Shown here: positions 1-64,000 of the stretch, in pieces
How positions within the stretch are numbered: position 1 is the stretch's first letter
How the letters are laid out: the number at the start of each line of letters is the position of its first letter
Source of the DNA: Caldisericota bacterium
Lineage (GTDB): Bacteria; Caldisericota; Caldisericia; UBA6126; JAGPKI01
Direction of reading: 5' to 3'
DNA: 64,000 bases
Assembly (NCBI GenBank): GCA_052034135.1
Contig: JBPOJC010000013.1
Coordinates: 62,538-126,537 of the forward strand
Notes under the pieces: model-generated
What the model saw: only the letters and a program-made list of their open reading frames with translations
Told to the model about the DNA's origin: nothing
Database searches by the model: none
Translations under genes and position numbers: made by a program

Positions 1-2
1 TT

Positions 3-554
3 CATCTTTCTGCGCAAAATCTTTTTTATGAAAAAGATGGTCCATATACAGGTGAAGTATCAGGAGAAGTACTTAAAGACTCTGGTTGTAAATATGTTTT
101 AATAGGTCACTCAGAGAGGAGAAAGCTCTTTTCCGAAACCCCTGAAATCGTTTATAAGAAATTTATTGCTGCAAAAAAATTTGATTTAATTCCTGTAATT
201 TGCTTCGGAGAGGAATTAATTGATAGAAAAAACGGAAGGACAATTTCCGTGATTGAAAATCAACTAAAAGAATATTTCGATTTCAAAAACTTAATTCTTG
301 CCTATGAACCTGTTTGGTCAATTGGTACTGGTATTATCCCTAAAAATCACGAGATAGAAGAAGTTGGAGAATTTATTAGAGGAAGATTTACTAACGATGT
401 CACATTAATGTATGGTGGCAGTGTAGACAAATCAAACATTAACGAACTTTTGAATGTAAAGAACATAGATGGATTTTTAGTGGGGAGGGCTTCTCTTGAC
501 CCATTAAATTTTTTCGAAATTGTTAAAGCATCAGTAGAAAATAATGCAAAATAA
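3..554 (+). CDS. tpiA: Triosephosphate isomerase, 5'-truncated at the window edge (C-terminal ~184 aa).
   Basis: The frame is open from base 3. The translation contains IGHSERR, AYEPVWSIGTG and YGGSV, which are classic TIM motifs. The given ORF (249..554) is the same frame. Confidence 0.85.
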   Translation, partial: HLSAQNLFYEKDGPYTGEVSGEVLKDSGCKYVLIGHSERRKLFSETPEIVYKKFIAAKKFDLIPVICFGEELIDRKNGRTISVIENQLKEYFDFKNLILAYEPVWSIGTGIIPKNHEIEEVGEFIRGRFTNDVTLMYGGSVDKSNINELLNVKNIDGFLVGRASLDPLNFFEIVKASVENNAK

Positions 555-1251
555 AGGCACTTTATATATTTGCCCAACTCCAATTGGGAACTTAAAAGAT
601 ATTACTCTACGTACGCTTGAAGTTCTCAAAGAAGTTAGCTACATTGCTTGTGAAGATAAAAGAAGAGCTCTGAAACTTTTAAACACTTATGATATAAAAA
701 AACCTTTAATTTTATATAACGAACATACAAAAGATAAGGAAAACAAGACAATAAAATCTTTTTTATTGTCGGGAGAAGATATTGCTTTAACCTGTGATGC
801 TGGTATGCCTGGTATTGCAGATTCAGGTTATGAATTAATAAAATTATGTATAGATTCAGGGGTTAAAGTAGTGACTTTACCAGGTCCTTCTGCAATTATA
901 ACTGCTCTTGTCGGATCAGGGATAAAGGCACAAAATTTTATATTTGTTAACTTTTTACCAAGAAAAAAAGGTCAAATTTTGAAACTTCTTACAAATCTTA
1001 AAAGTTTAGGTTTTACAGTTTGTGCTTTTGAATCACCATATAGGCTTTTAAAAACTCTTGAAATTATGTATAATTTTGATTCAAACTTATATGTTAGCGT
1101 TTGCAGAGAAGTTTCAAAGATACATGAAGAGTTTGTAAGAGGAAATATAGATTCCGTATATACATACTTTAAAGAAAAAAAAGAGATAAAAGGAGAAATA
1201 ACAATAGTTTTTAAGTTTATGGAGGCAGATGAAAATGAAAAAAGGTTATAA
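544..1251 (+). CDS. rsmI: 16S rRNA (cytidine1402-2'-O)-methyltransferase, tetrapyrrole-methylase fold.
   Basis: N-terminal GTLYICPTPIGNLKDIT(L)R and later YNEH are typical RsmI motifs. It overlaps the tpiA stop and the metG start. Confidence 0.8.
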   Translation: MQNKGTLYICPTPIGNLKDITLRTLEVLKEVSYIACEDKRRALKLLNTYDIKKPLILYNEHTKDKENKTIKSFLLSGEDIALTCDAGMPGIADSGYELIKLCIDSGVKVVTLPGPSAIITALVGSGIKAQNFIFVNFLPRKKGQILKLLTNLKSLGFTVCAFESPYRLLKTLEIMYNFDSNLYVSVCREVSKIHEEFVRGNIDSVYTYFKEKKEIKGEITIVFKFMEADENEKRL

Positions 1252-3136
1252 GGAGAAATTTTACGTTACAACACCAATTTATTATATAAGCGGTGAACCT
1301 CATCTTGGACACCTTTACACAACTGTAGCAGCTGATATAGTTTCAAGATTTAAGAAAAATTCAAACTATGATGTATTATTTTCAACTGGTAGCGATGAAA
1401 ACTCTCAAAAAATTATCAAAGCAAGCGCTAAGCTTAATCTTGATCCAAAAGAATATGTAGATAGAGAATCATTGAAATGGAAAACTTTTTTTGAGAATTT
1501 TAATATCAAGTTTGATAGATTTATAAGAACCACTGACCCAGATCATATAGAAGTAGTTCAATATGCACTTAAGAAGCTTTACGACAAAGGTTATATTTAC
1601 AAAGGTAAATATGAAGGTTGGTATTGCACTGAATGTGAGTCTTTTTTGCCAGAAACAGTCGAAAAAGAAAACATTTGTCCTGAATGTGGTAGAGAAATAA
1701 TATGGGTTTCTGAAGATAATTATTTCTTTAAATTAAGTTCATTTAGGAAGCCTTTAATTGAATTTTATGAGGCATATCCCCATGCTATAGAGCCAATTTC
1801 TCGCTACAACGAAATTATGAGCATGTTAGATGCTGAGTTAAAAGATATATCTATTTCGAGGAGTTCTATTCAATGGGGAATTAAATTACCTTTCTCTGAA
1901 GATCAGGTAACATATGTCTGGATCGATGCACTTCTAAGTTATTTAACTGTTCCAGGCTATATTCGAAACAAAGAAAAATTTGCAAAGTTTTGGCCTGCTG
2001 ATTTACAGCTTATGTCCAAAGACATCATAAGATTTCATTGTATAATCTGGCCTGCATTACTCTTAGCGTTAGACTTGCCACTTCCAACAAAAATATTTAT
2101 TCATGGTTGGTGGCTCACCTCCGGAGAGAAAATGTCTAAATCTAAAGGTAACATAATTGATCCAAATGATGTTGTAAGTAATCTTTCAAAAGAGGCTGGA
2201 ATAGACAATAAAACGGCTGTTGATGCATTAAGACTATTTATGTTCAGAGAAACAAATTTTGGAGAAGATGCAGTTTTTACTTACGAAAGATTTTATGCCA
2301 GATATAATTTTGATCTTGCAAATGATTTAGGTAATCTTGTGAATAGGGTTTATACTATGACAAGGAAATACTTCGACGGAGTCATACCAAAACCTGCTCT
2401 TTTTTCAGATGAATTTGGCAAAATACTTAATAGTAGCACAAAATATTATATAGACCTTATGAATAAATATGATTTTAAAGGTGCTCTTGACAGTATATGG
2501 ACACTAATAAGTTACTCAAATAAGCTCATTGAGAATACTAAACCTTGGGAATTATTTAAAAATAATGATTTAGAAAAATTAAGTAGTTTTTTGTATTCGC
2601 TTCTTGACGGTATAAGAATAATATCAATTATGCTTTCTCCATTTATGCCATCATTCTCAAGAGACGTTTTACAGTCCTTGGGTGTAAAAGAAAAAGGTAT
2701 AGATTCACTAATTTTTGGAAAGTTAAACGAAGGGTTAATAATCAGTGATATAGGCATACTCTTCCCAAGAGTGAAAATTTTTAAAGATGAAGAAATTAAG
2801 AAACGTGAAGAGCTTGTTAGTATGGATTATTTCAAGAAAATCGATTTGAGAGTAGGAAAAGTAATTGAAGCAAATAGAATTGAGAATAGCAAAAAGCTTA
2901 TTCTTTTGAAAATTGACATAGGAAACAATCAATCCAAACAAGTGGTAGCCGGAATTGGAAATGTTTATTCTCCTGAATCTTTAATTGGTAAAAACGTGGT
3001 TTTTGTAAATAATCTTGAACCTGTTAACTTAATGGGTTATACTTCCGAAGGCATGATTCTCGCAGCAGAAGATAATAATAAATTATCAATAATAATACCA
3101 GAAAAAGATATTGAGCCTGGATCCAAAATCAAATGA
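1229..3136 (+). CDS. metG: Methionyl-tRNA synthetase with a C-terminal EMAP/tRNA-binding domain.
   Basis: HLGH (the HIGH motif) and KMSKSKGN (the KMSKS motif) are present. There is a Zn-knuckle CPECG, and the C-terminal ~100 aa form a Trbp111-like domain. Confidence 0.9.
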   Translation: MKMKKGYKEKFYVTTPIYYISGEPHLGHLYTTVAADIVSRFKKNSNYDVLFSTGSDENSQKIIKASAKLNLDPKEYVDRESLKWKTFFENFNIKFDRFIRTTDPDHIEVVQYALKKLYDKGYIYKGKYEGWYCTECESFLPETVEKENICPECGREIIWVSEDNYFFKLSSFRKPLIEFYEAYPHAIEPISRYNEIMSMLDAELKDISISRSSIQWGIKLPFSEDQVTYVWIDALLSYLTVPGYIRNKEKFAKFWPADLQLMSKDIIRFHCIIWPALLLALDLPLPTKIFIHGWWLTSGEKMSKSKGNIIDPNDVVSNLSKEAGIDNKTAVDALRLFMFRETNFGEDAVFTYERFYARYNFDLANDLGNLVNRVYTMTRKYFDGVIPKPALFSDEFGKILNSSTKYYIDLMNKYDFKGALDSIWTLISYSNKLIENTKPWELFKNNDLEKLSSFLYSLLDGIRIISIMLSPFMPSFSRDVLQSLGVKEKGIDSLIFGKLNEGLIISDIGILFPRVKIFKDEEIKKREELVSMDYFKKIDLRVGKVIEANRIENSKKLILLKIDIGNNQSKQVVAGIGNVYSPESLIGKNVVFVNNLEPVNLMGYTSEGMILAAEDNNKLSIIIPEKDIEPGSKIK

Positions 3137-3923
3137 TATGCCTCTATTTATAGATTCTCATGCGCATTTAAACCTTATAAATGAGAAAGTTAATGACATT
3201 ATCTTAAAATGCAAAGAAGAGAGCGTTAACTACATTGTAAATGTTGGTTATGATTTACAGTCATCCGAATTTTCAATAAGTCTTGCTAATAATTATCCAT
3301 TTGTTTTTGGCTCAATAGGAATTCATCCTCATTATGTCGATTCTGTAAAAATAGATGAAATCGAAAATATAATTGAAAGAAATGCTAATAACAAAAAAAT
3401 TATTGCTTTAGGAGAAATCGGATTAGATTATGTAAGAAGCACAACACCAAAAAATAAACAATTTGAAGTTTTAGATTATCAATTGAGTTTGGCACAAACC
3501 AACAATTTACCAGTTATCATTCATAACAGATCAGCCGATAAGGATATTCTCCCAATTTTGTCTAATTATAAAAAATTAAGAGGCGTTTTTCATTGCTTTT
3601 CCTCTGATAAGGATTTTGCAGAAAAAGTTTTAGATAAAGGCTTCTATATTTCATTTACAGGGAACATTACATACCCAAATAGTCAAAATTTGCGAGAAGT
3701 AGTGAGTTGCATGCCATTAAATTCAATTTTACTTGAAACTGATGCACCCTATCTTTCACCGCAAATTTTAAGAGACAAAGAAAATCATCCAATGAATGTA
3801 AAATACATATATGAAGCAGTAGCAACTATTAAAAATATTGATATGGAGGAATTATCTCAAACAATTTTTAATAACTTTATTAACTTATTTCTAAAAGGAA
3901 AGGAAGTTACTATTGATGGCTAA
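3111..3923 (+). CDS. tatD: TatD-family metal-dependent DNase/hydrolase.
   Basis: It has FIDSHAHLN at the N-terminus, GEIGLDY, and a C-terminal ETDAPY motif. It overlaps the metG end by 26 nt. Confidence 0.8.
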   Translation: MSLDPKSNDMPLFIDSHAHLNLINEKVNDIILKCKEESVNYIVNVGYDLQSSEFSISLANNYPFVFGSIGIHPHYVDSVKIDEIENIIERNANNKKIIALGEIGLDYVRSTTPKNKQFEVLDYQLSLAQTNNLPVIIHNRSADKDILPILSNYKKLRGVFHCFSSDKDFAEKVLDKGFYISFTGNITYPNSQNLREVVSCMPLNSILLETDAPYLSPQILRDKENHPMNVKYIYEAVATIKNIDMEELSQTIFNNFINLFLKGKEVTIDG

Positions 3924-4680
3924 AGCTTGTGAAATTGCATCTTTTTTAGATGATTTGCTTAAAACTTCTGAAATAGAAGATTATTCATATAATGGATTAC
4001 AGGTAGAGTCTAATTGCGATATTGAAAATATTTATGGTGGAGTAGATGCTACAATGGAATTTTTTAATAAAGCAAGTTTTCCTCGTAATGCACTTTTTAT
4101 AGTTCATCATGGAATTTTCTGGAAAAATAATGATCCAAGGATTATTAATGGTAATTACTCAAAAATAAATTTTCTTCTTAATAATAATTCGTCTCTTTAT
4201 GCTTCTCATCTTCCGCTTGATCTGCATAAAACATATGGCAACAACATTTCACTCCTTGAATTTTTAGGCGTAGATAAGGATTCCATTACTTCTTTTGGTT
4301 TGTATCATGGAATTTCTATTGGTTTTCGTGGCGAATTTAAAAATCCAATTGCAATTTATGATATTTCAAAAAAGCTTGAAATGATTGCTAAAGATAAGGT
4401 ATATGCATTTCCATTTGGGAAAAGAGAGATAAAGACAATAGGTGTAGTTTCAGGGGGAGGGTCATTCGCTGGATCCGAAGCACTCAAACTGGACCTTGAT
4501 TTATTTCTAACAGGCGAAACCGATCATACTCTTTATACTTTTGCAAGTGATGCAAAATTGAGCGTTATTTTCGCAACACATTATGCTACTGAAACATTTG
4601 GAGTAAGAAATATAGGCAATTTATTAAGTCAAAATTTTAACATAAACTTTACATTTATAGACTTAGAACCTATATTTTAA
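3913..4680 (+). CDS. Nif3-family dinuclear metal-centre protein (YqfO/GTP cyclohydrolase 1 type 2-like).
   Basis: NGLQVE, HHG and the C-terminal THY.TE metal-ligand pattern fit the NIF3 family. It overlaps tatD by 11 nt. Confidence 0.7.
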   Translation: MMAKACEIASFLDDLLKTSEIEDYSYNGLQVESNCDIENIYGGVDATMEFFNKASFPRNALFIVHHGIFWKNNDPRIINGNYSKINFLLNNNSSLYASHLPLDLHKTYGNNISLLEFLGVDKDSITSFGLYHGISIGFRGEFKNPIAIYDISKKLEMIAKDKVYAFPFGKREIKTIGVVSGGGSFAGSEALKLDLDLFLTGETDHTLYTFASDAKLSVIFATHYATETFGVRNIGNLLSQNFNINFTFIDLEPIF

Positions 4681-4722
4681 TTGAGAGTTTAATAGAAATC
4701 TCTAAAAAGGGAGGCTCCTTAA

Positions 4723-6192
4723 ATGCTTAAAAGGGTAGGAAGTGTATTATTACTCATCTTTATCTTATGCTTCTCTATACAAGATATATTATCAATTGAT
4801 GTAGTATGCTATAAATATGACCTTAGTTTATCTGGATCGACTCCTGATATTATTCCTCCTCCAATTCAAACTATATGGAGGGAAACAGTTGGTGAAACAA
4901 AATCATATCCCATCATAATAGGAGATAAACTTTATATTGGGACAACATGGGCTTTAGTATGCTATAATGCAAAATGGGGAACAAAAATTTGGCAGTACAT
5001 TTCAAAAGATTTTTTGCATTCTTCACCTGCATATTATGCAGGTTATGTATATTGTGGACACCAAAACAATTTATACTGCATTAATGCAAAGACTGGCGTA
5101 CTAAAATGGAAGTTCGATACAGGAAATAATTCGGTTAATTCGTCCCCAATAGTTTTTTCAAATTCAGTAATATTTGCTGCTAATAATAGATTGTATGCTT
5201 TGAATTACGAAACTGGAAAAACATTATGGTCAATAGGATTTGCCGCAAATATAGAACTTCCTGTAGCAATCGTTTCTGACAAATTTTTTGTAATTTCAGG
5301 CGATAAAGTTTATGGTTTTAACTTTAAAACTCATACCAAAATCTGGGAATATCAATTTCCAGAAAAAATTACCCAGAGCTTATCTTCATCGAGTGAGAAT
5401 GTATATGTTTCATGTGGAAAAGAATTATATGCTATCGATTCAAGAACAGGAAAGTTAAATTGGAGACAATTCTTTACTGGAAAAGCTATGAACTCCCCAA
5501 CATATTTTGGAAATGATGTTTTTGCTTCCTTTGATCAATATTTGTATTGTCTTGATAATAAAAGCGGAAAAATTAAATGGCAATTTGAAGCAGGATATTA
5601 TATTGAATCAATACCATCTGTATCAGAAAAGTATGTTTGGATTGGTGCAGATGATTTTAATATTTACTGCGTTGATAGACTAAATGGTAAAAAGCTATTC
5701 GAATCTATTACGGGAAGTACGTCATATTATATAGTAATTGGAAACAACCAAATATTTTCACTATCAGTATACGGAGAGTTATTTGCCTTTATGCCTAAAC
5801 CTTCAACAGATCAAACTTACGTTAAATTTGAATTGTGGATAGGGAAAAAATACGCTCGTAAAAATGGTAAATTTTTAAATATTGATGCTCCACCATTTAT
5901 CGAAAATGGACGTACTTTAGTACCCATAAGAGTTATAGGAGAAGCTCTTGGAGCAACAGTAAACTGGTTCGCAGAAGATAAAAAGGTTACATATGCTCTC
6001 GGCACTAAATTTATTGAGCTTTGGATTGGGAACCCTATTGCTTACGTTTCTGGAAAGAAAGTCAAACTTGATACTCCGCCAAAAATAGTAAACAATAGAG
6101 CGTTTGTTCCATTGAGGTTTGTTTCAGAAAATTTATCTGCAAGAGTAAGTTGGGAACCTAACGAGAAGAGAATTACAATTGAGTATCCATAG
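4723..6192 (+). CDS. Secreted PQQ-like beta-propeller repeat protein with two C-terminal copper-amine-oxidase N-terminal-type (stalk) domains.
   Basis: There is a signal peptide. The body repeats W/Y..G-containing PQQ-like blades, and the C-terminus has two ~50-aa repeats (GRTLVPIRVIGEALGA...; NRAFVPLRFVSENLSA...). There is an RBS GGGAGG 7 nt upstream. Confidence 0.65.
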   Translation: MLKRVGSVLLLIFILCFSIQDILSIDVVCYKYDLSLSGSTPDIIPPPIQTIWRETVGETKSYPIIIGDKLYIGTTWALVCYNAKWGTKIWQYISKDFLHSSPAYYAGYVYCGHQNNLYCINAKTGVLKWKFDTGNNSVNSSPIVFSNSVIFAANNRLYALNYETGKTLWSIGFAANIELPVAIVSDKFFVISGDKVYGFNFKTHTKIWEYQFPEKITQSLSSSSENVYVSCGKELYAIDSRTGKLNWRQFFTGKAMNSPTYFGNDVFASFDQYLYCLDNKSGKIKWQFEAGYYIESIPSVSEKYVWIGADDFNIYCVDRLNGKKLFESITGSTSYYIVIGNNQIFSLSVYGELFAFMPKPSTDQTYVKFELWIGKKYARKNGKFLNIDAPPFIENGRTLVPIRVIGEALGATVNWFAEDKKVTYALGTKFIELWIGNPIAYVSGKKVKLDTPPKIVNNRAFVPLRFVSENLSARVSWEPNEKRITIEYP

Positions 6193-6295
6193 TATTCTTA
6201 TATATATTGCATCCTTAGTTTCTTATATAATTTAGTTTAACAGTTTTTACATTTCCTAATATTTTTTACAGTTTTTTATAGCTTATAAAAATTTT

Positions 6296-6394
6296 CTATT
6301 TACCGCGAGTTCCTTTTTTTGTAGAAGATCCACCTTTTGCGCCTTTACCTTTTCCCTGTCCACTAGAGCTTTTGCTTTTTCCTTTACCTTTCAT
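6296..6394 (-). CDS. Possible 32-aa Lys/Gly/Ser-rich small protein (MKGKGKSKSSSGQGKGKGAKGGSSTKKGTRGK).
   Basis: It is not in the ORF track (under 60 aa). A strong RBS GGAAGGTGA sits 7 nt upstream of ATG in an otherwise empty 275-bp intergenic region. Composition bias makes it uncertain. Confidence 0.3.
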   Translation of the reverse strand: MKGKGKSKSSSGQGKGKGAKGGSSTKKGTRGK

Positions 6395-6467
6395 TTATTT
6401 ATCACCTTCCTTTAGAAAAATAAAATTTTCTGATTGATTATAATCAAATTTTTAAAAAAAGTAATAA

Positions 6468-7043
6468 TTAAACAATATAAACATAATCACCTGTTTTGAG
6501 AAATGCAGCATTTGCTTCATCGGTATCAATATGAAAATCTAAAACAAAATCTTCTCTAATTCTTATAATTACGTTATGAAAAGTTATCTCTCTTATTCCT
6601 TCTCCTTTAACTGAGACAATTTGGTTATTTTGAACATTAAATCTTTTAGCATCATCTGGTGACATATGAATATGTCTTGCAGCTATTATTACGCCATTTT
6701 CTATGCTTATAATTCCATTTGGTCCAACCACTACTATACCTGGAGTCTGATCAATATTTCCTGATTCTCTTATGGGGGCTTTGATTCCAAGTTTAAAGCA
6801 ATCAGTTAAAGAAAGTTCAACTTGAGTCTCTTTTCTTACAGGACCGAGAATTCTTACATTTTCTATGGAACTCTTGCATGTAACAAGTGTCACAAATTCG
6901 TTGGCTGCAAATTGACCTTTTTGGGTGAGATCTTTATATTTTGTTAAATTATAACCTTTCCCAAATAATATTTCTAAATGCTCATTCGTGACATGAATAT
7001 GTCGATTGGAAACCCCAACAGGGATTTGTAGTTTATCATTCAT
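6468..7043 (-). CDS. pduL: PduL-type phosphate acyl(propanoyl/acetyl)transferase.
   Basis: It has two PduL repeats, each with a G..RH(I)H motif (SNRHIHV, ARHIHM). Confidence 0.75.
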   Translation of the reverse strand: MNDKLQIPVGVSNRHIHVTNEHLEILFGKGYNLTKYKDLTQKGQFAANEFVTLVTCKSSIENVRILGPVRKETQVELSLTDCFKLGIKAPIRESGNIDQTPGIVVVGPNGIISIENGVIIAARHIHMSPDDAKRFNVQNNQIVSVKGEGIREITFHNVIIRIREDFVLDFHIDTDEANAAFLKTGDYVYIV

Positions 7044-7060
7044 TTCATGAACTCCTTAAT

Positions 7061-8548
7061 TTAAATATTTAAAGCAAAGTAGATTATCATAATAATTAAC
7101 GATACACACATAAACCAGTTTAGTTCAGACTTTTTACCGCTCAGCAGTCTAAAAATGTTTATTATTGTATAAGTTCCAAAACCCAAAAGAAGTCCTAAAG
7201 CTGGATTCATACACATAAAACCCACAATAACCATAATAATTGCTGGAATAAATTCATAAATAGCATCGATATTTATTTTTTCAGATGCATACTTTAAAAT
7301 TAATCCGCCTGATCCGATCAAAATAACCGAGATCGCAGCGGGTGATACAAAGAAATTAGTGTATGGAAAAAGTAGCGAAAAAAGTAGCATTAAAAGACCA
7401 CAAAATACAGCCGTTAATCCAGTTTTACCTTCATTTATAATTGGTATGGCAGATTCAGAAGAATATGTATAGTATGTTGTATTAGTTAATGTACCAATTA
7501 AAGCTGATAAACCATTAACTCTACTAAGTTTTGAGAATTTATCACTACTCTCAATATCTCCTTCATCTTTTCCATATTCTAAAAGAGAACTTGTGAAAAA
7601 TAAGTTTGAAAAGAACAAAATTATGAAGAAAGAAAAACTCAGCTTAAGAAGAGCAGTAGAAGAAAGCCTTATTATTTCCCAAAATTTGCCGAAGGCTTGT
7701 AGGTTTAGGAATGTTTTAAATGATGTAAGCTTAGAAAAAATTATTTCAAAGCCCTCAGGACGTAAAATATTTTCTATAGGAGAAAATCTTACGAAATTAG
7801 ATATTGCCCCTTTGGAAAGTCCAGATGACCAATTTATAGGAATGATAAAGCCCAATACAGCCATAATGATAAAGGTAATAATAAAAGAGTATTTATTTTT
7901 ACTCATATAAAGAACAACAAAGAGACAAATGCCAATAATTGTTAGCAGGGGTACAGGAGATAAGATATTTCCAAGACTTAATGGAAACGTAAAACTTATA
8001 GATGGAGCAACTCCCCCTAATGTAGTTGCTGGTGTAGGCACCTCAGTTTTAGTGATTAATCCTGAATTTATAAGACCAAAAAAGATAAGAAGTAATCCAA
8101 GAATTAAAGCAAAAAAGTTGCTTAATGACTTAGGTATTAGTTCAAGAAAACGATTTTTTTTAAAGAATATTGTGACAATTACGAATAAAAGCGAACCAAT
8201 AAATGCAGATACAAGGACGTATTCAAGCTGATGGCCCAGATATATATGACCAGTAACAGCAATCATTATTGAAAAAATTATATTTGGTACAATAGCAAAT
8301 GGTAGATTGGTTAGGAAGCCACTTAAAATAGTTAAAAGCCCTGAAGTTATTCCAATAATAATTATTAATGCAGGGTATACAAGGTTTAGCTCCCCAGGGG
8401 TGAATGAATCTTTAAGTATATCGGCAGTAAATTTTATTAATATGTATGAAGAAAGAAAAAGTATAAGACCTGCATATAACTCATTTTTGATTGAGCTACC
8501 TCGATCTTTTAACCTAAAAAAATTAGTAATAAATGCTGGTTTAACCAT
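7061..8548 (-). CDS. NCS2-family AzgA-like purine (adenine/guanine/hypoxanthine) permease.
   Basis: It is a ~12-TM protein. The N-terminal RLKDRGSSIKNELYAGLILFLSSYILI matches the AzgA box KLREHGTT.RTE.IAG.TTFLTM.YI, and the C-terminal GKTGLTAV..G.L.LL also matches. Confidence 0.65.
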   Translation of the reverse strand: MVKPAFITNFFRLKDRGSSIKNELYAGLILFLSSYILIKFTADILKDSFTPGELNLVYPALIIIIGITSGLLTILSGFLTNLPFAIVPNIIFSIMIAVTGHIYLGHQLEYVLVSAFIGSLLFVIVTIFFKKNRFLELIPKSLSNFFALILGLLLIFFGLINSGLITKTEVPTPATTLGGVAPSISFTFPLSLGNILSPVPLLTIIGICLFVVLYMSKNKYSFIITFIIMAVLGFIIPINWSSGLSKGAISNFVRFSPIENILRPEGFEIIFSKLTSFKTFLNLQAFGKFWEIIRLSSTALLKLSFSFFIILFFSNLFFTSSLLEYGKDEGDIESSDKFSKLSRVNGLSALIGTLTNTTYYTYSSESAIPIINEGKTGLTAVFCGLLMLLFSLLFPYTNFFVSPAAISVILIGSGGLILKYASEKINIDAIYEFIPAIIMVIVGFMCMNPALGLLLGFGTYTIINIFRLLSGKKSELNWFMCVSLIIMIIYFALNI

Positions 8549-9068
8549 TATTTATACTTACCTCCTCTATATAATGTTTGGCAACTTCTAAATAGTGAGT
8601 AGCTGAATTATTTATCTGTTCTATTTCTTCTTTTGTGAGTTCTCTAACAACACGCGCAGGAACTCCCATAACTAAAGAATTTTCTGGAATAAATTTATTT
8701 TCAGTTACAACTGCTCCAGCTGCTATTAATGAATTCTTAGAAATATGAGCGCCATTCAAAATTATAGCCCCCATGCCAACTAAAACATTATCATCTATTT
8801 TGCATGCATGTAATATTGCATTGTGTCCGACGGTAACTCTATTTCCTACTATTGCTGGAATATCCTCCTCTACATGGATTGTAGCATTGTCTTGAATGTT
8901 TGTCTCCTCGCCAATTATTATAGGCGCAATATCAGCCCTAAGAACAGCATTGAACCATATACTTGAATTTAAAAATAGTTTAACATTTCCGATTATTCGG
9001 GCACTATCTGCTATGAATATGGCATTAAGGACATCTGGAACCATTCCTTTATATGGTATAAGCTTCAT
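8541..9068 (-). CDS. Gamma-class carbonic anhydrase / hexapeptide-repeat (YrdA/PaaY-like) protein.
   Basis: It has a left-handed beta-helix hexapeptide pattern. The His ligands (HVEEDI, HNAILH) are typical of the gamma-CA family. Confidence 0.75.
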   Translation of the reverse strand: MKLIPYKGMVPDVLNAIFIADSARIIGNVKLFLNSSIWFNAVLRADIAPIIIGEETNIQDNATIHVEEDIPAIVGNRVTVGHNAILHACKIDDNVLVGMGAIILNGAHISKNSLIAAGAVVTENKFIPENSLVMGVPARVVRELTKEEIEQINNSATHYLEVAKHYIEEVSINNG

Positions 9069-9289
9069 TTTTCATTCACCTTTTTCTTTCTACTAATTCT
9101 TTTGGTAATTATACCTTATTTAGATTGCTTTACTAAATAGCTTTGAAATTTTTTTGTAAATCATTTTTATTCATTTTTTATGTATTTATATCTCTTAGAT
9201 CATTATCGAAATCATTTATCAGGAATCAAGTATTCTTCGTTATTCTCGAGTTTTTATCTTATCGAGAGCCCTACTCCAATAATTCTTTA

Positions 9290-9630
9290 GGGAATCCAGA
9301 AAGCAATAAATAATATGGATCCCCGATAAAAGATTTCGGGAATTACAGATACTGAAATTCCTCAGGACGAGTATGGCAATACCACACTTTCGGGATGACA
9401 CCCACACCCGTCACCCTGAGGAGCGTATTTTACTTCGTAAGGGTCTCCGCTCACCACCACGTCACCCCGAGGAGCGTATCTGAAAGCGACGAAGGGTCTC
9501 CTCTTTTTATTCTTGCATACACAGTAAATGCAAATAAAACATAAACCAAAATCCCACAAATGGTAAAAGACAGATACTGAGATTCCTTAAGGACTTGTGC
9601 GAAAATACCGCACTTTCAGAATAACGAAGA
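9290..9630. repeat. Copy 1 of a mosaic dispersed intergenic repeat family (modules A and C, with an internal tandem sub-repeat).
   Basis: A 50-nt stretch gggaatccagaaagcaataaataatatggatccccgataaaagatttcggg is identical to 22303..22352. The downstream modules (cgtcaccctgaggagcgtat..., present twice in tandem) recur in reverse complement at 61088..61322 and 62870..63035. Confidence 0.8.
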
Positions 9631-9789
9631 AACCTAAGAATGCAACAAAAGCGAGGAATGGCAAAAAAACTATTTGCATATTATTTTTAAATGAGGCAAA
9701 TCGGACTCTTGCTATTGTAATGGTTTTAGTGATAATTATTTTAAAATCTTATTAGAAAAAGAAAGTTTTAATAGGGAGCTTTTATAAAG

Positions 9790-12129
9790 ATGGATAACAA
9801 TAGCCTTAGAGTTCTTGAGCTTGATAAAGTCTTAAAGATTCTTTCTGGATATGCAAAGACAAAAGCAGGAATTCAAAAATGTTTATCTCTTAAACCTTCT
9901 TCTGACATTGAAACCATTAAAACAAGCCTTAAAGAAGTCACTGAAGCAAAGAAATACATAAATATATATAGTACTCTCCCTATTTTAGAAACAGATGAAG
10001 CAAAAGCAGCAACTGATAGAGCTGCTATCAGCGGACTGCTCAACGAAAAAGAATTATTAAGTATATTGAGCCAGCTAAAGACATTAAAAAGAATAAAAGA
10101 TTCCTTTAAAGACATTAAGGATGATTATCCTCTTCTCTATAAATATGCTTCTAAGATTACAATACAAAAGGAAATTGAAGATGCTATAGAATCAAAAATT
10201 GGTGATGATTGTGAAGTAAAAACTGATGCCTCTCCGGAACTATCACGAATAAGAAGAAACATTAAGGAATTAAGAGCATTGATTTATAATAAGATTAACG
10301 AGCTTTTTAACTCTCAGTCATATTCGCGAATGTTTCAGGAAAATATTATTACTATTAGAAATGGAAGATATGTGATTCCCTTAAAAGCAGAGTTTAAAGC
10401 ACATTTTCCCTGTATAGTCTACGATCAGTCGACATCAGGCGAAACTCTCTTTGTGGAGCCCCTTTTAATAACTTCATTAAATAATGACTTTAATATTTTG
10501 CTATCTCAAGAGAAAAGAGAGATAAACAGGATTTTATCGCTTCTGTCTAACCTTGTCAGAGAGAAGGCAAAAGAAATTTTATCTTCAATTAAAATTGTTG
10601 AAGAGTTTGATTTTATCTTTGCAAAGGCAGCTATGGCAATAGAACGGAATTACGATGAGCCCGAGATAAGTGATAATCAGTCATTCAATCTAAAGAGAGC
10701 AAGGCATCCACTAATACCTGGTAATGAAATAGTTCCTATAGATATAAATTTAGGGGAGAAATTCCGAACTTTAATAATAACAGGACCTAACACTGGCGGC
10801 AAAACCGTTACTTTAAAAACTTGTGGTTTATTGGTAGCAATGACCTATTGCGGTCTTCACATTCCTTCAGATGAAAATACCAAAATTGGTTTCTTTGCTG
10901 ACATTTTAGCAGATATCGGCGAAGAGCAGAGCATAGAGCAGAGTCTCAGTAGTTTTTCCTCTCATCTTTCAAATATAATTCATATTTTAAAGCTCGCCAA
11001 CAAAAACACTCTTGTTCTATTAGATGAATTAGGCGCCGGTACAGATCCAGATGAAGGTGCAGCCCTCGGTATGGCAATCATAAGCTACCTTCATAGAGAA
11101 GAAGTTCCGCAGATTATTACTACTCATTTGAGCCAAATAAAATCATTTGCTTACAACCACGATGAAGCGGAAAATGCTTGCGTTGGCTTTGATTTGGAAT
11201 CTTTAAAACCAACTTTTAAGGTTTTAATAGGAGTACCAGGCCAAAGTCATGCCTTCCAGATAGCTAAAAGATTGGGTTTACCCCAGGATTTAATAGAGTC
11301 TGCAGAAAAGTTTATCGGTAAAAAAGAATTAGAGGTTAAAGCTTTAATCGATGGTTTAATGCAAAAAACAGAAGAAATTGAAGCTCACAGATTAACAAGT
11401 GAATCAGCAAGAAAAGAGGCAGAAGAACTTAAGAATAAATATAATCGTGAAGTTCAAAATTTTGAATCTTCAGTCAAAGAAAAAAAGAAAACTCTTTATC
11501 AAAATACCGTTAAAGAAATAAAAGAAATAAGAGAGAAAGCTTCAAAATTATTATCAGAACTTGCCAAAAAGAAAGAGGCTTCTTCTGAGGCTCATAAACT
11601 CTTTGAAGAGATAAGACAAATTGAGGAAGAAACAGAGAATAAACTAAAAGAAATGGAAGAAATGGAAAAGGACCTATTGCCGATTCAGGAAAGTTCAGAC
11701 GTCGAAATTGGGTCAAGTGTATGGGTGCGTAAATATAAAAGAGAAGGGCTTGTCATATCTAAAGACGATGAAAAAAAGACTGTTGAGGTGATAATGGGTT
11801 CATTTAGGGCTGTAATTCCATTAAATGAATTATCAAAAATAGAAGAAACAAAAGAAGAAATTTACGAGTCTATTTCTTTAGACGGAGTTAAAAAGAAAAG
11901 ACTAATTTCTCAAAAAATTGACCTTCATGGATTAAGAGTTGAAGAGGCTTTACCTCTACTTGATAAATATCTTGATGATGCATACTTAAGTAAATTACCT
12001 CTTGTATATGTAATGCATGGCGAGGGGAAGGGTATCTTAAGAGATGAAATAAGGAATTTTCTAAAGACTCATCCTCATGTTAGTGATTTTGATCCAAAGG
12101 ATACCTTTGTAATAGTCTATCTTAAATAA
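9790..12129 (+). CDS. mutS2: Endonuclease MutS2 (MutS domain plus C-terminal Smr domain).
   Basis: A Walker A motif GPNTGGKTV is present, along with a coiled-coil linker. The C-terminal Smr domain is IDLHGLRVEEA...HGEGKGILR. There is an RBS AGGGAG upstream. Confidence 0.9.
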   Translation: MDNNSLRVLELDKVLKILSGYAKTKAGIQKCLSLKPSSDIETIKTSLKEVTEAKKYINIYSTLPILETDEAKAATDRAAISGLLNEKELLSILSQLKTLKRIKDSFKDIKDDYPLLYKYASKITIQKEIEDAIESKIGDDCEVKTDASPELSRIRRNIKELRALIYNKINELFNSQSYSRMFQENIITIRNGRYVIPLKAEFKAHFPCIVYDQSTSGETLFVEPLLITSLNNDFNILLSQEKREINRILSLLSNLVREKAKEILSSIKIVEEFDFIFAKAAMAIERNYDEPEISDNQSFNLKRARHPLIPGNEIVPIDINLGEKFRTLIITGPNTGGKTVTLKTCGLLVAMTYCGLHIPSDENTKIGFFADILADIGEEQSIEQSLSSFSSHLSNIIHILKLANKNTLVLLDELGAGTDPDEGAALGMAIISYLHREEVPQIITTHLSQIKSFAYNHDEAENACVGFDLESLKPTFKVLIGVPGQSHAFQIAKRLGLPQDLIESAEKFIGKKELEVKALIDGLMQKTEEIEAHRLTSESARKEAEELKNKYNREVQNFESSVKEKKKTLYQNTVKEIKEIREKASKLLSELAKKKEASSEAHKLFEEIRQIEEETENKLKEMEEMEKDLLPIQESSDVEIGSSVWVRKYKREGLVISKDDEKKTVEVIMGSFRAVIPLNELSKIEETKEEIYESISLDGVKKKRLISQKIDLHGLRVEEALPLLDKYLDDAYLSKLPLVYVMHGEGKGILRDEIRNFLKTHPHVSDFDPKDTFVIVYLK

Positions 12130-13105
12130 GATTATTTAGATTCGAGTCTAATCCAATAAGGAATTCATCAATACATTTTTTAACTTCATTTGCGTCAAGT
12201 GAACGGTGAAAATTATACAGTTCTTTTCCGGGGCTATCGTTATAATAAGGTCTTGTACAGTTATCACAACCACTTGTAAGGAATGGTTTACCACTCTTTA
12301 TTAATTTTTTAACCTTTTCCATATCTTCAATTTTAACATTAAGTTTTATAAGATCTCCAGAACTATTAAATTCTGGTTCAAATGAAATATCTTCGTATAT
12401 TAGAGCTCTTAATACCTGTACTTTCCTATACGAACTTAAATCTGGCTTGGGAAGATTTTCAAGTTCAGTTCCTATTATGGGAGTAAATGAAAAAAGCCCA
12501 GTATTAATCAAATTTGATTTTAAGAAACTCATCATTTTAAAAAAGTCTTCGATAGTATCAGATAAACCATATATCAAATGCGTTCCAATGTGGCCCTTGT
12601 AAATTTGTGATAAGCCAACCAGTGTTTCAACCTTTTCTTTAAAATCATTACCCTTAATTTTCTCATATGAATCTAATTTTGCGCAATCAAGAGGTATTGT
12701 TATGGTATCCGCTCCAATTTCGAATAAACTTTTCAAAAATTCAATATTTGTTGAAGCAATAGAAATTGATATTTTGAAATTATTTCTGCTTGCCAAGATT
12801 AGGCTTTCAACCAAAGATTTGAGCATATTTAAAAAATATTCATCTGAAACAATCTGAAGACAAATTCTCTTTATACTATTTGCTTTATCTATAGCATTTA
12901 AAAGCTCTCCATCACTAACATTTTGCCATGTAATACGTGATAAATAATTAGAACAGGTTGAAGAGGTAATAGATTGTGAGCAGAATTTACAGGAATTCCT
13001 ACATTTCTCCCCGACCATTACATAAATTGTCTCAAGTGGAAAATCTATTACACTTTTTCTTAAACCGAGCTTAATAGCAGATGCATACGAAAGCTTTAAA
13101 TTCAT
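12122..13105 (-). CDS. Radical SAM protein (BioB/ThiH/lipoyl-synthase-like small rSAM).
   Basis: A CX3CX2C motif (CRNSCKFC) lies near the N-terminus, and extra Cys residues (CDNC) near the C-terminus suggest an auxiliary cluster. It is 327 aa. Its end overlaps mutS2 convergently by 8 nt. Confidence 0.6.
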   Translation of the reverse strand: MNLKLSYASAIKLGLRKSVIDFPLETIYVMVGEKCRNSCKFCSQSITSSTCSNYLSRITWQNVSDGELLNAIDKANSIKRICLQIVSDEYFLNMLKSLVESLILASRNNFKISISIASTNIEFLKSLFEIGADTITIPLDCAKLDSYEKIKGNDFKEKVETLVGLSQIYKGHIGTHLIYGLSDTIEDFFKMMSFLKSNLINTGLFSFTPIIGTELENLPKPDLSSYRKVQVLRALIYEDISFEPEFNSSGDLIKLNVKIEDMEKVKKLIKSGKPFLTSGCDNCTRPYYNDSPGKELYNFHRSLDANEVKKCIDEFLIGLDSNLNNLI

Positions 13106-13833
13106 TACTTTACAACAATAACACCAATTGTTATGTTATCTTTTACATTATTTGCTATAGCAGATCTTACAAAAGCATTACAGATTTCTTTAGAATCGGT
13201 ACTATTTGAAAGAATTTTCAAAGACTCTTCATTAAAGTTTTTATATCTTACTGCACCGTCAGTTGCAGTAATGTAAATGTCTCCTTTTTCTATTCGAAAT
13301 TCTTTTACTGAGTAAGATAGCTCTTTGCTGACTCCAATTACATGTTTGCTTGGATCTTTAAGAGTTGATAATGGTTCACTGCCGCATAATTTAGTTAGCC
13401 TCATTCTATGATAGCGATAAATATTCGCGTCTCCAACTGTTAAACCAGTAAACCTATTATTTTTTGTTATACAAGAAACCGCTAAAGTAGCTGCCATATT
13501 TGAATATGATTTAATCTTTTGCGACATTGAAAGTATTTGAAGATTAATTTGTTCGATAATTTTAATTAAAAAATCTCTGTTGCTTATAGTTTTAGATTCA
13601 GAACCAAGAATTGTTTCCTTATGCATATAATATTCCTTAATTTTTTCAATAACATTTTTACTTGCAATTTCAGGAACAGCATTGTTTCTTACTCCATCAG
13701 CAACAGCCATCAAAACTTTAACATCAGGAGCTATGGAGTAAGCCAACATGCAATCATCCTCATTTTTTTCTCCGCATAAACCTATATCGGATAAAACGTA
13801 TGCATCTAACTTATAGTCTCTAAATAGGATCAT
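13105..13833 (-). CDS. PP2C-family Ser/Thr protein phosphatase.
   Basis: The PP2C metal-binding Asp residues are present (DDC...ADGV, TDG). Its start and stop overlap uvrA and the rSAM gene. Confidence 0.6.
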   Translation of the reverse strand: MILFRDYKLDAYVLSDIGLCGEKNEDDCMLAYSIAPDVKVLMAVADGVRNNAVPEIASKNVIEKIKEYYMHKETILGSESKTISNRDFLIKIIEQINLQILSMSQKIKSYSNMAATLAVSCITKNNRFTGLTVGDANIYRYHRMRLTKLCGSEPLSTLKDPSKHVIGVSKELSYSVKEFRIEKGDIYITATDGAVRYKNFNEESLKILSNSTDSKEICNAFVRSAIANNVKDNITIGVIVVK

Positions 13834-16622
13834 GCAAAAATCTTCTCTTTCTTTAGCACTTTCTTCAAATACATCCCTGTATAAGAATTGTCACTGCCTG
13901 CTACTTCTTCAGGTGTTCCTTTGGCAACTATATATCCTCCATAATCACCTCCGCCTGGTCCTAAATCAATTATATAATCACTACTTTTTATTACATCGAG
14001 GTTATGCTCAATCACTATGACCGTGTTCCCTTTGTCAACTAATTTGTTTAAAACCTCTAAAAGCCTCTTTATATCTGCAAAGTGTAAACCAGTTGTTGGT
14101 TCATCAAGTATGTACAAAGTTTTACCTTCACTTTTCTTGGATAGCTCTAAGGCTAACTTTATTCTTTGGGCTTCTCCTCCTGAAAGAGTTGTTGAAGACT
14201 GACCAAGTTTAATATATCCTAATCCAACATCTCTAAGTAATTCAAGTTTTCTTCTTGCTTTGGGATAATTCTTAAACAATTCAAATGCATCATCGGCTGT
14301 CATATCGAGAACATCGTAAACATTATATCCTTTATATCTTATTAAAAGCGTCTCTTTGTTAAATCTTTTACCTTCACATACCTCGCAGGGTATATAAACA
14401 TCAGGCAAGAATTGCATTTCTACTTTTTTCAAACCATCACCCATGCATGCTTCACATCTCCCGCCCTTTACATTAAAACTAAATCTACTTATAGTGTAGC
14501 CTCTCATTTTTGATTCTGGGAGTGACGCAAAAATCTGCCTTATGTCAGTCCAAAGACCGATGTAAGTAGCAGGATTTGACCTTGGTGTTCTACCGATTGG
14601 ATTTTGATCAACAATTATTACTTTCTTAATGTTTTCGATGCCGAAAATTTTATCATATTCTCCGGGAGTTTCTTTAGAATTGTGTAGAATTGATGCAAGC
14701 GCTCTATATAGCACATCATTTATTAATGTACTTTTCCCTGAACCAGAAACACCTGTGATGCAAATAAACTTTCCCAAATTAAAACTAACAGAAATGTTTT
14801 TAAGATTATGCTCTCTAACGCCAGTAATTTTGAGCGTTTTACCATTTCCCTTTCTTCTACTTTCAGGAACAGGAATAAGCTCCTTACCTGATAAAAATCT
14901 ACCAGTAACAGATCTTTCTTCATTTATTATATCTTCCAATTTCCCAGAAACAACAACTTCTCCACCATCGGTTCCAGCTCCAGGACCAACATCAACTATA
15001 AAATCAGCACTTCTTATTGTATTTTCATCATGCTCAACTACAATTACCGTATTTCCAAGGTCTCTAAGTTTAAATAGTGTTTTAAGAAGTTTTTCGTTAT
15101 CTTTCGAGTGCAATCCAATACTTGGTTCGTCTAATACATAAAGTACGCCCACTAATCCAGATCCAACCTGGCTTGCAAGCCTTATTCTTTGGGCTTCTCC
15201 TCCTGAAAGAGTCGCAGATTCTCTGCTTAAAGATAGATAATCAAGTCCAACATTAATAATAAAGGTAAGTCTTGAACTAATTTCCTTTAAAATTCTATCT
15301 GCAATAAGTTTCTCGTTTTCTGTAAGTTTGACTGTCTCAAAGAATTGTAAAAGACTTCTCAAAGACATATCGCATAAATCAGCAATGTTTTTACCATTTA
15401 TAGTTACCGATAAAGCCTCTTTCTTAAGACGCGTTCCATTACAGGAAGAACATTTTTTCTTGATCATAAGTTTTTCGTATTCCCAGAGCATCATTTCTGA
15501 ATCTGTTTCTGAATACCTTCTCTTTATAGTGTTTATAACTCCTTCATAGTATCTATCGCCGTAAAGAATAGCATTTTTTGTTCCATTCTTTAATAATTTA
15601 TATGGAGTATTCAATGATTCTCCATATCTTTCAAGTACTCGTTCTATAAGGTTTAATGTATAGCTTTCTGTATAATTTCTAAAGCCAGGTATATCTATTG
15701 CACCATCAATAATGGATTTTTCTGGATCTTTTATAATTAGCGATGGGCTAACCTCATTTATAACTCCTAACCCATTACACTCCGGGCAAGCACCAAAAGG
15801 ACTATTAAATGAGAACAGTCTCGGCTCAATTTCAGATATGCTGATTCCGCATGTAGGACAAGCAAATTTTTCAGAGAATATGTGCGTCTCCCACTTATTT
15901 TCTGTATTCACTCTTATTTCTATCATGCCGTTTGCTAATTCCAATGCTTGCTCTATTGAATCAGCTATTCTTGGCCTTTCACCCTCTTCTACGGTCAATT
16001 GATCAACAATGACTAATATAGAATGCTTTTGAGTTTTTTTAAGAATTATTTTATCATCAATATCGTAGAGATTTTCATCCACAATAACTTTTACATAACC
16101 CTTCATCTGTAATTCTGAAAAAAGATTCTTAAATTCTCCCTTCTTTTCTCTTACAATTGGAGCAATAATCTGAATCATTTTATCATTAAACGATAACATT
16201 ACCCTTTCAATAATCTGGTCTAAACTCTGGGATTTAATTTCCTTACCGCAATTAGGACAATGCGGAATCCCAATTCTTGCAAAAAGAAGCCTTAAATAAT
16301 CGTAAACTTCTGTCATTGTACCCACTGTGGAACGTGGATTTTTGCTCCCTGAATGTTGAGTTATTGCAATAGAAGGAGAAAGCCCTTCAATATGGTCAAC
16401 ATTGGGCTTTCTTAACTCTCCTATAAATTGTCTTGCATAAGTCGAGAGAGACTCCAAATATTTTCTCTGCCCCTCAGTATATATTGTATCAAAAGCGAGT
16501 GAAGACTTGCCTGAACCAGAGATACCTGTGATAACCACTAATTTGTTTCTCGGTATATCAAGGTTTATATTTTTTAAATTATGTTCTTTTGCTCCTCTTA
16601 TTCTAATAAAATCATCTTGCAT
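13830..16622 (-). CDS. uvrA: Excinuclease ABC subunit A.
   Basis: It has two ABC ATPase modules ([10 protein letters not shown] and [10 protein letters not shown]), Zn-finger Cys pairs, and is 930 aa. Confidence 0.95.
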
Positions 16623-16627
16623 ATTTG

Positions 16628-18253
16628 TTACGATTTATCTTCTTCTAATTTCTCTTTATATTTAAAGCAAGCATTAATAAATCCAATGAATAGTGGGTGA
16701 GGCCTTAGAGGTCTTGAGATAAGTTCAGGGTGAAATTGACTAGCAATGAAAAATGGATGAGTGCTTAATTCTACAATTTCAACAAGATTTTTATCCATAT
16801 AAACACCTGATACTTTCATATTTGCCATTTCAAGTCGATTTCTAAATGCATTGTTTACTTCATATCTATGGCGATGTCTTTCATGTACTATTTCCTTATT
16901 ATAGAGCTTGCTTGCCAATGAACCTTGAGCAATTTTACATGAAAAAGCACCAAGCCTCATATTGGCACCTTTTTCATTTAGTCCTTTCTGCTCAGGCATT
17001 AAACTTATAACAGGATACGGAGTAGTGGGATCAAATTCAGAAGAATTGGCATTAGTTAATCTTAAAAAGTTTCTTGCAAAATCTATAACAGCAACTTGAA
17101 GTCCTAAGCAAATTCCAAAAAATGGAATATTTTCTTCTCTTGCATATTTTACTGCATTAATCATTCCTTCTATACCCCTTTTTCCAAAACCACCAGGAAT
17201 CAAAATTCCATGTAAACCATTAAGCACATCATGTGGATCATTCTTTTCCAAACTTTCTGCAGAAATCCATTTTATGTTTACTTTTACTTTTGTGTTTACT
17301 TGAGCATGCTTTAAAGCTTCTACAAGAGAAATATAAGCATCGCACATAGATGTATATTTACCAATTATACCTATATCTACAGAACTAGTTAGATTATTAA
17401 TGGTATTAACCATTTCTTCCCATTCATCAAAATTTGCTTCTCTCTCTGGAAGCTCCCATAATTCTAATAAAGTTTTACTTAAACCCGCTTTTTCAATCAT
17501 TAAAGGTACTTCATAGATGTTTTGGGCGTCAATAACTGAAAAAATTCTTTCCTTTTTCACATCACAAAATAAAGAAATTTTTTCTGCAATATCATCAGAA
17601 ATTTCTCTGTCCGAGCGGCATGCAATTATATCAGGCTGAATTCCAACTCTTCTAAGTTCTGCTACACTGTGTTGAGTTGGTTTTGTTTTTAACTCATCTG
17701 TGGCTTTTAAATGAGGTAAATAAGTCAGATGTAAGAAAAGAACATCGCGAGGAGGATTTTCCATTCTAAATTCCCTTATTGCTTCAAGAAATGGAAGACC
17801 TTCAATATCTCCTACTGTTCCACCAATTTCACCTATGATTATGTCTGGCTCTACTGCTTCTTTGAGCTGATAAATTCTTTGCTTTATTTCGTTCGTGAGA
17901 TGCGGTATAGTCTGAACTGTTGCGCCAAGAAAATCACCTCTTCTTTCCTTTGCAACTAACTGCGAATAAACTGACCCGGCAGTAACATTATTTAAATGAG
18001 ACAAATTCTCATCAAGAAATCTTTCGTAGTGTCCCAAATCAAGGTCTGTTTCAGCACCATCATCAGTCACAAAAACTTCTCCATGCTGATATGGGTTTTG
18101 CAATCCTGCATCAACATTTAGGTATGGATCAAATTTTATTATAGATACTTTGAACCCTCTTGCTTTTAAAGTTTTCCCAATAGAAGATGTAAGAATGCCT
18201 TTTCCAAGAGAGGACATGACTCCACCAGTTACAAAAATATACTTAGTACCCAT
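16628..18253 (-). CDS. pyrG: CTP synthase.
   Basis: The N-terminal synthetase domain has GGV.SSLGKG. The C-terminal glutamine-amidotransferase domain has GICLG and H..E residues. Confidence 0.95.
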
Positions 18254-18294
18254 TTTTTAATCCTCCAATATTATCCTTTATCTATATAAAACAA

Positions 18295-19344
18295 CTAAAA
18301 TTCACTTTTGTTTCTTTGAAATGCTAAATCAATAAGTTTATCAATAAGCTCATTATAGGGTATTTTTGAATATTCCCATAATTTTGGATACATACTAATT
18401 GAGGTAAATCCCGGTATTGTGTTAATTTCGTTCACATACAGTTCATTTGTTTCTTTATCAAGAAGAAAATCCACTCTTGCCATTCCGTAACAACCTAAAA
18501 TTTTAAAACACATTTTACTCGTTTCTCTCACCTTGTTAATCATTATATCATCAAGGTTTGCAGGTATTACAAGCACAGTATCAGTATCAACATACTTAGC
18601 TTTATAATCATAAAAAGCTCTATTAGGAATAATTTCTCCAGGGTAAGAAACTTCAATTTGTTTAAAATCTCCAAGGACACTACACTCAATTTCTCTTGCA
18701 TTAATTGCTTGTTCTATTAGCACTTCTCTTGAATAGTTAAATGCTAATATAATAGCTTCTTTCAGTTCACTTTTATTCATCACTTTTGATATTCCAATGC
18801 TCGATCCAGTATTGGCAGGTTTAACAAACAGTGGTAATTTTAGCTTTGTAATAATTTCCGTTAGAGTTTCATCGTCCAATTCTATGTTTTCTTTAAAAAA
18901 ATGCAAATAATCAGCTTGCTTTATGTTTGATGCACCAAGTACTTTTTTTGTAAGGACTTTATTCATACATAAGCTTGAAGATTGCGTATCAGCACCAACA
19001 TAAGGAATATTACATAACTCTAATAGTCCTTGAATTAATCCATCTTCTCCACCTCTACCATGTAGTACAGGGAATACACAATCAATAGGAATGAATTCAT
19101 CATTTAAATTTATTCCTTTTCTATTATTAAGAGATAAAGTTAATTCTTGACCTTTATCCGGAACGACTTTTAGAGACTCAAACTCCTCTTTTGTAAATAA
19201 GTTCCACTTTCCACTTTTGGTTATACCTATAAGAATTGGATTATATTTACCCTTTGTTAGGTTTGCATGTACAGATTTTGCAGAGACAACAGAAATCTCA
19301 TGTTCTGGAGAAATCCCTCCAAATAACAAAGCTAAATTAATCAT
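18295..19344 (-). CDS. ddl: D-alanine--D-alanine ligase.
   Basis: It has an ATP-grasp fold, the N-terminal LFGG.S.EHE.S motif and the C-terminal E.NT.PG motif. Confidence 0.9.
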   Translation of the reverse strand: MINLALLFGGISPEHEISVVSAKSVHANLTKGKYNPILIGITKSGKWNLFTKEEFESLKVVPDKGQELTLSLNNRKGINLNDEFIPIDCVFPVLHGRGGEDGLIQGLLELCNIPYVGADTQSSSLCMNKVLTKKVLGASNIKQADYLHFFKENIELDDETLTEIITKLKLPLFVKPANTGSSIGISKVMNKSELKEAIILAFNYSREVLIEQAINAREIECSVLGDFKQIEVSYPGEIIPNRAFYDYKAKYVDTDTVLVIPANLDDIMINKVRETSKMCFKILGCYGMARVDFLLDKETNELYVNEINTIPGFTSISMYPKLWEYSKIPYNELIDKLIDLAFQRNKSEF

Positions 19345-19967
19345 TAAAGTAATACACTCCTTATTTTCGGAAAGAGAAAATCTTCGTAATAGTTCATATG
19401 ATCATTATCATTGTAAACATATAGTGTCTTAAATCCAAGATATTTTGCTGAAATAATATTTTCAAATGAATCGTCTATAAAGATTGCGTTTTTAACATTG
19501 ATATCTAATTTATTTATTACTTTTTTAACTGAATTTAAATAAGGTTTTCCATAATAATCCATAAATTCAATATCATAAATGTCGCTAAAAAGTTCATCAA
19601 CTCCTAAAGTTTTGAGAACATTTTTAGCATAAAACAATGGGCTATTTGTAACAATATACTTTTCCCCAGGGAGGCTCAAAATAAAATCCTTGAGTTTTTC
19701 CTCTTTCTGTAAAAACTCACTTACATCTATATTGTGAACATAAAATAAAAATTCAGCAGGATCTACATTAAATTCATTTTTTAGACCCAAAAGTGTTGAA
19801 CAATATTCCTTTATGTATCTCCTCCTTATTTTAAATACATAAGGAAGATCTAAATTCAATTTGTTTGAGACATACATATTAATCCTTTTGTTTAAGTAAT
19901 CAAACATTCCTGAATTAGCACTATACAAAGTATTATCAAGATCAAATAACCAGCTTATTTCATTCAT
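19344..19967 (-). CDS. HAD-superfamily hydrolase (nucleotidase-like, subfamily IA).
   Basis: It carries the DxDxT motif (LFDLDNTLY) and a C-terminal FIDDS motif. Confidence 0.65.
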   Translation of the reverse strand: MNEISWLFDLDNTLYSANSGMFDYLNKRINMYVSNKLNLDLPYVFKIRRRYIKEYCSTLLGLKNEFNVDPAEFLFYVHNIDVSEFLQKEEKLKDFILSLPGEKYIVTNSPLFYAKNVLKTLGVDELFSDIYDIEFMDYYGKPYLNSVKKVINKLDINVKNAIFIDDSFENIISAKYLGFKTLYVYNDNDHMNYYEDFLFPKIRSVLL

Positions 19968-20902
19968 TTGTTAAATGTTCCCTTAAAAAATTCATAAGTT
20001 TTTCTAATGCCATCAGAAATATCTGTCTTTGGCTCCCAACCGAGCTCTTTTTTAGATTTTTCTGCATTTAGAGCAATTCTTTCAATTTCTCCAGGTCTTC
20101 TATCTGCATATACTGGATCTAAACCTTTACAACCAGAAACATCACTAATAATAGCATATAGTTCATTTACCGATATTTCTTTACCAGTGCCTAAATTATA
20201 ACACTCATTATTTCCCTTATTTAAGGAAAGAAGAATTCCATCAATAATGTCTCCTACATAAATGTAATCTCTCGTTTGATTGCCATCGCCGTAAATATAA
20301 ACTTTTTCGCCCGACAGAATTCTACCTATGAAAATTGCAACAACTCCAGCTTCTCCGTAAGGGTTCTGCTTCTCACCATAGACATTAGGAAGCCTTAAAC
20401 TTACGAAATTTAAACCATAGAGTTTATTATAGAGCTTTAAATAGTTTTCGAAAGTTAATTTACTGACCCCATAATGACAATCAGGATTTATTTTATAGTC
20501 TTCTTTAACTGGTATATCAGCCTGCAAAACATTACCATATAATGCTCCACCAGTATTAGTATATATTATTTTTTTTATCCTATATTTTACGCATTCCTCG
20601 AGGATATTGATCCCTCCAATTATATTAACATTCGCATCAAATACAGGCTCTCTAACAGAGGCTCTAACATCAATTTGAGCAGCTAAATGAAATACATAAT
20701 CTGGTTTTTCGATATCAAAGATTTTATTAATTATTTCTTTATCTGTAATATCTGCAAGGTAAAAATTAGCTTTATCTGGAACATTTTTTAAAAAACCAGA
20801 AGACAAATTATCGATAATGGATACCTGAAAGTTTTCTTTTATAAGCCTATCTGCAAGGTTTGAACCAATAAAACCTGCTCCACCCGTAATTAGTGCTTTC
20901 AT
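19964..20902 (-). CDS. NAD-dependent epimerase/dehydratase (UDP-glucose 4-epimerase-like SDR).
   Basis: It has the Rossmann motif TGGAGFIGSNL and the catalytic Y..K pair (YGVSK). Confidence 0.75.
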   Translation of the reverse strand: MKALITGGAGFIGSNLADRLIKENFQVSIIDNLSSGFLKNVPDKANFYLADITDKEIINKIFDIEKPDYVFHLAAQIDVRASVREPVFDANVNIIGGINILEECVKYRIKKIIYTNTGGALYGNVLQADIPVKEDYKINPDCHYGVSKLTFENYLKLYNKLYGLNFVSLRLPNVYGEKQNPYGEAGVVAIFIGRILSGEKVYIYGDGNQTRDYIYVGDIIDGILLSLNKGNNECYNLGTGKEISVNELYAIISDVSGCKGLDPVYADRRPGEIERIALNAEKSKKELGWEPKTDISDGIRKTYEFFKGTFNK

Positions 20903-20985
20903 TTGCTATTCCTTTCTTTAAATAAATAATTCTAATAATAAAATTATATCTATGAAGTTTATTTCTGTATATCGGAGGTTAAAAT

Positions 20986-22170
20986 ATGAAGCCTTTAACT
21001 GGAATTAAGGTACTTGATCTTACACGTGTTCTTGCGGGACCATTATGCACTGCGATCTTGGGAGACCTTGGTGCAGATGTAATAAAAATAGAAAATCCTA
21101 AAAAAGGTGATGAAACAAGAGGATGGGGTCCACCTTTTGTAAATGGCGAAAGCGCATATTATCTCTGCGCTAACAGGAATAAACGCTCTGTTACTTTAAA
21201 CTTTAAGTCAGAGGAAGCAAGTAAAATTATCAATAGTCTTGCAGCTAATTCAGATGTAGTAGTTCTAAACTATACTCCAGCTCGGATTGAAAAATTTAAC
21301 TTTTCATATGAAAGGTTTAAATCAATAAATGAAAAAATAATATGGGCAAACATTAGTGGGTTTGGTTTAACTGGACCCCGCAAAGATGAACCAGGCTATG
21401 ATATAATGATTCAGGGACAGAGCGGACTTATGAGTATAACAGGTGAAGAAAATGGAGAACCAATGAAAGTTGGAGTAGCAATTGTTGATGTAATCACTGC
21501 ATTATATAATGTAATATCAATAATTTCAGCTATTAGAAGAAGAGACATTGAAGGTTTCGGAGCCAAAATTGATAATTCACTTTTAGAATGTGCTACTTCA
21601 TCGCTTGTTAATGTAGCAAGCGGATACCTTATTAGTGGAGATCTGCCAAAAAGATATGGTAATGCCCATCCAAACATTGTCCCATATCAAGTTTTCAAAG
21701 CTCTTGATGGGTATTTCATTTTAGCTATCGGAAATGATGATCAATGGATGAGGCTTTGTAAGGTAATTGAAAGAGAAGACATATTGAGCGATAAAAGGTT
21801 TTCAACTAATACCGATAGAGTTAAAAACAGGGAAGATTTGATACCAGTATTAAGTCAGGAATTCCAAAAAAAGAATATGGACTATTGGCTATCTTCATTC
21901 AAACTTAATAATATTCCTTCTGGTCCTGTAAATACAATTGATAAAACTCTAAATGACCCACAAATTATTGATAGAGGATTGATTGCTTCCATTATGCACC
22001 CTCTATGCGGAGAAATAAAACTTTTGCGAAACCCAATTCATTTAGATAATTCAAATTTAGATATTGAAAGGCACCCTCCACTATTAGGAGAACATACAAA
22101 TGAAATTTTAAAAGAGTTAGGCTATACCGAAGCTGAAATAGAAGAACTCAAAGCAAAGAATGTGATATAA
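20986..22170 (+). CDS. Family III CoA-transferase (CaiB/BaiF/Frc-like).
   Basis: The N-terminal GIKVLDLTRVLAGP is typical. The conserved Asp in the GYD context supports family III CoA transferases. Confidence 0.75.
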   Translation: MKPLTGIKVLDLTRVLAGPLCTAILGDLGADVIKIENPKKGDETRGWGPPFVNGESAYYLCANRNKRSVTLNFKSEEASKIINSLAANSDVVVLNYTPARIEKFNFSYERFKSINEKIIWANISGFGLTGPRKDEPGYDIMIQGQSGLMSITGEENGEPMKVGVAIVDVITALYNVISIISAIRRRDIEGFGAKIDNSLLECATSSLVNVASGYLISGDLPKRYGNAHPNIVPYQVFKALDGYFILAIGNDDQWMRLCKVIEREDILSDKRFSTNTDRVKNREDLIPVLSQEFQKKNMDYWLSSFKLNNIPSGPVNTIDKTLNDPQIIDRGLIASIMHPLCGEIKLLRNPIHLDNSNLDIERHPPLLGEHTNEILKELGYTEAEIEELKAKNVI

Positions 22171-22237
22171 AATACACTTAAATCTAATTATGGAAAATAT
22201 TATAAATTATACACTCTGAATCATAACCACATTACCG

Positions 22238-22410
22238 TCTTCCTGAGGGAGTGTATTTTGCGACCGAAGGATCCCATTCTCGGTGTCATTCCAAGCGATT
22301 GCGGGAATCCAGAAAGCAATAAATAATATGGATCCCCGATAAAAGATTTCGGGGATGACAGTTGTGTGGATTTCGGGGATGACAAAAGTAAAAAGAGGAG
22401 ATTCTTCGTT
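22238..22410. repeat. Copy 2 of the mosaic dispersed repeat family (module A plus a hairpin module).
   Basis: It shares 50 identical nt with 9290..9340. It contains the perfect hairpin atccccga-taaaagatt-tcggggat and a tandem tttcggggatgaca motif. 22325..22380 is the reverse complement of 61262..61320. Confidence 0.8.
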
Positions 22411-22546
22411 AAATCTGCAAAAAAAGCACCATCGGAATGTAAAAAAAAATACTAATCAACCAATAGATAGATTCGAGAATGAGAAAAGAACAAATCCAAA
22501 AAACCTTTACTTGAAAAAGTGAAAATAAATCCTTAGAATTAACCTT

Positions 22547-23818
22547 ATGAAATTTAGAAGACTTCCAGGCACAAGAGATATATTACCAGAAGAGGCATTA
22601 ATATGGGAAAAAGTGGAAAATGTCATAAAGGAGACTGCAAAAGCTTATTCGTACTTCGAAATAATAACTCCCACATTTGAAAGTTCAGGGTTGTTCACTC
22701 ATTCTGTAGGAGATTCAACTGATATTGTTACCAAAGAAATGTATACTTTTACTGATAAAGGCGGCAGAGAAATCACTCTTAAACCTGAGGGCACCGCGCC
22801 AGTAGTTAGAGCCTACATAGAAAATAACTTGAGTGCCAATCCTAAACCGGTAAAGCTTTTCTATATAGACCGATTCTTTAGATATGAGCGTCCACAAAAG
22901 GGTAGATTGAGGGAATTTCATCAGTTTGGAGCAGAAGTATTTGGTAGTTCGAGTACCCTTGTTGAGGTAGAATTAATAAAATTATCTTTTGAAATTCTTG
23001 AGAAATTGGGTTTTAAGGATCTTACAGTTGATATTAACACTATTGGTTGTAGAGACTGCAATCCAAAATACAAAGAATCCTTAAAGGATTATTTCAATAC
23101 TCATAGAGAAGATCTTTGTGATGACTGTAAAAATAGAATTGAAAGAAATGTGTTAAGAGTCCTTGATTGCAAAGAAGAAGGTTGCAAAAAAGTAGTCAAA
23201 AACGCTCCAAAGATAAACAATTATTTATGCAATGATTGTGAAACTCAATTCGAAGAACTTAAAACAAATTTAGATAAATTTGACATTAGTTACAAATTGA
23301 ATGAACATCTTGTGAGGGGTCTTGATTATTATAATAGGACTGTTTTTGAAGTTATATCATCTTCCCTCGGTTCTCAAAATGCCCTCCTTGGTGGGGGTAG
23401 ATATGACTATCTTGTTAAAGACTTAGGGAGTATTGATACTCCGGCTTGTGGCTTTGCTCTTGGCATGGAAAGACTAATCATGCTAATAAATGAAGGGAAT
23501 TTAATTAGCACTGTCCCTGCTGCACCTCTTATTTACATTGCTAATACCGGTGGTGATGCATTAACTCAGTCATTTAAGCTTGCCAATATTTTAAGAAAAG
23601 AAAATTTTAGTACTGAAGTTGACCTTGAAGGGAAGGGAATTAAGAAGGGACTTAGTTTTGCAGAAAAGAAGAGGATAAAGAAAGTAATAATAATCGGGGA
23701 AGATGAAGTTAAAAATGGTAACTATACATTACGAGATATGGATTCGCGAAGTCAGGATACATATTTTTTAAATGACCTGTTAAGCTATTTAAAATCTTTA
23801 AAGGTGAAAGAAGAATGA
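22547..23818 (+). CDS. hisS: Histidyl-tRNA synthetase.
   Basis: It has class II aaRS motifs, the RLPGTRD start, and a C-terminal anticodon-binding domain. Confidence 0.9.
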
Positions 23819-25587
23819 AATACCGTGATTATTACTGCGGAGAGATAGATGAGCAAACTGTTGGTAAAAATATTAATCTTTCTGGCTGGGTGGATAGGAA
23901 AAGAGAAGTAGGGGCTATAACTTTTATATTACTTAGGGATAGAACAGGCTTAGTTCAACTTGTTTTTGACTCAGTATACTCTAAGGTATCTTTTGACATT
24001 GCAGGTAACTTAAGCCACGAAGATGTTATAAAAATTAATGGTCTTGTACGGGAAAGAGCACTAAAAGATATAAATAGTTCAATGAAAACGGGTAAATTAG
24101 AAGTACTCGTTGAAAATATAGAAATACTCAATAAAACAACGGAACTACCATTTCAGATACAGAACTCAGAAAATATAACAGAAAATTTAAGGCTTAAATA
24201 TCGCTACATCGACTTAAGAAATCCGCAAGTATTTAAAAATATTTATTCAAGGCACTTGGTTTTACAGGTTGTAAGGAAGTTCTTTTCTGATAATGGTTTT
24301 ATAGAGGTTGAAACTCCTTACCTTGGCAGAAGTACTCCAGAAGGTGCAAGAGACTATCTTGTTCCATCACGTTTAAACCCAGGTAAATTTTACGCTTTAA
24401 CACAATCACCTCAACTATATAAACAGCTTCTTATGATCGGTGGAATTGATAAATATTTTCAGCTCTCCCGCTGTTTTAGGGATGAGGACTTTAGGCTTGA
24501 CAGACAGCCGGAATTCACTCAGATTGATTTCGAAATGTCATTTATAACTGAAGATGATATAAGAAAGCTAATAGAAGATCTAATGAAACAAGTATTCAAG
24601 GAAGTTTTAGGCATTGAAATTGTAACTCCCTTTCCCTGTATAAGTTATAATGATTCAATTTCCAGATATGGTACTGATAAGCCTGACTTGAGGTTTCCAT
24701 TTGAAATAAAAGATTTAACTGATATTTTCTTAAATTCATTATTTGAACCATATAAAAATATTGCAATTGACGGAGGAATTATCGGCGCCATAAATATTGA
24801 CTCAAAAATACTACCTCTTTCGAGAAAAGATGAAGAAGAAATAATAGAAATGATGAACTTTACAAATGGCTCTATAAAGACCTTGAGAGTACGAGAAGAG
24901 GATATTTCATTTAGTGGAATAAAATTTCTCTTAAAAGAGCAGATTGAAGAACTTACAAAAAGGCTTGAGTGCAATAAAAAGGACACTGCCTTTATTGTTT
25001 CGGGTAAAGCAGGAGATGTCTATAAAATACTTGGAAATATTAGAACTGAGATAATAAAGAGGCTACCAAAAGAGAAAAATGTATTCAAATTTGCATGGAT
25101 AACAGATTTTAATCTTTTTGAGTGGAATGAAGAAGAAAAAAGGTTCGTTTCGAGCCAGCATCCATTTACTCTTCCAAATATTGATGACTTTAAAAAATAT
25201 AAAGAAAATAATCCCTTGAAAATCAGAGCTAATTCATCTGATCTTGTTTTAAACGGCTTTGAGCTGGGCTCGGGGGGATTAAGGATAAATAATCCAGATA
25301 TGCAAATAGAAGTGTTTAAAATTTTAGGACTTTCAGAAAATGAAATTTATGACAAATTTGGCTTTCTAATAGAAGCATTGAGTAAAGGAGCACCTCCTGA
25401 AGGAGGCTTTGCTATAGGAGTTGATAGGCTTGTTATGCTAATTACAGATGCATCATCCCTAAGGGATGTAATAGCATTCCCCAAAAATACACGCGGTGCT
25501 TCACCTTTAACGGGTGAACCAACTGAAGTAGACGAGAAACAACTTAAAGAATTAAAAATTAAAGTTGTTAAGGAAGGTGAAGATTGA
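23815..25587 (+). CDS. aspS: Aspartyl-tRNA synthetase (bacterial type, with GAD insertion).
   Basis: It has an OB-fold N-terminus. Class II motifs are [16 protein letters not shown] and, at the C-terminus, [12 protein letters not shown]. It overlaps the hisS stop (ATGA). Confidence 0.9.
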
Positions 25588-26648
25588 ATAGAAAAGATAG
25601 TTTAGAAAAATTAAAATCACAAAATCTTGATGCTTTTTTAGTTACAAAAGGAGAGAACCTAAGATTTTTAACTAACTTTTCAGGAATGGAAGGGTTTGCA
25701 GTAATTAATGCAAATGGAAGTTGCTATTTGATTACAGATAGTAGGTATACATATCAGGCTGAAATGGAAGTTTTCGAAACAGAAGTATTGGAGTATCAGT
25801 ACAAAAATTTAATCGATAAAATTAGTGAAGTTTTAAAAAATACAAAAAGAGTTGGTATCGAAGGTTCTATGACTATTTCCTTTTACAACAAGCTCAAATC
25901 TAAACTTGAAAATAATGAATTTGTTGAGTGCAGTAACTTCTTTGAAGAATTAAGAATGGTTAAATCGCAAAATGAGCAGGATTTAATTGAAGCTTCCTCT
26001 CAAATTGCTTGTGAAGCTTACTTAAAAACTCTTGAGAATGTAAAAGAAGGAATAACCGAAATCGAACTTTCAGCCATTCTTGAATATGAAATGAAAAAAA
26101 GAGGTGCCACAAAAGCATCTTTTGACCTAATAGTTGCATCGGGGAAGAGAAGTGCAATGCCACATGGTTTAGCTTCTGAAAAAAAGATTGAGAAGGGAGA
26201 TATTATTACTTTTGATTTTGGTAGTTTCTATAAAGGCTATGCATCTGATTGCACAAGAACAATTTCCCTCGGAAGACCTAAAGATAGTAAGTCTTATGAA
26301 ATTTATAAAATTGTACTTGATGCTCAGCTCTCTGCGCTTAGCAAAATAAAAGAAGGTACAATAGCAAAAGAAGTTGATTTAGAAGCCCGTAATTTAATAA
26401 CGAAAGCAGGTTATGGAGATAATTTTGGACATAGCACAGGACATGGTGTAGGCCTTGAAATACATGAACTGCCTCACATTTCTATAGAGTCTGAAACAGT
26501 TCTAAAAGAAGGTATGGTAATAACTGTCGAACCTGGGATTTATTTAAATGATAAATTTGGCATAAGAATAGAAGACCTTGTGATAGTTACAAAGAATGGT
26601 TGCAAGAATTTAACAAATTTGGAAAAAGAAACCCTCATAGAACTTTGA
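25584..26648 (+). CDS. pepP: M24B Xaa-Pro aminopeptidase / creatinase-like peptidase.
   Basis: The pita-bread fold metal ligands are conserved ([17 protein letters not shown]). It overlaps the aspS stop. Confidence 0.8.
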
Positions 26649-27221
26649 AGTTGAAATAACTTCCGCATTATATATTGAGTTTTCTTTATTAATTAAATCG
26701 ATCGAAGGTTTATCCTATTATTCTTGGATTTTCTCTTTGTGTATTTCTTATATAATTCATTATCATTATATAAATGTATCTATTTGGAATTCGGTATCAT
26801 TTGTTATCCTCGAATGTATTTATTGAGGATCCAGACCAATTACCGAAAGTTTTGAATGACTGAATTAACAATTTTACCCCACTATATACTTATATTATTG
26901 TTCTACCCCACTAATTAATTGGACGGTTTGTAATAAAATTAAGAGTACAAATAAGGTAGTAGTACTCGAACTTGCTTTTATACAACCCCAACCATATATA
27001 ACCCTAAGCTATTCATTGGTAGAGATGAAGTTCTTTATGGCTATGAAACCTTACAAAGGTACAAATATTTAATACATAAGTATTCTACTATAAATGTTTT
27101 CAAAGTTCTTGATTCCTTCTTATGCAGAAATAATAACATATATTAAATAGTGTTGAGATATACATTTTTTATAGATACAGTTAGGAATAACGGAAAGATA
27201 GAAAATAAGATTTTAACTTTA

Positions 27222-28589
27222 TCAAGCCCATTTAATTGAAAGAGAGTGTAGAGATTTCTCAATCTCAGACTTAATAAATTCAAGCTTTTCTTTCGTTCTT
27301 GCTTCACACCTTACAATTATTTCAGGTGCAGTGTTTGATGCTCTAATTAATCCCCATCCATCTTCTATTTGAAATCTTACTCCATCAATATCTAATATAT
27401 TATATTTTAATGCAAAATAGGCTTTTGCTTCTTCGACTAATTTAAATTTTTCTTCATCTGTTGTTTTTACTCTTATCTCAGGAGTTGAATAAACCTTTGG
27501 TAAGTCAGATAGCATTTCACTAATAGATTGATCGGAATTAGATAGAATACGTATCAATCTCAAAGCAGCATAGACAGCATCATCATAACCAAAATATTCG
27601 TCCTTAAAGAACATATGTCCTGACATTTCACCAGCTAAAATTGCATTTATTTCTCTCATTTTTGCTTTCATTAGTGAATGCCCTGTTTTATACATAATTG
27701 GTATACCGCCGAGCCTTTTTATTTCGTCATAAAGTAGTTGAGAGCACTTTACATCAAACAATATTTTAGCTCCTGGATGCCTTTTCAGTACATCTCTTGC
27801 AAAAAGAATCATTATCATATCTCCCCAGATAATGCCACCTTTTTCATCAACAATCCCCAATCTATCCCCATCACCATCAAGGCTAATCCCTACATCATAA
27901 TCACCACTTTTGATTTCTTTAATCAAATCTTTAAGGTTTTCTTCTTTGACTGGATCAGGAAAATGATTTGGAAATGAAGGATCCGATTCACAATATAACT
28001 TCTTAGTGTCGATAGAAAAGCTATCAAAAATTTGTGGAGCAAATAGAGATGCTGTTCCATTTCCGCAATCAAGAATAGTTTTAATCTTTCTATTGCCCAT
28101 ACTGAGAATAGAGTGCAGATGCGTATTATACGCATTAAATATTTCAATATTTTCAACTTTACATGTATTTTCTTTACTTCTAAAGGATCCTTTCTCGACA
28201 ATATCAAGAATTTTTAATATTTCTTCACCATAAATTGTTGATTCACCAAGAAGAACTTTAAACCCGTTATATTCAGAAGGATTATGACTGGCTGTTATCA
28301 TAACACCAGCATCTATATTTAAGTTTTTAGAAGCAAAGTAAAAAATTGGCGTAATGACAGTTCCTATGTCTACTACATTTAAACCATTGTTTGAAAATGA
28401 ATCTAAAAGTATGTCTCTTATATGATCAGAAGAAAATCTATTATCGCGTCCAACAATTAACGTGTCTTTACCATTTTCTATAAAATAAGTCGCAAATGCT
28501 TTACTTAACAAAGATAATACATCATCGGTTAAATCTATTGAAGTTATGCCCCTAATATCATATTCACGGAAGATACTTTTATTTATCAT
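27222..28589 (-). CDS. manB: Phosphomannomutase/phosphoglucomutase (alpha-D-phosphohexomutase).
   Basis: The active-site motif TASHNPSEYNG and the Mg-binding DGDGDR are both present. Confidence 0.85.
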   Translation of the reverse strand: MINKSIFREYDIRGITSIDLTDDVLSLLSKAFATYFIENGKDTLIVGRDNRFSSDHIRDILLDSFSNNGLNVVDIGTVITPIFYFASKNLNIDAGVMITASHNPSEYNGFKVLLGESTIYGEEILKILDIVEKGSFRSKENTCKVENIEIFNAYNTHLHSILSMGNRKIKTILDCGNGTASLFAPQIFDSFSIDTKKLYCESDPSFPNHFPDPVKEENLKDLIKEIKSGDYDVGISLDGDGDRLGIVDEKGGIIWGDMIMILFARDVLKRHPGAKILFDVKCSQLLYDEIKRLGGIPIMYKTGHSLMKAKMREINAILAGEMSGHMFFKDEYFGYDDAVYAALRLIRILSNSDQSISEMLSDLPKVYSTPEIRVKTTDEEKFKLVEEAKAYFALKYNILDIDGVRFQIEDGWGLIRASNTAPEIIVRCEARTKEKLEFIKSEIEKSLHSLSIKWA

Positions 28590-28601
28590 AGACCTAACTC
28601 C

Positions 28602-29669
28602 TTACCTGTATTTTTTAAATTTCTCATCTTCTAATTTAGAAACAACTTTTCTGATGTCCTGAATTTTATCTTTGTGGCAGATTAAAATAGCATTATTGGA
28701 ACTCGCAATAATTAAATCTTTAACTCCAAGAGTAGCAATTAAGTTATTATCAGAGTAAATTATTGAATCAGTGGTATCAATCCCAATATAATCACCCTTG
28801 ATAAGTATATTTCCAGAAGCATCTTTATCAAGAATATTTTCAAATGAGAGCCAATTACCAAGGTCATCCCATCCAATGTCAACTTCTAATGTATATATTT
28901 CATCAATGTTTTCCATAACACCGTAATCTATTGAAATTTTAGGAAATGCTTCATATGTTTTCCTTATTTCTTCAGGATTTTCTGTTTTCAATATGATGTT
29001 TTTAATTCCATCATAGATCTGAGGAAGACAAATTTTAAATTTATCGAGAAAGAAAGACGCTTTAAAAACAAACATCCCACTATTCCATAAATACTTTTCT
29101 GACTGAACATACTCACGAGCCTTTGACAGATTAGGTTTTTCAATAAATTTAACAGCTTTATATACTTTGTATGGAAATTTGCCAAGGGGGTTTTCATCCT
29201 TTAATATGTATCCATAATTAGTTTCTGGTCTTTTGGGTTTTATTCCAAATGTAACTATGCCTTCAATTTTAGATAAGAAATCAAAAGCATTAAACATCTC
29301 TTTAATAAAACTATCTTCATCTAATATTATGTGATCAGCAGGAAGAACAGTAATAATATCGTCCCCTTCTTTTTCTAATAAAAGCATAACACTATAGCCT
29401 AAACAAGGTGCAGTATTCCTGCCAACAGGTTCAGCAATAATGTTGTCTTTCGAAATTTCGGGAATTAATTCCATTACTTTATCTGAAAAATTTTCTGTCG
29501 TAACAATGTAAATCCGATCTTTCGAGACAATCTTCTTTGCTCTATCGTAAGTGTACTCTAAAAGAGTTTTATCTCCATAAAGTTTTAAAAATTGTTTTGG
29601 TGTGTCCTTTCTGCTTACGGGCCAAAAACGCTCTCCTACACCACCCGCCATTATTATTACGCTCGGCAT
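28602..29669 (-). CDS. manC: Mannose-1-phosphate guanylyltransferase (GDP-mannose pyrophosphorylase).
   Basis: It starts with the nucleotidyltransferase motif IIMAGGVGERFWP and is 355 aa. It lies in an operon with manA and manB. Confidence 0.75.
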   Translation of the reverse strand: MPSVIIMAGGVGERFWPVSRKDTPKQFLKLYGDKTLLEYTYDRAKKIVSKDRIYIVTTENFSDKVMELIPEISKDNIIAEPVGRNTAPCLGYSVMLLLEKEGDDIITVLPADHIILDEDSFIKEMFNAFDFLSKIEGIVTFGIKPKRPETNYGYILKDENPLGKFPYKVYKAVKFIEKPNLSKAREYVQSEKYLWNSGMFVFKASFFLDKFKICLPQIYDGIKNIILKTENPEEIRKTYEAFPKISIDYGVMENIDEIYTLEVDIGWDDLGNWLSFENILDKDASGNILIKGDYIGIDTTDSIIYSDNNLIATLGVKDLIIASSNNAILICHKDKIQDIRKVVSKLEDEKFKKYR

Positions 29670-29670
29670 A

Positions 29671-30585
29671 TCAATCTCCTTTCATTTTTATAAGAAAAAA
29701 TTTATCTTTTTTATTTCCTCTAATTTTATATTTCCCATGATCTGCAGTTATTAATACAGTTTCATATTTATCTATTGTTTCATTAGAAGCAATCAAACTA
29801 CAATTTATAGGTATAATAATATTAAATGACACACTTTTTGTATCTAACTCAATTTCAAATGATTCATTTAATTCAATTGTCTCTACAATAAATGTTGGAA
29901 ATTCAAGATTAACTTTTTCTGATCCCTTAATTAATTTTAAATTTTCAGGGTAATTAATCACTTGTAAAGCTTTATCTATATGCAATTCTCTTGGCTTACC
30001 ATCTAATCCTACTCTTCCCCAATCATAAATTCTATAAGTTAAATCAGAATTCATTTGTATTTCTAATAAGGTTATTTCAGGTCCAATTGCGTGAACTACG
30101 CCTGGCTTAATCAAAACCCAATCATTTTCATTAACATTTACATAATTAAGTATTTCATTAAGAGAAAAACTATTTACTAAATTTATGAATTCTTCTTCGG
30201 TAAGTGCCTTTTTAAGTCCACAGATAATTTTTGAATCATTTTCTGTTTCTAAAAAAAACCACATTTCAGTTTTCCCCCAGACTTGAGCTTCATTTTGAAT
30301 TGCAAATTCATCATCTGGATGAACCTGAACGGAGAGCCAATCCGAAGTAGAGATATATTTAATAAGAACAGGAAATTTTGGTAAAGGCGCTTGACTACCA
30401 AAAATCATTTCTGGATATTTCTTCGTAAAATCAGATAGCGTCATTGAGTCGGAATTTATTATTTTATTTTCGCTACCGAGCATCCATAGTTCACCGATAT
30501 TATCTTCATTGATACCAAAATTTTTAAAAAATTTACTTCTTCCCCATACTACTTTTTTGGGTATTGGTAAAAATCTCAGCAACAT
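29671..30585 (-). CDS. manA: Type I mannose-6-phosphate isomerase (cupin).
   Basis: It has the cupin metal-site His residues (QVHPDDE, VHAIGPE). Confidence 0.7.
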   Translation of the reverse strand: MLLRFLPIPKKVVWGRSKFFKNFGINEDNIGELWMLGSENKIINSDSMTLSDFTKKYPEMIFGSQAPLPKFPVLIKYISTSDWLSVQVHPDDEFAIQNEAQVWGKTEMWFFLETENDSKIICGLKKALTEEEFINLVNSFSLNEILNYVNVNENDWVLIKPGVVHAIGPEITLLEIQMNSDLTYRIYDWGRVGLDGKPRELHIDKALQVINYPENLKLIKGSEKVNLEFPTFIVETIELNESFEIELDTKSVSFNIIIPINCSLIASNETIDKYETVLITADHGKYKIRGNKKDKFFLIKMKGD

Positions 30586-30693
30586 TATAAATTGATTTTA
30601 GCAAGTTTATTTGACAATAGCAATTGTTGATTTATATTTTATTAAATAAAACGATTTTTTTCTATTATGGTTTAGGAAAGGGGAATTTGATAA

Positions 30694-31677
30694 ATGCCTT
30701 TACTTGAGGTTAAAGAATTGTGCACAAATTTCTATACAATGGATGGAGTAGTAAATGCAGTAGAAAATGTTAGCTTTTCTCTTGACGAAGCTGAAACATT
30801 GGGTCTTGTCGGCGAATCAGGATGCGGTAAATCTGTTACTTCGCTTTCTATTATGCGACTTATTGCAACTCCTCCTGGAAAAATAGAAAAGGGTGAAATA
30901 ATATTCAATGATGAAGATCTTCTTAAATTAGATGAAGATAAAATGCGAAAGATTCGCGGAAATAAAATTTCTATGATTTTTCAGGAACCCATGACATCAC
31001 TAAATCCTGTATTCACGGTTGGTTTCCAAGTTAGTGAAGTATTAATTAACCATCTTGGTTTAAAAGAAGATGAAGCAAAAGAAAAGGTTATAGAACTCTT
31101 TCAATCGGTAGGTATACCCGACCCACATAGACGCTTTAATAATTTCCCGCATCAAATGAGTGGGGGAATGAAGCAAAGGGTTATGATAGCTATGGCTCTT
31201 GCATGCAACCCTTTACTTCTTATTGCAGATGAACCAACAACAGCTTTAGACGTAACTATACAAGCTCAAATACTCGAACTAATGAAGGATATTAAAAAAA
31301 GAACAAATATGTCAATTTTGCTAATAACTCACAATTTAGCTGTTGTAGCCGAAATGGCAGATTCAATTGCAGTTATGTATGCGGGAAGAATCGTAGAATA
31401 TGCAAATACCAAAGAGATGTTTAAAAATCATTTACATCCTTATACATGGGGTCTTCTCCACTCTATACCAAGAGTTGATAAGCCTAAAACCGATGAGCCG
31501 CTTCCAATAATAGAAGGAGTTGTACCTAATCCTTATCATATGCCTTCTGGATGTAAGTTTAACCCTCGATGTTTTAATGTAAGAGATAAATGCAGAACTA
31601 CGGAACCATCTCTTGAAGAAGTCAATAAAGGGCACTTCGTTAGATGTTGGTTTCCTGTGAATGAGAAAGTTAATTAA
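30694..31677 (+). CDS. oppD: Oligopeptide/dipeptide ABC transporter ATP-binding protein.
   Basis: Walker A is GESGCGKS, the signature is LSGGMKQR, and Walker B is present. There is an OppD-type C-terminal extension with a Cys cluster (CKFNPRC...C). Confidence 0.85.
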   Translation: MPLLEVKELCTNFYTMDGVVNAVENVSFSLDEAETLGLVGESGCGKSVTSLSIMRLIATPPGKIEKGEIIFNDEDLLKLDEDKMRKIRGNKISMIFQEPMTSLNPVFTVGFQVSEVLINHLGLKEDEAKEKVIELFQSVGIPDPHRRFNNFPHQMSGGMKQRVMIAMALACNPLLLIADEPTTALDVTIQAQILELMKDIKKRTNMSILLITHNLAVVAEMADSIAVMYAGRIVEYANTKEMFKNHLHPYTWGLLHSIPRVDKPKTDEPLPIIEGVVPNPYHMPSGCKFNPRCFNVRDKCRTTEPSLEEVNKGHFVRCWFPVNEKVN

Positions 31678-31694
31678 TTAAGGAGCTATAAAAA

Positions 31695-32672
31695 ATGGAG
31701 AAAGAAATATTGTTACAAGCTGAAAATGTAATTAAATATTTTCCAATTTATGGAGGTATTTTAGGTCGTAAAATAGCTGATGTAAAAGCAGTTGATGATA
31801 TTTCTATTAAAATTAGAAAAGGCGAGACTTATGGCTTAGTTGGAGAATCTGGTTCAGGTAAAACAACAGCTGGTAAAACATTTATAAGACTTTACGAACC
31901 AACTGATGGGAAAATATTTTTTAATGGTGAAGAAATTACCAAATTAGAGGGTGAAGCCCTTAGAAAAATTAGACGTAATATGCAGATTATCTTCCAGGAT
32001 CCATATGGTTCATTAAATCCTCGAATACCAGTTGGAGATATCATTGGTGAGCCATTAGTAGTTCATGGAGTAAGAAAACGTAAAGAGATAGAGAAAAGAG
32101 TTAAAGAAATGATGGAAATCGTGGGTTTACGTCCAGAATATTTAAAGAGATATGCACATGAATTTTCCGGTGGACAAAGGCAAAGAATTGGTATAGCAAG
32201 AGCGCTTATTCTAAGCCCTGCTTTTATTGTTTGCGACGAACCAATATCTGCCTTGGATGTTTCTATTCAATCACAAATAATTAACCTGCTTCAAGAGCTA
32301 CAGAAAAAATTTAATTTAACATATCTTTTTATAGCTCATGATTTAGCAGTTGTAAGACATATGTCAGATACAATAGGTGTTATGTATCTTGGAAAATTAG
32401 TTGAAGTTGCACAAAACGAAAAGTTATTTACAAATCCACTTCATCCTTATACGCACGCGCTTTTAAATGCTGTTCCTATTCCTGATCCAGAAGCTAAAAA
32501 AGAGAGAGAAATTATTTTAGGAGATATACCATCCCCCATTAATCCGCCATCTGGATGTAGATTTAGAACACGCTGCCCTCATGCGATAAGAGAATGCTCA
32601 GAAACTGTTCCTTCGCTAATAGAATATGAAAATGACCATTTTGCTGCCTGCATCAGAATAGGAAAAATTTGA
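31695..32672 (+). CDS. oppF: Oligopeptide/dipeptide ABC transporter ATP-binding protein.
   Basis: It has GESGSGKTT and FSGGQRQR. The C-terminal Cys cluster is CRFRTRCPH..C. Confidence 0.85.
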   Translation: MEKEILLQAENVIKYFPIYGGILGRKIADVKAVDDISIKIRKGETYGLVGESGSGKTTAGKTFIRLYEPTDGKIFFNGEEITKLEGEALRKIRRNMQIIFQDPYGSLNPRIPVGDIIGEPLVVHGVRKRKEIEKRVKEMMEIVGLRPEYLKRYAHEFSGGQRQRIGIARALILSPAFIVCDEPISALDVSIQSQIINLLQELQKKFNLTYLFIAHDLAVVRHMSDTIGVMYLGKLVEVAQNEKLFTNPLHPYTHALLNAVPIPDPEAKKEREIILGDIPSPINPPSGCRFRTRCPHAIRECSETVPSLIEYENDHFAACIRIGKI

Positions 32673-32704
32673 ACTTTTTTTAATTTATTTTTGGAGGTTT
32701 TAAA

Positions 32705-33226
32705 ATGTTGACTCCGCTTGAACTTTCTAAAAAAGTATTTAAAAATGCATTTGTTGGAGGATATGACAAAGAAGACGTAAATAACTTTCTAAAACATGTT
32801 CGCAATGACTATGAAGAACTTTACAAAAGTGTTATAGATATGGGAGAAGAAATAAATAGGTTAAACTCAGAACTTGAACGTTATAGAAGTACAAGTGAAC
32901 AACTACAAAAGGCTTTAACGCTCGCACAAAAAACAGCCGATGACATTAAGCTTGCTGCTAATAGACAGGCAGACTTAGTAATTATGCAAGCAAACATAAA
33001 AGCAGAACAAATTAAAAACGAGGCAATAGAAAAACTAAAATTATTAAATGAGCACTACACACAATTTAGTTCTGAATTTAATGCTTATTTGGAAACTTTT
33101 ATGAAATTACTTAAAAAACTTGATGAAAAATTCGATACCATTTCATCTTTAAATATTGAAGAGGAAAACTTAGAATCAGTACAACTAAATGAATCAAGCA
33201 GCCAAGAGGAAAATCAAGAGCAATAA
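32705..33226 (+). CDS. divIVA: DivIVA-domain cell-division protein.
   Basis: The N-terminus LTPLELSKKVFKNAFVGGYDKEDVNNFL is the DivIVA lipid-binding domain. A coiled coil follows. Confidence 0.8.
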   Translation: MLTPLELSKKVFKNAFVGGYDKEDVNNFLKHVRNDYEELYKSVIDMGEEINRLNSELERYRSTSEQLQKALTLAQKTADDIKLAANRQADLVIMQANIKAEQIKNEAIEKLKLLNEHYTQFSSEFNAYLETFMKLLKKLDEKFDTISSLNIEEENLESVQLNESSSQEENQEQ

Positions 33227-33677
33227 ATACCTCTTCTGGTTAAATATATCAATTATATTCGCTGTTATATTTCTTGACAGGATAACAAAGTTACTTGTTT
33301 TGAATCTTAAAGGTAGCTTAAAAATATTTTCTTTTCTTGAAATAGTACTTGTAAAAAACGAAGGTATTGTTTTTGGGATGTTTTCTGATAGTAATTTAAA
33401 TAATTTATTTATAATAAGCTCCATTATTTCAATATTGATTATCATTTTAATATTTTACAAATTAGCTAAAAACAGTCCTTTAACTTGTCTTCTATCAATG
33501 ATAATCGGAGGGGCAGTAGGTAATATTATCGACAGAATCCTTTATGGCTATGTTGTAGATTTTATAAAGGTAGATTCATTTTATGTATTCAACATAGCTG
33601 ATGCATCTATAACAATTGGGAGTATTTTGCTCATTATTTATGTAATATTTTATGGAAACGAATTTAAAAGAATTTAA
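33189..33677 (+). CDS. lspA: Lipoprotein signal peptidase II. The true start is likely downstream of the annotated Met.
   Basis: It has 4 TM segments and conserved N/D residues (NxGxxFG-like VKNEGIVFGMF, FNIAD). Confidence 0.7.
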   Translation: MNQAAKRKIKSNKYLFWLNISIIFAVIFLDRITKLLVLNLKGSLKIFSFLEIVLVKNEGIVFGMFSDSNLNNLFIISSIISILIIILIFYKLAKNSPLTCLLSMIIGGAVGNIIDRILYGYVVDFIKVDSFYVFNIADASITIGSILLIIYVIFYGNEFKRI

Positions 33678-34587
33678 AGTATCTGAAGAAGAATATAACG
33701 AGAGGCTTGATGTATTTTTAAGTAAAAAATTAAATATATCCCGCAGTAAGATCATTTCACTTATAAAAGATAATAGGGTAAAGGTAAACACTGTTAGCGT
33801 TAAACCTTCTTACTTAGTAAAAAAAGATGACCATATAGTTGTAGAACTACACTATAAAGAAAATAATAATTTAAAACCAGAAAATATACCTTTGGATATT
33901 GTTTATGAAGATAATAACTTAATAATCATTAACAAACCAAGAGGTATGCTTACCCATCCAACTCCAAAAGTTAAAAGCGGAACGTTGGTTAATGCTCTGC
34001 TCTACTATACGAAAGATTTATCGTTAGATTTTGGGGTTGAGAGAGCTGGCATAGTACACAGGCTTGATAAAGATACTTCAGGATTACTTATTATTACAAA
34101 AAATAGTGAAACCCACAAGTATATCGCAAATCTTCTAAAAGAAAGAAAAATAGAAAAGCGCTATCTTGCACTTGTTTATGGTAATTTTAATGAAAATTTT
34201 GCGAGAATATCTATTCCTTTGGCAAATGACCATAAATTGAGACGTATTAAAGTTTCAAGAGTTGGTAAATTTGCGCTTACAGATATAAATGTTAAAAAAA
34301 GATTTGGTGATTATACTCTCTTAGATATAAGAATACATACAGGAAGAACCCACCAGATAAGAGTTCATCTTGCTCACATAGGACATCCTATAGTAGGTGA
34401 CAATGTTTACGGATTTAAAAATAAGAATGAAGGTATTGAAGGTCAATTACTGCATTCATATAAATTGAGTTTTGTATTGCCAGAATCTAACGAAGTTTCT
34501 ACTTTTATTGCCCCATTACCAAAAGAATTTTCCGATTTTCTATATAAAATACGTCATAAATATCCACTAAATACTGATATAATTTAA
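33652..34587 (+). CDS. rluD: RluA-family 23S rRNA pseudouridine synthase (RluD-like, with N-terminal S4 domain).
   Basis: It has an S4 domain (LDVFLSKKL..SRSKI) and the catalytic HRLDKDTSGLL motif. Confidence 0.85.
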   Translation: METNLKEFKVSEEEYNERLDVFLSKKLNISRSKIISLIKDNRVKVNTVSVKPSYLVKKDDHIVVELHYKENNNLKPENIPLDIVYEDNNLIIINKPRGMLTHPTPKVKSGTLVNALLYYTKDLSLDFGVERAGIVHRLDKDTSGLLIITKNSETHKYIANLLKERKIEKRYLALVYGNFNENFARISIPLANDHKLRRIKVSRVGKFALTDINVKKRFGDYTLLDIRIHTGRTHQIRVHLAHIGHPIVGDNVYGFKNKNEGIEGQLLHSYKLSFVLPESNEVSTFIAPLPKEFSDFLYKIRHKYPLNTDII

Positions 34588-34658
34588 ATAAATTTAGAAA
34601 ATAGTTGTTCTTAAGAATTTAAAAAATTAAACATTAAAATGATAATTAATAAAGTTTT

Positions 34659-34686
34659 TTGACTTAAAACAAGGATTAGATAAAAT
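34659..34686 (+). promoter_or_regulatory. Candidate sigma70-type promoter for smpB (TTGACT-16 nt-TAAAAT).
   Basis: The -35 TTGACT is at 34659..34664 and the -10 TAAAAT at 34681..34686, about 50 nt upstream of the smpB start. This is inferred by eye only. Confidence 0.35.
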
Positions 34687-34735
34687 TTTTATTGACGCGT
34701 AGTTATAAAGATAAGAATTTAAGAGATATTATAAA

Positions 34736-35197
34736 ATGCGAATGGTGGATAAAAATTCAGACAAAATAAAGATTATAGCAAAAAATAAACGTGCAGAATA
34801 CCTATATACAATATTTGATAAATGGGAGGCTGGTATTGTTCTAACAGGAGCTGAAGTCAAAGGCGTAAGAAAGGGAAATATTGCATTTAAAGATAGTTAT
34901 GTTGAACCAATAAATAATGAGCTTTATATCGTTGGTCTTTATATATCACCTGAAAATTCACCATTTAAAATTAATCCTGATAGAAAAAGGAAACTTTTAC
35001 TGCATAGACGTGAAATAAATAAAATAATTGGTAGAATAACAGAAAAGGGTTACACTGTCGTTCCTTTATCAATTTATATTAAGAATAATTTAGTAAAAGT
35101 TCAAATTGGCCTTGCAAAGGGGAAAAGAAAATATGATAAAAAAGAAAAGATTAAACAAAGAGATCTCGATAGAGAAATAAAAAGTTTAAAATGGTAG
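34736..35197 (+). CDS. smpB: SsrA-binding protein.
   Basis: The SmpB core motifs are conserved (GIVLTGAEVKS-like GIVLTGAEVKG; the C-terminal basic tail KRKYDKKEKIKQRD). Confidence 0.9.
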   Translation: MRMVDKNSDKIKIIAKNKRAEYLYTIFDKWEAGIVLTGAEVKGVRKGNIAFKDSYVEPINNELYIVGLYISPENSPFKINPDRKRKLLLHRREINKIIGRITEKGYTVVPLSIYIKNNLVKVQIGLAKGKRKYDKKEKIKQRDLDREIKSLKW

Positions 35198-35210
35198 GTG
35201 AAGCAAAATT

Positions 35211-38200
35211 ATGAAAAACTTTTTCTTAAGGATCATTTCAATTATATGTATATTGATTATTACATTTCCAATTTTCAGTGCATTCCCTTTTGATGTCAGA
35301 GGAGATACCTTAAAATACGCAGTTGTTACACCAAAAATTAATGTTAGAAATGCTCCATCTCTATCAGCTGATATAATTTATGTTATTGAAGAAAGAGGAG
35401 AATTTTTAATAACACGTGAAACAAAAGATACTGATGGCAAATTATGGTATAAAGTCAAAATAAATGATAATCTTGAAGGATTCATTGCTTCATGGGTTGT
35501 AGATAGAATAAAAACTGTTCAAACAGAAACAGAGGTAAAAGGAAAAATTGCAATAATTGAAAGTGGCGTAAGAATTCGCACAGAACCTTCTACGGATTCT
35601 GAAATAAAACTTATCGTAAGCGAAAGAGTCGAAAAAGAAATATATGCTGAAATAAAAGATTCTCAAAATCAATTGTGGTATAAAATTAAACTTAATGACG
35701 GCTCTTTTGGATGGGTAGCATCATGGGTAGTTGAAATTAAAGCTAACGTAGAGAATACAAAAAGTGCCAGCACAAAACTAATTATCATTGATCCACCTGT
35801 TAATTTAAGAAAAGGTCCTGGACTTAAATATGAATTAGTTACAGCTATCAATAGCCATCTTGAAACAAGAGGAATATATGAGGCAAAAGATGAATTTGAT
35901 AGAATTTGGTATATGATTAAATTACCGAATGGCGTTGAGGGATGGGTTGCATCCTGGGTGGTCACAGTAAAAGAATATAGCGAAGAAAAGACTCCAGTAT
36001 CTGATAAAGTAGCTGTCATCGATCCAATAGTAAATGTTCGCGATGCTCCGAGTATCGATGGGAAAATTATTACTACTATTAGTAGCAGAGGGGAATTTCA
36101 GATACTTTATCAGGGTAAAGATGTTAATGGAAAGATCTGGTATGAAATAAAACTTTCAAATGGCACTGGATGGGTTGCATCATGGGTTATACAGGTAAAG
36201 AGTAAAAAAGGAGAAGCAGAAACAAACGATTCAGTTAATGTTCGCAAAGGTCCGGGAACAAATTTTGAAAAACTTTTTGAAATGCCTGCTAATTCTGAAG
36301 TGACAATATTAGGAAGTGCTTATATTTCAAGTGGTGAATATTGGCTTGCTATACAATCACAAGATAAAAAAGGGTGGGTTTTAAGTTCACTAATATCTTC
36401 TGTTAAGAAAGATAATCTTGTAAGCATTGAGAGGGTTGGAGCCACTTTTTCTATTTCTCAAAATATTATAATTGAAGTTTATGAAGGTCCTGAAAAAAGT
36501 TACAAAAGAAAGGGTACGCTTGACTCTAAATTTGGTGTTATATCAATTGTTGGAGTTGCAAAAAATTTCCAGGGTGAATTATGGTATCAAATAAAAGGAA
36601 CAAAGTTTGATGAATCATGGGTAGATAACCAAAGTATTGCTCTATTTCTAAAGGAAAACGATTATAAGCAGCACAAAATAACAGGGTTATCATGGGCTTT
36701 AAAGTCAAAAGGTATTGCTTTATCTATAGCTTTCGATGAAGATGGTACTTATGAATTCAATAGTTTTGTATTGGATAATCCTTTAAGGTTTGTAATTGAT
36801 ATAAAGAATTCGATTCTATTTCAAAAAGAGTATGCCGAAGAAATTAACAAAGAAAATATCTCTAAGGTTAAAGCAACACAATTTTCTGTAAATCCAAATA
36901 TTGTAAGGATTGTTCTTGATCTTGGAAAAAATCTTTCTTACATAGTCACGAAAGAAAAGGGTAAGCTTGTAATAGAACTGACTGATTATTCAGAATACTC
37001 CGGACCAAAGCTTTTCATTGGTGGAACAGAGATTGAAAATAATTTACTACTTAAGTATTATAATAATGTACTTTATGTTCCATTGTACATCTTTTCAAAT
37101 ATGACAGGAGGAATAATTTCCTGGGATGAAAAAAGTAAAGAAGCAATATTTAAACTCTACAACAAAGAGTATAGATTCAAGTCAGGAGATATGTATATTT
37201 TCATTAAAGGACCTGAACATGAAAGCAGGCTTGAAATTAATAATCCAATTACTATTTTAAATGACACTCTTTACGTTGCAGTTTCTGACTGCGGAAAAAT
37301 ATTCTCACTTACATACACTAATTTTTCCAATCTTCACTATCTTGATAATACAATAACTGGAATTTACTTGAAAGAAGCAAAAGAAGGGAAAATATTAACA
37401 ACAGAATACGCTTTACCAGCTAAAGTTGAATTAAAAAAAGATGGAAATACACTCAATGTCATAAACAAAAATACACTCCTTGGAAGTTCAATTAAAATTC
37501 CAGATGATGAAATTATTGCTAAAATTATTTCAAACAAAAGAGGACAAAGCCAACAAGCTGAATCAGTGATTCAACTTAATATATCGAAACTTCCAAGATA
37601 TGAGTCAGCATTTCTTTACGATAACCACCAATTAATTCTTACTCTTAAATCAGGCAAGAGTAAAGGCATAGAGGGTAAATTAATTATTGTTGATGCAGGG
37701 CATGGTGCTTTTTCTGAAGATGGCTATTATGACACAGGCGCTATTGGACCAACTGGATTACTTGAAAGCACAGTTAATTTAAAAGTAGCACTAAAACTAA
37801 AAGACCTATTGGAAAAAGAAGGCGCAAAAGTAATTTTAACGAGAGAAAAAGAGCAGGATAAAAATAGCCCAACTCTTGAAAAAAGAGTTGAAGATGCAAA
37901 TAAGAGTGGAGCAGACCTGTTTATTTCAATTCATCAAAATGCCTCTGTTGATCAAAAAGCAAGTGGTACTGAAGTCTATTATTACAATGACAACTCTTCA
38001 CCAATTGCACAGTTTATTTTAGATGCATTGTGCTCAAAAATTGGGCTTATTTCTCGTGGAGTTAAAAAGAGAGGTTTTGCTGTAACGCAGGATATAACCG
38101 TTATGCCCTCAATACTTGTTGAGTGCGCATTTATATCAAATCCTGCAGAAGAGAAATTACTTGGAAGCGATAGTTTTTTAAATTTGATAGCAGAAGGATT

Positions 38201-38234
38201 GCTCGTTGGAGTAAAAAAGTTTTTTGAAAGCTAA
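35211..38234 (+). CDS. Secreted multi-SH3b-repeat cell-wall hydrolase with a C-terminal N-acetylmuramoyl-L-alanine amidase (Amidase_3) domain.
   Basis: There is a signal peptide and six SH3b-like repeats (WYKVKINDNLEGFIASWVV and variants). The C-terminal amidase_3 motifs are IIVDAGHGA...DTGAIGP...E...H. Confidence 0.8.
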   Translation: MKNFFLRIISIICILIITFPIFSAFPFDVRGDTLKYAVVTPKINVRNAPSLSADIIYVIEERGEFLITRETKDTDGKLWYKVKINDNLEGFIASWVVDRIKTVQTETEVKGKIAIIESGVRIRTEPSTDSEIKLIVSERVEKEIYAEIKDSQNQLWYKIKLNDGSFGWVASWVVEIKANVENTKSASTKLIIIDPPVNLRKGPGLKYELVTAINSHLETRGIYEAKDEFDRIWYMIKLPNGVEGWVASWVVTVKEYSEEKTPVSDKVAVIDPIVNVRDAPSIDGKIITTISSRGEFQILYQGKDVNGKIWYEIKLSNGTGWVASWVIQVKSKKGEAETNDSVNVRKGPGTNFEKLFEMPANSEVTILGSAYISSGEYWLAIQSQDKKGWVLSSLISSVKKDNLVSIERVGATFSISQNIIIEVYEGPEKSYKRKGTLDSKFGVISIVGVAKNFQGELWYQIKGTKFDESWVDNQSIALFLKENDYKQHKITGLSWALKSKGIALSIAFDEDGTYEFNSFVLDNPLRFVIDIKNSILFQKEYAEEINKENISKVKATQFSVNPNIVRIVLDLGKNLSYIVTKEKGKLVIELTDYSEYSGPKLFIGGTEIENNLLLKYYNNVLYVPLYIFSNMTGGIISWDEKSKEAIFKLYNKEYRFKSGDMYIFIKGPEHESRLEINNPITILNDTLYVAVSDCGKIFSLTYTNFSNLHYLDNTITGIYLKEAKEGKILTTEYALPAKVELKKDGNTLNVINKNTLLGSSIKIPDDEIIAKIISNKRGQSQQAESVIQLNISKLPRYESAFLYDNHQLILTLKSGKSKGIEGKLIIVDAGHGAFSEDGYYDTGAIGPTGLLESTVNLKVALKLKDLLEKEGAKVILTREKEQDKNSPTLEKRVEDANKSGADLFISIHQNASVDQKASGTEVYYYNDNSSPIAQFILDALCSKIGLISRGVKKRGFAVTQDITVMPSILVECAFISNPAEEKLLGSDSFLNLIAEGLLVGVKKFFES

Positions 38235-38277
38235 AAACTTTCTTATAATATTTATAAAATAAATAAAATACTGATAT

Positions 38278-38351
38278 GCGCCTATAGCTCAACTGGATAG
38301 AGCGACGGTCTACGGAACCGTAGGTTGCAGGTTCAAATCCTGTTAGGCGCA
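38278..38351 (+). tRNA. tRNA-Arg (anticodon ACG).
   Basis: It folds into a cloverleaf by hand: acceptor GCGCCTA/TAGGCGC, D arm GCTC..GAGC, anticodon stem ACGGT/ACCGT with loop CTACGGA, and T arm GCAGG-TTCAAAT-CCTGT. It is 74 nt including the discriminator A. Confidence 0.85.
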
Positions 38352-38361
38352 GACTTTATAA

Positions 38362-38400
38362 ACTACAAATATTTCTTGAATAAGATTTTGTAGTTTTTAT
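38362..38400 (+). terminator. Candidate weak rho-independent terminator after the tRNA (an AT-rich stem followed by a T-run).
   Basis: The stem is actacaaa / tttgtagt, the loop is 17 nt, and TTTTTAT follows. The stem is AT-rich, so confidence is low. Confidence 0.3.
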
Positions 38401-39171
38401 CTCTAAACAATTAGAGGGAAAGAAGCAAATATTTATAAAAGACATTTTCAGTTTTAATAAATTACTGTTTAATTTTCTTAATTTTATTTGATAGCGTTAT
38501 AACGAAGTTAAGCTTATTACCATCAAATACATGCCTGCTTCTTTAGAAATTTTAGCAAGAAAAAAAGCTGTAATAACAAAATCTACAAGAACATAACTAA
38601 TTTGTACTATTACCGAAATTCATATTCAAAAGTTATTTAAGGCTTTCATAATGAAAGTCCCCTACCTTTTATTCCTATAAAGATATTTCTAAATCTTATT
38701 GAATTAAAAATGAAAATTAAAAGTGTTGTCTGTAATGTATAATTTACGGACATAAGATAAATTTTAATACTAATTTAATTAAAAAATATTTTTTTGATTT
38801 AATAAAAATTAATTTTTTAAAAGGTATGATAAATTAACTGTTTTTAATGAAGAAATCTTAAATTTGATAATAGAATCATAAACAAGGGCATATAATTTTA
38901 TTAAGGTATAAAATTATATTAAAGATAAATAACTTTTAAAATAGATATGTTTCTATGCTTGTTTTATTAGACAAATATTTTTACACGATTAATAAGAAAT
39001 AATAAAATATTTCATAACTTTTTCTAAATTCATTAAACTTATAGATATAAAAATCATGACTTACTGGATTATTTACCTTCGTCCTTAATTATTGAATGAT
39101 TGATTATTTTTATTTATAAAATAAAGTATTTAGCGAAACAAAAAAATTTTATCTCAACATAAAGGAGGTAA

Positions 39172-40776
39172 ATGATTTTGAAAAAAATTCTCATATTACT
39201 TTTAATAATTTATATTACAATTTTTAATATTCAATGTATAAACACCAATAAAGATGAAAAAATCACAGATCCGATAAAAATTGATACTGGTTTAATTTCA
39301 GGAATTTTACTCAATGAGAAAGAAAATATAAGGATTTATAGAGGAATACCTTATGCTTTCCCTCCTATCGGAGAAAATAGATGGAAACCACCTAAAGACC
39401 CAAAGCCTTGGGATGGAGTTAAAGAATGCATAAAATTTGGTCCAGTTTGTCCACAACCTAAATCTTCTTTAAGTACATTTGAAAGATCAAATAAATTTAG
39501 TGAAGATTGTTTATATTTAAATGTCTGGACACCAGCAAAATCTACTAATGATAAACTCCCTGTTATGGTTTGGATTCATGGTGGTATTTATTCAATTGGT
39601 TCTGGCTCTATGAGTATATACGATGGAGAGAATCTTTGCAAAAAGGGTGTTGTAGTAGTAACTATAAATTATAGACTCGGACCTTTTGGATTTTTTGCTC
39701 ATGAATCACTATCTGAGGAATCGGAACAAAAAGTTTCAGGTAATTATGGAATTCTGGATCAAATCTTTGCTTTAAAATGGATAAAAAAAAATATAAATGC
39801 ATTTGGAGGAAATCCAGAAAATATAACAATATTTGGTGAATCTGCAGGTGCTGGTAGTGTAACCTGTTTACTTGTTTCACCACTTTCAAAAGGATTATTC
39901 CATAAAGCTATAGCACAAAGTGGATCATATTATTTAAAGTGCAGAGATTTAAAAAAACATACTAACAATTTAGAACCAATGGAAAAAGTTGGTGAAAAAA
40001 TAACAAAGATGTTAAACTGTGATAAATCATTAGATGTTTTAAATTGTCTAAGATCTGTAACTGCAGAAAAATTATTAAATACAACTAATCCAGAATTGGA
40101 ATTATTTGGTAATGGAATAAAATTTGAGCCAGTAATTGATGGATATGTAATACCTGATATTCCTTCAGTTCTCTTTGAGAAAGGTTTATACAATAAAGTT
40201 CCATTTCTTACGGGAACAAATGCAGATGAAGGAACAATTCTTGCCCCAGACCTAGATGATATAAGTATTAATGGATATGAAGCATTTATTAAACTTACTT
40301 TTGGAGAGAAATATGAAGAAGATATTTTTAATTTCTTTCCAGCGAAAACAGACAAAGATGTGCCAAATGCATTGAATAAACTAATTACTGTCTCAGCCTT
40401 TGTTACTCCGGCAAGAGAAATAATAAGAGAAATATCCAAATCAGAAGATAATTGTTTTCTTTATCATTTTGTAAGAGTTCCGCTATTTTCAAAAAAAGCT
40501 AATCTTGGTTCATTTCATGGTCTTGAGATACCATATGTATTCCAAAATCTTGGTGAACCTTTTACTGAAAAAGACAAAGAGATCTCAAGAATAATGAGTA
40601 AATATTGGGTAAATTTTGCAAGAAGTGGAGATCCAAATTCTAATGAATTATTTTTATGGGAAAAATATAATGAAACAGGTGACAAAAACATAGAAATAGG
40701 TGAGGTAATTAAGATAAATGCTAACCTTTATAAAAATGAGTGCGATTTATTTGCTAAAATTTACAATGAATGGTAG
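39172..40776 (+). CDS. Secreted/lipoprotein type-B carboxylesterase (para-nitrobenzyl esterase-like alpha/beta hydrolase).
   Basis: There is a signal peptide with a lipobox-like CINT. The nucleophile elbow is GESAGAGS, an oxyanion HGG motif is present, and it is 534 aa. A strong RBS AAGGAGG lies upstream. Confidence 0.8.
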   Translation: MILKKILILLLIIYITIFNIQCINTNKDEKITDPIKIDTGLISGILLNEKENIRIYRGIPYAFPPIGENRWKPPKDPKPWDGVKECIKFGPVCPQPKSSLSTFERSNKFSEDCLYLNVWTPAKSTNDKLPVMVWIHGGIYSIGSGSMSIYDGENLCKKGVVVVTINYRLGPFGFFAHESLSEESEQKVSGNYGILDQIFALKWIKKNINAFGGNPENITIFGESAGAGSVTCLLVSPLSKGLFHKAIAQSGSYYLKCRDLKKHTNNLEPMEKVGEKITKMLNCDKSLDVLNCLRSVTAEKLLNTTNPELELFGNGIKFEPVIDGYVIPDIPSVLFEKGLYNKVPFLTGTNADEGTILAPDLDDISINGYEAFIKLTFGEKYEEDIFNFFPAKTDKDVPNALNKLITVSAFVTPAREIIREISKSEDNCFLYHFVRVPLFSKKANLGSFHGLEIPYVFQNLGEPFTEKDKEISRIMSKYWVNFARSGDPNSNELFLWEKYNETGDKNIEIGEVIKINANLYKNECDLFAKIYNEW

Positions 40777-40917
40777 CTTTTAACAAGCAATAAAATTACT
40801 TTTTAATATCATAAATATCGGAATATAGTAATTAATTTAGTTAATAAGCTTTACTTTTTCTCTAACTTTCTATAGAAATCTCAAAATTTTTTATAAAGCA
40901 TTTCCGCTAAAGTCAGA

Positions 40918-41403
40918 CTAACCTTCAATTAAATATTTTTCATAGTCCTTTACCTTAGGTGGTTTCTTGCCTTTAGCAGGGATAATCGTGAAACCTTCTT
41001 TTTCTAAATGCTTTGCTTGAGCATCAACACCACCAGGATATTTTTCGTTTAATTCTCCACCTGTTTTTAATGTCCTCCAGTAAGGTATGGGTTTCTTTTT
41101 TATTCCTTTCTCTACCTCCTCTTCTGCAGCATTTGCAGAAATCCAGGCAAATATTCCAGTAGTAAGAGGACAGCCAATTGTTGCATTGTGTTTTTTTGCA
41201 AGGATTTTTCTAACTTCACTAATAGTCAAAAGTTTCCCCTTCGGAACACTTGCCATAATTTCATAAACCTCTTCTGGAGCAGGGATAACAAATGTACCTT
41301 CTCCCCATCTTTTGCTCATACTCTCAGTTATCTCAGAAACTTTAGGTAACCCGTTACTTTCATGTAATTTCTCAATCCAGGATTTATGATTTTTTTTGTC
41401 CAT
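40918..41403 (-). CDS. Hypothetical protein (161 aa). No family is recognised with confidence.
   Basis: The ORF is intact and the N-terminus is conserved-looking. It shows only a weak resemblance to small nucleic-acid-binding domains. Confidence 0.4.
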   Translation of the reverse strand: MDKKNHKSWIEKLHESNGLPKVSEITESMSKRWGEGTFVIPAPEEVYEIMASVPKGKLLTISEVRKILAKKHNATIGCPLTTGIFAWISANAAEEEVEKGIKKKPIPYWRTLKTGGELNEKYPGGVDAQAKHLEKEGFTIIPAKGKKPPKVKDYEKYLIEG

Positions 41404-41519
41404 ACTAATCTCCCTTCTTTTTGCTTTAAGATTTCAAAACAATTCAATTTTACCATTTAAAAGTGATATGGTAAAATTATTAAAACCTTTTTATAAAAAT
41501 AATAAAAAAGGAGATTAAT

Positions 41520-42458
41520 ATGAGAAAGACAAATAAATCATCTCTAATAGCTACTTTCCTTACGCTTTTTATTATTCCTTTATCAGTCAACAACTTTTCA
41601 TTAAGTTGTAAACCTGATCTTAATAAAAGCGTAGAAGATGAATTTCAAAAAACAATCTCCATTTCAGCTCCACTTGAATTAGAAATAAACATTTCACAGG
41701 GTAATATAAATATAACAAGAGGTAATGATAAAGAATTAAAAATAAATTCAAAATATAAAGTATTAGGAACAAAAGAAGAAGAGCTAAAAATCATAGCCGA
41801 GAACATAAAAAAAGATCCTCCAATTGATATAAAGAGTAATAAAATAAAAATAGGAAATTTAAAGAAATATAATATTGATGGATGGTTTTCCGAAGAAAAG
41901 GTTATTATGGACTTGGATATATACGCTCCTGCGGAAACTACTGTTATTGCTGAAACAGGTCTTGGAAACATCAATATAACAAGCCTTGGAAGTAATGTGA
42001 AAGCAATAACTGGTTCAGGTAGCATAAAAATAGAAAATGCTAAATCTGCTAATGCTAAAACTGGAAGTGGTTACGTTAAAATCGTAGTAATAGCCAATGA
42101 TGTTAATGTAATAGCAGGAAAAGGCACTATTGAGCTTGCAATGCTTAACGGAAATATAAATGCAAAGACGGGCTACGGTGACATTACTATAAATTCCACA
42201 ATTAACGAAGGAAAAAAATGGATTTTAGATAGCGGAATAGGAGATGTTGAATTAAAGCTTTCTCCTGGATCTACTTTTTCTTTTTCTTGTCTAACGGGTC
42301 TTGGAAAGGTTGATTTTAAAATTAAAGGCGAAATAACTGAAAAAACAGAAAAAAAAGTGGAAGGGAAAGTTGGAACAAATCCAACTTCTTCATTAAGTAT
42401 AAAAGTAGGTAAAGGAGATATAATGATCGAAGAATCAATTGTTTCAATTAGTATATGA
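41520..42458 (+). CDS. Secreted DUF4097-like beta-helical repeat protein (putative adhesin/cell-envelope stress protein family).
   Basis: There is a signal peptide. It has many short repeats of the form G.G.I.I (GSGSIKIEN, GSGYVKIVV, GKGTIELAM, GYGDITINS, GIGDVELKL). Confidence 0.5.
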   Translation: MRKTNKSSLIATFLTLFIIPLSVNNFSLSCKPDLNKSVEDEFQKTISISAPLELEINISQGNINITRGNDKELKINSKYKVLGTKEEELKIIAENIKKDPPIDIKSNKIKIGNLKKYNIDGWFSEEKVIMDLDIYAPAETTVIAETGLGNINITSLGSNVKAITGSGSIKIENAKSANAKTGSGYVKIVVIANDVNVIAGKGTIELAMLNGNINAKTGYGDITINSTINEGKKWILDSGIGDVELKLSPGSTFSFSCLTGLGKVDFKIKGEITEKTEKKVEGKVGTNPTSSLSIKVGKGDIMIEESIVSISI

Positions 42459-42629
42459 TATTAATCAAAAAAACTAAAAGAAGCATCATTCTTATACATC
42501 AAAAAATTGTGTTTTTGGAAATAAAAAGTGTTTACATAGCAATAAAGCAAAGTTTATGCTGAAATACCAAAAGTATTGAGAATAACTTATTAAACCAGCA
42601 CCTGTCTAAAGAAAGTAACTAAAATATAA

Positions 42630-43049
42630 TTAAAAAGCTAATAAGTTTAAACCTATATCTTCATTTCTTTCGCGATAGATTTCTCCATCAAAAATATCTA
42701 TTACTGCTTCCAATGTACCACTAATGATAGCGCTATTTAAGTGTCCTCCGATTACTTTGAATTCGTCATTTGCAAGGTTTACATGAAGGTGCAAGTAAAT
42801 TTCTCCATTCATTACAGACACATTCCCAAGTAAACTAGTAATTTCATGGTTACCCACTATTTTCTCAGTTTTGTAAACCTTATTTGATACATCGTAAACA
42901 CCAATTTCAGCATTATCTGTTGCACCAATACCCGAGATTATTCCTGCTTTAATATTATTGTCATTACAAATTTGTTTTATAGAGCTTACTATTTCTTCTC
43001 CACGATCAACTCTAAATATAATTTTGTTTGCTATTCTTTTATAAATCAT
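42630..43049 (-). CDS. DUF296 (PPC) domain protein. It is the last gene of the Hdr/Frd operon.
   Basis: It is ~139 aa with a beta-rich pattern and GG.H residues typical of the PPC domain. It lies 4 nt downstream of the malic enzyme gene on the same strand. Confidence 0.5.
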   Translation of the reverse strand: MIYKRIANKIIFRVDRGEEIVSSIKQICNDNNIKAGIISGIGATDNAEIGVYDVSNKVYKTEKIVGNHEITSLLGNVSVMNGEIYLHLHVNLANDEFKVIGGHLNSAIISGTLEAVIDIFDGEIYRERNEDIGLNLLAF

Positions 43050-43052
43050 TCC

Positions 43053-44507
43053 TTAAGAAACCTCTTTGATTGCGTACTCAAGAGCTTCATCAATTAAACT
43101 TTGTGGTGGTTTCTTTATAAAACCACTTTCCATAAGAAAGTTTGTTAAATTTCTTGAATAATCTATATCTTCTTTTGCCCTATTATATGCTTCATCCCAA
43201 CTCATATTAACCCTTGCAACTCCATCAGCTATAGCCTGAGTTGCTACATCTGCTGCTTCATTTGGAAATACTCCTGCTTCTTCCATTGTTGGAAGAATAT
43301 TATCTAGATTAATTCCACGTTTCTCTGCAAAATTAGCAAGTGATTTTGCAGCAGCTATTGCCATATTATCAGTTATTTTGCTTGCTCTAACAAGAAGAGC
43401 TCCCTTTAAAATTCCTGGGAAACCTAAAGAATTATTAACTTGATTAGGGAAATCGCCTCTTCCTGTACCAATTATATATGCTCCGGCTTTCTTTGCTTCA
43501 TATGGGTATATTTCTGGTACAGGGTTTGCACAGGCAAATATTATAGGTTTATCATTCATTGCTTTAATCCATTCTGGTTTAACAACTCCCGGTCCGGGCT
43601 TTGAAAGAGAAATCAAAACGTCAGCACCTTTAATTGCTTCTTCAATCGTTTCAATTTTATTAGGATTTGTATTTTTGCAAATATCCCATTTTCTATAAAA
43701 TCTTTTGTCTTCTTCTATGTCTCTCCTCCCGCTATGAAGAGCACCCTTTGAGTCAAACATAATAGCTTTTTTAGGATCAGCGCCAGCAGCCAGATTCAAT
43801 CTTAAGCATGTTGTGTTAGATGATCCTGCACCAAAATATACAATTCTTACATCTTCTAATTTTTTATTAGCGAGCTTTAAAGAATTAAGTAGTCCAGCTA
43901 AAGTGACACAAGCAGTACCCTGCTGATCGTCATGCCAAACTGGTATTTCGCATTCTTCTCTTAATACATCAAGCACTTTATAGCAGTTAGGTTGAGATAT
44001 ATCTTCAAGATTTACTGCTCCAAAACTATATTGAACTCTTTTAACAAATTCAATTATTTTGTCAGGATCATTCTCACCCTTTTCATTTTTACTATCAATA
44101 CATAAAGCAACTGCATCCACTCCACCAAGGTATTTCATAAGAAGTGCTTTACCTTCCATAACTCCAAGCCCACCAGGAGGAGTAACATCTCCATCTCCAA
44201 GCACTCGAGTTGAGTCACTCACTACAGCAACAAGATTTCCTCTGTTTGATAAAGTAAATGATTCAAGATTATTATCTCTTATTGTTGTAGAGACTATAGA
44301 TACTCCAGGGGTATACCAGACATTAAACCAGTTAAACCCATAAAGTGATACTTTTGGAATAGTTTGAACTTTACCACCATAAAATCGGTGGGTGCTATCC
44401 GCCAACTTCTTATAAAAAATAGTTTGAGCTTTTGCGATCTGTTCATCTGTAAAGTTATCAGGAAAACATTTGCTAAGATTGCTTAAATCCGGATTAATTT
44501 TTTCCAT
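43053..44507 (-). CDS. maeB: NAD(P)-dependent malic enzyme (oxaloacetate-decarboxylating malate dehydrogenase).
   Basis: There is a strong colinear match to bacterial malic enzymes: YTPGV, VVSDGT.VLGLG-like VVSDSTRVLGDGDV, VMEGKA, NLEDI..PNC, HDDQQGTA, and the C-terminal GTGRGDFPNQVNN. Confidence 0.85.
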   Translation of the reverse strand: MEKINPDLSNLSKCFPDNFTDEQIAKAQTIFYKKLADSTHRFYGGKVQTIPKVSLYGFNWFNVWYTPGVSIVSTTIRDNNLESFTLSNRGNLVAVVSDSTRVLGDGDVTPPGGLGVMEGKALLMKYLGGVDAVALCIDSKNEKGENDPDKIIEFVKRVQYSFGAVNLEDISQPNCYKVLDVLREECEIPVWHDDQQGTACVTLAGLLNSLKLANKKLEDVRIVYFGAGSSNTTCLRLNLAAGADPKKAIMFDSKGALHSGRRDIEEDKRFYRKWDICKNTNPNKIETIEEAIKGADVLISLSKPGPGVVKPEWIKAMNDKPIIFACANPVPEIYPYEAKKAGAYIIGTGRGDFPNQVNNSLGFPGILKGALLVRASKITDNMAIAAAKSLANFAEKRGINLDNILPTMEEAGVFPNEAADVATQAIADGVARVNMSWDEAYNRAKEDIDYSRNLTNFLMESGFIKKPPQSLIDEALEYAIKEVS

Positions 44508-44536
44508 TTTTACCTCCTAAAATATTTAAATAAAAA

Positions 44537-46225
44537 TTATAACCCTGCTGGCATAAATGGATCAAAATCTTTATTATGCTCTTTAAGCAGGTCGATATTT
44601 CTATATTCAGGTAATAAGATTGGAGAGATTTTTTTTGAATCTATGCTTTCTTTTTTAAGCTCCTCTTCATAAGCCCAAACGTGATCAATGTTCAGTTTGC
44701 CTTTTAAATCTGTCTCCTTCGCTAATCTTGCTGCTTCAATTCCTGCTCTTCTTCCAAAAACATTATAATCAAGAACAGAATTACCCATTAACCTATTTCT
44801 ACCATGAACTCCTCCAGAACATTCTCCAGCTGTTAAAAGATTAGGAAGATTAGTTCTTGTCCATTCATCAATTTCTATTCCGCCATTTTGATAATGAAGT
44901 GTAGGATAGACAAGCATAGGCTCTTTTCTAATATCTATACCAAACCTCTGATATTGCCTTACCATAGCAGGGAAAGCCTTTTCAAGCGTTCCAGGACCCC
45001 TCAAGATTTCAATTATAGGCGAATCAAGCCATATTCCAACATAGCCATCAGGTGTAACTATACCCTTTCCGTCACTACACTCTTTAATAAATGCCGAGGA
45101 TTCAACATCTCTTGGCTCTAAAGGAAATACAAACAATTCTCCATCCTTATTAAGTGGTTGGCCACCAAAACTACGTATTTTTTCCGTTACCAAAAAGCCT
45201 AAAATTTGCTTAGGGTAAATTGAACCTGTCGGATGATACTGAACTGAATCCATATAAATTATTTTGGCTCCTGCTCTATAAGCCATTACCACACCATCCA
45301 TTGTAGCTCCGTAATGATTTGTAGTTTGATATCCTTTAATGTGCAATCTCCCAAAGCCACCCGTTGTCATAATGGTAACTTTTGCTTTTACCACTGTATA
45401 TTCACCAGTTTCCATATTAAACAATATTGCACCAGCTATTTTACCTTCATCATCTTTTATTAGTTCCACGGCAGGTGAATATTCCAAAATTTCTATTCCT
45501 TCAGGATGATTTCTCACTTCATCTCTAAGAACTCGCATTATTTCTGCGCCAGTATAATCTTTACAACAGAGCATTCTCCTCCTTGAAGCACCACCACCTG
45601 AATCTGTTTGGGGATTTCCATCAGGCAATTTATCCCACATAACCCCAAGGTCCTCGAGAAACTTTACAATAAATGGGGCTTCTTTTGTTAATGCTTTTAC
45701 AAGTTCTGGCTTATTGTCAAAGTGACCGCCTCCAATGGCATCAAGATAATGTATTAACGGAGAATCAGAAGGATTAATAGCTGCCTGCATTCCTCCTTGA
45801 GACATCATGGAGTTAGAATCTCCTATACGTAATTTATTAGAAATAATAACCTTAGCACCATTTTTATAAGCCCACAAGGCTGCCTGACAACCTGCGCCAC
45901 CACCACCTATTACTAAAACATCTGTTTCATAATCTACTGGATCAATAGAAAAATTGCGCGGCAATCTCGTATGACTTTCAAGGATATCCACCACTTCCGA
46001 AGTTAAATTTTCCCCCTTATTAGGACCAATTCTTATTATTTTTCTTGCATCTGGACTATAATCTGGGTGATAAGTTGAAAGAACCTTTTCCCTCTCCTCA
46101 GCACTCATAGGTTTTAAAAAGTTTTGTAAGCCCTTTTTAGCATATTCTACCCTCTTGGGGCGAGTTTCTTCAACTTTTTTTAATGATTCAAGCATATAAT
46201 CCGGGTATCCCACTTTTTCCTCCAT
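44537..46225 (-). CDS. Soluble fumarate reductase/succinate dehydrogenase flavoprotein-like subunit (TfrA/FrdA-like) with a ~95-aa N-terminal extension.
   Basis: It has the FAD motif DVLVIGGGGAGCQAA and the SdhA-like core GGG.SRRRMLCCKDYTG.EIM. The covalent-FAD His is replaced by Asn (DSNSMMSQGG), so FAD is predicted to be non-covalent, as in soluble Frd and TfrA. Confidence 0.75.
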   Translation of the reverse strand: MEEKVGYPDYMLESLKKVEETRPKRVEYAKKGLQNFLKPMSAEEREKVLSTYHPDYSPDARKIIRIGPNKGENLTSEVVDILESHTRLPRNFSIDPVDYETDVLVIGGGGAGCQAALWAYKNGAKVIISNKLRIGDSNSMMSQGGMQAAINPSDSPLIHYLDAIGGGHFDNKPELVKALTKEAPFIVKFLEDLGVMWDKLPDGNPQTDSGGGASRRRMLCCKDYTGAEIMRVLRDEVRNHPEGIEILEYSPAVELIKDDEGKIAGAILFNMETGEYTVVKAKVTIMTTGGFGRLHIKGYQTTNHYGATMDGVVMAYRAGAKIIYMDSVQYHPTGSIYPKQILGFLVTEKIRSFGGQPLNKDGELFVFPLEPRDVESSAFIKECSDGKGIVTPDGYVGIWLDSPIIEILRGPGTLEKAFPAMVRQYQRFGIDIRKEPMLVYPTLHYQNGGIEIDEWTRTNLPNLLTAGECSGGVHGRNRLMGNSVLDYNVFGRRAGIEAARLAKETDLKGKLNIDHVWAYEEELKKESIDSKKISPILLPEYRNIDLLKEHNKDFDPFMPAGL

Positions 46226-46921
46226 TTATGTTATATCAAAATTGAGATCTCTCTCAAAATATTTCTTCTTTAAATCCTCTTTGGGCATATTTGCTAATTC
46301 CTTATATCCCTCTTCGAATTTACCATCTTCTATCTCTTTAAGCCTTGTCTCAACAAATTTACCTTTTTTAGACAAATATTTCCCATAAATTCTTCTTGCA
46401 AGAAGTGCAACATTAAACTGTGTTATTTCTGCTGGACATCTTGCAGCACAAAGCCCACAAGCAAGGCAATCAAACGATAATTCAGAAACTTTTTCTATAT
46501 CTCCCTTTATTACTGCTTGAACATAATCCATTACTTGAATATCCTGCGGACAAATCTTTGTGCATGTATTACAAGAAAGACATTTAAAAGTTTCAGGATA
46601 ATATTCTAAAAAAACCTGAGGATCAGGCTCTAATTGGTCTAAGTTGTATATTGCTTTTGGATTTGGTACATAAGGTATCTGAACAATCTGCATATTTTCC
46701 TGCACTACTGTTTGGCATCCAAGTCCACCATGAAGTTTATAATCTTCAGGGAGCCTGTATATTGTAGCACATGCACCACAAAAACCTTCTCTGCATCCAA
46801 CTCCTTTCTTAAGTTTAAATCCTGCATATTCCATTGCCGTAATGATTGTTGAGCTTTCAGGAACATAATACTTTTTACTTAGAATGTAAATTGGTATTTT
46901 TTTTAAATTTATCTGTTCCAT
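46226..46921 (-). CDS. SdhB/FrdB-like iron-sulfur subunit (2Fe-2S plus 4Fe-4S/3Fe-4S).
   Basis: The N-terminal plant-type 2Fe-2S motif is CREGFCGAC...C. Two downstream cluster motifs are CLSCNTCTKICP and CLACGLCAARCP. Confidence 0.75.
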   Translation of the reverse strand: MEQINLKKIPIYILSKKYYVPESSTIITAMEYAGFKLKKGVGCREGFCGACATIYRLPEDYKLHGGLGCQTVVQENMQIVQIPYVPNPKAIYNLDQLEPDPQVFLEYYPETFKCLSCNTCTKICPQDIQVMDYVQAVIKGDIEKVSELSFDCLACGLCAARCPAEITQFNVALLARRIYGKYLSKKGKFVETRLKEIEDGKFEEGYKELANMPKEDLKKKYFERDLNFDIT

Positions 46922-47824
46922 TTAATTTGAAACTAACTCCTTTCTGTTTAATACTTTTTTGGGGTCGATATAATTTTGGTCAAATCCATATATCTCTTCG
47001 CCGAGATCAAATAAAAATGCCATTAATTGTGTAAAATAAAGAACTGGAATCGGTTCAAAGCCATGATGTAATTCAATAATATCTTTTTGCCTTCTATCAA
47101 GGTTAAACTGACAAAGCGGACAACTTGTAACAATGAGTTCAGCTCCACTTTTCTTTGCATTGTTTAAAATGTCATAGCTAAGTGAAGTTACAATCTCTTT
47201 ATCAGAAACAACCTGATAACTACCACAACATCTTGTCCTTAATGGATTATTAACGACAGTTACGGAAAGATTTGTTAATAAATTCTCCATAATCTTAGGA
47301 TCTTCTGGATCATCTATTCCAATCTCTTTTGGCCTTAAGAGAGTACAACCATAATAAGGAGAAACCTTTAGGTCTGGTAGAGGGTTTTTAATATTTTGCT
47401 GCAATTTTTCGGCTTCAATCTCTTTAAGCATTTCTAAAAAATGGACTACTTCCACATCCTGATAGTAATGCTCGATCTCTAAGTACATCACATCGTTAAT
47501 CTTTTCAAGGTCTTCTTTGTTCTTCCTCATTCTTAGATTTGACATCTTTAATGTATTAAAGCACATAGCACATAATGTAACCATTCTATATTCATTATCA
47601 ACGATTCCAGCCTTGTTCATTTCTTCTACCCGAATGAAATTTCTAATCGGTGCAAAATGCCTGATTAAATCATCCGAAGAAAGAGAAGGCACCGCTCCAC
47701 AGCAATTCCATCTTGGAATCTCTACAAATTCAATACCTAATATTTTAGCTACAGCGATAGAAGAAGTTTCAAAACTTTTTGCTTTTGTTTTTAAAGTACA
47801 CCCTGGATAATATGGTATTTTCAT
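46922..47824 (-). CDS. hdrB: HdrB-like / SdhE-like protein with two CCG domains.
   Basis: It has two Cys-rich CCG motifs (YYPGCTL...NCCGAVPS and YYGCTL...RCCGSYQ) plus CPLC. Its start and stop abut the neighbouring genes. Confidence 0.8.
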   Translation of the reverse strand: MKIPYYPGCTLKTKAKSFETSSIAVAKILGIEFVEIPRWNCCGAVPSLSSDDLIRHFAPIRNFIRVEEMNKAGIVDNEYRMVTLCAMCFNTLKMSNLRMRKNKEDLEKINDVMYLEIEHYYQDVEVVHFLEMLKEIEAEKLQQNIKNPLPDLKVSPYYGCTLLRPKEIGIDDPEDPKIMENLLTNLSVTVVNNPLRTRCCGSYQVVSDKEIVTSLSYDILNNAKKSGAELIVTSCPLCQFNLDRRQKDIIELHHGFEPIPVLYFTQLMAFLFDLGEEIYGFDQNYIDPKKVLNRKELVSN

Positions 47825-47839
47825 AAATCTCCCACTCCT

Positions 47840-48244
47840 TTAACTTGTAAACTTTCTAAAAGCTGCAACTACAGCAACTTGAGGTAAGATTTTCCTGTCT
47901 TTTTCATCAATGTTTTTGATATCTATTCTATCAATTGCCTTCCTTAACTTTATTTGCCTTAAAGCCTCTCCCACTTTTGCAACATCTATTCCTCTAGGAC
48001 ACCTTGTCGTACAGGTAAAGCAAGAAGCACAAATCCAGAAAGTCTTAGTGTCTAAGACCTCTTCATCTCCAAGCTCAACGAGTCTCATCATATTTGATGG
48101 TGTAATGTCCATTTCAGCCACGAGCGGACAACTGCCTGAGCAGGTTCCGCATTGCTCACATAGTGTTACAACTTCACCGCTTATTTCGTTAACCTTTTCT
48201 ATAAATTCTACGTTTTTGTCAGATAATATGAGTTTATTGGACAT
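47840..48244 (-). CDS. hdrC: HdrC-like 2x[4Fe-4S] ferredoxin subunit.
   Basis: There are two CxxCxxCxxxCP motifs (CEQCGTCSGSCP and CASCFTCTTRCP) in a 134-aa protein. Confidence 0.8.
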   Translation of the reverse strand: MSNKLILSDKNVEFIEKVNEISGEVVTLCEQCGTCSGSCPLVAEMDITPSNMMRLVELGDEEVLDTKTFWICASCFTCTTRCPRGIDVAKVGEALRQIKLRKAIDRIDIKNIDEKDRKILPQVAVVAAFRKFTS

Positions 48245-48245
48245 A

Positions 48246-50645
48246 TTAAGCTCCTATTCTCTCTGTAAATAATTCTTTTTCTGCAATCTCCCAGAGTCTC
48301 TCTCTTTTCTCTGTTGAAATGGGTTCTTCCTTTTTTAAAAACTTTGTAAGCTCAGTAATGTGTTTATAAAAGTCAGTTAATAGTGAAGCAAGTAATTCAG
48401 CAAATTTTAATCTTTCTGGAGATATACCTTCTTTATTAAGAATTTCTTTTACGAGAGAAACATTTGTTTTAATTTTATCAACAGATCCAGTATAAGGAGA
48501 CGCACGATCATCGCATTCACCTATAAAAATACCATCAGCACCAGACTTAAAAGCATATAAAATTAGCTTCGGCGTTATTCTACTTCCGCTTGGAACTCGT
48601 ATAATTCTTGTTTCAGCTGGATAAGAGAGTCTCGCAGTCCCTATGTTATCAGCAAGTCTATAGGTGCAGGTATTATCTGCAAAAACAAGGATTCTTATTT
48701 CACCTTCTTTTTTTGTTCTTAAAGCTTCATCTATTTGTTCCATTAATTGTTTATTAGTGTAGTATCGAAGGTCTAAAGCATCTTTTGGGCAATCCGCTAT
48801 ACACATACCGCAGCCCTTACATATAACTTCATTAATTTTAGCTTTTCCATTTTCAATCGAAATAGCTTTAAGTGGACAGCTATTTATGCATAACCCGCAT
48901 CCATCGCAAATATCATCATAAACAAAAGCGATAATTGGTTCTATTTCAAATACACTTTTATTCATAAGCCTCATTGCTCTTGAAGCAGAAGCACTCCCCT
49001 GAGCAACTGAATCAGGGATATCTTTAGGACCTTGAGCGCATCCTGCGATAAAAACACCATCGATAAGAGTGTCAACTGGTCTGAATTTAGGGTGAGCCTC
49101 TTGTAAGAAACCATCTGCACTTCTTGCAAGTTTAAGAATATCTGCAATTTTTTCACTTCCACTTGATGGAACAATGCCGGTTGACAAAACTACAAGGTCA
49201 AATTCTCCCTCTATCATCTTTCTACTTAAAGTATCTTCTGAAAGCAGATAAAGCTTTTTGGTTAAAGGGTCTTCTCGAATTTCTGCAACTCTACCACGAA
49301 TAAACTTTATTCCTTCGTTCTGAGCTCTCTTATAATACTCCTCAAAGCCTTTTCCATATGCACGTAAGTCTGTATAGAAAATATAAATGTCTCTTGATGG
49401 ATCAAGCCTTTTAAGTAATTGAGCAAGCTTTGTTGCATACATACAGCAAATTCTTGAGCAATTTTCTCTATCTATCTGCTCATCTCTTGAACCAACACAT
49501 TGTATAAAAGCAATTCTTTTCCCGATTGGCTTAAGTGGAGGACCGGAAGAACCAGTTGCAATAATCCTCTCAAGCTGAAGTGCAGTTAAAACATTGGAAT
49601 ATTTCCCAAAGCCATAAACCGGCTTTTTTTCAGGGTCAAATAATTCATAGCCTGTTGCTGTAATGATTGTATCAACATTAAAACTTATTAGTTCTTCTTT
49701 ATCATCAAAGTTTATTGCTCCCTGCGTACATAACTTTTCACATATACCGCAAATTTTGCCACCCTTGACAAGTCTTTTACAGTTTTTCTCATCAATTAAA
49801 TACTTTCTTGGTACTGCAACAGGATTTTGAACATATACTGCTTTTCTCAAAGATAGCCCTTCATTAAATTCATCTGGCACTTTAACAGGACATTTTTCAG
49901 CGCATATGCCGCAGGCAACACATTTGTCCATATCAATGTATCTTGGTTTCTTTCTGACGGTTACAGTAAAATTACCAAGATAACCTGTAATACTTTCTAT
50001 CTCGGAATAAGTCATGAGCTTTATATTGGGGTGCTCTGCACAATCAGCCAGTTTGGGACCTATGATACATGTAGCACAATCCTCTGTTGGGAATGTTTTT
50101 GATAGCTTTGCCATCTTTCCGCCAATTGCAGGTTCTTTCTCAACAAGGTAAACTTCAAAACCAGAATCACCTAAATCAAGGCTTGCTTGAACTCCAGTAA
50201 TTCCTCCGCCTATAACTAAAACTCGTTTCCCTATTGGTAATTTCTGCCTTTCAAGAGGAATATCCGATCTTACTTTAGCTATTGCCATATTAACAAGGTC
50301 TATTGCTTTGCTTGTAGCTGCGCCTTTACTGAAATGGCACCAGGAACATTGCTCTCTAATATTTGCCATTTCAAAGGTGTATGCATTTAATCCAGCTTTT
50401 TCAACTGTTTTCATAAATGTTTTTTCGTGAAAAAGAGGTGAACATGACGCAACAACTATATGATCAAGATTTTGCTCTTTAATATCATCAATAATGTATT
50501 TTTGACCCTCTTCTGAACACATGTGTTCGTTGTCTCTGACAAACACAACACCTTCTTTATCTTTTACACTTTCTGCAACTTTTTTAACATCAACAATATC
50601 AGAAATATTTCCGCCACAATGGCAGATATAAACGCCAATTCGCAT
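48246..50645 (-). CDS. hdrA: HdrA-like flavoprotein fused to a C-terminal MvhD-like domain (candidate electron-bifurcating subunit).
   Basis: The N-terminal Cys cluster is VYICHCGGNI and the FAD motif is VLVIGGGITGVQASLDLGDSGFEVYLVEKEP. There are several ferredoxin-type CxxCxxCxxxCP motifs. The C-terminal ~140 aa match MvhD (ILVFADNTC...GADGIFIGEC). It is 799 aa. Confidence 0.85.
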   Translation of the reverse strand: MRIGVYICHCGGNISDIVDVKKVAESVKDKEGVVFVRDNEHMCSEEGQKYIIDDIKEQNLDHIVVASCSPLFHEKTFMKTVEKAGLNAYTFEMANIREQCSWCHFSKGAATSKAIDLVNMAIAKVRSDIPLERQKLPIGKRVLVIGGGITGVQASLDLGDSGFEVYLVEKEPAIGGKMAKLSKTFPTEDCATCIIGPKLADCAEHPNIKLMTYSEIESITGYLGNFTVTVRKKPRYIDMDKCVACGICAEKCPVKVPDEFNEGLSLRKAVYVQNPVAVPRKYLIDEKNCKRLVKGGKICGICEKLCTQGAINFDDKEELISFNVDTIITATGYELFDPEKKPVYGFGKYSNVLTALQLERIIATGSSGPPLKPIGKRIAFIQCVGSRDEQIDRENCSRICCMYATKLAQLLKRLDPSRDIYIFYTDLRAYGKGFEEYYKRAQNEGIKFIRGRVAEIREDPLTKKLYLLSEDTLSRKMIEGEFDLVVLSTGIVPSSGSEKIADILKLARSADGFLQEAHPKFRPVDTLIDGVFIAGCAQGPKDIPDSVAQGSASASRAMRLMNKSVFEIEPIIAFVYDDICDGCGLCINSCPLKAISIENGKAKINEVICKGCGMCIADCPKDALDLRYYTNKQLMEQIDEALRTKKEGEIRILVFADNTCTYRLADNIGTARLSYPAETRIIRVPSGSRITPKLILYAFKSGADGIFIGECDDRASPYTGSVDKIKTNVSLVKEILNKEGISPERLKFAELLASLLTDFYKHITELTKFLKKEEPISTEKRERLWEIAEKELFTERIGA

Positions 50646-51211
50646 TAAACTTCCTCCAAAATTTGATACTTTTTTACACCTTCAGCATATAAATCTCTAC
50701 CAGTCGTATCTATGCCAACAATTACAGGAAAATCTTCTACATAAAATTCCATAATTGCTTCGGCTCCAAGATCCTCATAAGCGATAAGTTTGGCACTTTT
50801 AATTGCTTGAGCTAACAGCGCTCCAGCCCCACCTATGGCAATAAAATAAATTGCTTTGTTTTTTATGATAGAATCTATGACTTCTTTTTTTCTCTCACCT
50901 TTTCCAATCATACCTTTTAGCCCATTATCAAGAAGAATTGAAGTATAGGGATCCATACGAGAACTTGTTGTTGGTCCCGCAGAACCAACTGCCATTCCTG
51001 GCTTCGCAGGCGAAGGACCAACATAGTAAATAACTTGATTTTTTATGTCAAATGGAAGAGGTTTGTTAGATTTTACAAGTTCTACAAGTCTTTTGTGGGC
51101 TGCATCTCTTGCTGAATATATTTTTCCACTAAGTAGCACTTTATCGCCAATTTTTAAATTAACGATTTCATCCTCCACTAAGGGAGTATTTAACTTGATT
51201 TCATTTCCCAT
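50645..51211 (-). CDS. fumB: Class I fumarate hydratase (Fe-S hydro-lyase), beta subunit.
   Basis: The fumarase/tartrate-dehydratase beta-type domain is present (GKIYSARDAAHKRL, YYVGPSP, GKGER). Confidence 0.8.
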   Translation of the reverse strand: MGNEIKLNTPLVEDEIVNLKIGDKVLLSGKIYSARDAAHKRLVELVKSNKPLPFDIKNQVIYYVGPSPAKPGMAVGSAGPTTSSRMDPYTSILLDNGLKGMIGKGERKKEVIDSIIKNKAIYFIAIGGAGALLAQAIKSAKLIAYEDLGAEAIMEFYVEDFPVIVGIDTTGRDLYAEGVKKYQILEEV

Positions 51212-51230
51212 CTTTATTTAACTTCCCTTC

Positions 51231-52076
51231 TTATATAATTGCACTTTTATGTCTTGCAGCATGACATTGAATATTTACAGCAACTGGCATGCTTGCTATA
51301 TGACAGGGAAAAGTTAATATATTCACTGCTAAAGCAGTTGTCCTACCGCCAAGGCCCATTGGACCAATACCTAAATTGTTTATTTTATTAAGTAGTTCTT
51401 CCTCTACTGCTTTCCATATAGGATCAGGATTATCTTCATCCAAAGGTCTTAAAAGAGCTTTTTTCGAAAGTATTGCACATTGTTCGAAGTCTCCACCAAT
51501 GCCTACTCCAACAATTATCGGTGGACATGGATTACCTCCGGCTCTTTTCACTCTATCAACAACAAATTTCTTGATACCTTCAATACCATCTGCTGCTGTC
51601 ATCATTTTTACTTCACTCATATTTTCTGAGCCGCCACCCTTAGGGGCAAAATCTATTTTTATTTTTTCACCTGGAACAATTGTGGTATGTATTATAGCAG
51701 GAGTATTGTCCTTTGTATTTTTACGCTCAATCACTGGATCATCAACTAATGATTTCCTTAAATATCCCTCAGTGTAACCGAGCCTAACTCCTTCATTTAT
51801 CGCACTATAAAAATCTCCACCAACAATGTGAACATCTTGTCCAAGTTCAATAAAAAATAGAGCTACTCCAGTATCCTGACACATAGGTATTTGTAATTCG
51901 CTAGCAAGTTCATCATTTTTAATAATTTGAGAAAGTATTTCTTTGCCAACAGGAGACTCTTCTTTTTCCATAAATTCTCTAAGTTTTTTCATTAGATCAT
52001 CGTTTACATAGTAATTTGCATCAATGCAAAGCTTTTTTATAACAGGAATAATTTGAGAAACATCTATCTCTCTCAA
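51231..52076 (-). CDS. fumA: Class I fumarate hydratase (Fe-S hydro-lyase), alpha subunit.
   Basis: It has MCQDTG near the N-terminus and the catalytic Cys ligands. It pairs with the beta subunit immediately downstream. Confidence 0.8.
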   Translation of the reverse strand: MREIDVSQIIPVIKKLCIDANYYVNDDLMKKLREFMEKEESPVGKEILSQIIKNDELASELQIPMCQDTGVALFFIELGQDVHIVGGDFYSAINEGVRLGYTEGYLRKSLVDDPVIERKNTKDNTPAIIHTTIVPGEKIKIDFAPKGGGSENMSEVKMMTAADGIEGIKKFVVDRVKRAGGNPCPPIIVGVGIGGDFEQCAILSKKALLRPLDEDNPDPIWKAVEEELLNKINNLGIGPMGLGGRTTALAVNILTFPCHIASMPVAVNIQCHAARHKSAII

Positions 52077-52088
52077 TTTAGCACCCCT

Positions 52089-52511
52089 TTATTGCTTATG
52101 TTTTTCAATTTCTTCTTTTTGCCACTCTATTGCAGCTTCACCTTTATAAAGATTACCAATTTCTTCTTCTAAATTTGAAACTTCAATTTTAAAAAGCCAC
52201 CCTTTTCCGTATGGATCTTGATTTGGAAAAGTCGGATCATCACTAATGTCTGGATTTACTTCTTTTATAGTTCCAGATAGAGGTGCGTAAATTTTACCGA
52301 CCCATTTACCGGTTTCGACTGTTCCAACAACATCGTCTGCACCTACTTCATCGCCTTCTACGGGCAATTCGATATATGAAATTTCACCTGCAAGTTTTTG
52401 ATAGAAATCTGTAACTCCTACTGTAGCAATGTTACCTTCAAGCTTTACCCACATATGCTCTTTATGATAATAAAGATCATCTGGTAGAAGATACCCTAAA
52501 ACATCACTCAT
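52089..52511 (-). CDS. gcvH: Glycine-cleavage-H-like lipoyl-carrier protein. It is the first gene of the Hdr/Frd operon.
   Basis: The GcvH fold motifs are H.W.K.EG, VG.TDFAQ-like GVTDFYQ, and the lipoyl-Lys box VETGK...IYAPLSGTI, which aligns to VESVKAASDLYAPVSG. Confidence 0.8.
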   Translation of the reverse strand: MSDVLGYLLPDDLYYHKEHMWVKLEGNIATVGVTDFYQKLAGEISYIELPVEGDEVGADDVVGTVETGKWVGKIYAPLSGTIKEVNPDISDDPTFPNQDPYGKGWLFKIEVSNLEEEIGNLYKGEAAIEWQKEEIEKHKQ

Positions 52512-52823
52512 TATTTACCCCCTATTTAAAACAAAATTCCTAAATATTATAAATAGCAAATTTTATCAAATGTTCAATAAAGCAATTCAAACAAAGTATA
52601 GAAATTCAGTATATAAATAGTTTTTGATCTACATTTTGATTATTAATTGTTTATTGATTTATTTATATTTTCAACTTTAGAAGAAAGGTAAAGTATTTTT
52701 TTAACTAATTTTTAATAATAATTTATCTTTTTCCCCAATTAGAATTTGTACTTTGAAATTTTTGATTAGAGAAAGGAAAATTTTTCTTTAAAAAATCTTT
52801 TAAAATTTTTCATTTTTTACTTG

Positions 52824-52837
52824 TTTTTTTTTTTTTT
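52824..52837. repeat. T14 homopolymer tract in the divergent intergenic region between gcvH (-) and the modification cluster (+).
   Basis: This is a direct reading of 14 consecutive T residues. Confidence 0.9.
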
Positions 52838-53018
52838 GATTTACACTACTTCTCGGTAGCTTTTCTTAAATTAGGGATGGAGACTCCGATGAGGAGATTA
52901 AATTATATTACAATCAATAATGAAAACAAAGGAGATGGTGATTCCTATGGGCTAATTTTCTTTTAAAAATTTCATATAAAGCTTGTTTAAAGGTACTCAA
53001 AGAAAGGAGGAGATAAAA

Positions 53019-53789
53019 GTGAGCAATTTTTTCAAATTTAAGATGCCGAAAAGAAAAAGAAGTAATTTAATAATATTAAGTGGTAGAAAAAGTTTAGAGG
53101 CAGTTTGTTGTGGTAAATTCTGCAATCCTGTTGTTTCTATTTTATCATTGCCTGAAGAACATCCAGAAAAATGGGTTGTCATTGATATTGCTAATAAGTT
53201 AAATGATGCAAGAGTAGAATTATGTGAAACTGCAAAAAATGGAAATAGTGTTTGGAAGGCAACAACTGAAGCAGAAGTAAATCAAGCTGCAGCTCAAGTC
53301 AACAGTCATCTAACTAATTTTATTAACAATTTAAATGATGCAAATTCACTTATTAATAATTGGCATCAAGTTGCAGAAGCTAATAATTTGTTCAACACAA
53401 ATGATACAAATTTAAATGCTGCTGATTTAAATGAAGTAAAACAAAGTATGATAGATAATAATTTACCTATGGATCTTTTAAGTGGTTGCTGGGACAAAAC
53501 TGTTCAAATCTTAAATGAAGGAAATGGTACAGAAGTATTTCTTAACTTAGAACAAAATCTAATAAGTACCATTCACACACTTGCAAGTAATTTACAACAG
53601 CAATTTAATATTTTGATTGAGACTGAAATAAAATTTAGGCGTGATCAAATTACTCTCACAGATGTATGGAATACAAGATTTGGTATTATGAAAAGTTTTG
53701 ATTCCATATGGGCAAATCTTTCAGCATTTGATGGCTTTATGAAAGTTACTGAAGAGATGCAACGTATAGCAGCAGGATATGGAGGATGA
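53019..53789 (+). CDS. Hypothetical Asn/Gln-rich protein with an N-terminal CCGKFCNP Cys motif, ending in ...AAGYGG. It is a possible substrate/precursor of the downstream enzymes.
   Basis: The RBS AAAGGAGG is at 53004..53010 with an in-frame GTG at 53019. Alternative in-frame starts are ATG 52983 or ATG 53043. No family is recognised. Confidence 0.5.
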   Translation: MSNFFKFKMPKRKRSNLIILSGRKSLEAVCCGKFCNPVVSILSLPEEHPEKWVVIDIANKLNDARVELCETAKNGNSVWKATTEAEVNQAAAQVNSHLTNFINNLNDANSLINNWHQVAEANNLFNTNDTNLNAADLNEVKQSMIDNNLPMDLLSGCWDKTVQILNEGNGTEVFLNLEQNLISTIHTLASNLQQQFNILIETEIKFRRDQITLTDVWNTRFGIMKSFDSIWANLSAFDGFMKVTEEMQRIAAGYGG

Positions 53790-53855
53790 TAGCTAAATAT
53801 ATGAAAGGGAGGGTTTCTTATTATTTCTGTTTATAAGAATAGAAAGAAACTTTAA

Positions 53856-54554
53856 ATGCAGAGTAAAACTTCTCATTTTTATTTCTTTTATAATAAAGAC
53901 ACGTTAGCAGCCACTGAAATTAATATAATAGAGAAGAAAGAAGAAGAAGCTTTTGAATCCGTAAGTAACTTTCTGGCTATAGGATTCAACAAAAAGATTA
54001 GATTTAATCTTTTTTCATCTCCGATAGAAATTCTAAGAAGAACTGGGTTTCTATCTAATGGAATTGCTTACCCGGTAAGAAGAACAATTTATGCTGTTTA
54101 TTCAATAAAAGTTAAAGCTTTAGGAAAACATGAAATCACCCACATCTTAGCTTATAAAATCGGAAACCCTCCCTTGTTTTTACAAGAAGGTATTGCTGTG
54201 AGTTTAGACAAAAACTGGTTGAACAAGCCTTTATTTTCATATTTCGACAAAACTTTATGGACATATAAAAAACTAAGAATTGAACAGATATTTAAAGAAT
54301 TTAATTCTTTATTCCTAAATCCAAATAGAATAAAAGAGACTTCTAAAGATTTACTTTATCCTGTCTCTGGGTTATTTGTAGAATTCCTTATAAATGAGTT
54401 CGGAATTGAAAAGTTTAAGGATTTGTATCGCATTCTTTCTTTTAATGCTACTGCTGATGACTTTAAAGAAAATATTTGTAAAGTATATAATACCGATTTA
54501 AATGAAATAGAATTGAACTGGCTTGAAAACATGTCGCGAAGCAATGTTATTTGA
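53856..54554 (+). CDS. Putative zinc-dependent peptidase-like protein with an HEXXH motif.
   Basis: HEITH is followed ~20 aa later by FLQEG, which is a gluzincin-like HEXXH...E arrangement. It is 232 aa, and no specific family is assigned. Confidence 0.4.
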   Translation: MQSKTSHFYFFYNKDTLAATEINIIEKKEEEAFESVSNFLAIGFNKKIRFNLFSSPIEILRRTGFLSNGIAYPVRRTIYAVYSIKVKALGKHEITHILAYKIGNPPLFLQEGIAVSLDKNWLNKPLFSYFDKTLWTYKKLRIEQIFKEFNSLFLNPNRIKETSKDLLYPVSGLFVEFLINEFGIEKFKDLYRILSFNATADDFKENICKVYNTDLNEIELNWLENMSRSNVI

Positions 54555-54605
54555 TACTTAAGAAATTAACTATAGAAGGTAACTATAGAAGGTGGCAGTA
54601 ATAGG

Positions 54606-55844
54606 ATGGAAAAATTGTCTTCATTAAATAAACTTCTCAAAGTGGCAAAGAAAACAGATTTTTATAGATATTTGATTAATGAAATTCCTTCTTGTGATAA
54701 CAGCACAGAAATACTTGAAACCTTAGGTTTCTATACCACTAAAAGTGATTACAATTTGCATCTAAAACAGAGATTTGCTGATAATAATTTACAGTGGTTA
54801 GCAGTATCGACAGGCGGAACTACTGATATTCCGTCTATTGCTTTCATAACCGAAAAAGAAATAAAAATGGCAGCAGAATCCTTTGAAAATCTTTATTACA
54901 CTATTTTTAAAAAAAGCTTTAGGAAGAAAAAGGTTCTTTTAACAATTTCTTCTAACATAACTTTTCAATTAATTTCTACACTTTTAAAACTAAATGCAAA
55001 TGTTGCTTACTTGCCGCTTGAATTTGCTATTAATAATTATGCTCTTGTATTAAGCATAATAAATTTGCTTGGAATAGAAATATGGATTACATTGCCAATT
55101 CTTCCGTTTGAAATTGCTAAACAAATAGATCATTCCGAATACCAAAGAATGGATAGTATTTTATTATTAGCTGATTTAACGACTAATCGAATTAGAAATT
55201 TAATTAAAGAAAAATTTAGATGTGATATTGTAGCACAAGTATATGGAAGTGCAGAGCACTGCCTTATCGCAATGTCAGATGACAATGGTATATTCCACCC
55301 CTCAGATAACTCTATTTTAGAATTTTTAAAATTAGGTAAAAATATTGATTATTATGAATTAATACTAACAAATTTAACGAATTATAGTACTCCAATTATT
55401 AGATATAAAACTTCTGATGTTGTTAGAAGGATGCACGCCTTTAACGATGACCTTTTTTATACTTTTGAGATAGAGGGTAGGCTTGAAGAATGTTTCATTT
55501 CCTCTGATAACATAATCACACCACATCATATTTTATCCGTTGTTGATAGACTATTAACAAGTTTTTCGGTGATTTCATTAGTTATTGAAGGTAACATTGA
55601 TGAAATACAAGTCAAAGTAATTGTAAACACTAATAGTAGTAATATTAATTTTGATAGTCTCCATAAAAGATGTACAAGTTTATTCAAGAAAATTTTCGGT
55701 GAATATTCTAATGTTTTAGTAGATTTAGTTCCTACTAACTCGAGTAAAGGTAAAGAGGTTTTAAAAAGATTTAAACCACGCTATCTCTGGATAAAGCCAA
55801 AGAACATTAATAGATTTTGCATTAAACCTCCTGATGAAATTTAA
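54606..55844 (+). CDS. PaaK-like adenylate-forming enzyme (phenylacetate-CoA ligase / CapK / CoF390-synthetase family).
   Basis: It is colinear with the PaaK motifs. STGGTTDIPS matches SSGTTGKPT, YGSAE matches YGLSE, and ELILTNLTNYSTPIIRYKTSDV matches ELVFTSLTKEAMPVIRYRTRDL. An RBS AAGGTGG lies upstream. Confidence 0.75.
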   Translation: MEKLSSLNKLLKVAKKTDFYRYLINEIPSCDNSTEILETLGFYTTKSDYNLHLKQRFADNNLQWLAVSTGGTTDIPSIAFITEKEIKMAAESFENLYYTIFKKSFRKKKVLLTISSNITFQLISTLLKLNANVAYLPLEFAINNYALVLSIINLLGIEIWITLPILPFEIAKQIDHSEYQRMDSILLLADLTTNRIRNLIKEKFRCDIVAQVYGSAEHCLIAMSDDNGIFHPSDNSILEFLKLGKNIDYYELILTNLTNYSTPIIRYKTSDVVRRMHAFNDDLFYTFEIEGRLEECFISSDNIITPHHILSVVDRLLTSFSVISLVIEGNIDEIQVKVIVNTNSSNINFDSLHKRCTSLFKKIFGEYSNVLVDLVPTNSSKGKEVLKRFKPRYLWIKPKNINRFCIKPPDEI

Positions 55845-55853
55845 AGAAAAAAT

Positions 55854-56654
55854 ATGAAAGTAGGAATAATCCAAGGACCTTTTAAGCTTTCTTCAGCAAG
55901 AGAAAATTGGTGTACATTTGAAAATAATGTAGATTCTTTAGTACAACAAAAAGTCAATATGATTTGTATATGTGAAGAATTTTTGGGTAAACTCTCTTTT
56001 GTTATGGAGAAATGCTTAAAATTAGCGAAAACTTATAACATCTTTATAACTCCAGGCGTTTTAATTGAAAATTCTAAAGATTCGCTAAAGCCATATATCA
56101 TTTCAATTGTTATTGATCCAGAAGGCAGAATTTTAGTTAAACATAGAAAAGTATTTATGCCTCCACAAGATTCAGAATATTTCAATGCTGGGAATAGTTT
56201 TGATGACTGTATATTTGATTTTTTAGGAATAAGAAGTGCGATCTTAATTTGCGGAGACATAATTTCACCAATAGCACTTAGATATTTAAAGCAGAGATAC
56301 AACATTGAATTAGTAATACTTCTATTACGATTACCAGAAGATGAAAATTTTTTCATTCCACTCGTTAAAATACGTGCTGCTGAAAACAATGTGGCTATTC
56401 TTATAGTGAATGTATATGAAAAGAGTTTTCATGTCAAAATTGCTAGCCGATTGATCCTTCCAATAGAAAATGATATAGAAATATGTGAAAAAGATGGAAT
56501 AGGAACAATTTCAATTGATGTTGTTTCATTATCAGAAAGTTTACAATTAACTAAAGAAAATTTTCTTAGAAGTAAACAAAATTCTATAATAAAAGATATG
56601 ATATATAATGCTTTTGAGAATGAAAAACGTCTATTTAGCATTGTAAAAAAATGA
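55854..56654 (+). CDS. Nitrilase-superfamily carbon-nitrogen hydrolase.
   Basis: It has the C-N hydrolase E-K-C architecture. A Glu is near the N-terminus (CEEF), the RK..L box is KHRKVFMP, and the catalytic Cys context is AILICGD. Confidence 0.65.
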   Translation: MKVGIIQGPFKLSSARENWCTFENNVDSLVQQKVNMICICEEFLGKLSFVMEKCLKLAKTYNIFITPGVLIENSKDSLKPYIISIVIDPEGRILVKHRKVFMPPQDSEYFNAGNSFDDCIFDFLGIRSAILICGDIISPIALRYLKQRYNIELVILLLRLPEDENFFIPLVKIRAAENNVAILIVNVYEKSFHVKIASRLILPIENDIEICEKDGIGTISIDVVSLSESLQLTKENFLRSKQNSIIKDMIYNAFENEKRLFSIVKK

Positions 56655-57982
56655 ATTACGTTCTTTCTATGTATTCAATAATCAGCAAATTAGGTCTCAA
56701 AGACTCAATTGCAGTTTATAATGTATTTACTAAAGCACTTATCTTAGGGGGTAACATTTATAAAAGGGTTTTAAAACAGAATAACTTCATAAATACCCTG
56801 AAATACCCATTTTTAAAAGTAGAAGAAATAAAAAAATTGAATAATTTGGGAGTTATAGTTGACTCAAGTTTAGATGAAAAAAAGGTTACAAAAGAAAAAA
56901 TTCTAGAAGTCATTAAAGATTCAAGTAAGATTAACCTAACTTTGCTTTTAACACTTGACTGTAATATGGATTGTTCATATTGTTATGAAAAAGAAAATCG
57001 TAACAAAGCTTATATGGACTTATCAACTTGTAATAAAATTTTACAATACTTTGTTTATTTGCTTGATTACTCATCGTCTAAGAAAATATCAGTTACAATT
57101 TACGGAGGAGAGCCTCTGTTAAACATAGATGCAATAAAATATTTATTACCAAGAATAAAGCAATCTGCTATAAAGAAAAAAATAATTCTCAATGTAGATC
57201 TTATAACTAATGGAATCTTATTATCTTTAAATCTTCTTAATCAACTTAAACAATATGGATTGAATAGTGTGCAAATTACTTTAGATGGATGCGAAGAAGT
57301 CAACGACTCACGACGATATTTTAAGAACGGTAAAGGAACATTTAATAAAATATTTTCGAATCTTATAGAAACTGCAGACTGTTTACCTACAACACTTAGA
57401 ATTAATCTTGACAGTAATAATGTTGATAAGATTACGCGATTTTTAGACATTTTAAGGAAATTTGAACTTCACAGAAAAATAATTCTTCGTCCTGCATTTG
57501 TTTTTTCGCCCAAATATTCATGTAATAATCTTATAGAAAATACAAATAACTTGCTATTCTTTTGGAAGAAAGCATCAGAAAGAAATTTTATCATTCCTTT
57601 TGATCTATTTTCCCTACTTCCTGTTTGCTCAATCTACAAAAATTATGACTTAGTAATAGGACCCTTAGGAGAGATTTACAAATGTATTGGGTTTGCTGGT
57701 AATAAGAAGTTTATTATTGGTCATATAGATGAATTTAAACATCAAGTAGAAAATTATCCATTTAAACCTCAAAGTTTGATAATAAGAGATAAGTGTGTAA
57801 GCTGTAAGTATTGGCCATTGTGTCTGTCAGGATGTAGAATGTTAGCTTACATAAAATTTGGTTCTTTAGAATCTATCTATTGTCAAAAGGAATTTTTTGA
57901 TGCAATTTTTGAACATCTATTACCACTTTATATCTCTCAAAATTATGATGTAAATTTACAGAATTTTGCTTCTTCGAGCTAA
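56651..57982 (+). CDS. Radical SAM maturase with a C-terminal SPASM domain and a ~100-aa N-terminal extension that may be an RRE-like substrate-binding domain.
   Basis: A CX3CX2C motif (CNMDCSYC) follows a ~100-aa leader. GGEPLL is present, and the C-terminal SPASM motif is CVSCKYWPLCLSGC. It overlaps the hydrolase stop (ATGA). Confidence 0.8.
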   Translation: MNYVLSMYSIISKLGLKDSIAVYNVFTKALILGGNIYKRVLKQNNFINTLKYPFLKVEEIKKLNNLGVIVDSSLDEKKVTKEKILEVIKDSSKINLTLLLTLDCNMDCSYCYEKENRNKAYMDLSTCNKILQYFVYLLDYSSSKKISVTIYGGEPLLNIDAIKYLLPRIKQSAIKKKIILNVDLITNGILLSLNLLNQLKQYGLNSVQITLDGCEEVNDSRRYFKNGKGTFNKIFSNLIETADCLPTTLRINLDSNNVDKITRFLDILRKFELHRKIILRPAFVFSPKYSCNNLIENTNNLLFFWKKASERNFIIPFDLFSLLPVCSIYKNYDLVIGPLGEIYKCIGFAGNKKFIIGHIDEFKHQVENYPFKPQSLIIRDKCVSCKYWPLCLSGCRMLAYIKFGSLESIYCQKEFFDAIFEHLLPLYISQNYDVNLQNFASSS

Positions 57983-58011
57983 GAAGAAATAAATAAAAAT
58001 ATAAGGAGGAT

Positions 58012-58764
58012 GTGATGAATATGGAAGTATTGAATTTTTGGAATATTTTGCTTTTGATGGTTGCTTTTGGAATAGTTTTATGGGTATTAGCTAATTGGTT
58101 TAAGAAATGGGCTAATGTAGAAATAGGCAAGGAACCTAAAACAGGTGTGTATGAAATCTTTGATTGTTTAATCGCTGTTGGAGTTTGGTTTGCTGGAATG
58201 AAGTTATTACCAAAATTTGTAAAAAATTATGATATATTTACTCTTTTGTATCTTTTAATGACAGTTGTTATTATTGCAATTTTTACATTAGCAAGAAGAA
58301 GAAATTTCTCAGACATTGGTTTATCCAAAAAAAATATTAGAAAAATGTTAATCTTTACTATAATTATGTTTGGAGTAACTTTTGCTTATAATCTTTGTGC
58401 ATTGTATTTTAAAATTAGCCCTTATCCTATAAAAATAGAAATTATGTCATTAAAAACTGCATTAATTATTATTGGAATGGGCATTATTAATCCAGGGTTG
58501 ATTGAAGAACTCCTTTTTAGAGGTTTTGTTTTATCAAAGTTAGAGAGATTCTTGAACTGGAAATGGGCATTATTAATTTCTGCAGTTCTTTTTGGAATTA
58601 TTCATGTTGGACAGGGAATCTTTCCTATTATGGGCAGCATCTATTTAGGACTACTATTTGGTTATGTTTTCCATTGTGTTAGAAACATTATACCATTGGT
58701 AATTGGGCATGGTGTAGGGCTAACAACTGCTATTGTCGTTGCTAATTTGTTGAGAATTTTATAA
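58012..58764 (+). CDS. CPBP-family intramembrane metalloprotease (CAAX protease / Abi, bacteriocin-immunity-like).
   Basis: It has multiple TM segments. Motif 1 is EELLFRGF, motif 2 is FGIIH, and motif 3 is HCVRN (HxxxN). Confidence 0.8.
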   Translation: MMNMEVLNFWNILLLMVAFGIVLWVLANWFKKWANVEIGKEPKTGVYEIFDCLIAVGVWFAGMKLLPKFVKNYDIFTLLYLLMTVVIIAIFTLARRRNFSDIGLSKKNIRKMLIFTIIMFGVTFAYNLCALYFKISPYPIKIEIMSLKTALIIIGMGIINPGLIEELLFRGFVLSKLERFLNWKWALLISAVLFGIIHVGQGIFPIMGSIYLGLLFGYVFHCVRNIIPLVIGHGVGLTTAIVVANLLRIL

Positions 58765-58990
58765 AGTTTGAGGAAATAGGGTTTAATTTTTGTTTTTGGA
58801 ATTGGTATTTATCTTTCTCTGCTTTACTTTTATTCGAAAAGTATCTGGTCACCTTTTATATCTCATCTAATCATTAATTGTGTGAGCGGTTCGTGGGGTA
58901 AATCATTCCATCCAGAAAGACAGCGTTAGACTACGCGAATTATTTGCAGATTAAATGTTCTCCCATAAGGAAACAAGCATAATCATAATT

Positions 58991-59773
58991 TTAATAGTGT
59001 CCTAATAAACCTCTATCTTTGGCAATTTTCTCACAAAGCTTAAAAATATAAAAACCTAAGAAGAAGTAAAAAAGTGCTGTAATTATAAGGATAAAAATAT
59101 CATTAAAAGGCATATTAAAGATTGAGATTCCTTTGGTCATATTATCCCTGATTAGTTTTGTACCTAAAGAAAGTGGTAGAAATTTAAAAGCAAATATTTT
59201 ATCAACTGGTGCAGCAATAAAGCCAACAAATATGAATTGAAGTATTTGAAAGAGAGACTGGATTCTTTTGTAAATAAGCCCTAATCCGCCCATAATAAAT
59301 CCTATGCCATAAGCACCTGCAAGCGAAAGAACAAGAAGAGGAACAATTGTCAAAAGATCAAGGTGTAAAAATTTACCTGTTGTAATCATCATAAGGAAGA
59401 GAAATGGAACAGTCCAAAAAATATTCAGTATTAAATCTGATATAACAATAAATATAGAAATAGTACCAAAGCCGAATGGAGACATATAAAGCTGTTCTAA
59501 AGTACCAGTCTGTGCTTCTTCCATTAATCCCCATGATAATGTGCTATATCCACTTATTGCGTAAGTCCAAACAAAGAATCCTACAATAATACCCTCAATA
59601 GTATTTGAAAAAGTTGCAGATTGACTACCAATCATATACTTCGACCCAAAAAATATTGCTAAAAAGATTAAATAAATAGTTATTATTGAAGAGAAAAAAT
59701 TTAAAGGATATCTTAAAATTAGTTTAAGTCTTTTTATAAAAATCGTACTAAAAAGATTCCATTGATTTTTCAT
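58991..59773 (-). CDS. ABC-2 type transporter permease.
   Basis: It has six predicted TM helices and is 260 aa. Its start overlaps the ATPase gene stop. Confidence 0.7.
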   Translation of the reverse strand: MKNQWNLFSTIFIKRLKLILRYPLNFFSSIITIYLIFLAIFFGSKYMIGSQSATFSNTIEGIIVGFFVWTYAISGYSTLSWGLMEEAQTGTLEQLYMSPFGFGTISIFIVISDLILNIFWTVPFLFLMMITTGKFLHLDLLTIVPLLVLSLAGAYGIGFIMGGLGLIYKRIQSLFQILQFIFVGFIAAPVDKIFAFKFLPLSLGTKLIRDNMTKGISIFNMPFNDIFILIITALFYFFLGFYIFKLCEKIAKDRGLLGHY

Positions 59774-60705
59774 TTTTGCACAAGTTTTAAATATATATCT
59801 TCAAAGTCAGGTTCAATCCTCGTAATGCTTAGAAGTTTCACATTATTGTCCTTAAGAGTTTCAAGTAATTTATAAATAATCATAAAATCTTTCAATTCAA
59901 TAATTATTTCAGTTTTTGAACTGTTTTCTGTATATTTTGTTCCTAGTGAGATTTTTTGAAACTCTTCTTTTACCTTGTTGTCAATTCTACCGTCTATTTC
60001 AAACTTATAAGCATTCACTTTAAAAAAATCTTTAAGTGAATCTAACTTTTCATCTGCCACTATTTTTCCTTTATTAATTACTATTACCCTTTCGCAAACA
60101 TTTTCTATAACTCTCATATTGTGTGAACTGAGGAGAATGGTCCTTCCTTTATTTACCATTTCATTTTTTAAAAGGTTTTGAACTTCATGTGTTGATTCTA
60201 CATCAAGTCCGAGAGTTGGTTCATCGAGAAGAATTATTTCAGTATCTTTTATTAACGCTGATGCAATGGCAAGCTTTTGCTGCATACCTCGAGAGAGGAA
60301 GCGAGCTTCAGTGTTTGTCTTTTCTTTTAGTCCAAAAATATTGATTAGCTCATCTATTCTCTTTTTACAATTCTTATACGAGTAACCCATAAGACCTGCA
60401 AAGAATATAAGGTTTTCCTTTACTGTAAGTCTCCAGTAAATATTGCGATTACCCTCCAGAACACTTGAGATTTTTTTAAATGCAAAATATGGATTTTTTG
60501 TTACATTTATTCCGTCTATCCAAATTTTTCCTGATGATGAATTAATTAAACAACACAATGATTTAATTGTAGTCGTTTTCCCGGCACCATTTGGTCCTAA
60601 AAGACCTACAATTTCAGCATCATTAATACTAAATGAAATCTCATCTATTGCTCGAACTTCAGTTTTACCCTTGTAAATTTTAGTTAAATTCTCACATCTA
60701 ATCAT
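59770..60705 (-). CDS. ABC transporter ATP-binding protein (ABC-2 / lantibiotic-immunity-type ATPase).
   Basis: Walker A is GPNGAGKTT, the signature is LSRGMQQKL, and Walker B is ILLDEPT. Confidence 0.85.
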   Translation of the reverse strand: MIRCENLTKIYKGKTEVRAIDEISFSINDAEIVGLLGPNGAGKTTTIKSLCCLINSSSGKIWIDGINVTKNPYFAFKKISSVLEGNRNIYWRLTVKENLIFFAGLMGYSYKNCKKRIDELINIFGLKEKTNTEARFLSRGMQQKLAIASALIKDTEIILLDEPTLGLDVESTHEVQNLLKNEMVNKGRTILLSSHNMRVIENVCERVIVINKGKIVADEKLDSLKDFFKVNAYKFEIDGRIDNKVKEEFQKISLGTKYTENSSKTEIIIELKDFMIIYKLLETLKDNNVKLLSITRIEPDFEDIYLKLVQK

Positions 60706-60883
60706 GTTTATTGATTTCCCAAAATATTATAACATATTTACATTTAAAAAATTAATTAATTCTTTTATGGTGCTTAATTGATTAAATTCAAAAATTAGAT
60801 ATTCAAATAAGCAATCTATAAAGAAATACAGAAATATTGACAAAACCAATCAAAATATAGATAATTGCAGTGAAATATTACAG

Positions 60884-60957
60884 GCGCCTGTAGCTCAGTT
60901 GGATAGAGCATCTGCCTTCTAAGCAGGTGGCCGTGGGTTCGAGTCCCGCCAGGCGCA
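60884..60957 (+). tRNA. tRNA-Arg (anticodon TCT).
   Basis: It folds into a cloverleaf by hand: acceptor GCGCCTG/CAGGCGC, D arm GCTC..GAGC, anticodon stem TCTGC/GCAGG with loop CTTCTAA, and T arm GTGGG-TTCGAGT-CCCGC. It is 74 nt. Confidence 0.85.
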
Positions 60958-61087
60958 GATATATACAAAATTAAATTTTATATAAGTCTTTTTGTTTATT
61001 TTTGATCTAAGATAAATCGCTTTTAGTCTTATAATTTCAATATAATGAAAGGAAATATCATATCCTCCAGAGAATAATGAGACATTC

Positions 61088-61322
61088 TGAGTGAAGAATC
61101 TCCTTGCTTGCATTTTATTCTGGATTCCCGCTTTCGCGGGAATGACCCGCAAGGAGATCCTTCGGTCGCTTTTAGATACGCTCCTCAGGGTGACAGGAGT
61201 AGTGTCATTCTGAAGTGCGGTATTTTCGCACACGTACTGAGGTATCTCCTTATTTGTTTTTGTCATCCCCGAATTCCACGCAACTGTCATCCCCGAATGT
61301 CTTTATCGGGGATCCAGACTGT
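61088..61322. repeat. Copy 3 of the mosaic dispersed repeat family, inverted relative to copies 1 and 2.
   Basis: 61262..61320 is the reverse complement of 22325..22380. 61170..61250 is the reverse complement of the 9345..9510 module (cgctcctcagggtgacagg versus cctgtcaccctgaggagcg). Confidence 0.8.
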
Positions 61323-61359
61323 CTTGCTTCTTTCAAATGAGACAAAATCTCACTCATAA

Positions 61360-62370
61360 TTAATCAGTAGCTCCAAAACTTAACTTCAATTTTAAATTAT
61401 ATTCTTTATTTTTAATTTTCCTACTTTCTTTTGCTTTTAATATTTTATCCTCTCTTTCTTTTAATATTTCCTCTGGATTACCTCTATAGTAATCAACAGG
61501 TCTTAAGTAGTTAATACTTGAATGAAGCCTCTCATTGTTATAGTAGTCTACATATTTTGCAATTATTTGTTCTGCGTCAGTGAATGTAGCAGGATAATCT
61601 TTTCTTAAAGCTTCCTGCCTTAATAAACCATTCCACCTTTCTAATTTACCATTAGTTTCCGGGTGGTTTCTTCTTGTTCTAATGTCAATTAGGTAAGCCA
61701 ACGATATTACTTCTCTGAATTCTTTTGAGATAAATTGAGAGCCATTATCATGTATTATCTTTGGAGATATTTCTCTGTTTTTATCAAGGATTTCTTGAAT
61801 GAATAAACTTACGCTCTTTGAACTAATATCTGGTAATAACTTCCATCCTACTATATACCTCGAATAACCATCAAGGACAGCAATAAGAAATCCCCATATT
61901 TCACTCACTTTTATATACATTATGTCCGTATGCCAATGTTCGTTTACTTTAGTTGGTTTTTCTTTGTATTCCTTTTCTGCTCTTCCTTTGATGTTGCCCC
62001 ATCTATTAAGAAGATTATATTTTGTTAAGATTCCGTAAACTTGTTGGGGAGTTAAATAGACGATATCTTCATCTATCATCTGGTAAGTTAATTTCTTATA
62101 GCCAATTCCTGGATTTAATTTTGCATATCTTACTACAATATCTTCCTCTTCTTTTAATACCTTTATTAGGGTTTAACAAAAGGAATCTTAGGGGTTTCTT
62201 TTCCTTTTAACCATCTATAATAGGTAGCTCTGCCTTATTACAAAGCTTTTCTAATATCCACTCCAACTTAAAGCCAGTAAGTTCTTTCATTCTTTTAACT
62301 TCTTCTTTTATTATTTCTTTAAGTTCTTTATCCTTAACATTGTGTCCTATAATTCCCCAAGATTTTTTTT
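61360..62370 (-). pseudogene. IS3-family transposase OrfB (rve/DDE integrase core). The N-terminal part appears frameshifted.
   Basis: The intact ORF 61360..62079 carries the DDE core (WHTDIMYI..., HDNGSQF, NGKLERWN). Between ~62185 and ~62225 all three frames contain stops. The -1 frame out of the A9 site ends at ...PIIDG*, while the conserved OrfB N-terminal box (RYAKLNPGIGYKKLTYQM) is in another frame. Joining them would need two indels. Confidence 0.5.
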
Positions 62371-62667
62371 TAAAATAAGGTTCTCTTCTGCCAGAGTTGC
62401 AATTACATTCTTCATTCTATCAATTTCAGCTTCTTTTAACTTTTCTTTTCTACTTCTCTTATTAATACCATTCTTAAATGATTCATAAGCTCCTTCCAAG
62501 AATTTCTTCTGCCAGGTATAGTATTGCCTTGTATCAATATTATACTTTTTACATACTTCTGATACAGGTACTTTACCAACTAATACCTCTTTTACAATTT
62601 CAAACTTCTTCTCAGGACTAAAATGCCTCCTGTTAGATCCATTAACATTTTTTGGTTCTACAACCAT
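62347..62667 (-). CDS. IS3-family transposase OrfA (HTH plus leucine zipper).
   Basis: It is 106 aa. The HTH is VSEVCKKYNIDTRQYYTW, and L-x6 heptads occur near the C-terminus. An RBS AAGGAGGA lies upstream. Confidence 0.8.
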   Translation of the reverse strand: MVVEPKNVNGSNRRHFSPEKKFEIVKEVLVGKVPVSEVCKKYNIDTRQYYTWQKKFLEGAYESFKNGINKRSRKEKLKEAEIDRMKNVIATLAEENLILKKNLGEL

Positions 62668-62869
62668 TTTTAAAGTATCCTCCTTTTAATGTTATTTTAA
62701 GGATACCACTAATTAATTTATGATTAAAGTGTTGTCTCATTTTGTTTATAACTTGACAAGACCAATGTTTTTGTTTTATAAGTATTATAAGATAGGTGAT
62801 CTTTACGAGCAAAATACAGATACGCTTCTTAAGGATAACGATGAGTGACTTGAGACTCCTTCATCGACG

Positions 62870-63035
62870 GAAATAGTGCTCCTCAGGGTGACAGAAGGGC
62901 TGTTATTCCCGAAATCAATTATAAGGAAATTCAGTATTTTTTGTAAAAAAAGACATTTTTGCCTGTTCTTTTCTATTCTCATATGGCAGAATTCTAGTTC
63001 ATTTCTCCATCCTCAAGTGTCTTTATCGGAAATTC
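62870..63035. repeat. Copy 4 (degenerate) of the mosaic dispersed repeat family, on the other side of the IS.
   Basis: gctcctcagggtgacag and gtgtctttatcgg are shared with 61180..61320 in the same orientation. Confidence 0.6.
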
Positions 63036-63261
63036 AATATTCTTTAATTAATTACTACTTTTTGAATTTTTGTCTTCATGGAAATTACATATTGTATATG
63101 TATTCCTACTTCTTCAGTATAACTTAAAGGATTTCATTGAGAATAAAACATAGTAGAACATAGTTTTTGTTACTACTTTCTCGGTATTTATTATGAACCT
63201 TTAAAAAGTAGTAGAATTGATCTTTAGTTAAAAATAAAAATTTATCAATATATAATTTAAT

Positions 63262-63972
63262 TTATGGAATTTCATAAGTTATTGTTATTGTTTGATTGTC
63301 TCCATCCCATATAACTTCTGCACCTAAATTTTCAGAAACAAATCTTAATGGAACAACTGTTCTTCCATTAACTATCCTTGGAGGCGGATCAACCTCTACT
63401 GGATTTCCATTAACTCTTGCTGTCTTCATATCTATCCAGAGTTCTATAACTCTATCTTCCAATTTGTATGTTACTTTTCTTTCAATTGGATCCCACAGAA
63501 CTTCTGCTAACAATGCTTCTCCAATAAACCTTAGAGGAACCATAGTTCTTCCTGTAGGCTTATCAATAAATGGTGGAACATCAAGTTTGTGTAGAACATC
63601 ATTTACATAAGCGTTTTCATCTCCCACTTTAAGCTTTATTACAATTGAAGATATAATAGGATTAATATATACCTTAACAGGAATTCCGAAATCACCACCA
63701 TTCGAATTTATGTAAATCTCTGACGTGTATGATCTATCATAATCTAAATCATGGGTATCTACGGTAACCTTCACATCAATTTCATTGCCAACCCAGGACT
63801 CAGGATCTACATTAATCCAATCTGCCTTTGGAGTTATAGTTCCCTTAAGAAGACCTCTTTTTGCATTTCTGATTTTTATCAAATTTTGTATAACTGTACC
63901 CTTATTAAGTTTACCAAAATCAATTTTCATAGGTTCAATAGAAAGGCTCGGACAGCATGGAACAACTTTCAT
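63262..63972 (-). CDS. Copper-amine-oxidase N-terminal-domain (stalk-domain) repeat protein. Its 5' end may continue beyond the window.
   Basis: The C-terminus has two ~55-aa repeats (GRTMVPLRFIGEALLAEV...; GRTVVPLRFVSENLGAEV...) that are homologous to the C-terminus of the 4723..6192 protein. The reading frame remains open upstream of the annotated Met to base 64000. Confidence 0.6.
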   Translation of the reverse strand: MKVVPCCPSLSIEPMKIDFGKLNKGTVIQNLIKIRNAKRGLLKGTITPKADWINVDPESWVGNEIDVKVTVDTHDLDYDRSYTSEIYINSNGGDFGIPVKVYINPIISSIVIKLKVGDENAYVNDVLHKLDVPPFIDKPTGRTMVPLRFIGEALLAEVLWDPIERKVTYKLEDRVIELWIDMKTARVNGNPVEVDPPPRIVNGRTVVPLRFVSENLGAEVIWDGDNQTITITYEIP

Positions 63973-64000
63973 TACAATAACTATTTTGGCATTCCCGCCA

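Follow-up and report, generated by a model that had tools for sequence, protein, structure and literature searches.

About 20 hairpin-type repeat units, distributed over five intergenic loci, were identified in the 64-kb window, that is, the whole stretch of DNA that was analysed, which derives from a Caldisericia MAG, an uncultured organism of anaerobic digesters with a genome of 31% GC. These loci are probably clusters of Ssn-related hairpin repeats of the NTS/dRS3 class that resemble NIME/BIME mosaics and have partly decayed. As judged by their sequences, two of the unit types, E and A, belong to the NTS/SRM hairpin-repeat class that is tied to the Ssn GIY-YIG ssDNA nucleases. The Caldisericota repeats extend an already described class, to which they add lineage-specific composite units. 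The original prediction had left the nature of the elements unassigned; that verdict is replaced here by the NTS/SRM class, given the agreement of unit E with the NTS consensus at 27 of 28 positions and the verbatim recurrence of unit A across phyla.

Repeat modules are shared by five intergenic loci

Comparison of the window with itself revealed five intergenic loci (L1–L5) with common modules, well above chance. Four of these had been proposed originally, and a fifth, decayed locus at 26803-26860 (L5; 87% to 61289-61319) is added. It had also been proposed that a 50-nt stretch containing a hairpin is identical between L1 and L2. Searches of the loci against the window with blastn-short confirmed the identity, which covers 51 nt (9290-9340 and 22303-22353; 100%, E 6e-24) and reaches 59 nt at 97% by ungapped extension. 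The hairpin itself, atccccga-N9-tcggggat, is perfect at 22332-22356 in L2 and at 61289-61313 in L3 but imperfect in L1, where tcgggaat is found in place of tcggggat and the 51-nt block stops within the 3′ arm. Reverse-complement matches linked L3 to both L2 (22329-22387 with 61316-61258; 59 nt, 90%, E 1e-14) and L1 (9461-9502 with 61194-61152; 43 nt, 91%), and shorter stretches of L1 were matched without mismatch in L3 (9596-9615 with 61232-61213, 20/20; 9410-9428 with 61194-61176, 19/19). The claim that L3 and L4 carry the modules as reverse complements therefore stands for L3, but L4 is a weak, decayed copy (∼62795 to 63036) with a 17-nt exact match and a 29-nt stretch at 79%.

Motif counts in the window gave a similar picture. 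Four copies of TTCGGGGATGACA (22348, 22372, 61261 and 61285) were present against 0.04 expected, 24 nt apart in L2 and likewise in L3, and three copies of GTCACCCTGAGGAGCGTAT against 0.01 expected, the L1 pair being 51 nt apart. The genes around the loci are divergent at L1, tandem at L2 and L4, and convergent at L3 and L5. The window self-comparison also returned many chance families, as the AT-rich genome inflates weak repeat calls.

An IS3-family element (61335-62742) is flanked by L3 and L4. That position, together with the inflation of weak repeat calls in an AT-rich genome, could suggest that the similarities are IS3 fragments or chance low-complexity matches, but this reading deserves almost no weight given E values down to 6e-24, the motif counts of 4 versus 0.04 and 3 versus 0.01, and the occurrence of the same units in at least 106 stretches of GTDB genomes. 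The similarities between loci thus survive alignment statistics. The ends of the IS3 element were rejected as a source of the modules: its inverted repeats (61335-61359 and 62718-62742) are unlike all modules, the nearest of which stops at 61319. L1, L2 and L5 have no nearby IS, in agreement with the view that the family is independent of any IS or prophage end. No convincing IS3 target-site duplication was seen, and a Pfam scan of 40 window ORFs returned no transposase other than that of IS3.

The elements had been described as non-coding, with the open reading frames across them merely echoing the nucleotide repeats, and this description is supported. The peptide AFRYAPQGD in ORF 61108-61359(+) and the peptides AFRYAPRGD and KYAPQGD in ORF 9362-9559(-) are such echoes, and an 83-aa repeat-spanning ORF returned 1 match in a search of 5.8 billion proteins, being essentially without relatives.

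The modules are variants of one oriented unit

Alignment of the modules by eye and by script revealed that every module is a variant of one oriented design, in which a GTCA(T/C) head is followed by a palindrome or composite hairpin and then by an ATCC(AG) or TCTCC tail. The unit types are as follows.

Unit A: GTCATCCCCGA-loop9-TCGGGGATCCAG
Unit E: GTCATTCCCGCGAAAGCGGGAATCCAG
Unit C: GTCACCCTGAGGAGCGTAT...CGAAGGGTCTCC
Unit D: GTCATTCTGAAG, an inner hairpin, then CTGAGGTATCTCC
Half-unit: 24 nt of head, 5′ arm and filler, placed before a complete A unit

The features of the five loci, with the basis or a remark for each, are as follows.

L1, 9281-9299, plus strand: E-type (NTS-like) remnant with only the 3′ arm and tail GGGAATCCAG intact; opens the 51-nt block shared with L2
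L1, 9316-9348, minus strand: A-type hairpin with mutated head GTAATTCCCGAAATCTTTTATCGGGGATCCA; tail-to-tail doublet with 9281-9299, 16-nt spacer
L1, 9348-9399, minus strand: D-type composite, copy 3 (GTCATCCCGAAAG, inner hairpin, CTGAGGAATTTCAG); fold and sequence
L1, 9410-9448, plus strand: C-type unit, copy 1 (GTCACCCTGAGGAGCGTAT...AAGGGTCTCC); self-match and motif count
L1, 9461-9501, plus strand: C-type unit, copy 2, tandem duplicate 51 nt past copy 1; conserved in alignment A1
L1, 9572-9625, minus strand: D-type composite, copy 2, head decayed to GTTATTC, inner hairpin TGCG-GTATTTT-CGCA; 20/20 with 61213-61232
L2, 22237-22275, plus strand: decayed C-like unit (GTCTTCCTGAGGGAGTGTAT...CGAAGGATCCC); 14-nt match to 61156-61169
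L2, 22285-22312, plus strand: E-like unit GTCATTCCAAGCGATTGCGGGAATCCAG, left doublet half; same variant in Caldisericia loci L139 and L143
L2, 22329-22359, minus strand: intact A-type hairpin GTCATCCCCGAAATCTTTTATCGGGGATCCA, right doublet half; relaxed SRM match, identical in Omnitrophota and Planctomycetales contigs
L2, 22360-22383, minus strand: 24-nt half-unit with head, 5′ arm and filler, tandem to the A unit; motif count
L5, 26803-26860: decayed doublet of an A-like unit (26803-26836, plus strand) and an E-like remnant (26832-26860, minus strand); self-match
L3, 61081-61103, plus strand: short unit F, GACATTCTGAGTGAAGAATCTCC, its tail facing that of the E unit; GTCATTCTGAGCGAAGAATCTCC of other phyla is comparable
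L3, 61120-61146, minus strand: E unit GTCATTCCCGCGAAAGCGGGAATCCAG, containing the dRS3 pattern ATTCCC-N8-GGGAAT; 27/27 identical copies in L139 and L143
L3, 61153-61194, minus strand: C-type unit; self-match, motif count and alignment A1
L3, 61204-61249, plus strand: D-type composite, copy 1, head-to-head with the C unit over a 9-nt spacer; fold and sequence
L3, 61262-61285, plus strand: 24-nt half-unit; motif count
L3, 61286-61319, plus strand: intact A-type hairpin GTCATCCCCGAATGTCTTTATCGGGGATCCAGAC; its 30-mer recurs identically in 9 loci from other phyla
L4, 62795-62892, minus strand: two decayed C-like units (62852-62892 and 62795-62849); 17-nt exact match
L4, 62902-62934, plus strand: decayed T-type hairpin GTTATTCCCGAAATCAATTATAAGGAAATTCAG, head-to-head with 62852-62892 over 9 nt; compare GTCATTCCCGAAATCTTTTATCGGGAATCCAG in L139
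L4, 63008-63036, plus strand: decayed A-like unit; 79% to 61288-61316

The loci have a mosaic appearance because their units are strung together in varied arrangements, namely tail-to-tail doublets, head-to-head pairs, arrays of 24-nt half-units and larger A-D-C composites, and both unit orientations were found inside single loci. The mosaic character noted originally was thus confirmed, but not a free assortment of modules: the order A-D-C is common to L1, the reverse complement of L3 and three metagenomic loci, which in alignment A1 have conserved ends and a variable number of units inserted between them. The head-to-head spacing of 9 nt is a regularity of the Caldisericia lineage only and is not general.

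When folded as ssDNA, the A units of L2 (dG -7.7, z -3.2) and L3 (dG -8.4, z -3.3) and the E unit of L3 (dG -9.0, z -5.6) formed hairpins. The ssDNA fold of unit C was not significant (z +0.3 to +1.1), and unit D folded via its inner hairpin with an overall fold that was likewise not significant; both C and D units retain head and tail.

Units E and A are related to NTS and SRM repeats

The consensus of the Neisseria NTS, CGTCATTCCCGCGMAVGCGGGAATCYRG, contains dRS3 (ATTCCC-N8-GGGAAT), and a degenerate Ssn-related motif (SRM), HGTCWYN(0-2)YYVSBRHN(0-5)WNVSBRGN(0-2)RNCYNB, has been defined alongside it (Chenal et al., Nat Commun 2025; PMC11893778). NTS/SRM hairpins are bound solely as ssDNA by small GIY-YIG proteins of a single domain (SsnA, cd10448), which cleave immediately upstream of the hairpin. 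Such ssDNA cleavage has been demonstrated in vitro with four Ssn proteins; it depends critically on the three bases that precede the palindrome (GTC), and binding depends critically on the C that follows it (PMC11893778).

Unit E of L3, read on the minus strand at 61120-61147 (gGTCATTCCCGCGAAAGCGGGAATCCAG), agrees with the NTS consensus at 27 of 28 positions, the sole mismatch being the first base. It is the one unit of the window that matches the consensus; the unit at 22285-22312 is a diverged copy. The strict SRM pattern, a heuristic for searches that derives from 29 genomes and is not a definition, had 0 matches in the window because unit E fails at the first base and unit A at loop length. 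Relaxation of the pattern to any first base and up to 4 extra loop bases gave three matches (22328-22360, 61120-61147 and 61285-61317) against 0.09 in 100 shuffles. In both units A and E, GTC lies directly 5′ and C directly 3′ of the palindrome.

The resemblance to the published NTS/SRM-Ssn system (PMC11893778) accordingly comprises the near-complete consensus match of unit E, the GTC and C around the palindrome, the potential to form ssDNA hairpins, the multiple intergenic copies (about 20 units at five loci of the window) and, in close relatives of the same lineage, an ssn gene flanked by units on both sides. The differences are of several kinds. The host belongs to Caldisericota, whereas the paper stresses Pseudomonadati and host-associated bacteria; most window units have longer loops (9 nt in unit A) or composite inner hairpins (C and D); the doublets, 24-nt half-unit arrays and A-D-C composites are undescribed in that paper; and the ssn gene was seen in close relatives but not inside the window.

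The dRS3 pattern occurs once in the window (61124-61143), the other hairpins having different arms (ATCCCCGA). Neisseria NIMEs are defined by 20-bp ATTCCC-N8-GGGAAT palindromes that bound repeat units of 50–150 bp. The window loci share with dRS3/NIME arrays this palindrome and the clustering into intergenic mosaics, and their units also seem to be bounded by hairpins. They differ in their unrelated phylum and 31% GC, in the single perfect dRS3 pattern, in interspersed units of 24–55 nt, in the lineage-specific units C and D, and in that no link to a DNA uptake sequence or a filamentous phage was seen.

The presence of dRS3 in unit E, which has been reported as a phage recombinase target in Neisseria (PMC11893778), raises the question of whether the units are attachment or target sites of a site-specific recombinase or transposase, in the manner of dRS3 and Neisseria filamentous prophages or of REPs and IS110/IS1111. 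The IS3 element that separates L3 from L4 and has an A unit at a distance of 16 nt would fit such a role. Neither an integrase, a piv or IS110 gene nor a prophage was found in the window, however, with 40 ORFs scanned against Pfam; an IS is found at only one of the five loci, and the multiplication of the units would be left unexplained. Hairpin targeting is not known for IS3-family elements. As a full account this explanation is very unlikely, and a recombinase-target function is possible as a side role of the units, as for dRS3.

A second alternative is that the loci encode sRNAs or cis-regulatory RNA structures, such as an FtrB-like sRNA, a terminator or an attenuator. The 5′ or 3′ regions of genes contain several of the units, and in the Rfam scan that had been suggested for structured RNA the stretch 61080-61169(-) was aligned with FtrB (RF02748, Francisella sRNA B) at 26.1 bits (E 0.024). 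FtrB is a genuine Francisella transcript that includes an NTS-like hairpin, and the deletion of ftrB was without phenotype (PMC3091763); the hairpin it shares with the window locus is GUCAUUCCCGCG-NNN-GCGGGAAUC. The score is far under the gathering threshold of 66 bits, nothing beyond the hairpin aligns, and the window locus is not a member of the family; the loci had no further Rfam match. Further evidence against an RNA function is that L1 and L3 contain no terminator-like sites and the hairpins no T-tails, that units are found in both orientations inside single loci and next to divergent, tandem and convergent genes alike, and that SsnA is inactive on RNA (PMC11893778). An RNA function is thus unlikely, and assignment to the NTS/SRM class of DNA hairpins is preferred.

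Unit A occurs in many phyla

When GTDB genomes were scanned with a narrower A pattern (GTCATCCCCGAANNNNTTTATCGGGGATCC), unit A (GTCATCCCCGAA-N4-TTTATCGGGGATCC) was found verbatim in at least 106 stretches, which belong to many phyla, and a generic A pattern matched 20 IMG/VR contigs of 47–65% GC. The hosts among the matches listed include Desulfuromonadales, Omnitrophota, Calditrichota, Planctomycetales, Nitrospirota, Bacteroidota, Zetaproteobacteria, Iodobacter/Deefgea, Endomicrobium, Ignavibacteria, Coxiellaceae and others. The loop of the A unit is conserved as well (GAATGYYTTTATC), and units identical to those of L3 and L2 were encountered in other phyla.

Of the 110 A units among the matches listed, 79 (72%) face a partner of the GTCATTCC type tail-to-tail, with 21 nt as the median spacer, and 0 of 110 were seen with one on the head side. 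The 51-nt block shared by L1 and L2 is a tail-to-tail doublet of this kind, A with a GTCATTCC-type partner, like those in other phyla. The head of unit C was absent from the listed A-unit loci of other phyla, which indicates that unit C is lineage-specific.

An ssn gene lies between hairpin units in related Caldisericia

Genes for Ssn proteins are often flanked by repeats on both sides (PMC11893778). No Ssn homologue was detected in the 64-kb window with an HMM built from 118 Ssn-family members (best E 8.4), nor in the 10 kb upstream of it (L131). A metagenome scan with a 21-mer of the C module returned seven loci, among them L141, which is the same locus as L1 (98.6% identity). The loci L139 and L143 have 33% GC, are assigned to Caldisericia by 90% protein cluster membership and are dense with E, A′, T-type and half-units; related Caldisericia contigs carry ∼100 heads in 15 kb. 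Proteins of the window likewise have 90% cluster mates that are annotated as Caldisericia.

At 8263-8550 on the minus strand of L139, a GIY-YIG protein of 95 aa is encoded (E 2e-45 against the Ssn HMM; PF01541 E 5e-17; sequence start MENFYVYILASEKNG). Its assignment to the Ssn family rests on 66–80% identity to retrieved family members and on PF01541; identity to members from other phyla is 66–72%. A PDB sequence search with this protein returned only distant UPF0213 GIY-YIG proteins. Some 20 variants with 96–100% identity were found, three of them on one 69-kb contig and one named from a Caldisericia MAG. The neighbouring accessions of an Ssn (MDD5688783.1) and a MutS2 (MDD5689062.1) point to a single MAG, GCA_028718345.1, in which ssn is present on a contig of 31% GC, like the window, and MutS2 falls in the same 90% cluster as that of the window. 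The ssn contigs came from digester samples other than those with the strain of the window.

The Caldisericia ssn copies each lie within a heads-out (outward-facing) hairpin pair. In 15 contigs the cassette consists of GTCATCCCCAACTTGATTGGGGATCCAG, 24 nt, ssn, 7 nt and a reversed E unit, with outer flanks that differ between contigs. The flanking unit A′ (CCCCAA-CTTG-ATTGGGG) is present in the Caldisericia contigs and absent from the window. Smithella and an Omnitrophota genome also showed heads-out flanking of ssn. In a Calditrichota contig the stop codon of ssn and an A unit are 24 nt apart, and in one further genome ssn is placed between doublets, not inside one.

The nature of the embedded gene bears on the resemblance to REP and BIME elements, an analogy that Chenal et al. 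drew themselves for the NTS/SRM repeats (PMC11893778). The original prediction had likened the loci to REP/BIME- or MITE-like elements. The likeness to REP/BIME and REPIN-RAYT systems holds for the layout, with short extragenic palindromes in both orientations, inverted pairs, clustered mosaics and a repeat-flanked gene for the cognate enzyme. A reading of the loci as classical REP/BIME elements, with a RAYT (an IS200/IS605-type Y1 transposase) to mobilise or maintain them, is nevertheless highly improbable: the heads are GTCA and not of the GTAG type, unit E belongs to the NTS repeats, a GIY-YIG nuclease rather than a Y1 (HUH) transposase is encoded by the gene embedded between units, and Pfam scans of 40 window ORFs and of the genes called in the repeat-rich Caldisericia loci found no Y1_Tnp domain. 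Unlike those of REPINs, moreover, the doublet partners here are two different hairpin types, and mobilisation here is putative. The comparison with MITEs is partly apt, since the units form doublets rather than classical TIRs and no target-site duplications were found.

Proposed mechanism

If the units of the window behave as described for the NTS/SRM class, intact copies would fold once the DNA becomes single-stranded during replication, repair or DNA uptake. The folded units would then be bound by the Ssn of the lineage and nicked just 5′ of the head on the head strand, as the published activities suggest (PMC11893778). By this analogy, Ssn most likely recognises the window units as ssDNA and has probably spread them. 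The anatomy of the loci suggests that the gene-less doublets, which carry outward-facing GTCAT heads as does the ssn cassette, may be non-autonomous derivatives of the ∼375-bp cassette (unit, ssn, reversed unit) and may be spread or maintained by the nuclease. Many copies in the window (L4, L5 and parts of L1) would be decaying relics. The pay-off for the host could be a modulation of recombination, or the spread could be purely selfish.

Direct traces of movement were sought at the loci. The sole contig spanning L2 has the same 376-nt spacer, with no insertion polymorphism, and neither a target-site duplication nor an empty site was found at the repeat loci. Short-read assemblies of the organism break inside L1 and L2, as expected of multi-copy repeats.

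A bolder and rather doubtful proposal is that the ∼375-bp cassette of two heads-out hairpin units around ssn constitutes a minimal autonomous mobile element in which the GIY-YIG ssDNA nuclease substitutes for a transposase. The doublets of the window and of many phyla would then be MITE-like non-autonomous derivatives, and the Caldisericia mosaics would act as integron-like recombination joints that shuffle small toxin-antitoxin and defence cassettes. The identical cassette ends with differing flanks, the several near-identical paralogues on one contig and the proportion of doublets (72% among the matches listed) are compatible with a mobile element of this type.

The assignment to Ssn-related hairpin repeats links the loci to a class bearing a mechanism that was described only in 2025, and documents its presence in Caldisericota, a phylum that branches deeply and is for the most part uncultured. 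The published SRM pattern overlooks common unit types, namely those with 9-nt loops, composites and half-units. The repeat units also account for spurious peptides produced by gene callers, including VIPAKAGIQ, DSRFRGND and AFRYAPQGD. The conservation across phyla of a 30-nt non-coding motif, loop included, and a doublet pairing that mirrors the ends of the ssn cassette call for explanation, and together they make the mobilisation by Ssn of its own repeats directly testable.

Spacing and Conservation of the Hairpin Units

The spacer between head-to-head pairs of the Ssn-type (NTS-like) hairpin units is often exactly 9 nt long, reading AGTAGTAAT in the Caldisericia metagenome contigs L139 and L143 and AGGAGTAGT in the window. 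The following spacers at head-to-head junctions were located in the window.

9400-9409, spacer in locus L1
61195-61203, spacer in locus L3
62893-62901, spacer in locus L4

Of the 28 head-to-head junctions found in Caldisericia loci, 8 had the 9-nt spacing, compared with none of those in other phyla. Half-units, made up of a head and 5' arm plus ∼12 nt of filler, are repeated with a period of 24-25 nt ahead of a complete hairpin (window positions 22360-22383 and 61262-61285, with many more in L139 and L143); abortive events and slippage are possible origins. Across phyla, the A hairpins share a conserved 9-nt loop, ATGYYTTTA (A-unit stretches L025-L130). Such conservation would not be expected if the stem alone were recognized and points to loop contacts or recent horizontal spread.

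An NTS-like hairpin, GUCAUUCCCGCGUAGGCGGGAAUC, was also found within the consensus of the Francisella sRNA FtrB (Rfam RF02748), which was compared with window positions 61080-61169 (- strand). This suggests that the published FtrB is a transcribed Ssn-type repeat; its authors reported no relatives outside Francisella (PMC3091763).

Other Features of the Window

In the interval between L3 and L4 there is an insertion sequence of the IS3 family; two tRNA genes are also present, one of them 123 nt upstream of L3.

38278-38351, second tRNA gene
60884-60957, tRNA gene upstream of L3
61335-62742, IS3-family insertion sequence
61335-61359 and 62718-62742, IS3 inverted repeats (25 nt each)
61360-62079, IS3 orfB (rve domain)
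62347-62667, IS3 orfA (HTH_Tnp_1 domain)

Because orfA and orfB are separated by a 267-nt gap, a frameshift or degradation of the element (61335-62742) is possible; no clear target-site duplication was evident around it. A spurious 123-amino acid ORF (60919-61290, - strand) overlaps the tRNA gene at 60884-60957. The direct-repeat family D1 (35422-36596) corresponds simply to coding repeats of a 1007-amino acid cell-wall amidase (35211-38234) with five SH3_3 repeats, an AMIN domain, and a Cu_amine_oxidN1 domain.

Assembly Breaks and Gene Cassettes

The short-read (Logan/ENA) contigs that represent this organism (L001-L004, L131-L136, and L163-L168) consistently break off within two of the repeat loci. 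In L1 the break falls ∼270 nt beyond the hexapeptide-transferase gene or ∼205-247 nt upstream of mutS2; in L2 it falls ∼200 nt upstream of hisS. The repeats at these loci fragment the short-read assemblies. About 20 variants of the nuclease Ssn were recorded overall, at 96-100% identity, most on contigs of 0.5-1.5 kb with a repeat at the contig end. At least three paralogs of 97-100% identity (P0239, P0243, and P0254) were recorded on the 69-kb contig Ga0255347_1000526.

In the Caldisericia metagenome contigs (L139 1-14887, L143, and L144-L153), dense hairpin-repeat mosaics separate small toxin-antitoxin and defense genes, namely PemK/MazF, ParE, HicAB, AbiEii, PIN, and PBECR2, and the neighbors of the ssn cassette on both sides vary from contig to contig. 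This stretch of genes looks like a cassette-shuffling, integron-like region.

Follow-up and report, generated by a model that had tools for sequence, protein, structure and literature searches.

Gene content and layout

The DNA analysed here, a 64-kb window from a Caldisericia MAG, carries ten co-directional minus-strand genes, all present in the order described in an earlier note on this DNA and preceded by an AT-rich stretch:

52512..52982, minus strand: presumed promoter region on the basis of sequence, a 471-nt AT-rich intergenic stretch 5' of the first gene
52089..52511, minus strand: GcvH-like lipoyl protein, 140 aa (PF01597, 3e-38, and NCBIfam GcvH)
51231..52076, minus strand: FumA, class I (Fe-S) fumarate hydratase alpha (PF05681, 6.5e-120; TTG start)
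50645..51211, minus strand: FumB, class I fumarate hydratase beta (PF05683, 3e-63)
48246..50645, minus strand: HdrA~MvhD fusion, 799 aa (alignments to HdrA 8rvu_a and MvhD 5odc_D)
47840..48244, minus strand: HdrC-like protein, 134 aa, two [4Fe-4S] motifs (Fer4_17/Fer4_8 domains)
46922..47824, minus strand: HdrB-like protein, 300 aa, two CCG domains (PF02754 in two stretches)
46226..46921, minus strand: FrdB-like protein, 231 aa, a [2Fe-2S] motif and two full CxxCxxCxxxCP motifs (weak Fer2, Fer4 dicluster)
44537..46225, minus strand: FrdA-like flavoprotein, 562 aa (PF00890, 7.8e-70)
43053..44507, minus strand: malic enzyme, 484 aa (PF00390 and PF03949)
42630..43049, minus strand: PCC/DUF296 protein, 139 aa (PF03479, 4.7e-33)

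From the GcvH-like gene to the PCC/DUF296 gene the intergenic gaps are 12, 19, -1, 1, 15, 0, 0, 29 and 3 nt. Eight of these agree with the gaps listed in the earlier note, but the fumB/hdrA junction is a 1-nt overlap rather than a gap of 0, and the range given there (43053-52511) leaves out the tenth gene on its own list, PCC/DUF296 (42630-43049). Every family assignment in that list is backed by Pfam and NCBIfam profiles. Shine-Dalgarno-like motifs precede most of the ten ORF starts; a promoter scan of 52512..52982 gave no more matches than chance, and a search of that stretch for Rfam families and riboswitches found none. The same gene order is seen again in independent lineages (L079, L082, L084, L089, L090, L092 and L094), so the arrangement is not a product of chance, and the spacing and conserved synteny suggest that the ten genes are co-transcribed. 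Only in L090, L092 and L094, close relatives of the Caldisericia type, does the PCC/DUF296 gene follow the malic enzyme gene, and it was found in 0 of 83 FrdA loci; judging by this distribution, it is a lineage-specific tail of the operon.

Proteins encoded by the operon

The sequence shows the gene content together with conserved cofactor ligands, catalytic residues and synteny. Among NCBIfam models TfrA comes closest to the FrdA-like protein (338 bits, cut-off 718), and in fold the protein matches E. coli FrdA (1kf6_A) best. About 95 aa at its N-terminus form a conserved extension. Residues H331, T347, E348, R351, H444 and R478 are invariant in 83 of 83 homologues, while the position of the covalent-FAD His is Asn, likewise in all 83. 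Enzymology of FrdA His44 has established that the enzyme with non-covalently bound FAD can reduce fumarate but cannot oxidise succinate; the catalytic residues and the missing His thus favour the fumarate-reducing direction. The FrdB-like protein adjoins FrdA in 77 of 83 loci and keeps its 12 Cys in 76-78 of 78 homologues. Its gene follows hdrB with a 0-nt gap, and the NCBIfam TfrB profile positions matched mark TfrB as a natural fusion of FrdB-like and CCG parts. As had been supposed, the reductase has no membrane anchor.

HdrA residues 2-643 align with a solved methanogen HdrA (8rvu_a, 727 bits), and the best NCBIfam model for the whole fusion is HdrA2 (947 bits, cut-off 1100); by these alignments the HdrA part is canonical and of the bifurcation type, with all domains retained. 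The MvhD-like part (about aa 646-799) aligns to 5odc_D and keeps two of the five canonical Cys; among 133 fused homologues, all of them cysteine-poor, the five-Cys set is complete in none. With three of the five Cys lost, the [2Fe-2S] entry port is probably gone, so that the domain is doubtful as an electron-entry module and the canonical three-port bifurcating architecture would be incomplete. Bifurcation by HdrA-MvhD, as proposed in the earlier note, is thus an inference, and no electron-donor module (NADH, H2 or formate input) is encoded within the 64-kb window. HdrC best matches NCBIfam HdrC (TIGR03290, 71.7 bits, below cut-off), with eight Cys conserved in 39 of 39 homologues. HdrB aligns over its full length with solved HdrB chains, and nine of its ten Cys are conserved in 44 of 44 homologues, the tenth (C9) in 42; its top NCBIfam models, MFR SdhE (the best) and HdrB, both score below cut-off.

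Both fumarase subunits exceed their NCBIfam cut-offs (FumA, NF004885, 427.9 bits against 276; FumB, NF005310, 279.1 bits against 238), and fumAB recurs in five related loci. Malic enzyme homologues 69-74% identical to that of the window lie directly 3' of frdA in six other loci, with a further homologue about 3 kb from frdA in L066. Some related loci are bordered by sucCD or methylmalonyl-CoA genes, and kor genes also co-locate with the Frd-Hdr cluster. The malic enzyme, fumAB, sucCD and methylmalonyl-CoA neighbours bear out the previously drawn logic of pyruvate/malate to fumarate to succinate.

The GcvH-like protein has the lipoyl-lysine motif ETGKWVGK. It is 70% identical to a Coprothermobacterota operon copy as against only 40% to a housekeeping GcvH, and on sequence grounds the operon's 'GcvH' is a paralog subfamily distinct from the housekeeping protein; copies of both kinds occur together in three loci. 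LplA directly follows the GcvH-like gene in eight loci, and 27 of the 52 loci with enough flank for the count encode a CCG-domain protein no more than 6 kb away, an association far above chance placement. The distinct subfamily, its CCG neighbours and the adjoining LplA give comparative support to the suggestion of a lipoyl-protein-linked reductase and make the lipoyl protein a plausible dithiol partner of HdrB. Against such a role, the protein exceeds the curated NCBIfam cut-offs for bona fide GcvH and, with zero cysteine, lacks the cysteines typical of sHdr LbpA (PMC6067878). No GcvH-like gene was found within 8-10 kb in the fused-type loci L079, L082, L087 and L088.

Distribution and closest known systems

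At least 594 species-level genomes contain FrdA-like/FrdB-like pairs of the operon's type. Among 83 loci from many phyla, their neighbours include HdrA in 48, MvhD in 50, HdrB in 46 and HdrC in 40, confirming that such pairs usually adjoin Hdr genes. To our knowledge, no enzyme of the TfrAB + Hdr type has been purified in such a configuration. The core of the operon is not unique: it is the 'TfrAB + Hdr(-Flx)' cluster previously proposed as an electron-bifurcating fumarate reductase, and the idea of a bifurcating, Hdr-coupled soluble fumarate reductase, presented in the earlier note as new, is already published (PMC6315080, PMC11636981, PMC7282089, PMC13147460). Nor is TfrAB the only characterised enzyme to join an Frd flavoprotein with a CCG subunit, as had been stated, since type-E SdhABE/MFR also combines both. 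Three features appear undescribed so far: the fused MvhD domain that has lost three of five canonical Cys, a cluster that lacks any cis-encoded module for the input of NADH, H2 or formate, and the 'GcvH' paralog subfamily that recurs beside CCG-domain (HdrB/HdrD-type) proteins and is frequently accompanied by a lipoate ligase of its own.

Putative TfrAB + Flx-Hdr (+KorABCD) clusters have been proposed, from unpurified systems, in Endoriftia, the Escarpia symbiont, Thioflavicoccus and large sulfur bacteria (PMC6315080, PMC11636981, PMC4914600). The window's FrdA and FrdB are 62% and 47% identical to those of the orthologous Escarpia symbiont locus (L057, 'TfrA'), and the tubeworm-symbiont clusters likewise interleave Frd genes with hdrC, hdrB, hdrA and mvhD and have been proposed to encode a soluble enzyme coupled to ferredoxin. 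They differ in having FlxABC NADH-input genes, a separate five-Cys MvhD, kor genes and an rTCA role, none of which is seen in the window, whereas the window adds the degenerate HdrA~MvhD fusion, fumarase, malic enzyme, the GcvH-like protein and PCC. The 'succinate operon' of Pseudoclostridium thermosuccinogenes, a fermentative anaerobe (PMC7282089; Koendjbiharie and van Kranenburg 2019 preprint), is similar by description, with fumarate hydratase, FlxABCD-HdrABC and a two-subunit soluble fumarate reductase in one operon and succinate formation proposed to be coupled to ferredoxin reduction; it has a Flx NADH dehydrogenase module that the window lacks, and the window's lipoyl protein and malic enzyme are not reported there.

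Methanothermobacter TfrAB, acting with MvhAGD-HdrABC, shares a flavoprotein with non-covalent FAD (TfrA being the closest NCBIfam model) and a CCG-type thiol-oxidising module joined to FrdB-like clusters, and Tfr and Hdr jointly couple fumarate reduction to ferredoxin reduction. Unlike TfrAB, the window has its FrdB-like and CCG parts in separate genes, scores below both the TfrA and TfrB cut-offs, belongs to a bacterium in which CoM and CoB are presumably absent, and combines Hdr and Frd in one encoded unit that has just one HdrB. Hydrogenobacter thermophilus FrdABCDE is a purified five-subunit soluble NADH-dependent fumarate reductase (Miura 2008, as cited in PMC13147460). To the extent of that citation, it resembles the window's system in being soluble and multi-subunit, with FrdA, FrdB and extra Fe-S/flavin subunits. 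In L001 and L085, relatives of the window's FrdA are encoded next to hdrC, hdrB and a large NAD(P)H protein that resembles GltD; subunits C, D and E of the Hydrogenobacter enzyme are reportedly GltD-, HdrC- and HdrB-like. The window, however, has no GltD-like NADH subunit and a full HdrA in its place.

In the sHdr-LbpA system of sulfur oxidation (Cao et al. 2018, PMC6067878), too, a lipoyl protein resembling GcvH is linked genetically to a CCG complex of Hdr-like type and often has an LplA-type ligase of its own, but LbpA has two conserved cysteines where the window protein has none, sHdrA is short and non-canonical, and the substrate is sulfur rather than fumarate. Methanosarcina acetivorans HdrA2B2C2 (PMC5296606) combines an HdrA-MvhD fusion of about 790-800 aa with HdrB and HdrC and functions without a separate dehydrogenase; its MvhD domain is reported to have the Fe2S2 motifs whose cysteines the window has lost, and it reduces CoMS-SCoB with F420H2 or ferredoxin, whereas the window's terminal acceptor would be the Frd pair.

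Coupling, electron donor and competing readings

We favour, at about even probability for the reading as a whole, a single operon for a cytoplasmic, quinone-independent, ferredoxin-coupled fumarate reductase and for the enzymes that provide its fumarate, with a lipoyl donor as the preferred option. Malic enzyme would form malate from pyruvate, CO2 and NAD(P)H, the two-subunit Fe-S fumarase would convert malate to fumarate, and FrdA, with its FAD bound non-covalently, would reduce fumarate to succinate. Within the presumed complex, electrons would pass from HdrB/HdrC, themselves linked to the flavin of the canonical HdrA, through FrdB (one [2Fe-2S] and two [4Fe-4S] clusters) to FrdA. By flavin-based bifurcation, HdrA would use the strongly exergonic reduction of fumarate to drive that of ferredoxin, so that energy would be conserved without quinones. 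As donor we favour the GcvH-like protein of the operon, whose dihydrolipoyl group would be oxidised at the HdrB CCG site; the second choice is H2, via an Mvh-type hydrogenase encoded elsewhere. If the dihydrolipoyl donor is correct, the system would correspond to the Tfr + Hdr pair of methanogens, transposed to a bacterium and free of CoM and CoB. A ferredoxin-coupled fumarate reductase fits what is reported on expression and physiology for P. thermosuccinogenes (PMC7282089) and Endoriftia (PMC11636981).

A reading without any thiol, which we consider somewhat unlikely, makes HdrB/HdrC simple wires, with CCG domains as in type-E SdhABE/MFR, a bifurcating HdrA, the GcvH-like protein as a co-regulated passenger, and a donor module elsewhere for H2, formate or NAD(P)H (e.g. 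Mvh and a second canonical HdrA). Relatives do hold such donors in cis, which also speaks against the favoured reading: hdrA-mvhD-mvhG-mvhA-hycI lies directly 5' of the fused HdrA~MvhD-hdrCB-frdBA set in L087, and a GltD-like NAD(P)H module is fused to HdrA in L089 and other relatives. Proteobacterial loci, where our labels give only HdrA, MvhD and an FrhB-like ORF, hold the cluster termed flxABCD-hdrABC in the Escarpia symbiont (PMC6315080); on a contig sharing an identical gene, HycI, HypA and a polyferredoxin-like gene are placed ~9.5 kb upstream of where the window starts, and many Frd-Hdr loci have no GcvH-like gene. Yet the MvhD-like domain, the docking or entry module for such donors, is degenerate throughout the fused homologues, a mere wire would not obviously require the ten HdrB active-site Cys that are kept, and the GcvH-like/CCG association far exceeds chance. 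The lost MvhD cluster ligands would suit a plain ferredoxin:fumarate oxidoreductase, in which reduced ferredoxin, supplied for example by pyruvate:ferredoxin oxidoreductase, feeds HdrA and all electrons pass downhill via HdrC, HdrB and FrdB to FrdA without bifurcation. The fused HdrA2B2C2 of M. acetivorans does reduce heterodisulfide with ferredoxin and no extra dehydrogenase (PMC5296606), and the minimal unit L088 (HdrA~MvhD, HdrC, HdrB, FrdB and FrdA only) lacks a third input. We nevertheless hold this to be improbable: it would waste a redox span of about 0.45 V, and it leaves unexplained the complete bifurcation-type HdrA, the GcvH-like link and the relatives' varied NAD(P)H/H2 modules.

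The operon might also run oxidatively, from succinate through fumarate and malate to pyruvate, in syntrophic propionate/succinate oxidation, with Hdr confurcating so that reduced ferredoxin would drive the uphill succinate oxidation. Decarboxylation is the normal malic enzyme reaction, methylmalonyl-CoA pathway genes border the operon in L089, L095 and L096, and many carriers are Cloacimonadota or Aminicenantes, suspected syntrophs (PMC12590816); at the position that matches Glu49 of E. coli FrdA, 71 of 83 homologues have Gln, as SdhA does, a point against the favoured reading. This direction is nonetheless quite improbable given the Asn at the covalent-FAD position, since a non-covalent flavin abolishes succinate oxidation by FrdA/SdhA; moreover, P. 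thermosuccinogenes, which bears a homologous operon, is a succinate producer, and the tubeworm symbiont cluster lies within rTCA clusters. It seems barely credible that fumarate is not the substrate of the flavoprotein, which would then be, for example, an L-aspartate oxidase or some other reductase of the enoate or urocanate type. NadB models score up to 257 bits, near the TfrA score although all below their cut-offs, and the PF02910 C-terminal domain was not found in a Pfam profile search, but the dicarboxylate-binding and proton-delivery set is complete and invariant, a dedicated FrdB-like partner is present, and the recurrent neighbours are fumarase, malic enzyme, succinyl-CoA synthetase and 2-oxoglutarate:ferredoxin oxidoreductase.

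Gene content and distribution of the operon

The ten-gene operon of the window very probably encodes a soluble multi-subunit fumarate reductase in physical association with HdrABC-type proteins, its substrate coming from malic enzyme and fumarase. Its co-directional ORFs lie on the minus strand with gaps of 12, 19, -1, 1, 15, 0, 0, 29 and 3 nt, and most are preceded by Shine-Dalgarno-like motifs. Pfam and NCBIfam confirm, in order, a member of the GcvH family, the two subunits of a class I Fe-S fumarase (each exceeding its curated cut-off), a 799-aa HdrA fused to an MvhD/FlpD domain (HdrA~MvhD), an HdrC-like small di-cluster protein, an HdrB-like protein with two cysteine-rich CCG domains, an FrdB-like protein in which a [2Fe-2S] motif is joined by two complete [4Fe-4S] motifs, an FrdA-like flavoprotein of 562 aa, malic enzyme and a PCC/DUF296 protein. 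The cluster and the families assigned to it in the earlier note are thus borne out by ORF calls and profiles, except that the span of 43053-52511 given there for all ten genes is slightly short, the tenth (42630-43049) falling just outside it.

The flanks of the operon are unrelated to it (a carboxylesterase, an MGMT-like protein, hypotheticals and a radical-SAM protein), and a megablast comparison of the Hdr-Frd core with plasmids returned no match. Consensus scans for promoters and terminators gave counts no higher than the shuffle expectation and are uninformative in DNA of 31% GC. Rfam scans detected two tRNAs only and no riboswitch upstream of the gcvH-like gene, so there is no sign of glycine-riboswitch control. 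Other features of the window are as follows:

4723-6192 and 63262-63972, secreted or cell-wall proteins with Cu_amine_oxidN1 domains
6468-7043, minus strand, PduL-type phosphate propanoyltransferase
20986-22170, plus strand, family-III CoA-transferase
35211-38234, 1007-aa secreted or cell-wall ORF with SH3_3, AMIN and Amidase_3 domains
38278-38351, plus strand, tRNA gene
60884-60957, plus strand, tRNA gene
61360-62079, minus strand, rve-family integrase (IS element) adjoining the second tRNA gene

The PduL-type enzyme and the CoA-transferase would fit a succinate/propionate branch that lies downstream of the reductase.

In a scan with one genome per species, this FrdA type was found in at least 594 genomes, among them WOR-3, Caldisericia, Hydrothermota, Cloacimonadota, Aminicenantes, Gallionella/Sulfuricella, Alphaproteobacteria and the symbiont hosted by the tubeworm Escarpia laminata. 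FrdB is adjacent to FrdA in 77 of the 83 loci examined, and genes near FrdA include HdrA (48 loci), MvhD (50), HdrB (46), HdrC (40) and a four-subunit 2-oxoacid:ferredoxin oxidoreductase (31-33); with many contigs being short, each of these counts is a lower bound. In six loci the gene directly after frdA is malic enzyme (69-74% identity), which in one further locus is found some 3 kb off; fumAB occurs in five FrdA loci, preceded by sucCD in L079 and L082 (L numbers denote homologous loci in other genomes or metagenomes). These neighbours fix fumarate and succinate as the substrate pair. The Hdr and Frd assignments of the earlier note held in profile searches, and the pairing of Frd with Hdr genes recurs in many of the 83 loci.

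The flavoprotein and the Hdr subunits

The FrdA-like protein matches PF00890 (FAD_binding_2; 7.8e-70), and the best fold match of its AlphaFold model is E. coli FrdA (1kf6_A, E 1.7e-25). At the level of this moderate model (pLDDT 69) the FrdA fold is confirmed, and the model is uninformative on partner docking. Residues H331 (within an HPT motif), T347, E348, R351, H444 and R478 align with H232, T244, E245, R287, H355 and R390 of E. coli FrdA, and these six catalytic or dicarboxylate-binding residues are invariant in 83/83 homologues. The His that binds 8-alpha-FAD covalently in enzymes of the membrane complex II type is absent, being replaced by Asn138 here and by Asn in all 83 homologues, which places the protein with the non-covalent, soluble-type reductases. 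In the enzymology of FrdA His44, lack of the covalent FAD His is the signature of fumarate-reducing enzymes unable to oxidise succinate. Operation of the complex in the oxidative direction is therefore unlikely, given that this His is universally lost.

No match to the C-terminal helical domain PF02910 was found in the FrdA-like protein, which ends about 60 aa past the FAD domain. It carries a conserved N-terminal extension of about 95 aa (window 44537-44830), left uncovered by FrdA sequence alignments. Helices are confidently predicted at residues 9-31 and 42-52 of this stretch, in which many residues are invariant; the extension may stand in for the missing C-terminal domain or serve as a docking element. 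The nearest curated model is TfrA (NCBIfam, 338.5 bits vs a cut-off of 718). An analogy with APS reductase/Qmo was dropped, because the AprA model is absent among the best 25 of 56 NCBIfam matches and because all recurrent neighbours are C4-dicarboxylate enzymes.

HdrA is canonical, with the full domain set (FAD, inserted ferredoxin and C-terminal ferredoxin), its residues 2-643 aligning to residues 13-654 of 8rvu_a, a bifurcating HdrA of solved structure (727 bits, E 2e-217). The fused HdrA~MvhD polypeptide scores 947 bits against NCBIfam HdrA2, below the cut-off of 1100, and HdrB and HdrC also score below the equivalog cut-offs. All 10 Cys of the two CCG motifs are present in HdrB and conserved in 42-44 of 44 homologues, as are all Cys of the two CxxCxxCxxxCP motifs of HdrC in 39/39 homologues. 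The top-scoring NCBIfam model for HdrB is SdhE, the CCG 'anchor' of methylmenaquinol:fumarate reductase (MFR).

The MvhD-like domain fused to HdrA (the C-terminal ~150 aa, window 48246-48700) retains two of the five canonical Cys, in the pattern D-C-S-C-S, and reads FADNTCTY, VPSGS and GECDDRASPY where the canonical sequence is FCCNWCTY, VMCSG and GGCHPGDCHY. The five-Cys pattern occurs in 0/133 close fused homologues, most of which have no Cys at these positions; the fused set of about 800 aa (proteins P0136-P0275) shows DCSCS, DTSSS, DASSS and similar patterns with an invariant Asp in first position. Solved MvhD keeps all five Cys, and so do those separate MvhD genes of Frd loci that were inspected. 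Judging from this loss of Cys, the fused domain probably lacks the [2Fe-2S] cluster through which electrons enter from hydrogenase or Flx.

No hydrogenase, formate dehydrogenase, FlxABC(D), F420-site or GltD-like donor was found in the operon or the 64-kb window. A GltD-like NAD(P)H module is fused to HdrA at L089 and other loci, hdrA-mvhD-mvhG-mvhA-hycI lies directly upstream of the core at L087, and L088 consists of the five core genes only. Malic enzyme is directly followed at L089 (15453-19735, Coprothermobacterota) and L005 (2193-10844, another Caldisericia lineage) by another hdrC-hdrB pair and by a GltD~HdrA-like protein of 1468 or 1472 aa. At L005 this large gene is followed by MvhD and an FrhB-like ORF, and the L089 contig ends inside it; at least at L089, the locus holds two Hdr modules.

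A GcvH-like lipoyl protein beside CCG enzymes

The GcvH-like protein exceeds the curated GcvH cut-offs (NF002270, 129.8 vs 117; TIGR00527, 121.6 vs 115.85) and has its lipoyl-Lys in the motif ETGKW, and no gcvT, gcvP or lpd was found in the 64-kb window. Its identity to a housekeeping GcvH is only 40%. At L121, L159 and L169 a member of its subfamily adjoins a separate gcvH-gcvPA-gcvPB operon, the H protein of which is 31-33% identical to the window protein. The subfamily signature is E[ST]GKWvG[RK]IYAP, as against ESVKAvsDiySP in housekeeping GcvH. Cys is absent from the window protein and from 34/81 subfamily members.

The gcvH-like gene heads the operon in close relatives despite different upstream flanks (L084, L090-L094). 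It is also retained, at 68-71% identity, in the Coprothermobacterota-type loci L089, L095 and L096, where a lipoate-protein ligase gene sits between gcvH-like and fumA and methylmalonyl-CoA pathway genes lie upstream. An LplA gene directly after the gcvH-like one is a feature of eight related loci and not of the window. We surveyed the neighbourhoods of the 80 nearest metagenomic relatives, among which every locus with enough flank and at least 65% identity has the fumAB-Hdr-Frd operon, and a CCG protein is encoded within 6 kb in 27 of the 52 loci with adequate flank. The more distant members adjoin other sets of CCG proteins: LarA and an 831-aa GlcD~Fer4~CCG fusion (L112, L116 and L117, ~10000-14350), HdrD-like and NarI/HdrE-like proteins (L151, ~10000-12700; only the NarI-like protein was detected at L153), or hdrC-hdrB-GltD~HdrA-MvhD with no Frd (L137, L139, L141 and L144, with an FrhB-like ORF in L139 and L141).

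This variety of CCG gene sets suggests a general partnership of the lipoyl protein with CCG enzymes. Against a general role speak four loci of the fused HdrA~MvhD type (L079, L082, L087 and L088), which have no gcvH-like gene within 8-10 kb. A general GcvH link drawn from the Frd loci of Aminicenantes was rejected, the genes in question belonging to housekeeping gcvTHP operons about 7 kb away on the opposite strand (only 40% identity).

Electron routes and relation to known systems

HdrB-FrdB is likely the junction of the Frd and Hdr parts, since hdrB and frdB abut and since TfrB (a natural fusion of FrdB-like and CCG parts) and SdhABE provide precedents. The complex would then form an electron chain FrdA - FrdB - HdrB - HdrC - HdrA(FAD) - ferredoxin. 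Retention of a complete bifurcation-type HdrA makes it plausible that ferredoxin is coupled by flavin-based bifurcation, a reading to which we give slightly less than an even chance and which needs a mid-potential donor. The donor candidate that the comparative data make most interesting is the GcvH-like protein, whose dihydrolipoyl group would act at the intact site of HdrB, an assignment that is tentative and rather doubtful. Textbook standard potentials are about -290 mV for dihydrolipoyl, +30 mV for fumarate and -450 mV for ferredoxin, and on these a reaction of 2 dihydrolipoyl with fumarate and oxidised ferredoxin would be exergonic. Taken jointly, the CCG site of HdrB would have the GcvH-like protein as its physiological dithiol/disulfide substrate, and the operon would encode a lipoyl-protein-dependent, ferredoxin-coupled bifurcating fumarate reductase that joins the methanogens' Tfr and Hdr reactions in a bacterium and needs neither CoM nor CoB; we hold this combined reading to be less likely than not. 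If it were true more widely, the Cys-free GcvH paralogs would constitute a previously unrecognised protein-bound redox carrier for many CCG-type enzymes (HdrB, HdrD-like and GlcD-CCG lactate dehydrogenase-like).

Electrons might alternatively enter from an H2 or NAD(P)H module encoded elsewhere. Contig L170, which shares an identical TP_methylase gene with the window, reaches about 10 kb past the window start; its positions 1-1346, ~9.5 kb upstream of that start, hold a Fer4 gene resembling polyferredoxin, the NiFe-hydrogenase maturation protease HycI, and HypA. A [NiFe] hydrogenase is probably encoded nearby in the window's lineage as a candidate H2 input, and these genes make an H2 route possible in the organism. 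The complex might also, by analogy, be a simple downhill ferredoxin:fumarate reductase, for which the ferredoxin-driven activity shown for HdrA2B2C2 (PMC5296606) is a precedent.

Several known systems share parts of this arrangement. The archaeal thiol:fumarate reductase TfrAB, which uses CoM-SH and CoB-SH, has its Fe-S subunit and CCG domain in one polypeptide, whereas the window has abutting separate FrdB-like (231 aa) and HdrB-like (300 aa) proteins; the window FrdA-like and FrdB proteins fall below the equivalog cut-offs, and TfrB is matched in pieces only (26-48 bits vs 385, NCBIfam). Full-length HdrA and the HdrB/HdrC Cys are shared with HdrABC-MvhD, but its five-Cys MvhD and attached donor module (MvhAG, Fdh, FlxABC or F420 site) are not. 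In the Flx-Hdr-TfrAB cluster of the Escarpia laminata symbiont (L057), FrdA and FrdB are 62% and 47% identical to those of the window and are followed by hdrC, hdrB, kor, hdrA and mvhD; clusters of this type, in symbionts and P. thermosuccinogenes, have genes for the NADH dehydrogenase FlxABCD that are absent from the window. The FrdABCDE enzyme of the Hydrogenobacter type, whose D and E subunits may be Hdr-like, would have an NAD(P)H-binding GltD-like subunit; such a subunit is likewise absent from the window but present in its relatives L001, L085, L005 and L089. A parallel to the lipoyl protein is LbpA-sHdr, where a lipoyl-Lys protein also adjoins an Hdr-like CCG complex and to which the dedicated LplA of the relatives may be compared; LbpA has two strictly conserved Cys (PMC6067878) but the window GcvH-like protein none, and the window HdrA is canonical and not of the sHdr type.

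The earlier note had named TfrAB as the only characterised enzyme combining Frd with a CCG subunit, which is too narrow, given that HdrB scores best against MFR SdhE and that the Hydrogenobacter enzyme has been purified. Nor is the operon a new way of running the reductive branch, as proposed there, the core idea having been put forward before. In the Escarpia symbiont and its relatives, Rubin-Blum et al. (PMC6315080) described tfrAB genes interspersed with flxABCD-hdrABC and korABCD, and proposed an electron-bifurcating complex feeding fumarate reductase and OGOR; Mitchell et al. (PMC11636981) reported co-expression of the tfrAB/Flx-Hdr genes in Endoriftia. Koendjbiharie et al. (PMC7282089) described a 'succinate operon' of fumarate hydratase, Flx-Hdr and fumarate reductase in P. 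thermosuccinogenes and made a case for its fumarate reductase reducing ferredoxin. A 2026 survey (PMC13147460) summarises these Hdr-linked proposals together with the purified five-subunit NADH enzyme of Hydrogenobacter. No paper came up in a literature search on the words 'electron-bifurcating fumarate reductase'. To our knowledge no Hdr-linked fumarate reductase has been purified to date, so that bifurcation is still hypothetical everywhere. The original interpretation is partly supported: the soluble Frd-Hdr unit with its malic enzyme and fumarase supply very probably stands, and bifurcation is kept only as a hypothesis. The probably cluster-less MvhD fusion and the CCG-associated GcvH paralog, with its own ligase in relatives, appear to be undescribed, and they sharpen the open biochemical question.

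Fumarate reduction is normally tied to energy conservation via membrane quinones. For fermenters and candidate phyla that are poor in quinones (among them Caldisericia, Coprothermobacterota, Cloacimonadota, Aminicenantes and WOR-3), a soluble enzyme coupled to ferredoxin would account for how the reductive C4 branch is driven or made to yield energy. The window variant is compact, with five redox genes and no extra donor module, and is therefore attractive for reconstitution and cryo-EM. Were the lipoyl protein the substrate of HdrB, the long-sought thiol partner of bacterial HdrABC-type enzymes would be identified, 'lipoate beyond 2-oxoacid dehydrogenases' would widen from sulfur oxidation to central carbon metabolism, and many other CCG-protein clusters would gain a testable model.

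At L082 (4051-5179), a TPR protein and a 146-aa ORF, DsrE-like by eye only, lie between fumB and hdrA~mvhD in an operon that is otherwise like that of the window.

Follow-up and report, generated by a model that had tools for sequence, protein, structure and literature searches.

Described systems related to the locus

The coupling of fumarate reduction to ferredoxin reduction by flavin-based electron bifurcation has already been proposed from genomes, for the Flx-Hdr-associated 'TfrAB' in the reductive TCA (rTCA) clusters of tubeworm symbionts and Thioflavicoccus mobilis (Rubin-Blum 2019, PMC6315080) and, to the extent that the preprint is cited in PMC7282089 (2020), for the 'succinate operon' of Pseudoclostridium thermosuccinogenes (Koendjbiharie and van Kranenburg 2019). 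An Hdr-coupled fumarate reductase is known as a genome-based prediction, and the literature searched yielded no biochemical characterisation of any member of the FrdA family treated here; the addition made in the present analysis is a link to the GcvH 'ETGKW' subfamily. Compared by description, these clusters resemble the locus in that the two fumarate reductase genes share an operon with hdrABC, the P. thermosuccinogenes operon (as cited) including fumarate hydratase and the rTCA clusters korABCD. The window (the whole 64,000-nt stretch of DNA analysed) differs in carrying neither FlxABCD nor Kor, in the fusion of MvhD to HdrA and in the added GcvH-like protein and malic enzyme.

Of the curated families, the one that the window flavoprotein matches with the highest score (338 bits) is TfrAB of Methanothermobacter (NF004900/NF004898), a soluble enzyme whose flavoprotein is fed by FeS and CCG modules. 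In the window, however, separate genes encode these two modules and HdrA-MvhD and HdrC are present; furthermore, TfrA has a C-terminal helical domain that the window FrdA lacks, and the latter has an N-terminal arm that TfrA lacks. We know of no bacteria that make CoM or CoB. Methanogen MvhADG-HdrABC (5odc, 8rvu, 9sfi) shares HdrA, HdrB, HdrC and an MvhD domain with the locus, all with complete cofactor ligands, but its acceptor is CoM-S-S-CoB at HdrB, where FrdAB with fumarate is proposed for the window; in addition, the window MvhD is fused to HdrA (HdrA2 type) and the operon encodes no hydrogenase. The MetFV-HdrABC-MvhD methylene-THF reductase of Moorella thermoacetica follows the same logic of a bacterial HdrABC-MvhD core with a non-thiol reductase module, which is MetFV instead of the FrdAB of the window operon; to our knowledge, bifurcation with its physiological partners is not established. 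Type E SdhABEF and MfrABE likewise have a flavoprotein, an FeS protein and a two-CCG protein as separate genes, but lack HdrA and HdrC and are membrane- and quinone-associated. In sulfur oxidation by the sHdr-LbpA system, a GcvH-like lipoate-binding protein accompanies an Hdr-like complex, with which a dedicated lipoate-protein ligase is encoded (Cao et al. 2018, PMC6067878); in contrast, the window has methanogen-type HdrABC with a full-size HdrA (instead of the small sHdrA) in a context of anaerobic carbon metabolism.

Organisation of the operon

Ten minus-strand genes form one operon (gcvH-like, fumA, fumB, hdrA-mvhD, hdrC, hdrB, frdB, frdA, malic enzyme and PCC), with intergenic gaps of 0-19 nt from gcvH to frdA and of 29 nt ahead of the malic enzyme gene. 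The first encodes a GcvH-family lipoyl carrier protein (140 aa; 52089..52511; PF01597, E 3e-38) and is followed after 12 nt by the alpha subunit (281 aa; 51231..52076; PF05681, E 6.5e-120; NCBIfam NF004885, 428 bits, above the cutoff of 276) and the beta subunit (188 aa; 50645..51211; PF05683, E 3e-63; NF005310, 279 bits, above the cutoff of 238) of a class I (Fe-S) fumarate hydratase. These are succeeded by an HdrA2-type HdrA with a C-terminally fused MvhD domain (799 aa; 48246..50645; PF02662 FlpD at residues 652-771), HdrC with 2x[4Fe-4S] (134 aa; 47840..48244; TIGR03290, E 6e-20), HdrB with two CCG domains (300 aa; 46922..47824; two PF02754 matches), an FrdB-like iron-sulfur subunit (231 aa; 46226..46921) and the FrdA-like flavoprotein (562 aa; 44537..46225; PF00890 FAD_binding_2 at residues 102-484, E 8e-70). 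The initial annotation, which flagged the last three of these genes, omitted HdrC, HdrA-MvhD, FumAB and GcvH upstream of them and the malic enzyme downstream; its description of hdrB-like and frdB-like as separate ORFs sharing a stop/start junction is borne out (TAA directly followed by ATG), and frdB abuts frdA in the same manner. The malic enzyme (484 aa; 43053..44507; PF00390 and PF03949) keeps its synteny in the Caldisericota loci L001, L005, L008, L011 and L012. The PCC-domain protein (139 aa; 42630..43049; PF03479, E 5e-33), last on the strand, is conserved only in L001, and its membership of the Hdr-Frd system is uncertain. Direct observations for this operon are its domains, its cofactor ligands and active-site residues, and the conservation of its synteny.

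The FrdA-like flavoprotein

The motif DSNSMMSQGG, on which the initial prediction of non-covalent FAD was based, occupies residues 136-145, and Asn replaces the FAD-linking His of Sdh/Frd. In alignments (HMMER; M. smegmatis Sdh1 SdhA and E. coli FrdA) no His falls at the covalent site, and Asn138 (codon 45812..45814, minus strand) lies opposite the flavinylated residue. This Asn is invariant in the 37 FrdA family members aligned and recurs in more distant relatives, whereas canonical Sdh-type representatives in the same alignment keep the His. The likeness to TfrA drawn earlier is sound in this respect, as the His is missing too from P0182, a genuine TfrA that passes the NCBIfam TfrA cutoff. 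The equivalents of the E. coli FrdA catalytic residues H232, T244, E245, R287, H355 and R390 are all conserved, every residue with which E. coli FrdA binds the dicarboxylate or transfers protons being retained, and the folds closest to the AF2 model (pLDDT 81.5, pTM 0.86) are those of E. coli FrdA and M. smegmatis Sdh1 SdhA. On the best reading, fumarate is reduced by a soluble enzyme whose catalytic subunit is this protein, with FAD predicted to be bound non-covalently. Within the Sdh/Frd flavoprotein superfamily the protein represents a separate and widespread clade, whose members share three features: an Asn where the flavinylated His would be, a conserved arm of ~90 residues at the N-terminus and the absence of the C-terminal helical domain. 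The window protein itself comprises this arm and an FAD/capping core. The TfrA equivalog was rejected as an identity (338 bits against a cutoff of 718, C-terminal domain absent).

Mutagenesis of His44 in E. coli FrdA has shown that an enzyme with non-covalent FAD can still reduce fumarate but can no longer oxidise succinate. The system might nevertheless run in reverse, oxidising succinate by electron confurcation, so that succinate and reduced ferredoxin would together reduce an intermediate-potential acceptor while fumarase and malic enzyme would take the carbon on to pyruvate (as in syntrophic propionate/succinate oxidation). Both enzymes would indeed suit an oxidative route, and homologues occur in Cloacimonadota, which are proposed syntrophic propionate oxidisers. 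However, the invariant loss of the flavinylation His argues for fumarate reduction, because it is covalent FAD that enables succinate oxidation, and the Aminicenantes and published gammaproteobacterial clusters embed these genes with 2-oxoacid:ferredoxin oxidoreductase in a reductive TCA context; the reverse direction is thus regarded as very improbable.

An L-aspartate oxidase (NadB) or an APS/PAPS-reductase-like (AprA) enzyme, either of which would have contradicted the initial annotation, is excluded as the identity of the flavoprotein, with barely any residual probability. It is true that NadB models come close to the Sdh/Frd models in score (257 vs 274 bits), that the residue matching NadB Glu121 in the window protein is likewise a Glu and that the NadB fold (1knp) fits the structure well; nevertheless, every NadB score is under its cutoff (257 against 453 for TIGR00551), and the Glu121 position is not family-conserved, being V, I or A in many members, with Glu found in M. 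smegmatis Sdh1 as well. In addition, the gene has an obligate FeS-subunit neighbour together with fumarase and malic enzyme, no nadA/nadC or sat/aprB family member is present among the window ORFs scanned, and AprA and PAPS reductase match the Rossmann motif only (the single AprA match being 28 bits).

An extension of about 90-100 residues does precede the Rossmann fold (GxGxxG), as initially described (residues 1-100; 45926..46225, minus strand), but the label "unique" does not hold: all 120 homologues among the matches listed show it conserved (query coverage 91-99%), with 19 invariant positions within residues 7-98. It matched no Pfam family, no PDB sequence in a profile search (best E 0.27) and no PDB fold. 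Helices at residues 9-31 and 42-52, a small beta pair and a helix at 76-82 are predicted, with pLDDT ~90 in the full-length model and a pTM of just 0.32 when the extension is folded alone. Translation probably starts at the GTG at 46213 (558 aa), since GGAGG lies 5 nt upstream and the closest homologues have 558 aa; the extension would then be ~91 aa long. At the other end, the whole C-terminal helical domain of SdhA/FrdA/TfrA is absent from the FrdA family, a feature that had not been mentioned earlier.

The iron-sulfur and Hdr subunits

The FrdB-like subunit carries ligands for one [2Fe-2S] cluster (C43/48/51/69) and 2x[4Fe-4S] (C114/117/120/124 and C152/155/158/162), and each of these 12 Cys (4+4+4) is retained in 97% or more of 68 sequences. 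Its similarity to SdhB is weak (E 0.0025), and it is naturally fused to FrdA in one relative (P0122). HdrB has two complete CCG motifs, predicted to bind non-cubane [4Fe-4S] clusters, with ten Cys conserved in at least 92% of 51 sequences, while the eight Cys of HdrC are conserved in 25/25 sequences. HdrA aligns over residues 2-643 to methanogen HdrA (8rvu_a, 727 bits, E 2e-217) and over residues 647-775 to MvhD; its full-length match to NCBIfam HdrA2 reaches 947 bits against a cutoff of 1100, and every Hdr and Frd subunit likewise scores below its NCBIfam equivalog cutoff. HdrA-MvhD is the putative bifurcating FAD subunit.

TfrB was correctly described at the outset as one polypeptide: an FrdB/HdrC-like part (~125-222) and an HdrB-like part (262-465) both map to the NCBIfam TfrB model, making TfrB a fusion of the FeS and CCG module types. 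The suggestion that the window genes are a split or pre-fusion TfrB is less well supported, for the CCG gene reads better as the HdrB of a complete HdrA-HdrC-HdrB module, given the end-to-end alignment of residues 1-293 with methanogen HdrB (9sfi_C, E 8e-32) and its position after hdrA-mvhD and hdrC. With this module complete, an Hdr-coupled and probably bifurcating fumarate reductase becomes a likelier function than a thiol:fumarate reductase.

A non-bifurcating enzyme is improbable, be it a type-E-like succinate:quinone oxidoreductase or methylmenaquinol:fumarate reductase with an SdhE-type CCG anchor, or a ferredoxin- or H2-dependent fumarate reductase in which HdrA would be a mere electron entry point. 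It would fit the top NCBIfam match of the CCG protein, which is MFR SdhE (155 bits vs 143 for HdrB), and the four Cys of the second [4Fe-4S] motif of FrdB, as in type E SdhB, which lacks a 3Fe-4S centre. Both scores, however, are far under their cutoffs (500 and 345), and the CCG protein, whose gene lies in an hdrA-hdrC-hdrB array, matches methanogen HdrB from end to end. Moreover, the flavinylation His and the C-terminal domain, both of which are kept in type E SdhA and in the aligned canonical Sdh-type representatives, are missing from the FrdA-like protein; the operon has no SdhF-like or membrane subunit, and HdrA is of the bifurcating type across its full length.

Relatives, electron donors and proposed mechanism

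In species-representative genomes, the FrdA family counts 327 relatives, from Caldisericota, WOR-3, Aminicenantes, Cloacimonadota and others. FrdB and FrdA are near-universally encoded side by side. Of the 47 related loci whose upstream flank extends for 8 kb or more, 42 have Hdr genes and five have FrdBA without Hdr genes nearby. Donor modules differ between loci (FlxABCD, an NfnB-like insert, MvhAG or NuoEF-like proteins; MvhAG-type NiFe hydrogenase genes adjoin the cluster in L013, L014 and L032) and FrdAB is constant, as one would expect of a system with fumarate as acceptor in place of the heterodisulfide. In Aminicenantes, Kor, Flx, Hdr and FrdBA genes are interspersed in the layout published for rTCA clusters. 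No donor module is encoded within the 64,000-nt window, and hence none in the operon. This absence, the five loci lacking nearby Hdr genes and the sub-cutoff NCBIfam scores of the Hdr and Frd subunits count against the reading that follows.

With reasonable though far from full confidence, the operon is interpreted as encoding a flavin-based electron-bifurcating fumarate reductase, in which HdrA-MvhD/HdrC/HdrB is coupled to FrdB-FrdA. Physical assembly of the subunits, the route taken by the electrons, their bifurcation and the reaction direction are inferred; for a bifurcating HdrA, the argument is its full-length, high-scoring match to a structurally characterised bifurcating HdrA together with the MvhD domain. 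FrdA and the three-cluster FrdB would constitute the high-potential end of an Hdr-type bifurcating machine. The HdrA FAD would be reduced by a two-electron donor (in relatives possibly NADH via FlxABCD, NAD(P)H via the NfnB/GltD-like HdrA insertion, H2 via MvhAG or NADH via NuoEF-like proteins), after which one electron would pass uphill to ferredoxin through the HdrA ferredoxin domains and the other downhill through the two [4Fe-4S] clusters of HdrC, the non-cubane clusters of HdrB and the FrdB clusters to the FrdA FAD and fumarate. Such bifurcation would be thermodynamically favourable, given potentials of +33 mV for fumarate and -320 mV for NADH (PMC5861303). The fumarase and malic enzyme of the operon could supply fumarate from malate or pyruvate, and the reduced ferredoxin may be used by a nearby Mbh-type hydrogenase; in a close relative, a Mbh/Mrp-type ferredoxin-dependent hydrogenase is encoded immediately upstream of the region syntenic with the left edge of the window.

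The GcvH-like lipoyl protein

The GcvH-like protein scores marginally above the NCBIfam GcvH cutoff (121.6 vs 115.85), and its putative lipoyl Lys lies within VETGKWVGK. The motif E-T-[GA]-K-W is present in 120/120 of the best homologues (ETGKW in 119), where GcvH genes linked to glycine-cleavage clusters have ESVKAxSD instead. The operon's GcvH thus belongs to a distinct 'ETGKW' subfamily, repeatedly found beside Hdr/CCG modules: CCG proteins adjoin the homologues in 6/7 sampled contexts, five being Hdr-type modules, and the settings include Altiarchaeales (inside an sHdr-like hdrC1B1A-hyp-C2B2 cluster), Flx-Hdr-TusA-DsrE clusters and LutAB-like clusters.

Such recurrence makes the lipoyl protein a candidate 'bacterial heterodisulfide' and opens an alternative to the bifurcating fumarate reductase, held to be possible but unlikely, namely that HdrB, FrdB and FrdA act as a split Tfr, a lipoyl-protein-dependent thiol:fumarate reductase oxidising dihydrolipoyl GcvH and reducing fumarate. 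The lipoyl protein would play the role of methanogen CoM-S-S-CoB, and HdrA-MvhD/HdrC, or a second Flx-Hdr module elsewhere, would re-reduce its disulfide with concomitant reduction of ferredoxin. Apart from the subfamily's distinctness and genomic company, the gene heads the operon and is followed by a lipoate-protein ligase gene in L005, L008, L012 and L090; Caldisericota relatives have a second HdrC2B2-HdrA'-MvhD-Flx module directly after the operon; TfrB is itself an FeS and CCG fusion; and similar ideas have been published (PMC6067878 for sHdr-LbpA, PMC9723716 and Supplemental Note 3 of PMC6315080). Conversely, it is only in Caldisericota-type loci that GcvH and the Frd-Hdr cluster are linked, the GcvH near the Aminicenantes cluster being of the canonical type in a divergent glycine-cleavage-like cluster; the operon has one HdrB, so that no diffusible or protein thiol intermediate is required, and lipoylation of the GcvH-like protein and its binding by HdrB are putative. 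The position of an Hdr-associated lipoyl protein at the head of the operon nevertheless hints that a thiol/disulfide couple, instead of direct transfer from HdrB to FrdB, may link the modules.

Organisation of the operon

The FrdA-like flavoprotein is encoded within a group of ten tightly packed, co-oriented ORFs (42630-52511, -) assigned by Pfam and NCBIfam, in a window with a G+C content of approximately 30%. In the order of transcription, and all on the reverse strand, these ORFs encode a GcvH-family protein (52089-52511), the alpha (51231-52076) and beta (50645-51211) components of class I fumarate hydratase, a 799-aa HdrA with an MvhD domain fused at its C-terminus (48246-50645), HdrC (47840-48244), HdrB (46922-47824), an FrdB-like iron-sulfur protein (46226-46921), the FrdA-like flavoprotein (44537-46225), malic enzyme (43053-44507) and a PCC-domain protein (42630-43049). 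The initial annotation delimited an interval that does contain hdrB, frdB and frdA, and missed the rest of the ten-gene operon, which constitutes the defining context. The stop/start junction it described between hdrB and frdB (TAA/ATG) is present, and the same arrangement is found between frdB and frdA. The annotated ATG of frdA is probably a wrong start, the true one being the GTG located four codons past it at 46213; a GGAGG lies 5 nt ahead of this codon (46211-46225, -), and the closest homologues (96% and 87% identity, among the matches listed) are 558 aa long and begin with MGYP. Scanning of the operon for promoters and terminators yielded sites no more numerous than in shuffled sequence. 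A syntenic contig (L001) from a Caldisericia bacterium of a sludge digester is 96% identical to the window.

Affiliation and flavin site of the FrdA-like protein

The best curated family for the flavoprotein is TfrA (NF004900), matched at 338.5 bits (cutoff 718) over model positions 6-426 of 546, and the canonical SdhA/FrdA models are also under their cutoffs (TIGR01812, 274 vs 567 bits; NF005866, 277 vs 819 bits). By sequence and fold, the protein belongs to the Sdh/Frd superfamily, where it falls in a clade of its own; TfrA is the nearest family to this clade but does not include it. NadB was rejected: the TIGR00551 model scores 257 bits against a cutoff of 452.75, the position of Glu121 is occupied by E, V, I or A across the family (Glu being present in one genuine SDH too), the protein is paired with an iron-sulfur subunit (frdB is directly upstream of frdA in 75 of 80 related loci by tblastn), and the genomic setting comprises fumarase and malic enzyme. 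No nad gene was detected among the window ORFs scanned. The alpha subunit of AprA/PAPS reductase was likewise discarded, as its sole match (~28 bits) covers the Rossmann motif at residues 99-144. Scores, context and residue conservation thus sustain the original Tfr-like reading over NadB or AprA; this reading and the prediction of non-covalent FAD stand, while the neighbouring hdrC, hdrA-mvhD, gcvH-like, fumarase and malic enzyme genes had gone unrecognised.

The motif DSNSMMSQGG occupies residues 136-145, exactly as first reported. Its Asn138 lies opposite the flavinylated His of Mycobacterium smegmatis Sdh1 SdhA (GKAHTVMAEGG) and of E. coli FrdA (MRSHTVAAQGG, E49Q entry) in HMMER alignments, and is invariant across 37 family members aligned by MAFFT. 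A wider MAFFT alignment of 16 sequences retains Asn in the more distant clade relatives of the representative protein library (P0121-P0143) and places His at the site in the Sdh-type representatives (P0165, P0179, P0170 and P0157). The library protein P0182, which exceeds the TfrA equivalog cutoff (765 vs 718 bits), has Gly/Cys at the site, without the flavinylation His. As all three independent alignments (phmmer to PDB; MAFFT, n = 37; MAFFT, n = 16) give Asn and never His, proper gapping does not bring a His to the covalent position, and FAD is predicted to be bound non-covalently.

The residues corresponding to H232, T244, E245, R287, H355 and R390 of E. coli FrdA are all aligned and family-invariant, and the active-site motifs read QYHPTG, VTEK, EPRD, TLHYQNGG and GRNRL. 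PF00890 matches the protein with an E value of 8e-70, and the fold of its model matches 1kf6_A and 7d6v_A, the best structural matches being E. coli FrdA and M. smegmatis Sdh1 SdhA. According to established work on His44 variants of E. coli FrdA, non-covalent FAD allows the reduction of fumarate and not the oxidation of succinate. That the family has invariably lost the flavinylation His speaks for the fumarate-reducing direction.

N-terminal arm and loss of the C-terminal domain

The N-terminal extension (arm), initially regarded as unique, is a family trait: it falls within the 91-99% query coverage of all 120 homologues listed (63-96% identity, mostly 555-569 aa), with 19 invariant positions between residues 7 and 98. 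Relatives of the FrdA-like protein are encoded in 327 stretches of the species-representative genome collection. In the full-length AlphaFold model (pLDDT 81.5, pTM 0.86), the arm is placed confidently (pLDDT ~90) as helices 9-31 and 42-52, a small beta pair and a helix at 76-82. Folded alone, it reaches a pTM of 0.32; it has no match in Pfam, a best E of only 0.27 in a profile search against PDB and nothing under E = 3 against PDB folds in Foldseek. Given the lack of a PDB match and the poor folding in isolation, it behaves as an arm resting against the core or against a partner and not as an autonomous domain. A location near FrdB is consistent with the natural FrdB-FrdA fusion P0122 (727 aa), wherein the C-terminus of an FrdB-like part (37% identity to the window FrdB over 209 aa) is joined to the arm.

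At the other end, the helical domain PF02910 with its ESRGAH motif is absent by Pfam and by alignment, the latter showing a tail of ~60 aa in its place. The whole family has lost this domain, which is common to SdhA, FrdA and TfrA. Two more distant library relatives (P0123 and P0126; 39-45% identity), from marine Gammaproteobacteria MAGs and Prochlorococcus sp. MIT 1201, combine a shorter arm with Asn in the place of His and likewise lack the C-terminal domain.

Iron-sulfur and Hdr subunits

The iron-sulfur and CCG motifs originally noted in FrdB and HdrB are confirmed by their conserved Cys. The FrdB-like protein harbours twelve Cys (4+4+4), corresponding to one [2Fe-2S] and two [4Fe-4S] clusters and retained by at least 97% of the 68 homologues compared. 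HdrB possesses all ten Cys of the two CCG motifs and can be aligned over its full length with the methanogen protein. HdrC has all eight cluster Cys (2x[4Fe-4S]). Over residues 2-643, HdrA aligns to a bifurcating HdrA of characterised structure (727 bits), and its residues 647-775 match MvhD; its domain set comprises the N-terminal Cys domain, the TrxR-like FAD domain and two ferredoxin domains. HdrA, HdrB and HdrC together show the features expected of HdrABC. As the NCBIfam equivalog cutoffs are unreached (HdrA2, 947 vs 1100; HdrB, 143 vs 345; HdrC, 72 vs 160), the three are homologues and not curated equivalogs. The single polypeptide of TfrB (NF004898) is represented here by separate FrdB-like and HdrB ORFs, to which the model gives weak partial matches (31 and 48 bits; cutoff 385).

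Related loci and electron donors

Adjacency of frdB and frdA was found in 63 of 76 loci by ORF calling. Where the upstream flank reached 8 kb or more (47 loci), same-strand Hdr genes accompany the pair in 42 cases. In the window, the frd pair is co-oriented and contiguous with hdrABC. Three architectures were distinguished. Caldisericota carry gcvH-[lplA]-fumAB-hdrA-hdrC-hdrB-frdBA-ME, often with a second hdrC2B2 behind it and then an HdrA-like protein of 1470 aa containing an NfnB/GltD-like domain, mvhD and flxCB; in two loci (L005 and L008) this NAD(P)H-type insertion is present in the first HdrA as well. In WOR-3 and allied groups the order is hdrC-hdrB-hdrA-[mvhD]-frdBA, with donor neighbours that are MvhAG-type NiFe hydrogenase genes (L013, L014, L032) or NuoEF-like genes (L016, L024, L031), or with an NfnB-like insertion (L010, L021). 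Aminicenantes exhibit hdrCB-korDABG-hdrA-mvhD(flxD)-flxC-flxB-flxA-frdBA. The reductase pair is thus constant and the donor module exchangeable, pointing to a modular Hdr-type bifurcating enzyme with fumarate as the exergonic acceptor; constant FrdAB with swapped donors is the signature of Hdr-type bifurcation onto fumarate.

HdrA variants of 1120-1470 aa into which a GltD/NfnB-like module (Fer4_20 + Pyr_redox_2) has been inserted, or to which it has been added, occur at L005 (4209-7982), L008, L010 (1327-4689) and L012 (14609-19024), and this module is a putative built-in NAD(P)H entry site of HdrA. Within the 64-kb window, tblastn with Flx, MvhAG/NiFe, NuoF, Kor, LplA and GcvT/P representatives gave no match and thus no donor module, and Pfam scans of the other large ORFs revealed housekeeping genes only. 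A locus binned as "Bathyarchaeia archaeon" (L003, CAZJUU010000043) carries hdrC-hdrB-frdB-frdA 58-75% identical to the Caldisericia genes, its archaeal label probably reflecting a binning error or recent transfer.

Proposed mechanism

The cofactor ligands and active-site residues of the putative complex can be read from the sequence, and the most likely path is bifurcation by HdrA of donor electrons to ferredoxin and fumarate. The FAD of HdrA would be reduced by a two-electron donor; one electron would be passed to ferredoxin and the other, via HdrC, HdrB and FrdB, to the FAD of FrdA and hence to fumarate. Fumarase and malic enzyme would serve the branch from malate/pyruvate to succinate. As an electron acceptor, fumarate far surpasses the heterodisulfide of methanogens. 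A potential of +33 mV is quoted for it (PMC5861303).

Genes for a ferredoxin, HycI and HypA are located ~10 kb left of the window start in the same genome type (L091, 1-1346), and on the contig of a relative (L094, 600-10500) these genes form the end of a group 4 [NiFe] hydrogenase cluster of the Mbh/Mrp type, which includes antiporter-like subunits. The corresponding look-up at the right edge of the window retrieved no record. This left-flank hydrogenase was rejected as the donor, since the relative's cluster is Mbh-type (group 4) and not Mvh-type; it is therefore read as a ferredoxin sink, and consumption of reduced ferredoxin by it is plausible.

The lipoyl protein and an alternative reading

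The first gene of the operon encodes a protein of the GcvH family with the lipoyl Lys in VETGKWVGK. The motif E-T-[GA]-K-W is found in 120 of its 120 best homologues (ETGKW in 119). The ETGKWxGK proteins (L081-L090) form a distinct subfamily with at least 59% identity across Caldisericota, Altiarchaeales and others, and their genes recur beside Hdr, Flx-Hdr, TusA-DsrE and LutAB-type CCG clusters, often along with a lipoate-protein ligase. Seven homologues on long contigs were picked regardless of neighbourhood: two follow flxBA-hdrA-hdrC-hdrB-CMD-tusA-dsrE(x4)-dsrH, one follows hdrA'-mvhD-flxCBA-hdrA-hdrC-hdrB-CMD, one ends an sHdr-like hdrC1B1A-hyp-C2B2 cluster (Altiarchaeales), one precedes lplA-lutA(CCG)-lutB-ldh2, one belongs to a window-type operon with lplA and one has no CCG neighbour. 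From these neighbourhoods, the ETGKW subfamily is an Hdr/CCG-associated lipoyl protein. The operon's member displays the hallmarks of LbpA-like proteins (GcvH fold, lipoyl Lys and Hdr-like neighbours, to which relatives often add a lipoate-protein ligase), its lipoylation and contact with Hdr being putative.

The repeated adjacency to Hdr/CCG genes gives rise to a rival reading, namely a thiol:fumarate reductase that depends on the lipoyl protein and is connected to a bifurcating HdrA, with the lipoyl disulfide in the role of the heterodisulfide. We consider it unlikely, as the link of ETGKW GcvH to Frd-Hdr clusters was observed in the Caldisericota architecture only. Candidate acceptors of electrons from this HdrB are FrdB, by direct transfer, and a lipoyl-GcvH disulfide. 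The broader proposition, that ETGKW proteins are protein-bound dithiol/disulfide substrates of HdrB in non-methanogens and that the operon encodes such a lipoyl-dependent enzyme with bifurcating HdrA, is equally tentative; if true, a single lipoyl carrier would serve Flx-Hdr, sHdr-like and LutAB-like CCG enzymes alike and so connect them, in anaerobic archaea as well as bacteria.

The GcvH encoded near the Aminicenantes loci was not counted as an association with Frd-Hdr because it is of the canonical type (ESVKAxSD; 168 bits with the GcvH model vs 122 for the operon protein) and lies in a divergent glycine-cleavage-like cluster. In many of these loci (L029, L038, L040, L045 and others), the opposite strand carries a conserved ORF cluster some 7-10 kb downstream of frdA, convergent to Kor-Flx-Hdr-Frd, with one ORF of ~360 aa, the canonical GcvH and two ORFs of ~450-480 aa. 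By sizes and order, our guess is gcvT-gcvH-gcvPA-gcvPB, GcvH being the one member checked against a model. Its recurrent nearness to Frd-Hdr may be a coincidence.

Relation to earlier proposals and significance

In tubeworm symbionts and T. mobilis, korABCD and "tfrAB" have been described as scattered among flxABCD-hdrABC, and a complex bifurcating to OGOR and fumarate reductase was proposed (Rubin-Blum et al., 2019; PMC6315080). A "succinate operon" of P. thermosuccinogenes is described in a preprint (Koendjbiharie and van Kranenburg, 2019) and in PMC7282089, SdhA, HdrA2B2C2 and GcvH occur together in Culexarchaeia, with GcvH speculated to be a disulfide carrier (Kohtz et al., 2022; PMC9723716), and a 2025 survey of Cloacimonadota lists Mvh-Hdr with the acceptor unnamed. 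The Hdr-coupled fumarate reductase is thus an enzyme type already hypothesised from genomes, for which the present operon provides a well-supported genomic prediction; no biochemical characterisation of such enzymes was found in the literature searched. Compared by published description, the window shares with the Flx-Hdr fumarate reductase clusters an frd gene pair contiguous and co-oriented with hdrABC, but it has no Flx genes, carries MvhD fused to HdrA and adds the lipoyl protein, fumarase and malic enzyme to the same operon. The Aminicenantes relatives carry Flx and Kor genes, as the published clusters do.

An Hdr system ending in fumarate reductase would convert the large energy drop from NADH or H2 to fumarate into reduced ferredoxin in fermenters and rTCA autotrophs, and this ferredoxin could, through Mbh or Rnf, power H2 production or ion pumping without quinones or membranes. 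The FrdA family is widespread in uncultured phyla dominating digesters and sediments (Caldisericota, WOR-3, Aminicenantes and Cloacimonadota), where databases annotate it merely as "FAD-binding protein" or "SdhA/FrdA". Swapped donors around a constant FrdAB provide a clear, testable design rule, and the co-encoded lipoyl protein is a concrete candidate for what bacterial HdrB proteins reduce.

Other features of the window

An Rfam scan of the window detected two tRNA-Arg genes, with anticodons ACG (38277-38352, +) and TCT (60884-60957, +), and no further RNA family. A family III CoA-transferase (PF02515, E 2e-118; 20986-22170, +), which could act on succinate or another dicarboxylate, is encoded 22 kb away from the operon on the other strand. 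The type-B carboxylesterase/lipase family is best known from eukaryotes. A secreted-looking member of 534 aa (PF00135, E 2e-133) is encoded at 39172-40776 (+), and its gene has the lowest G+C content of the window (0.27).
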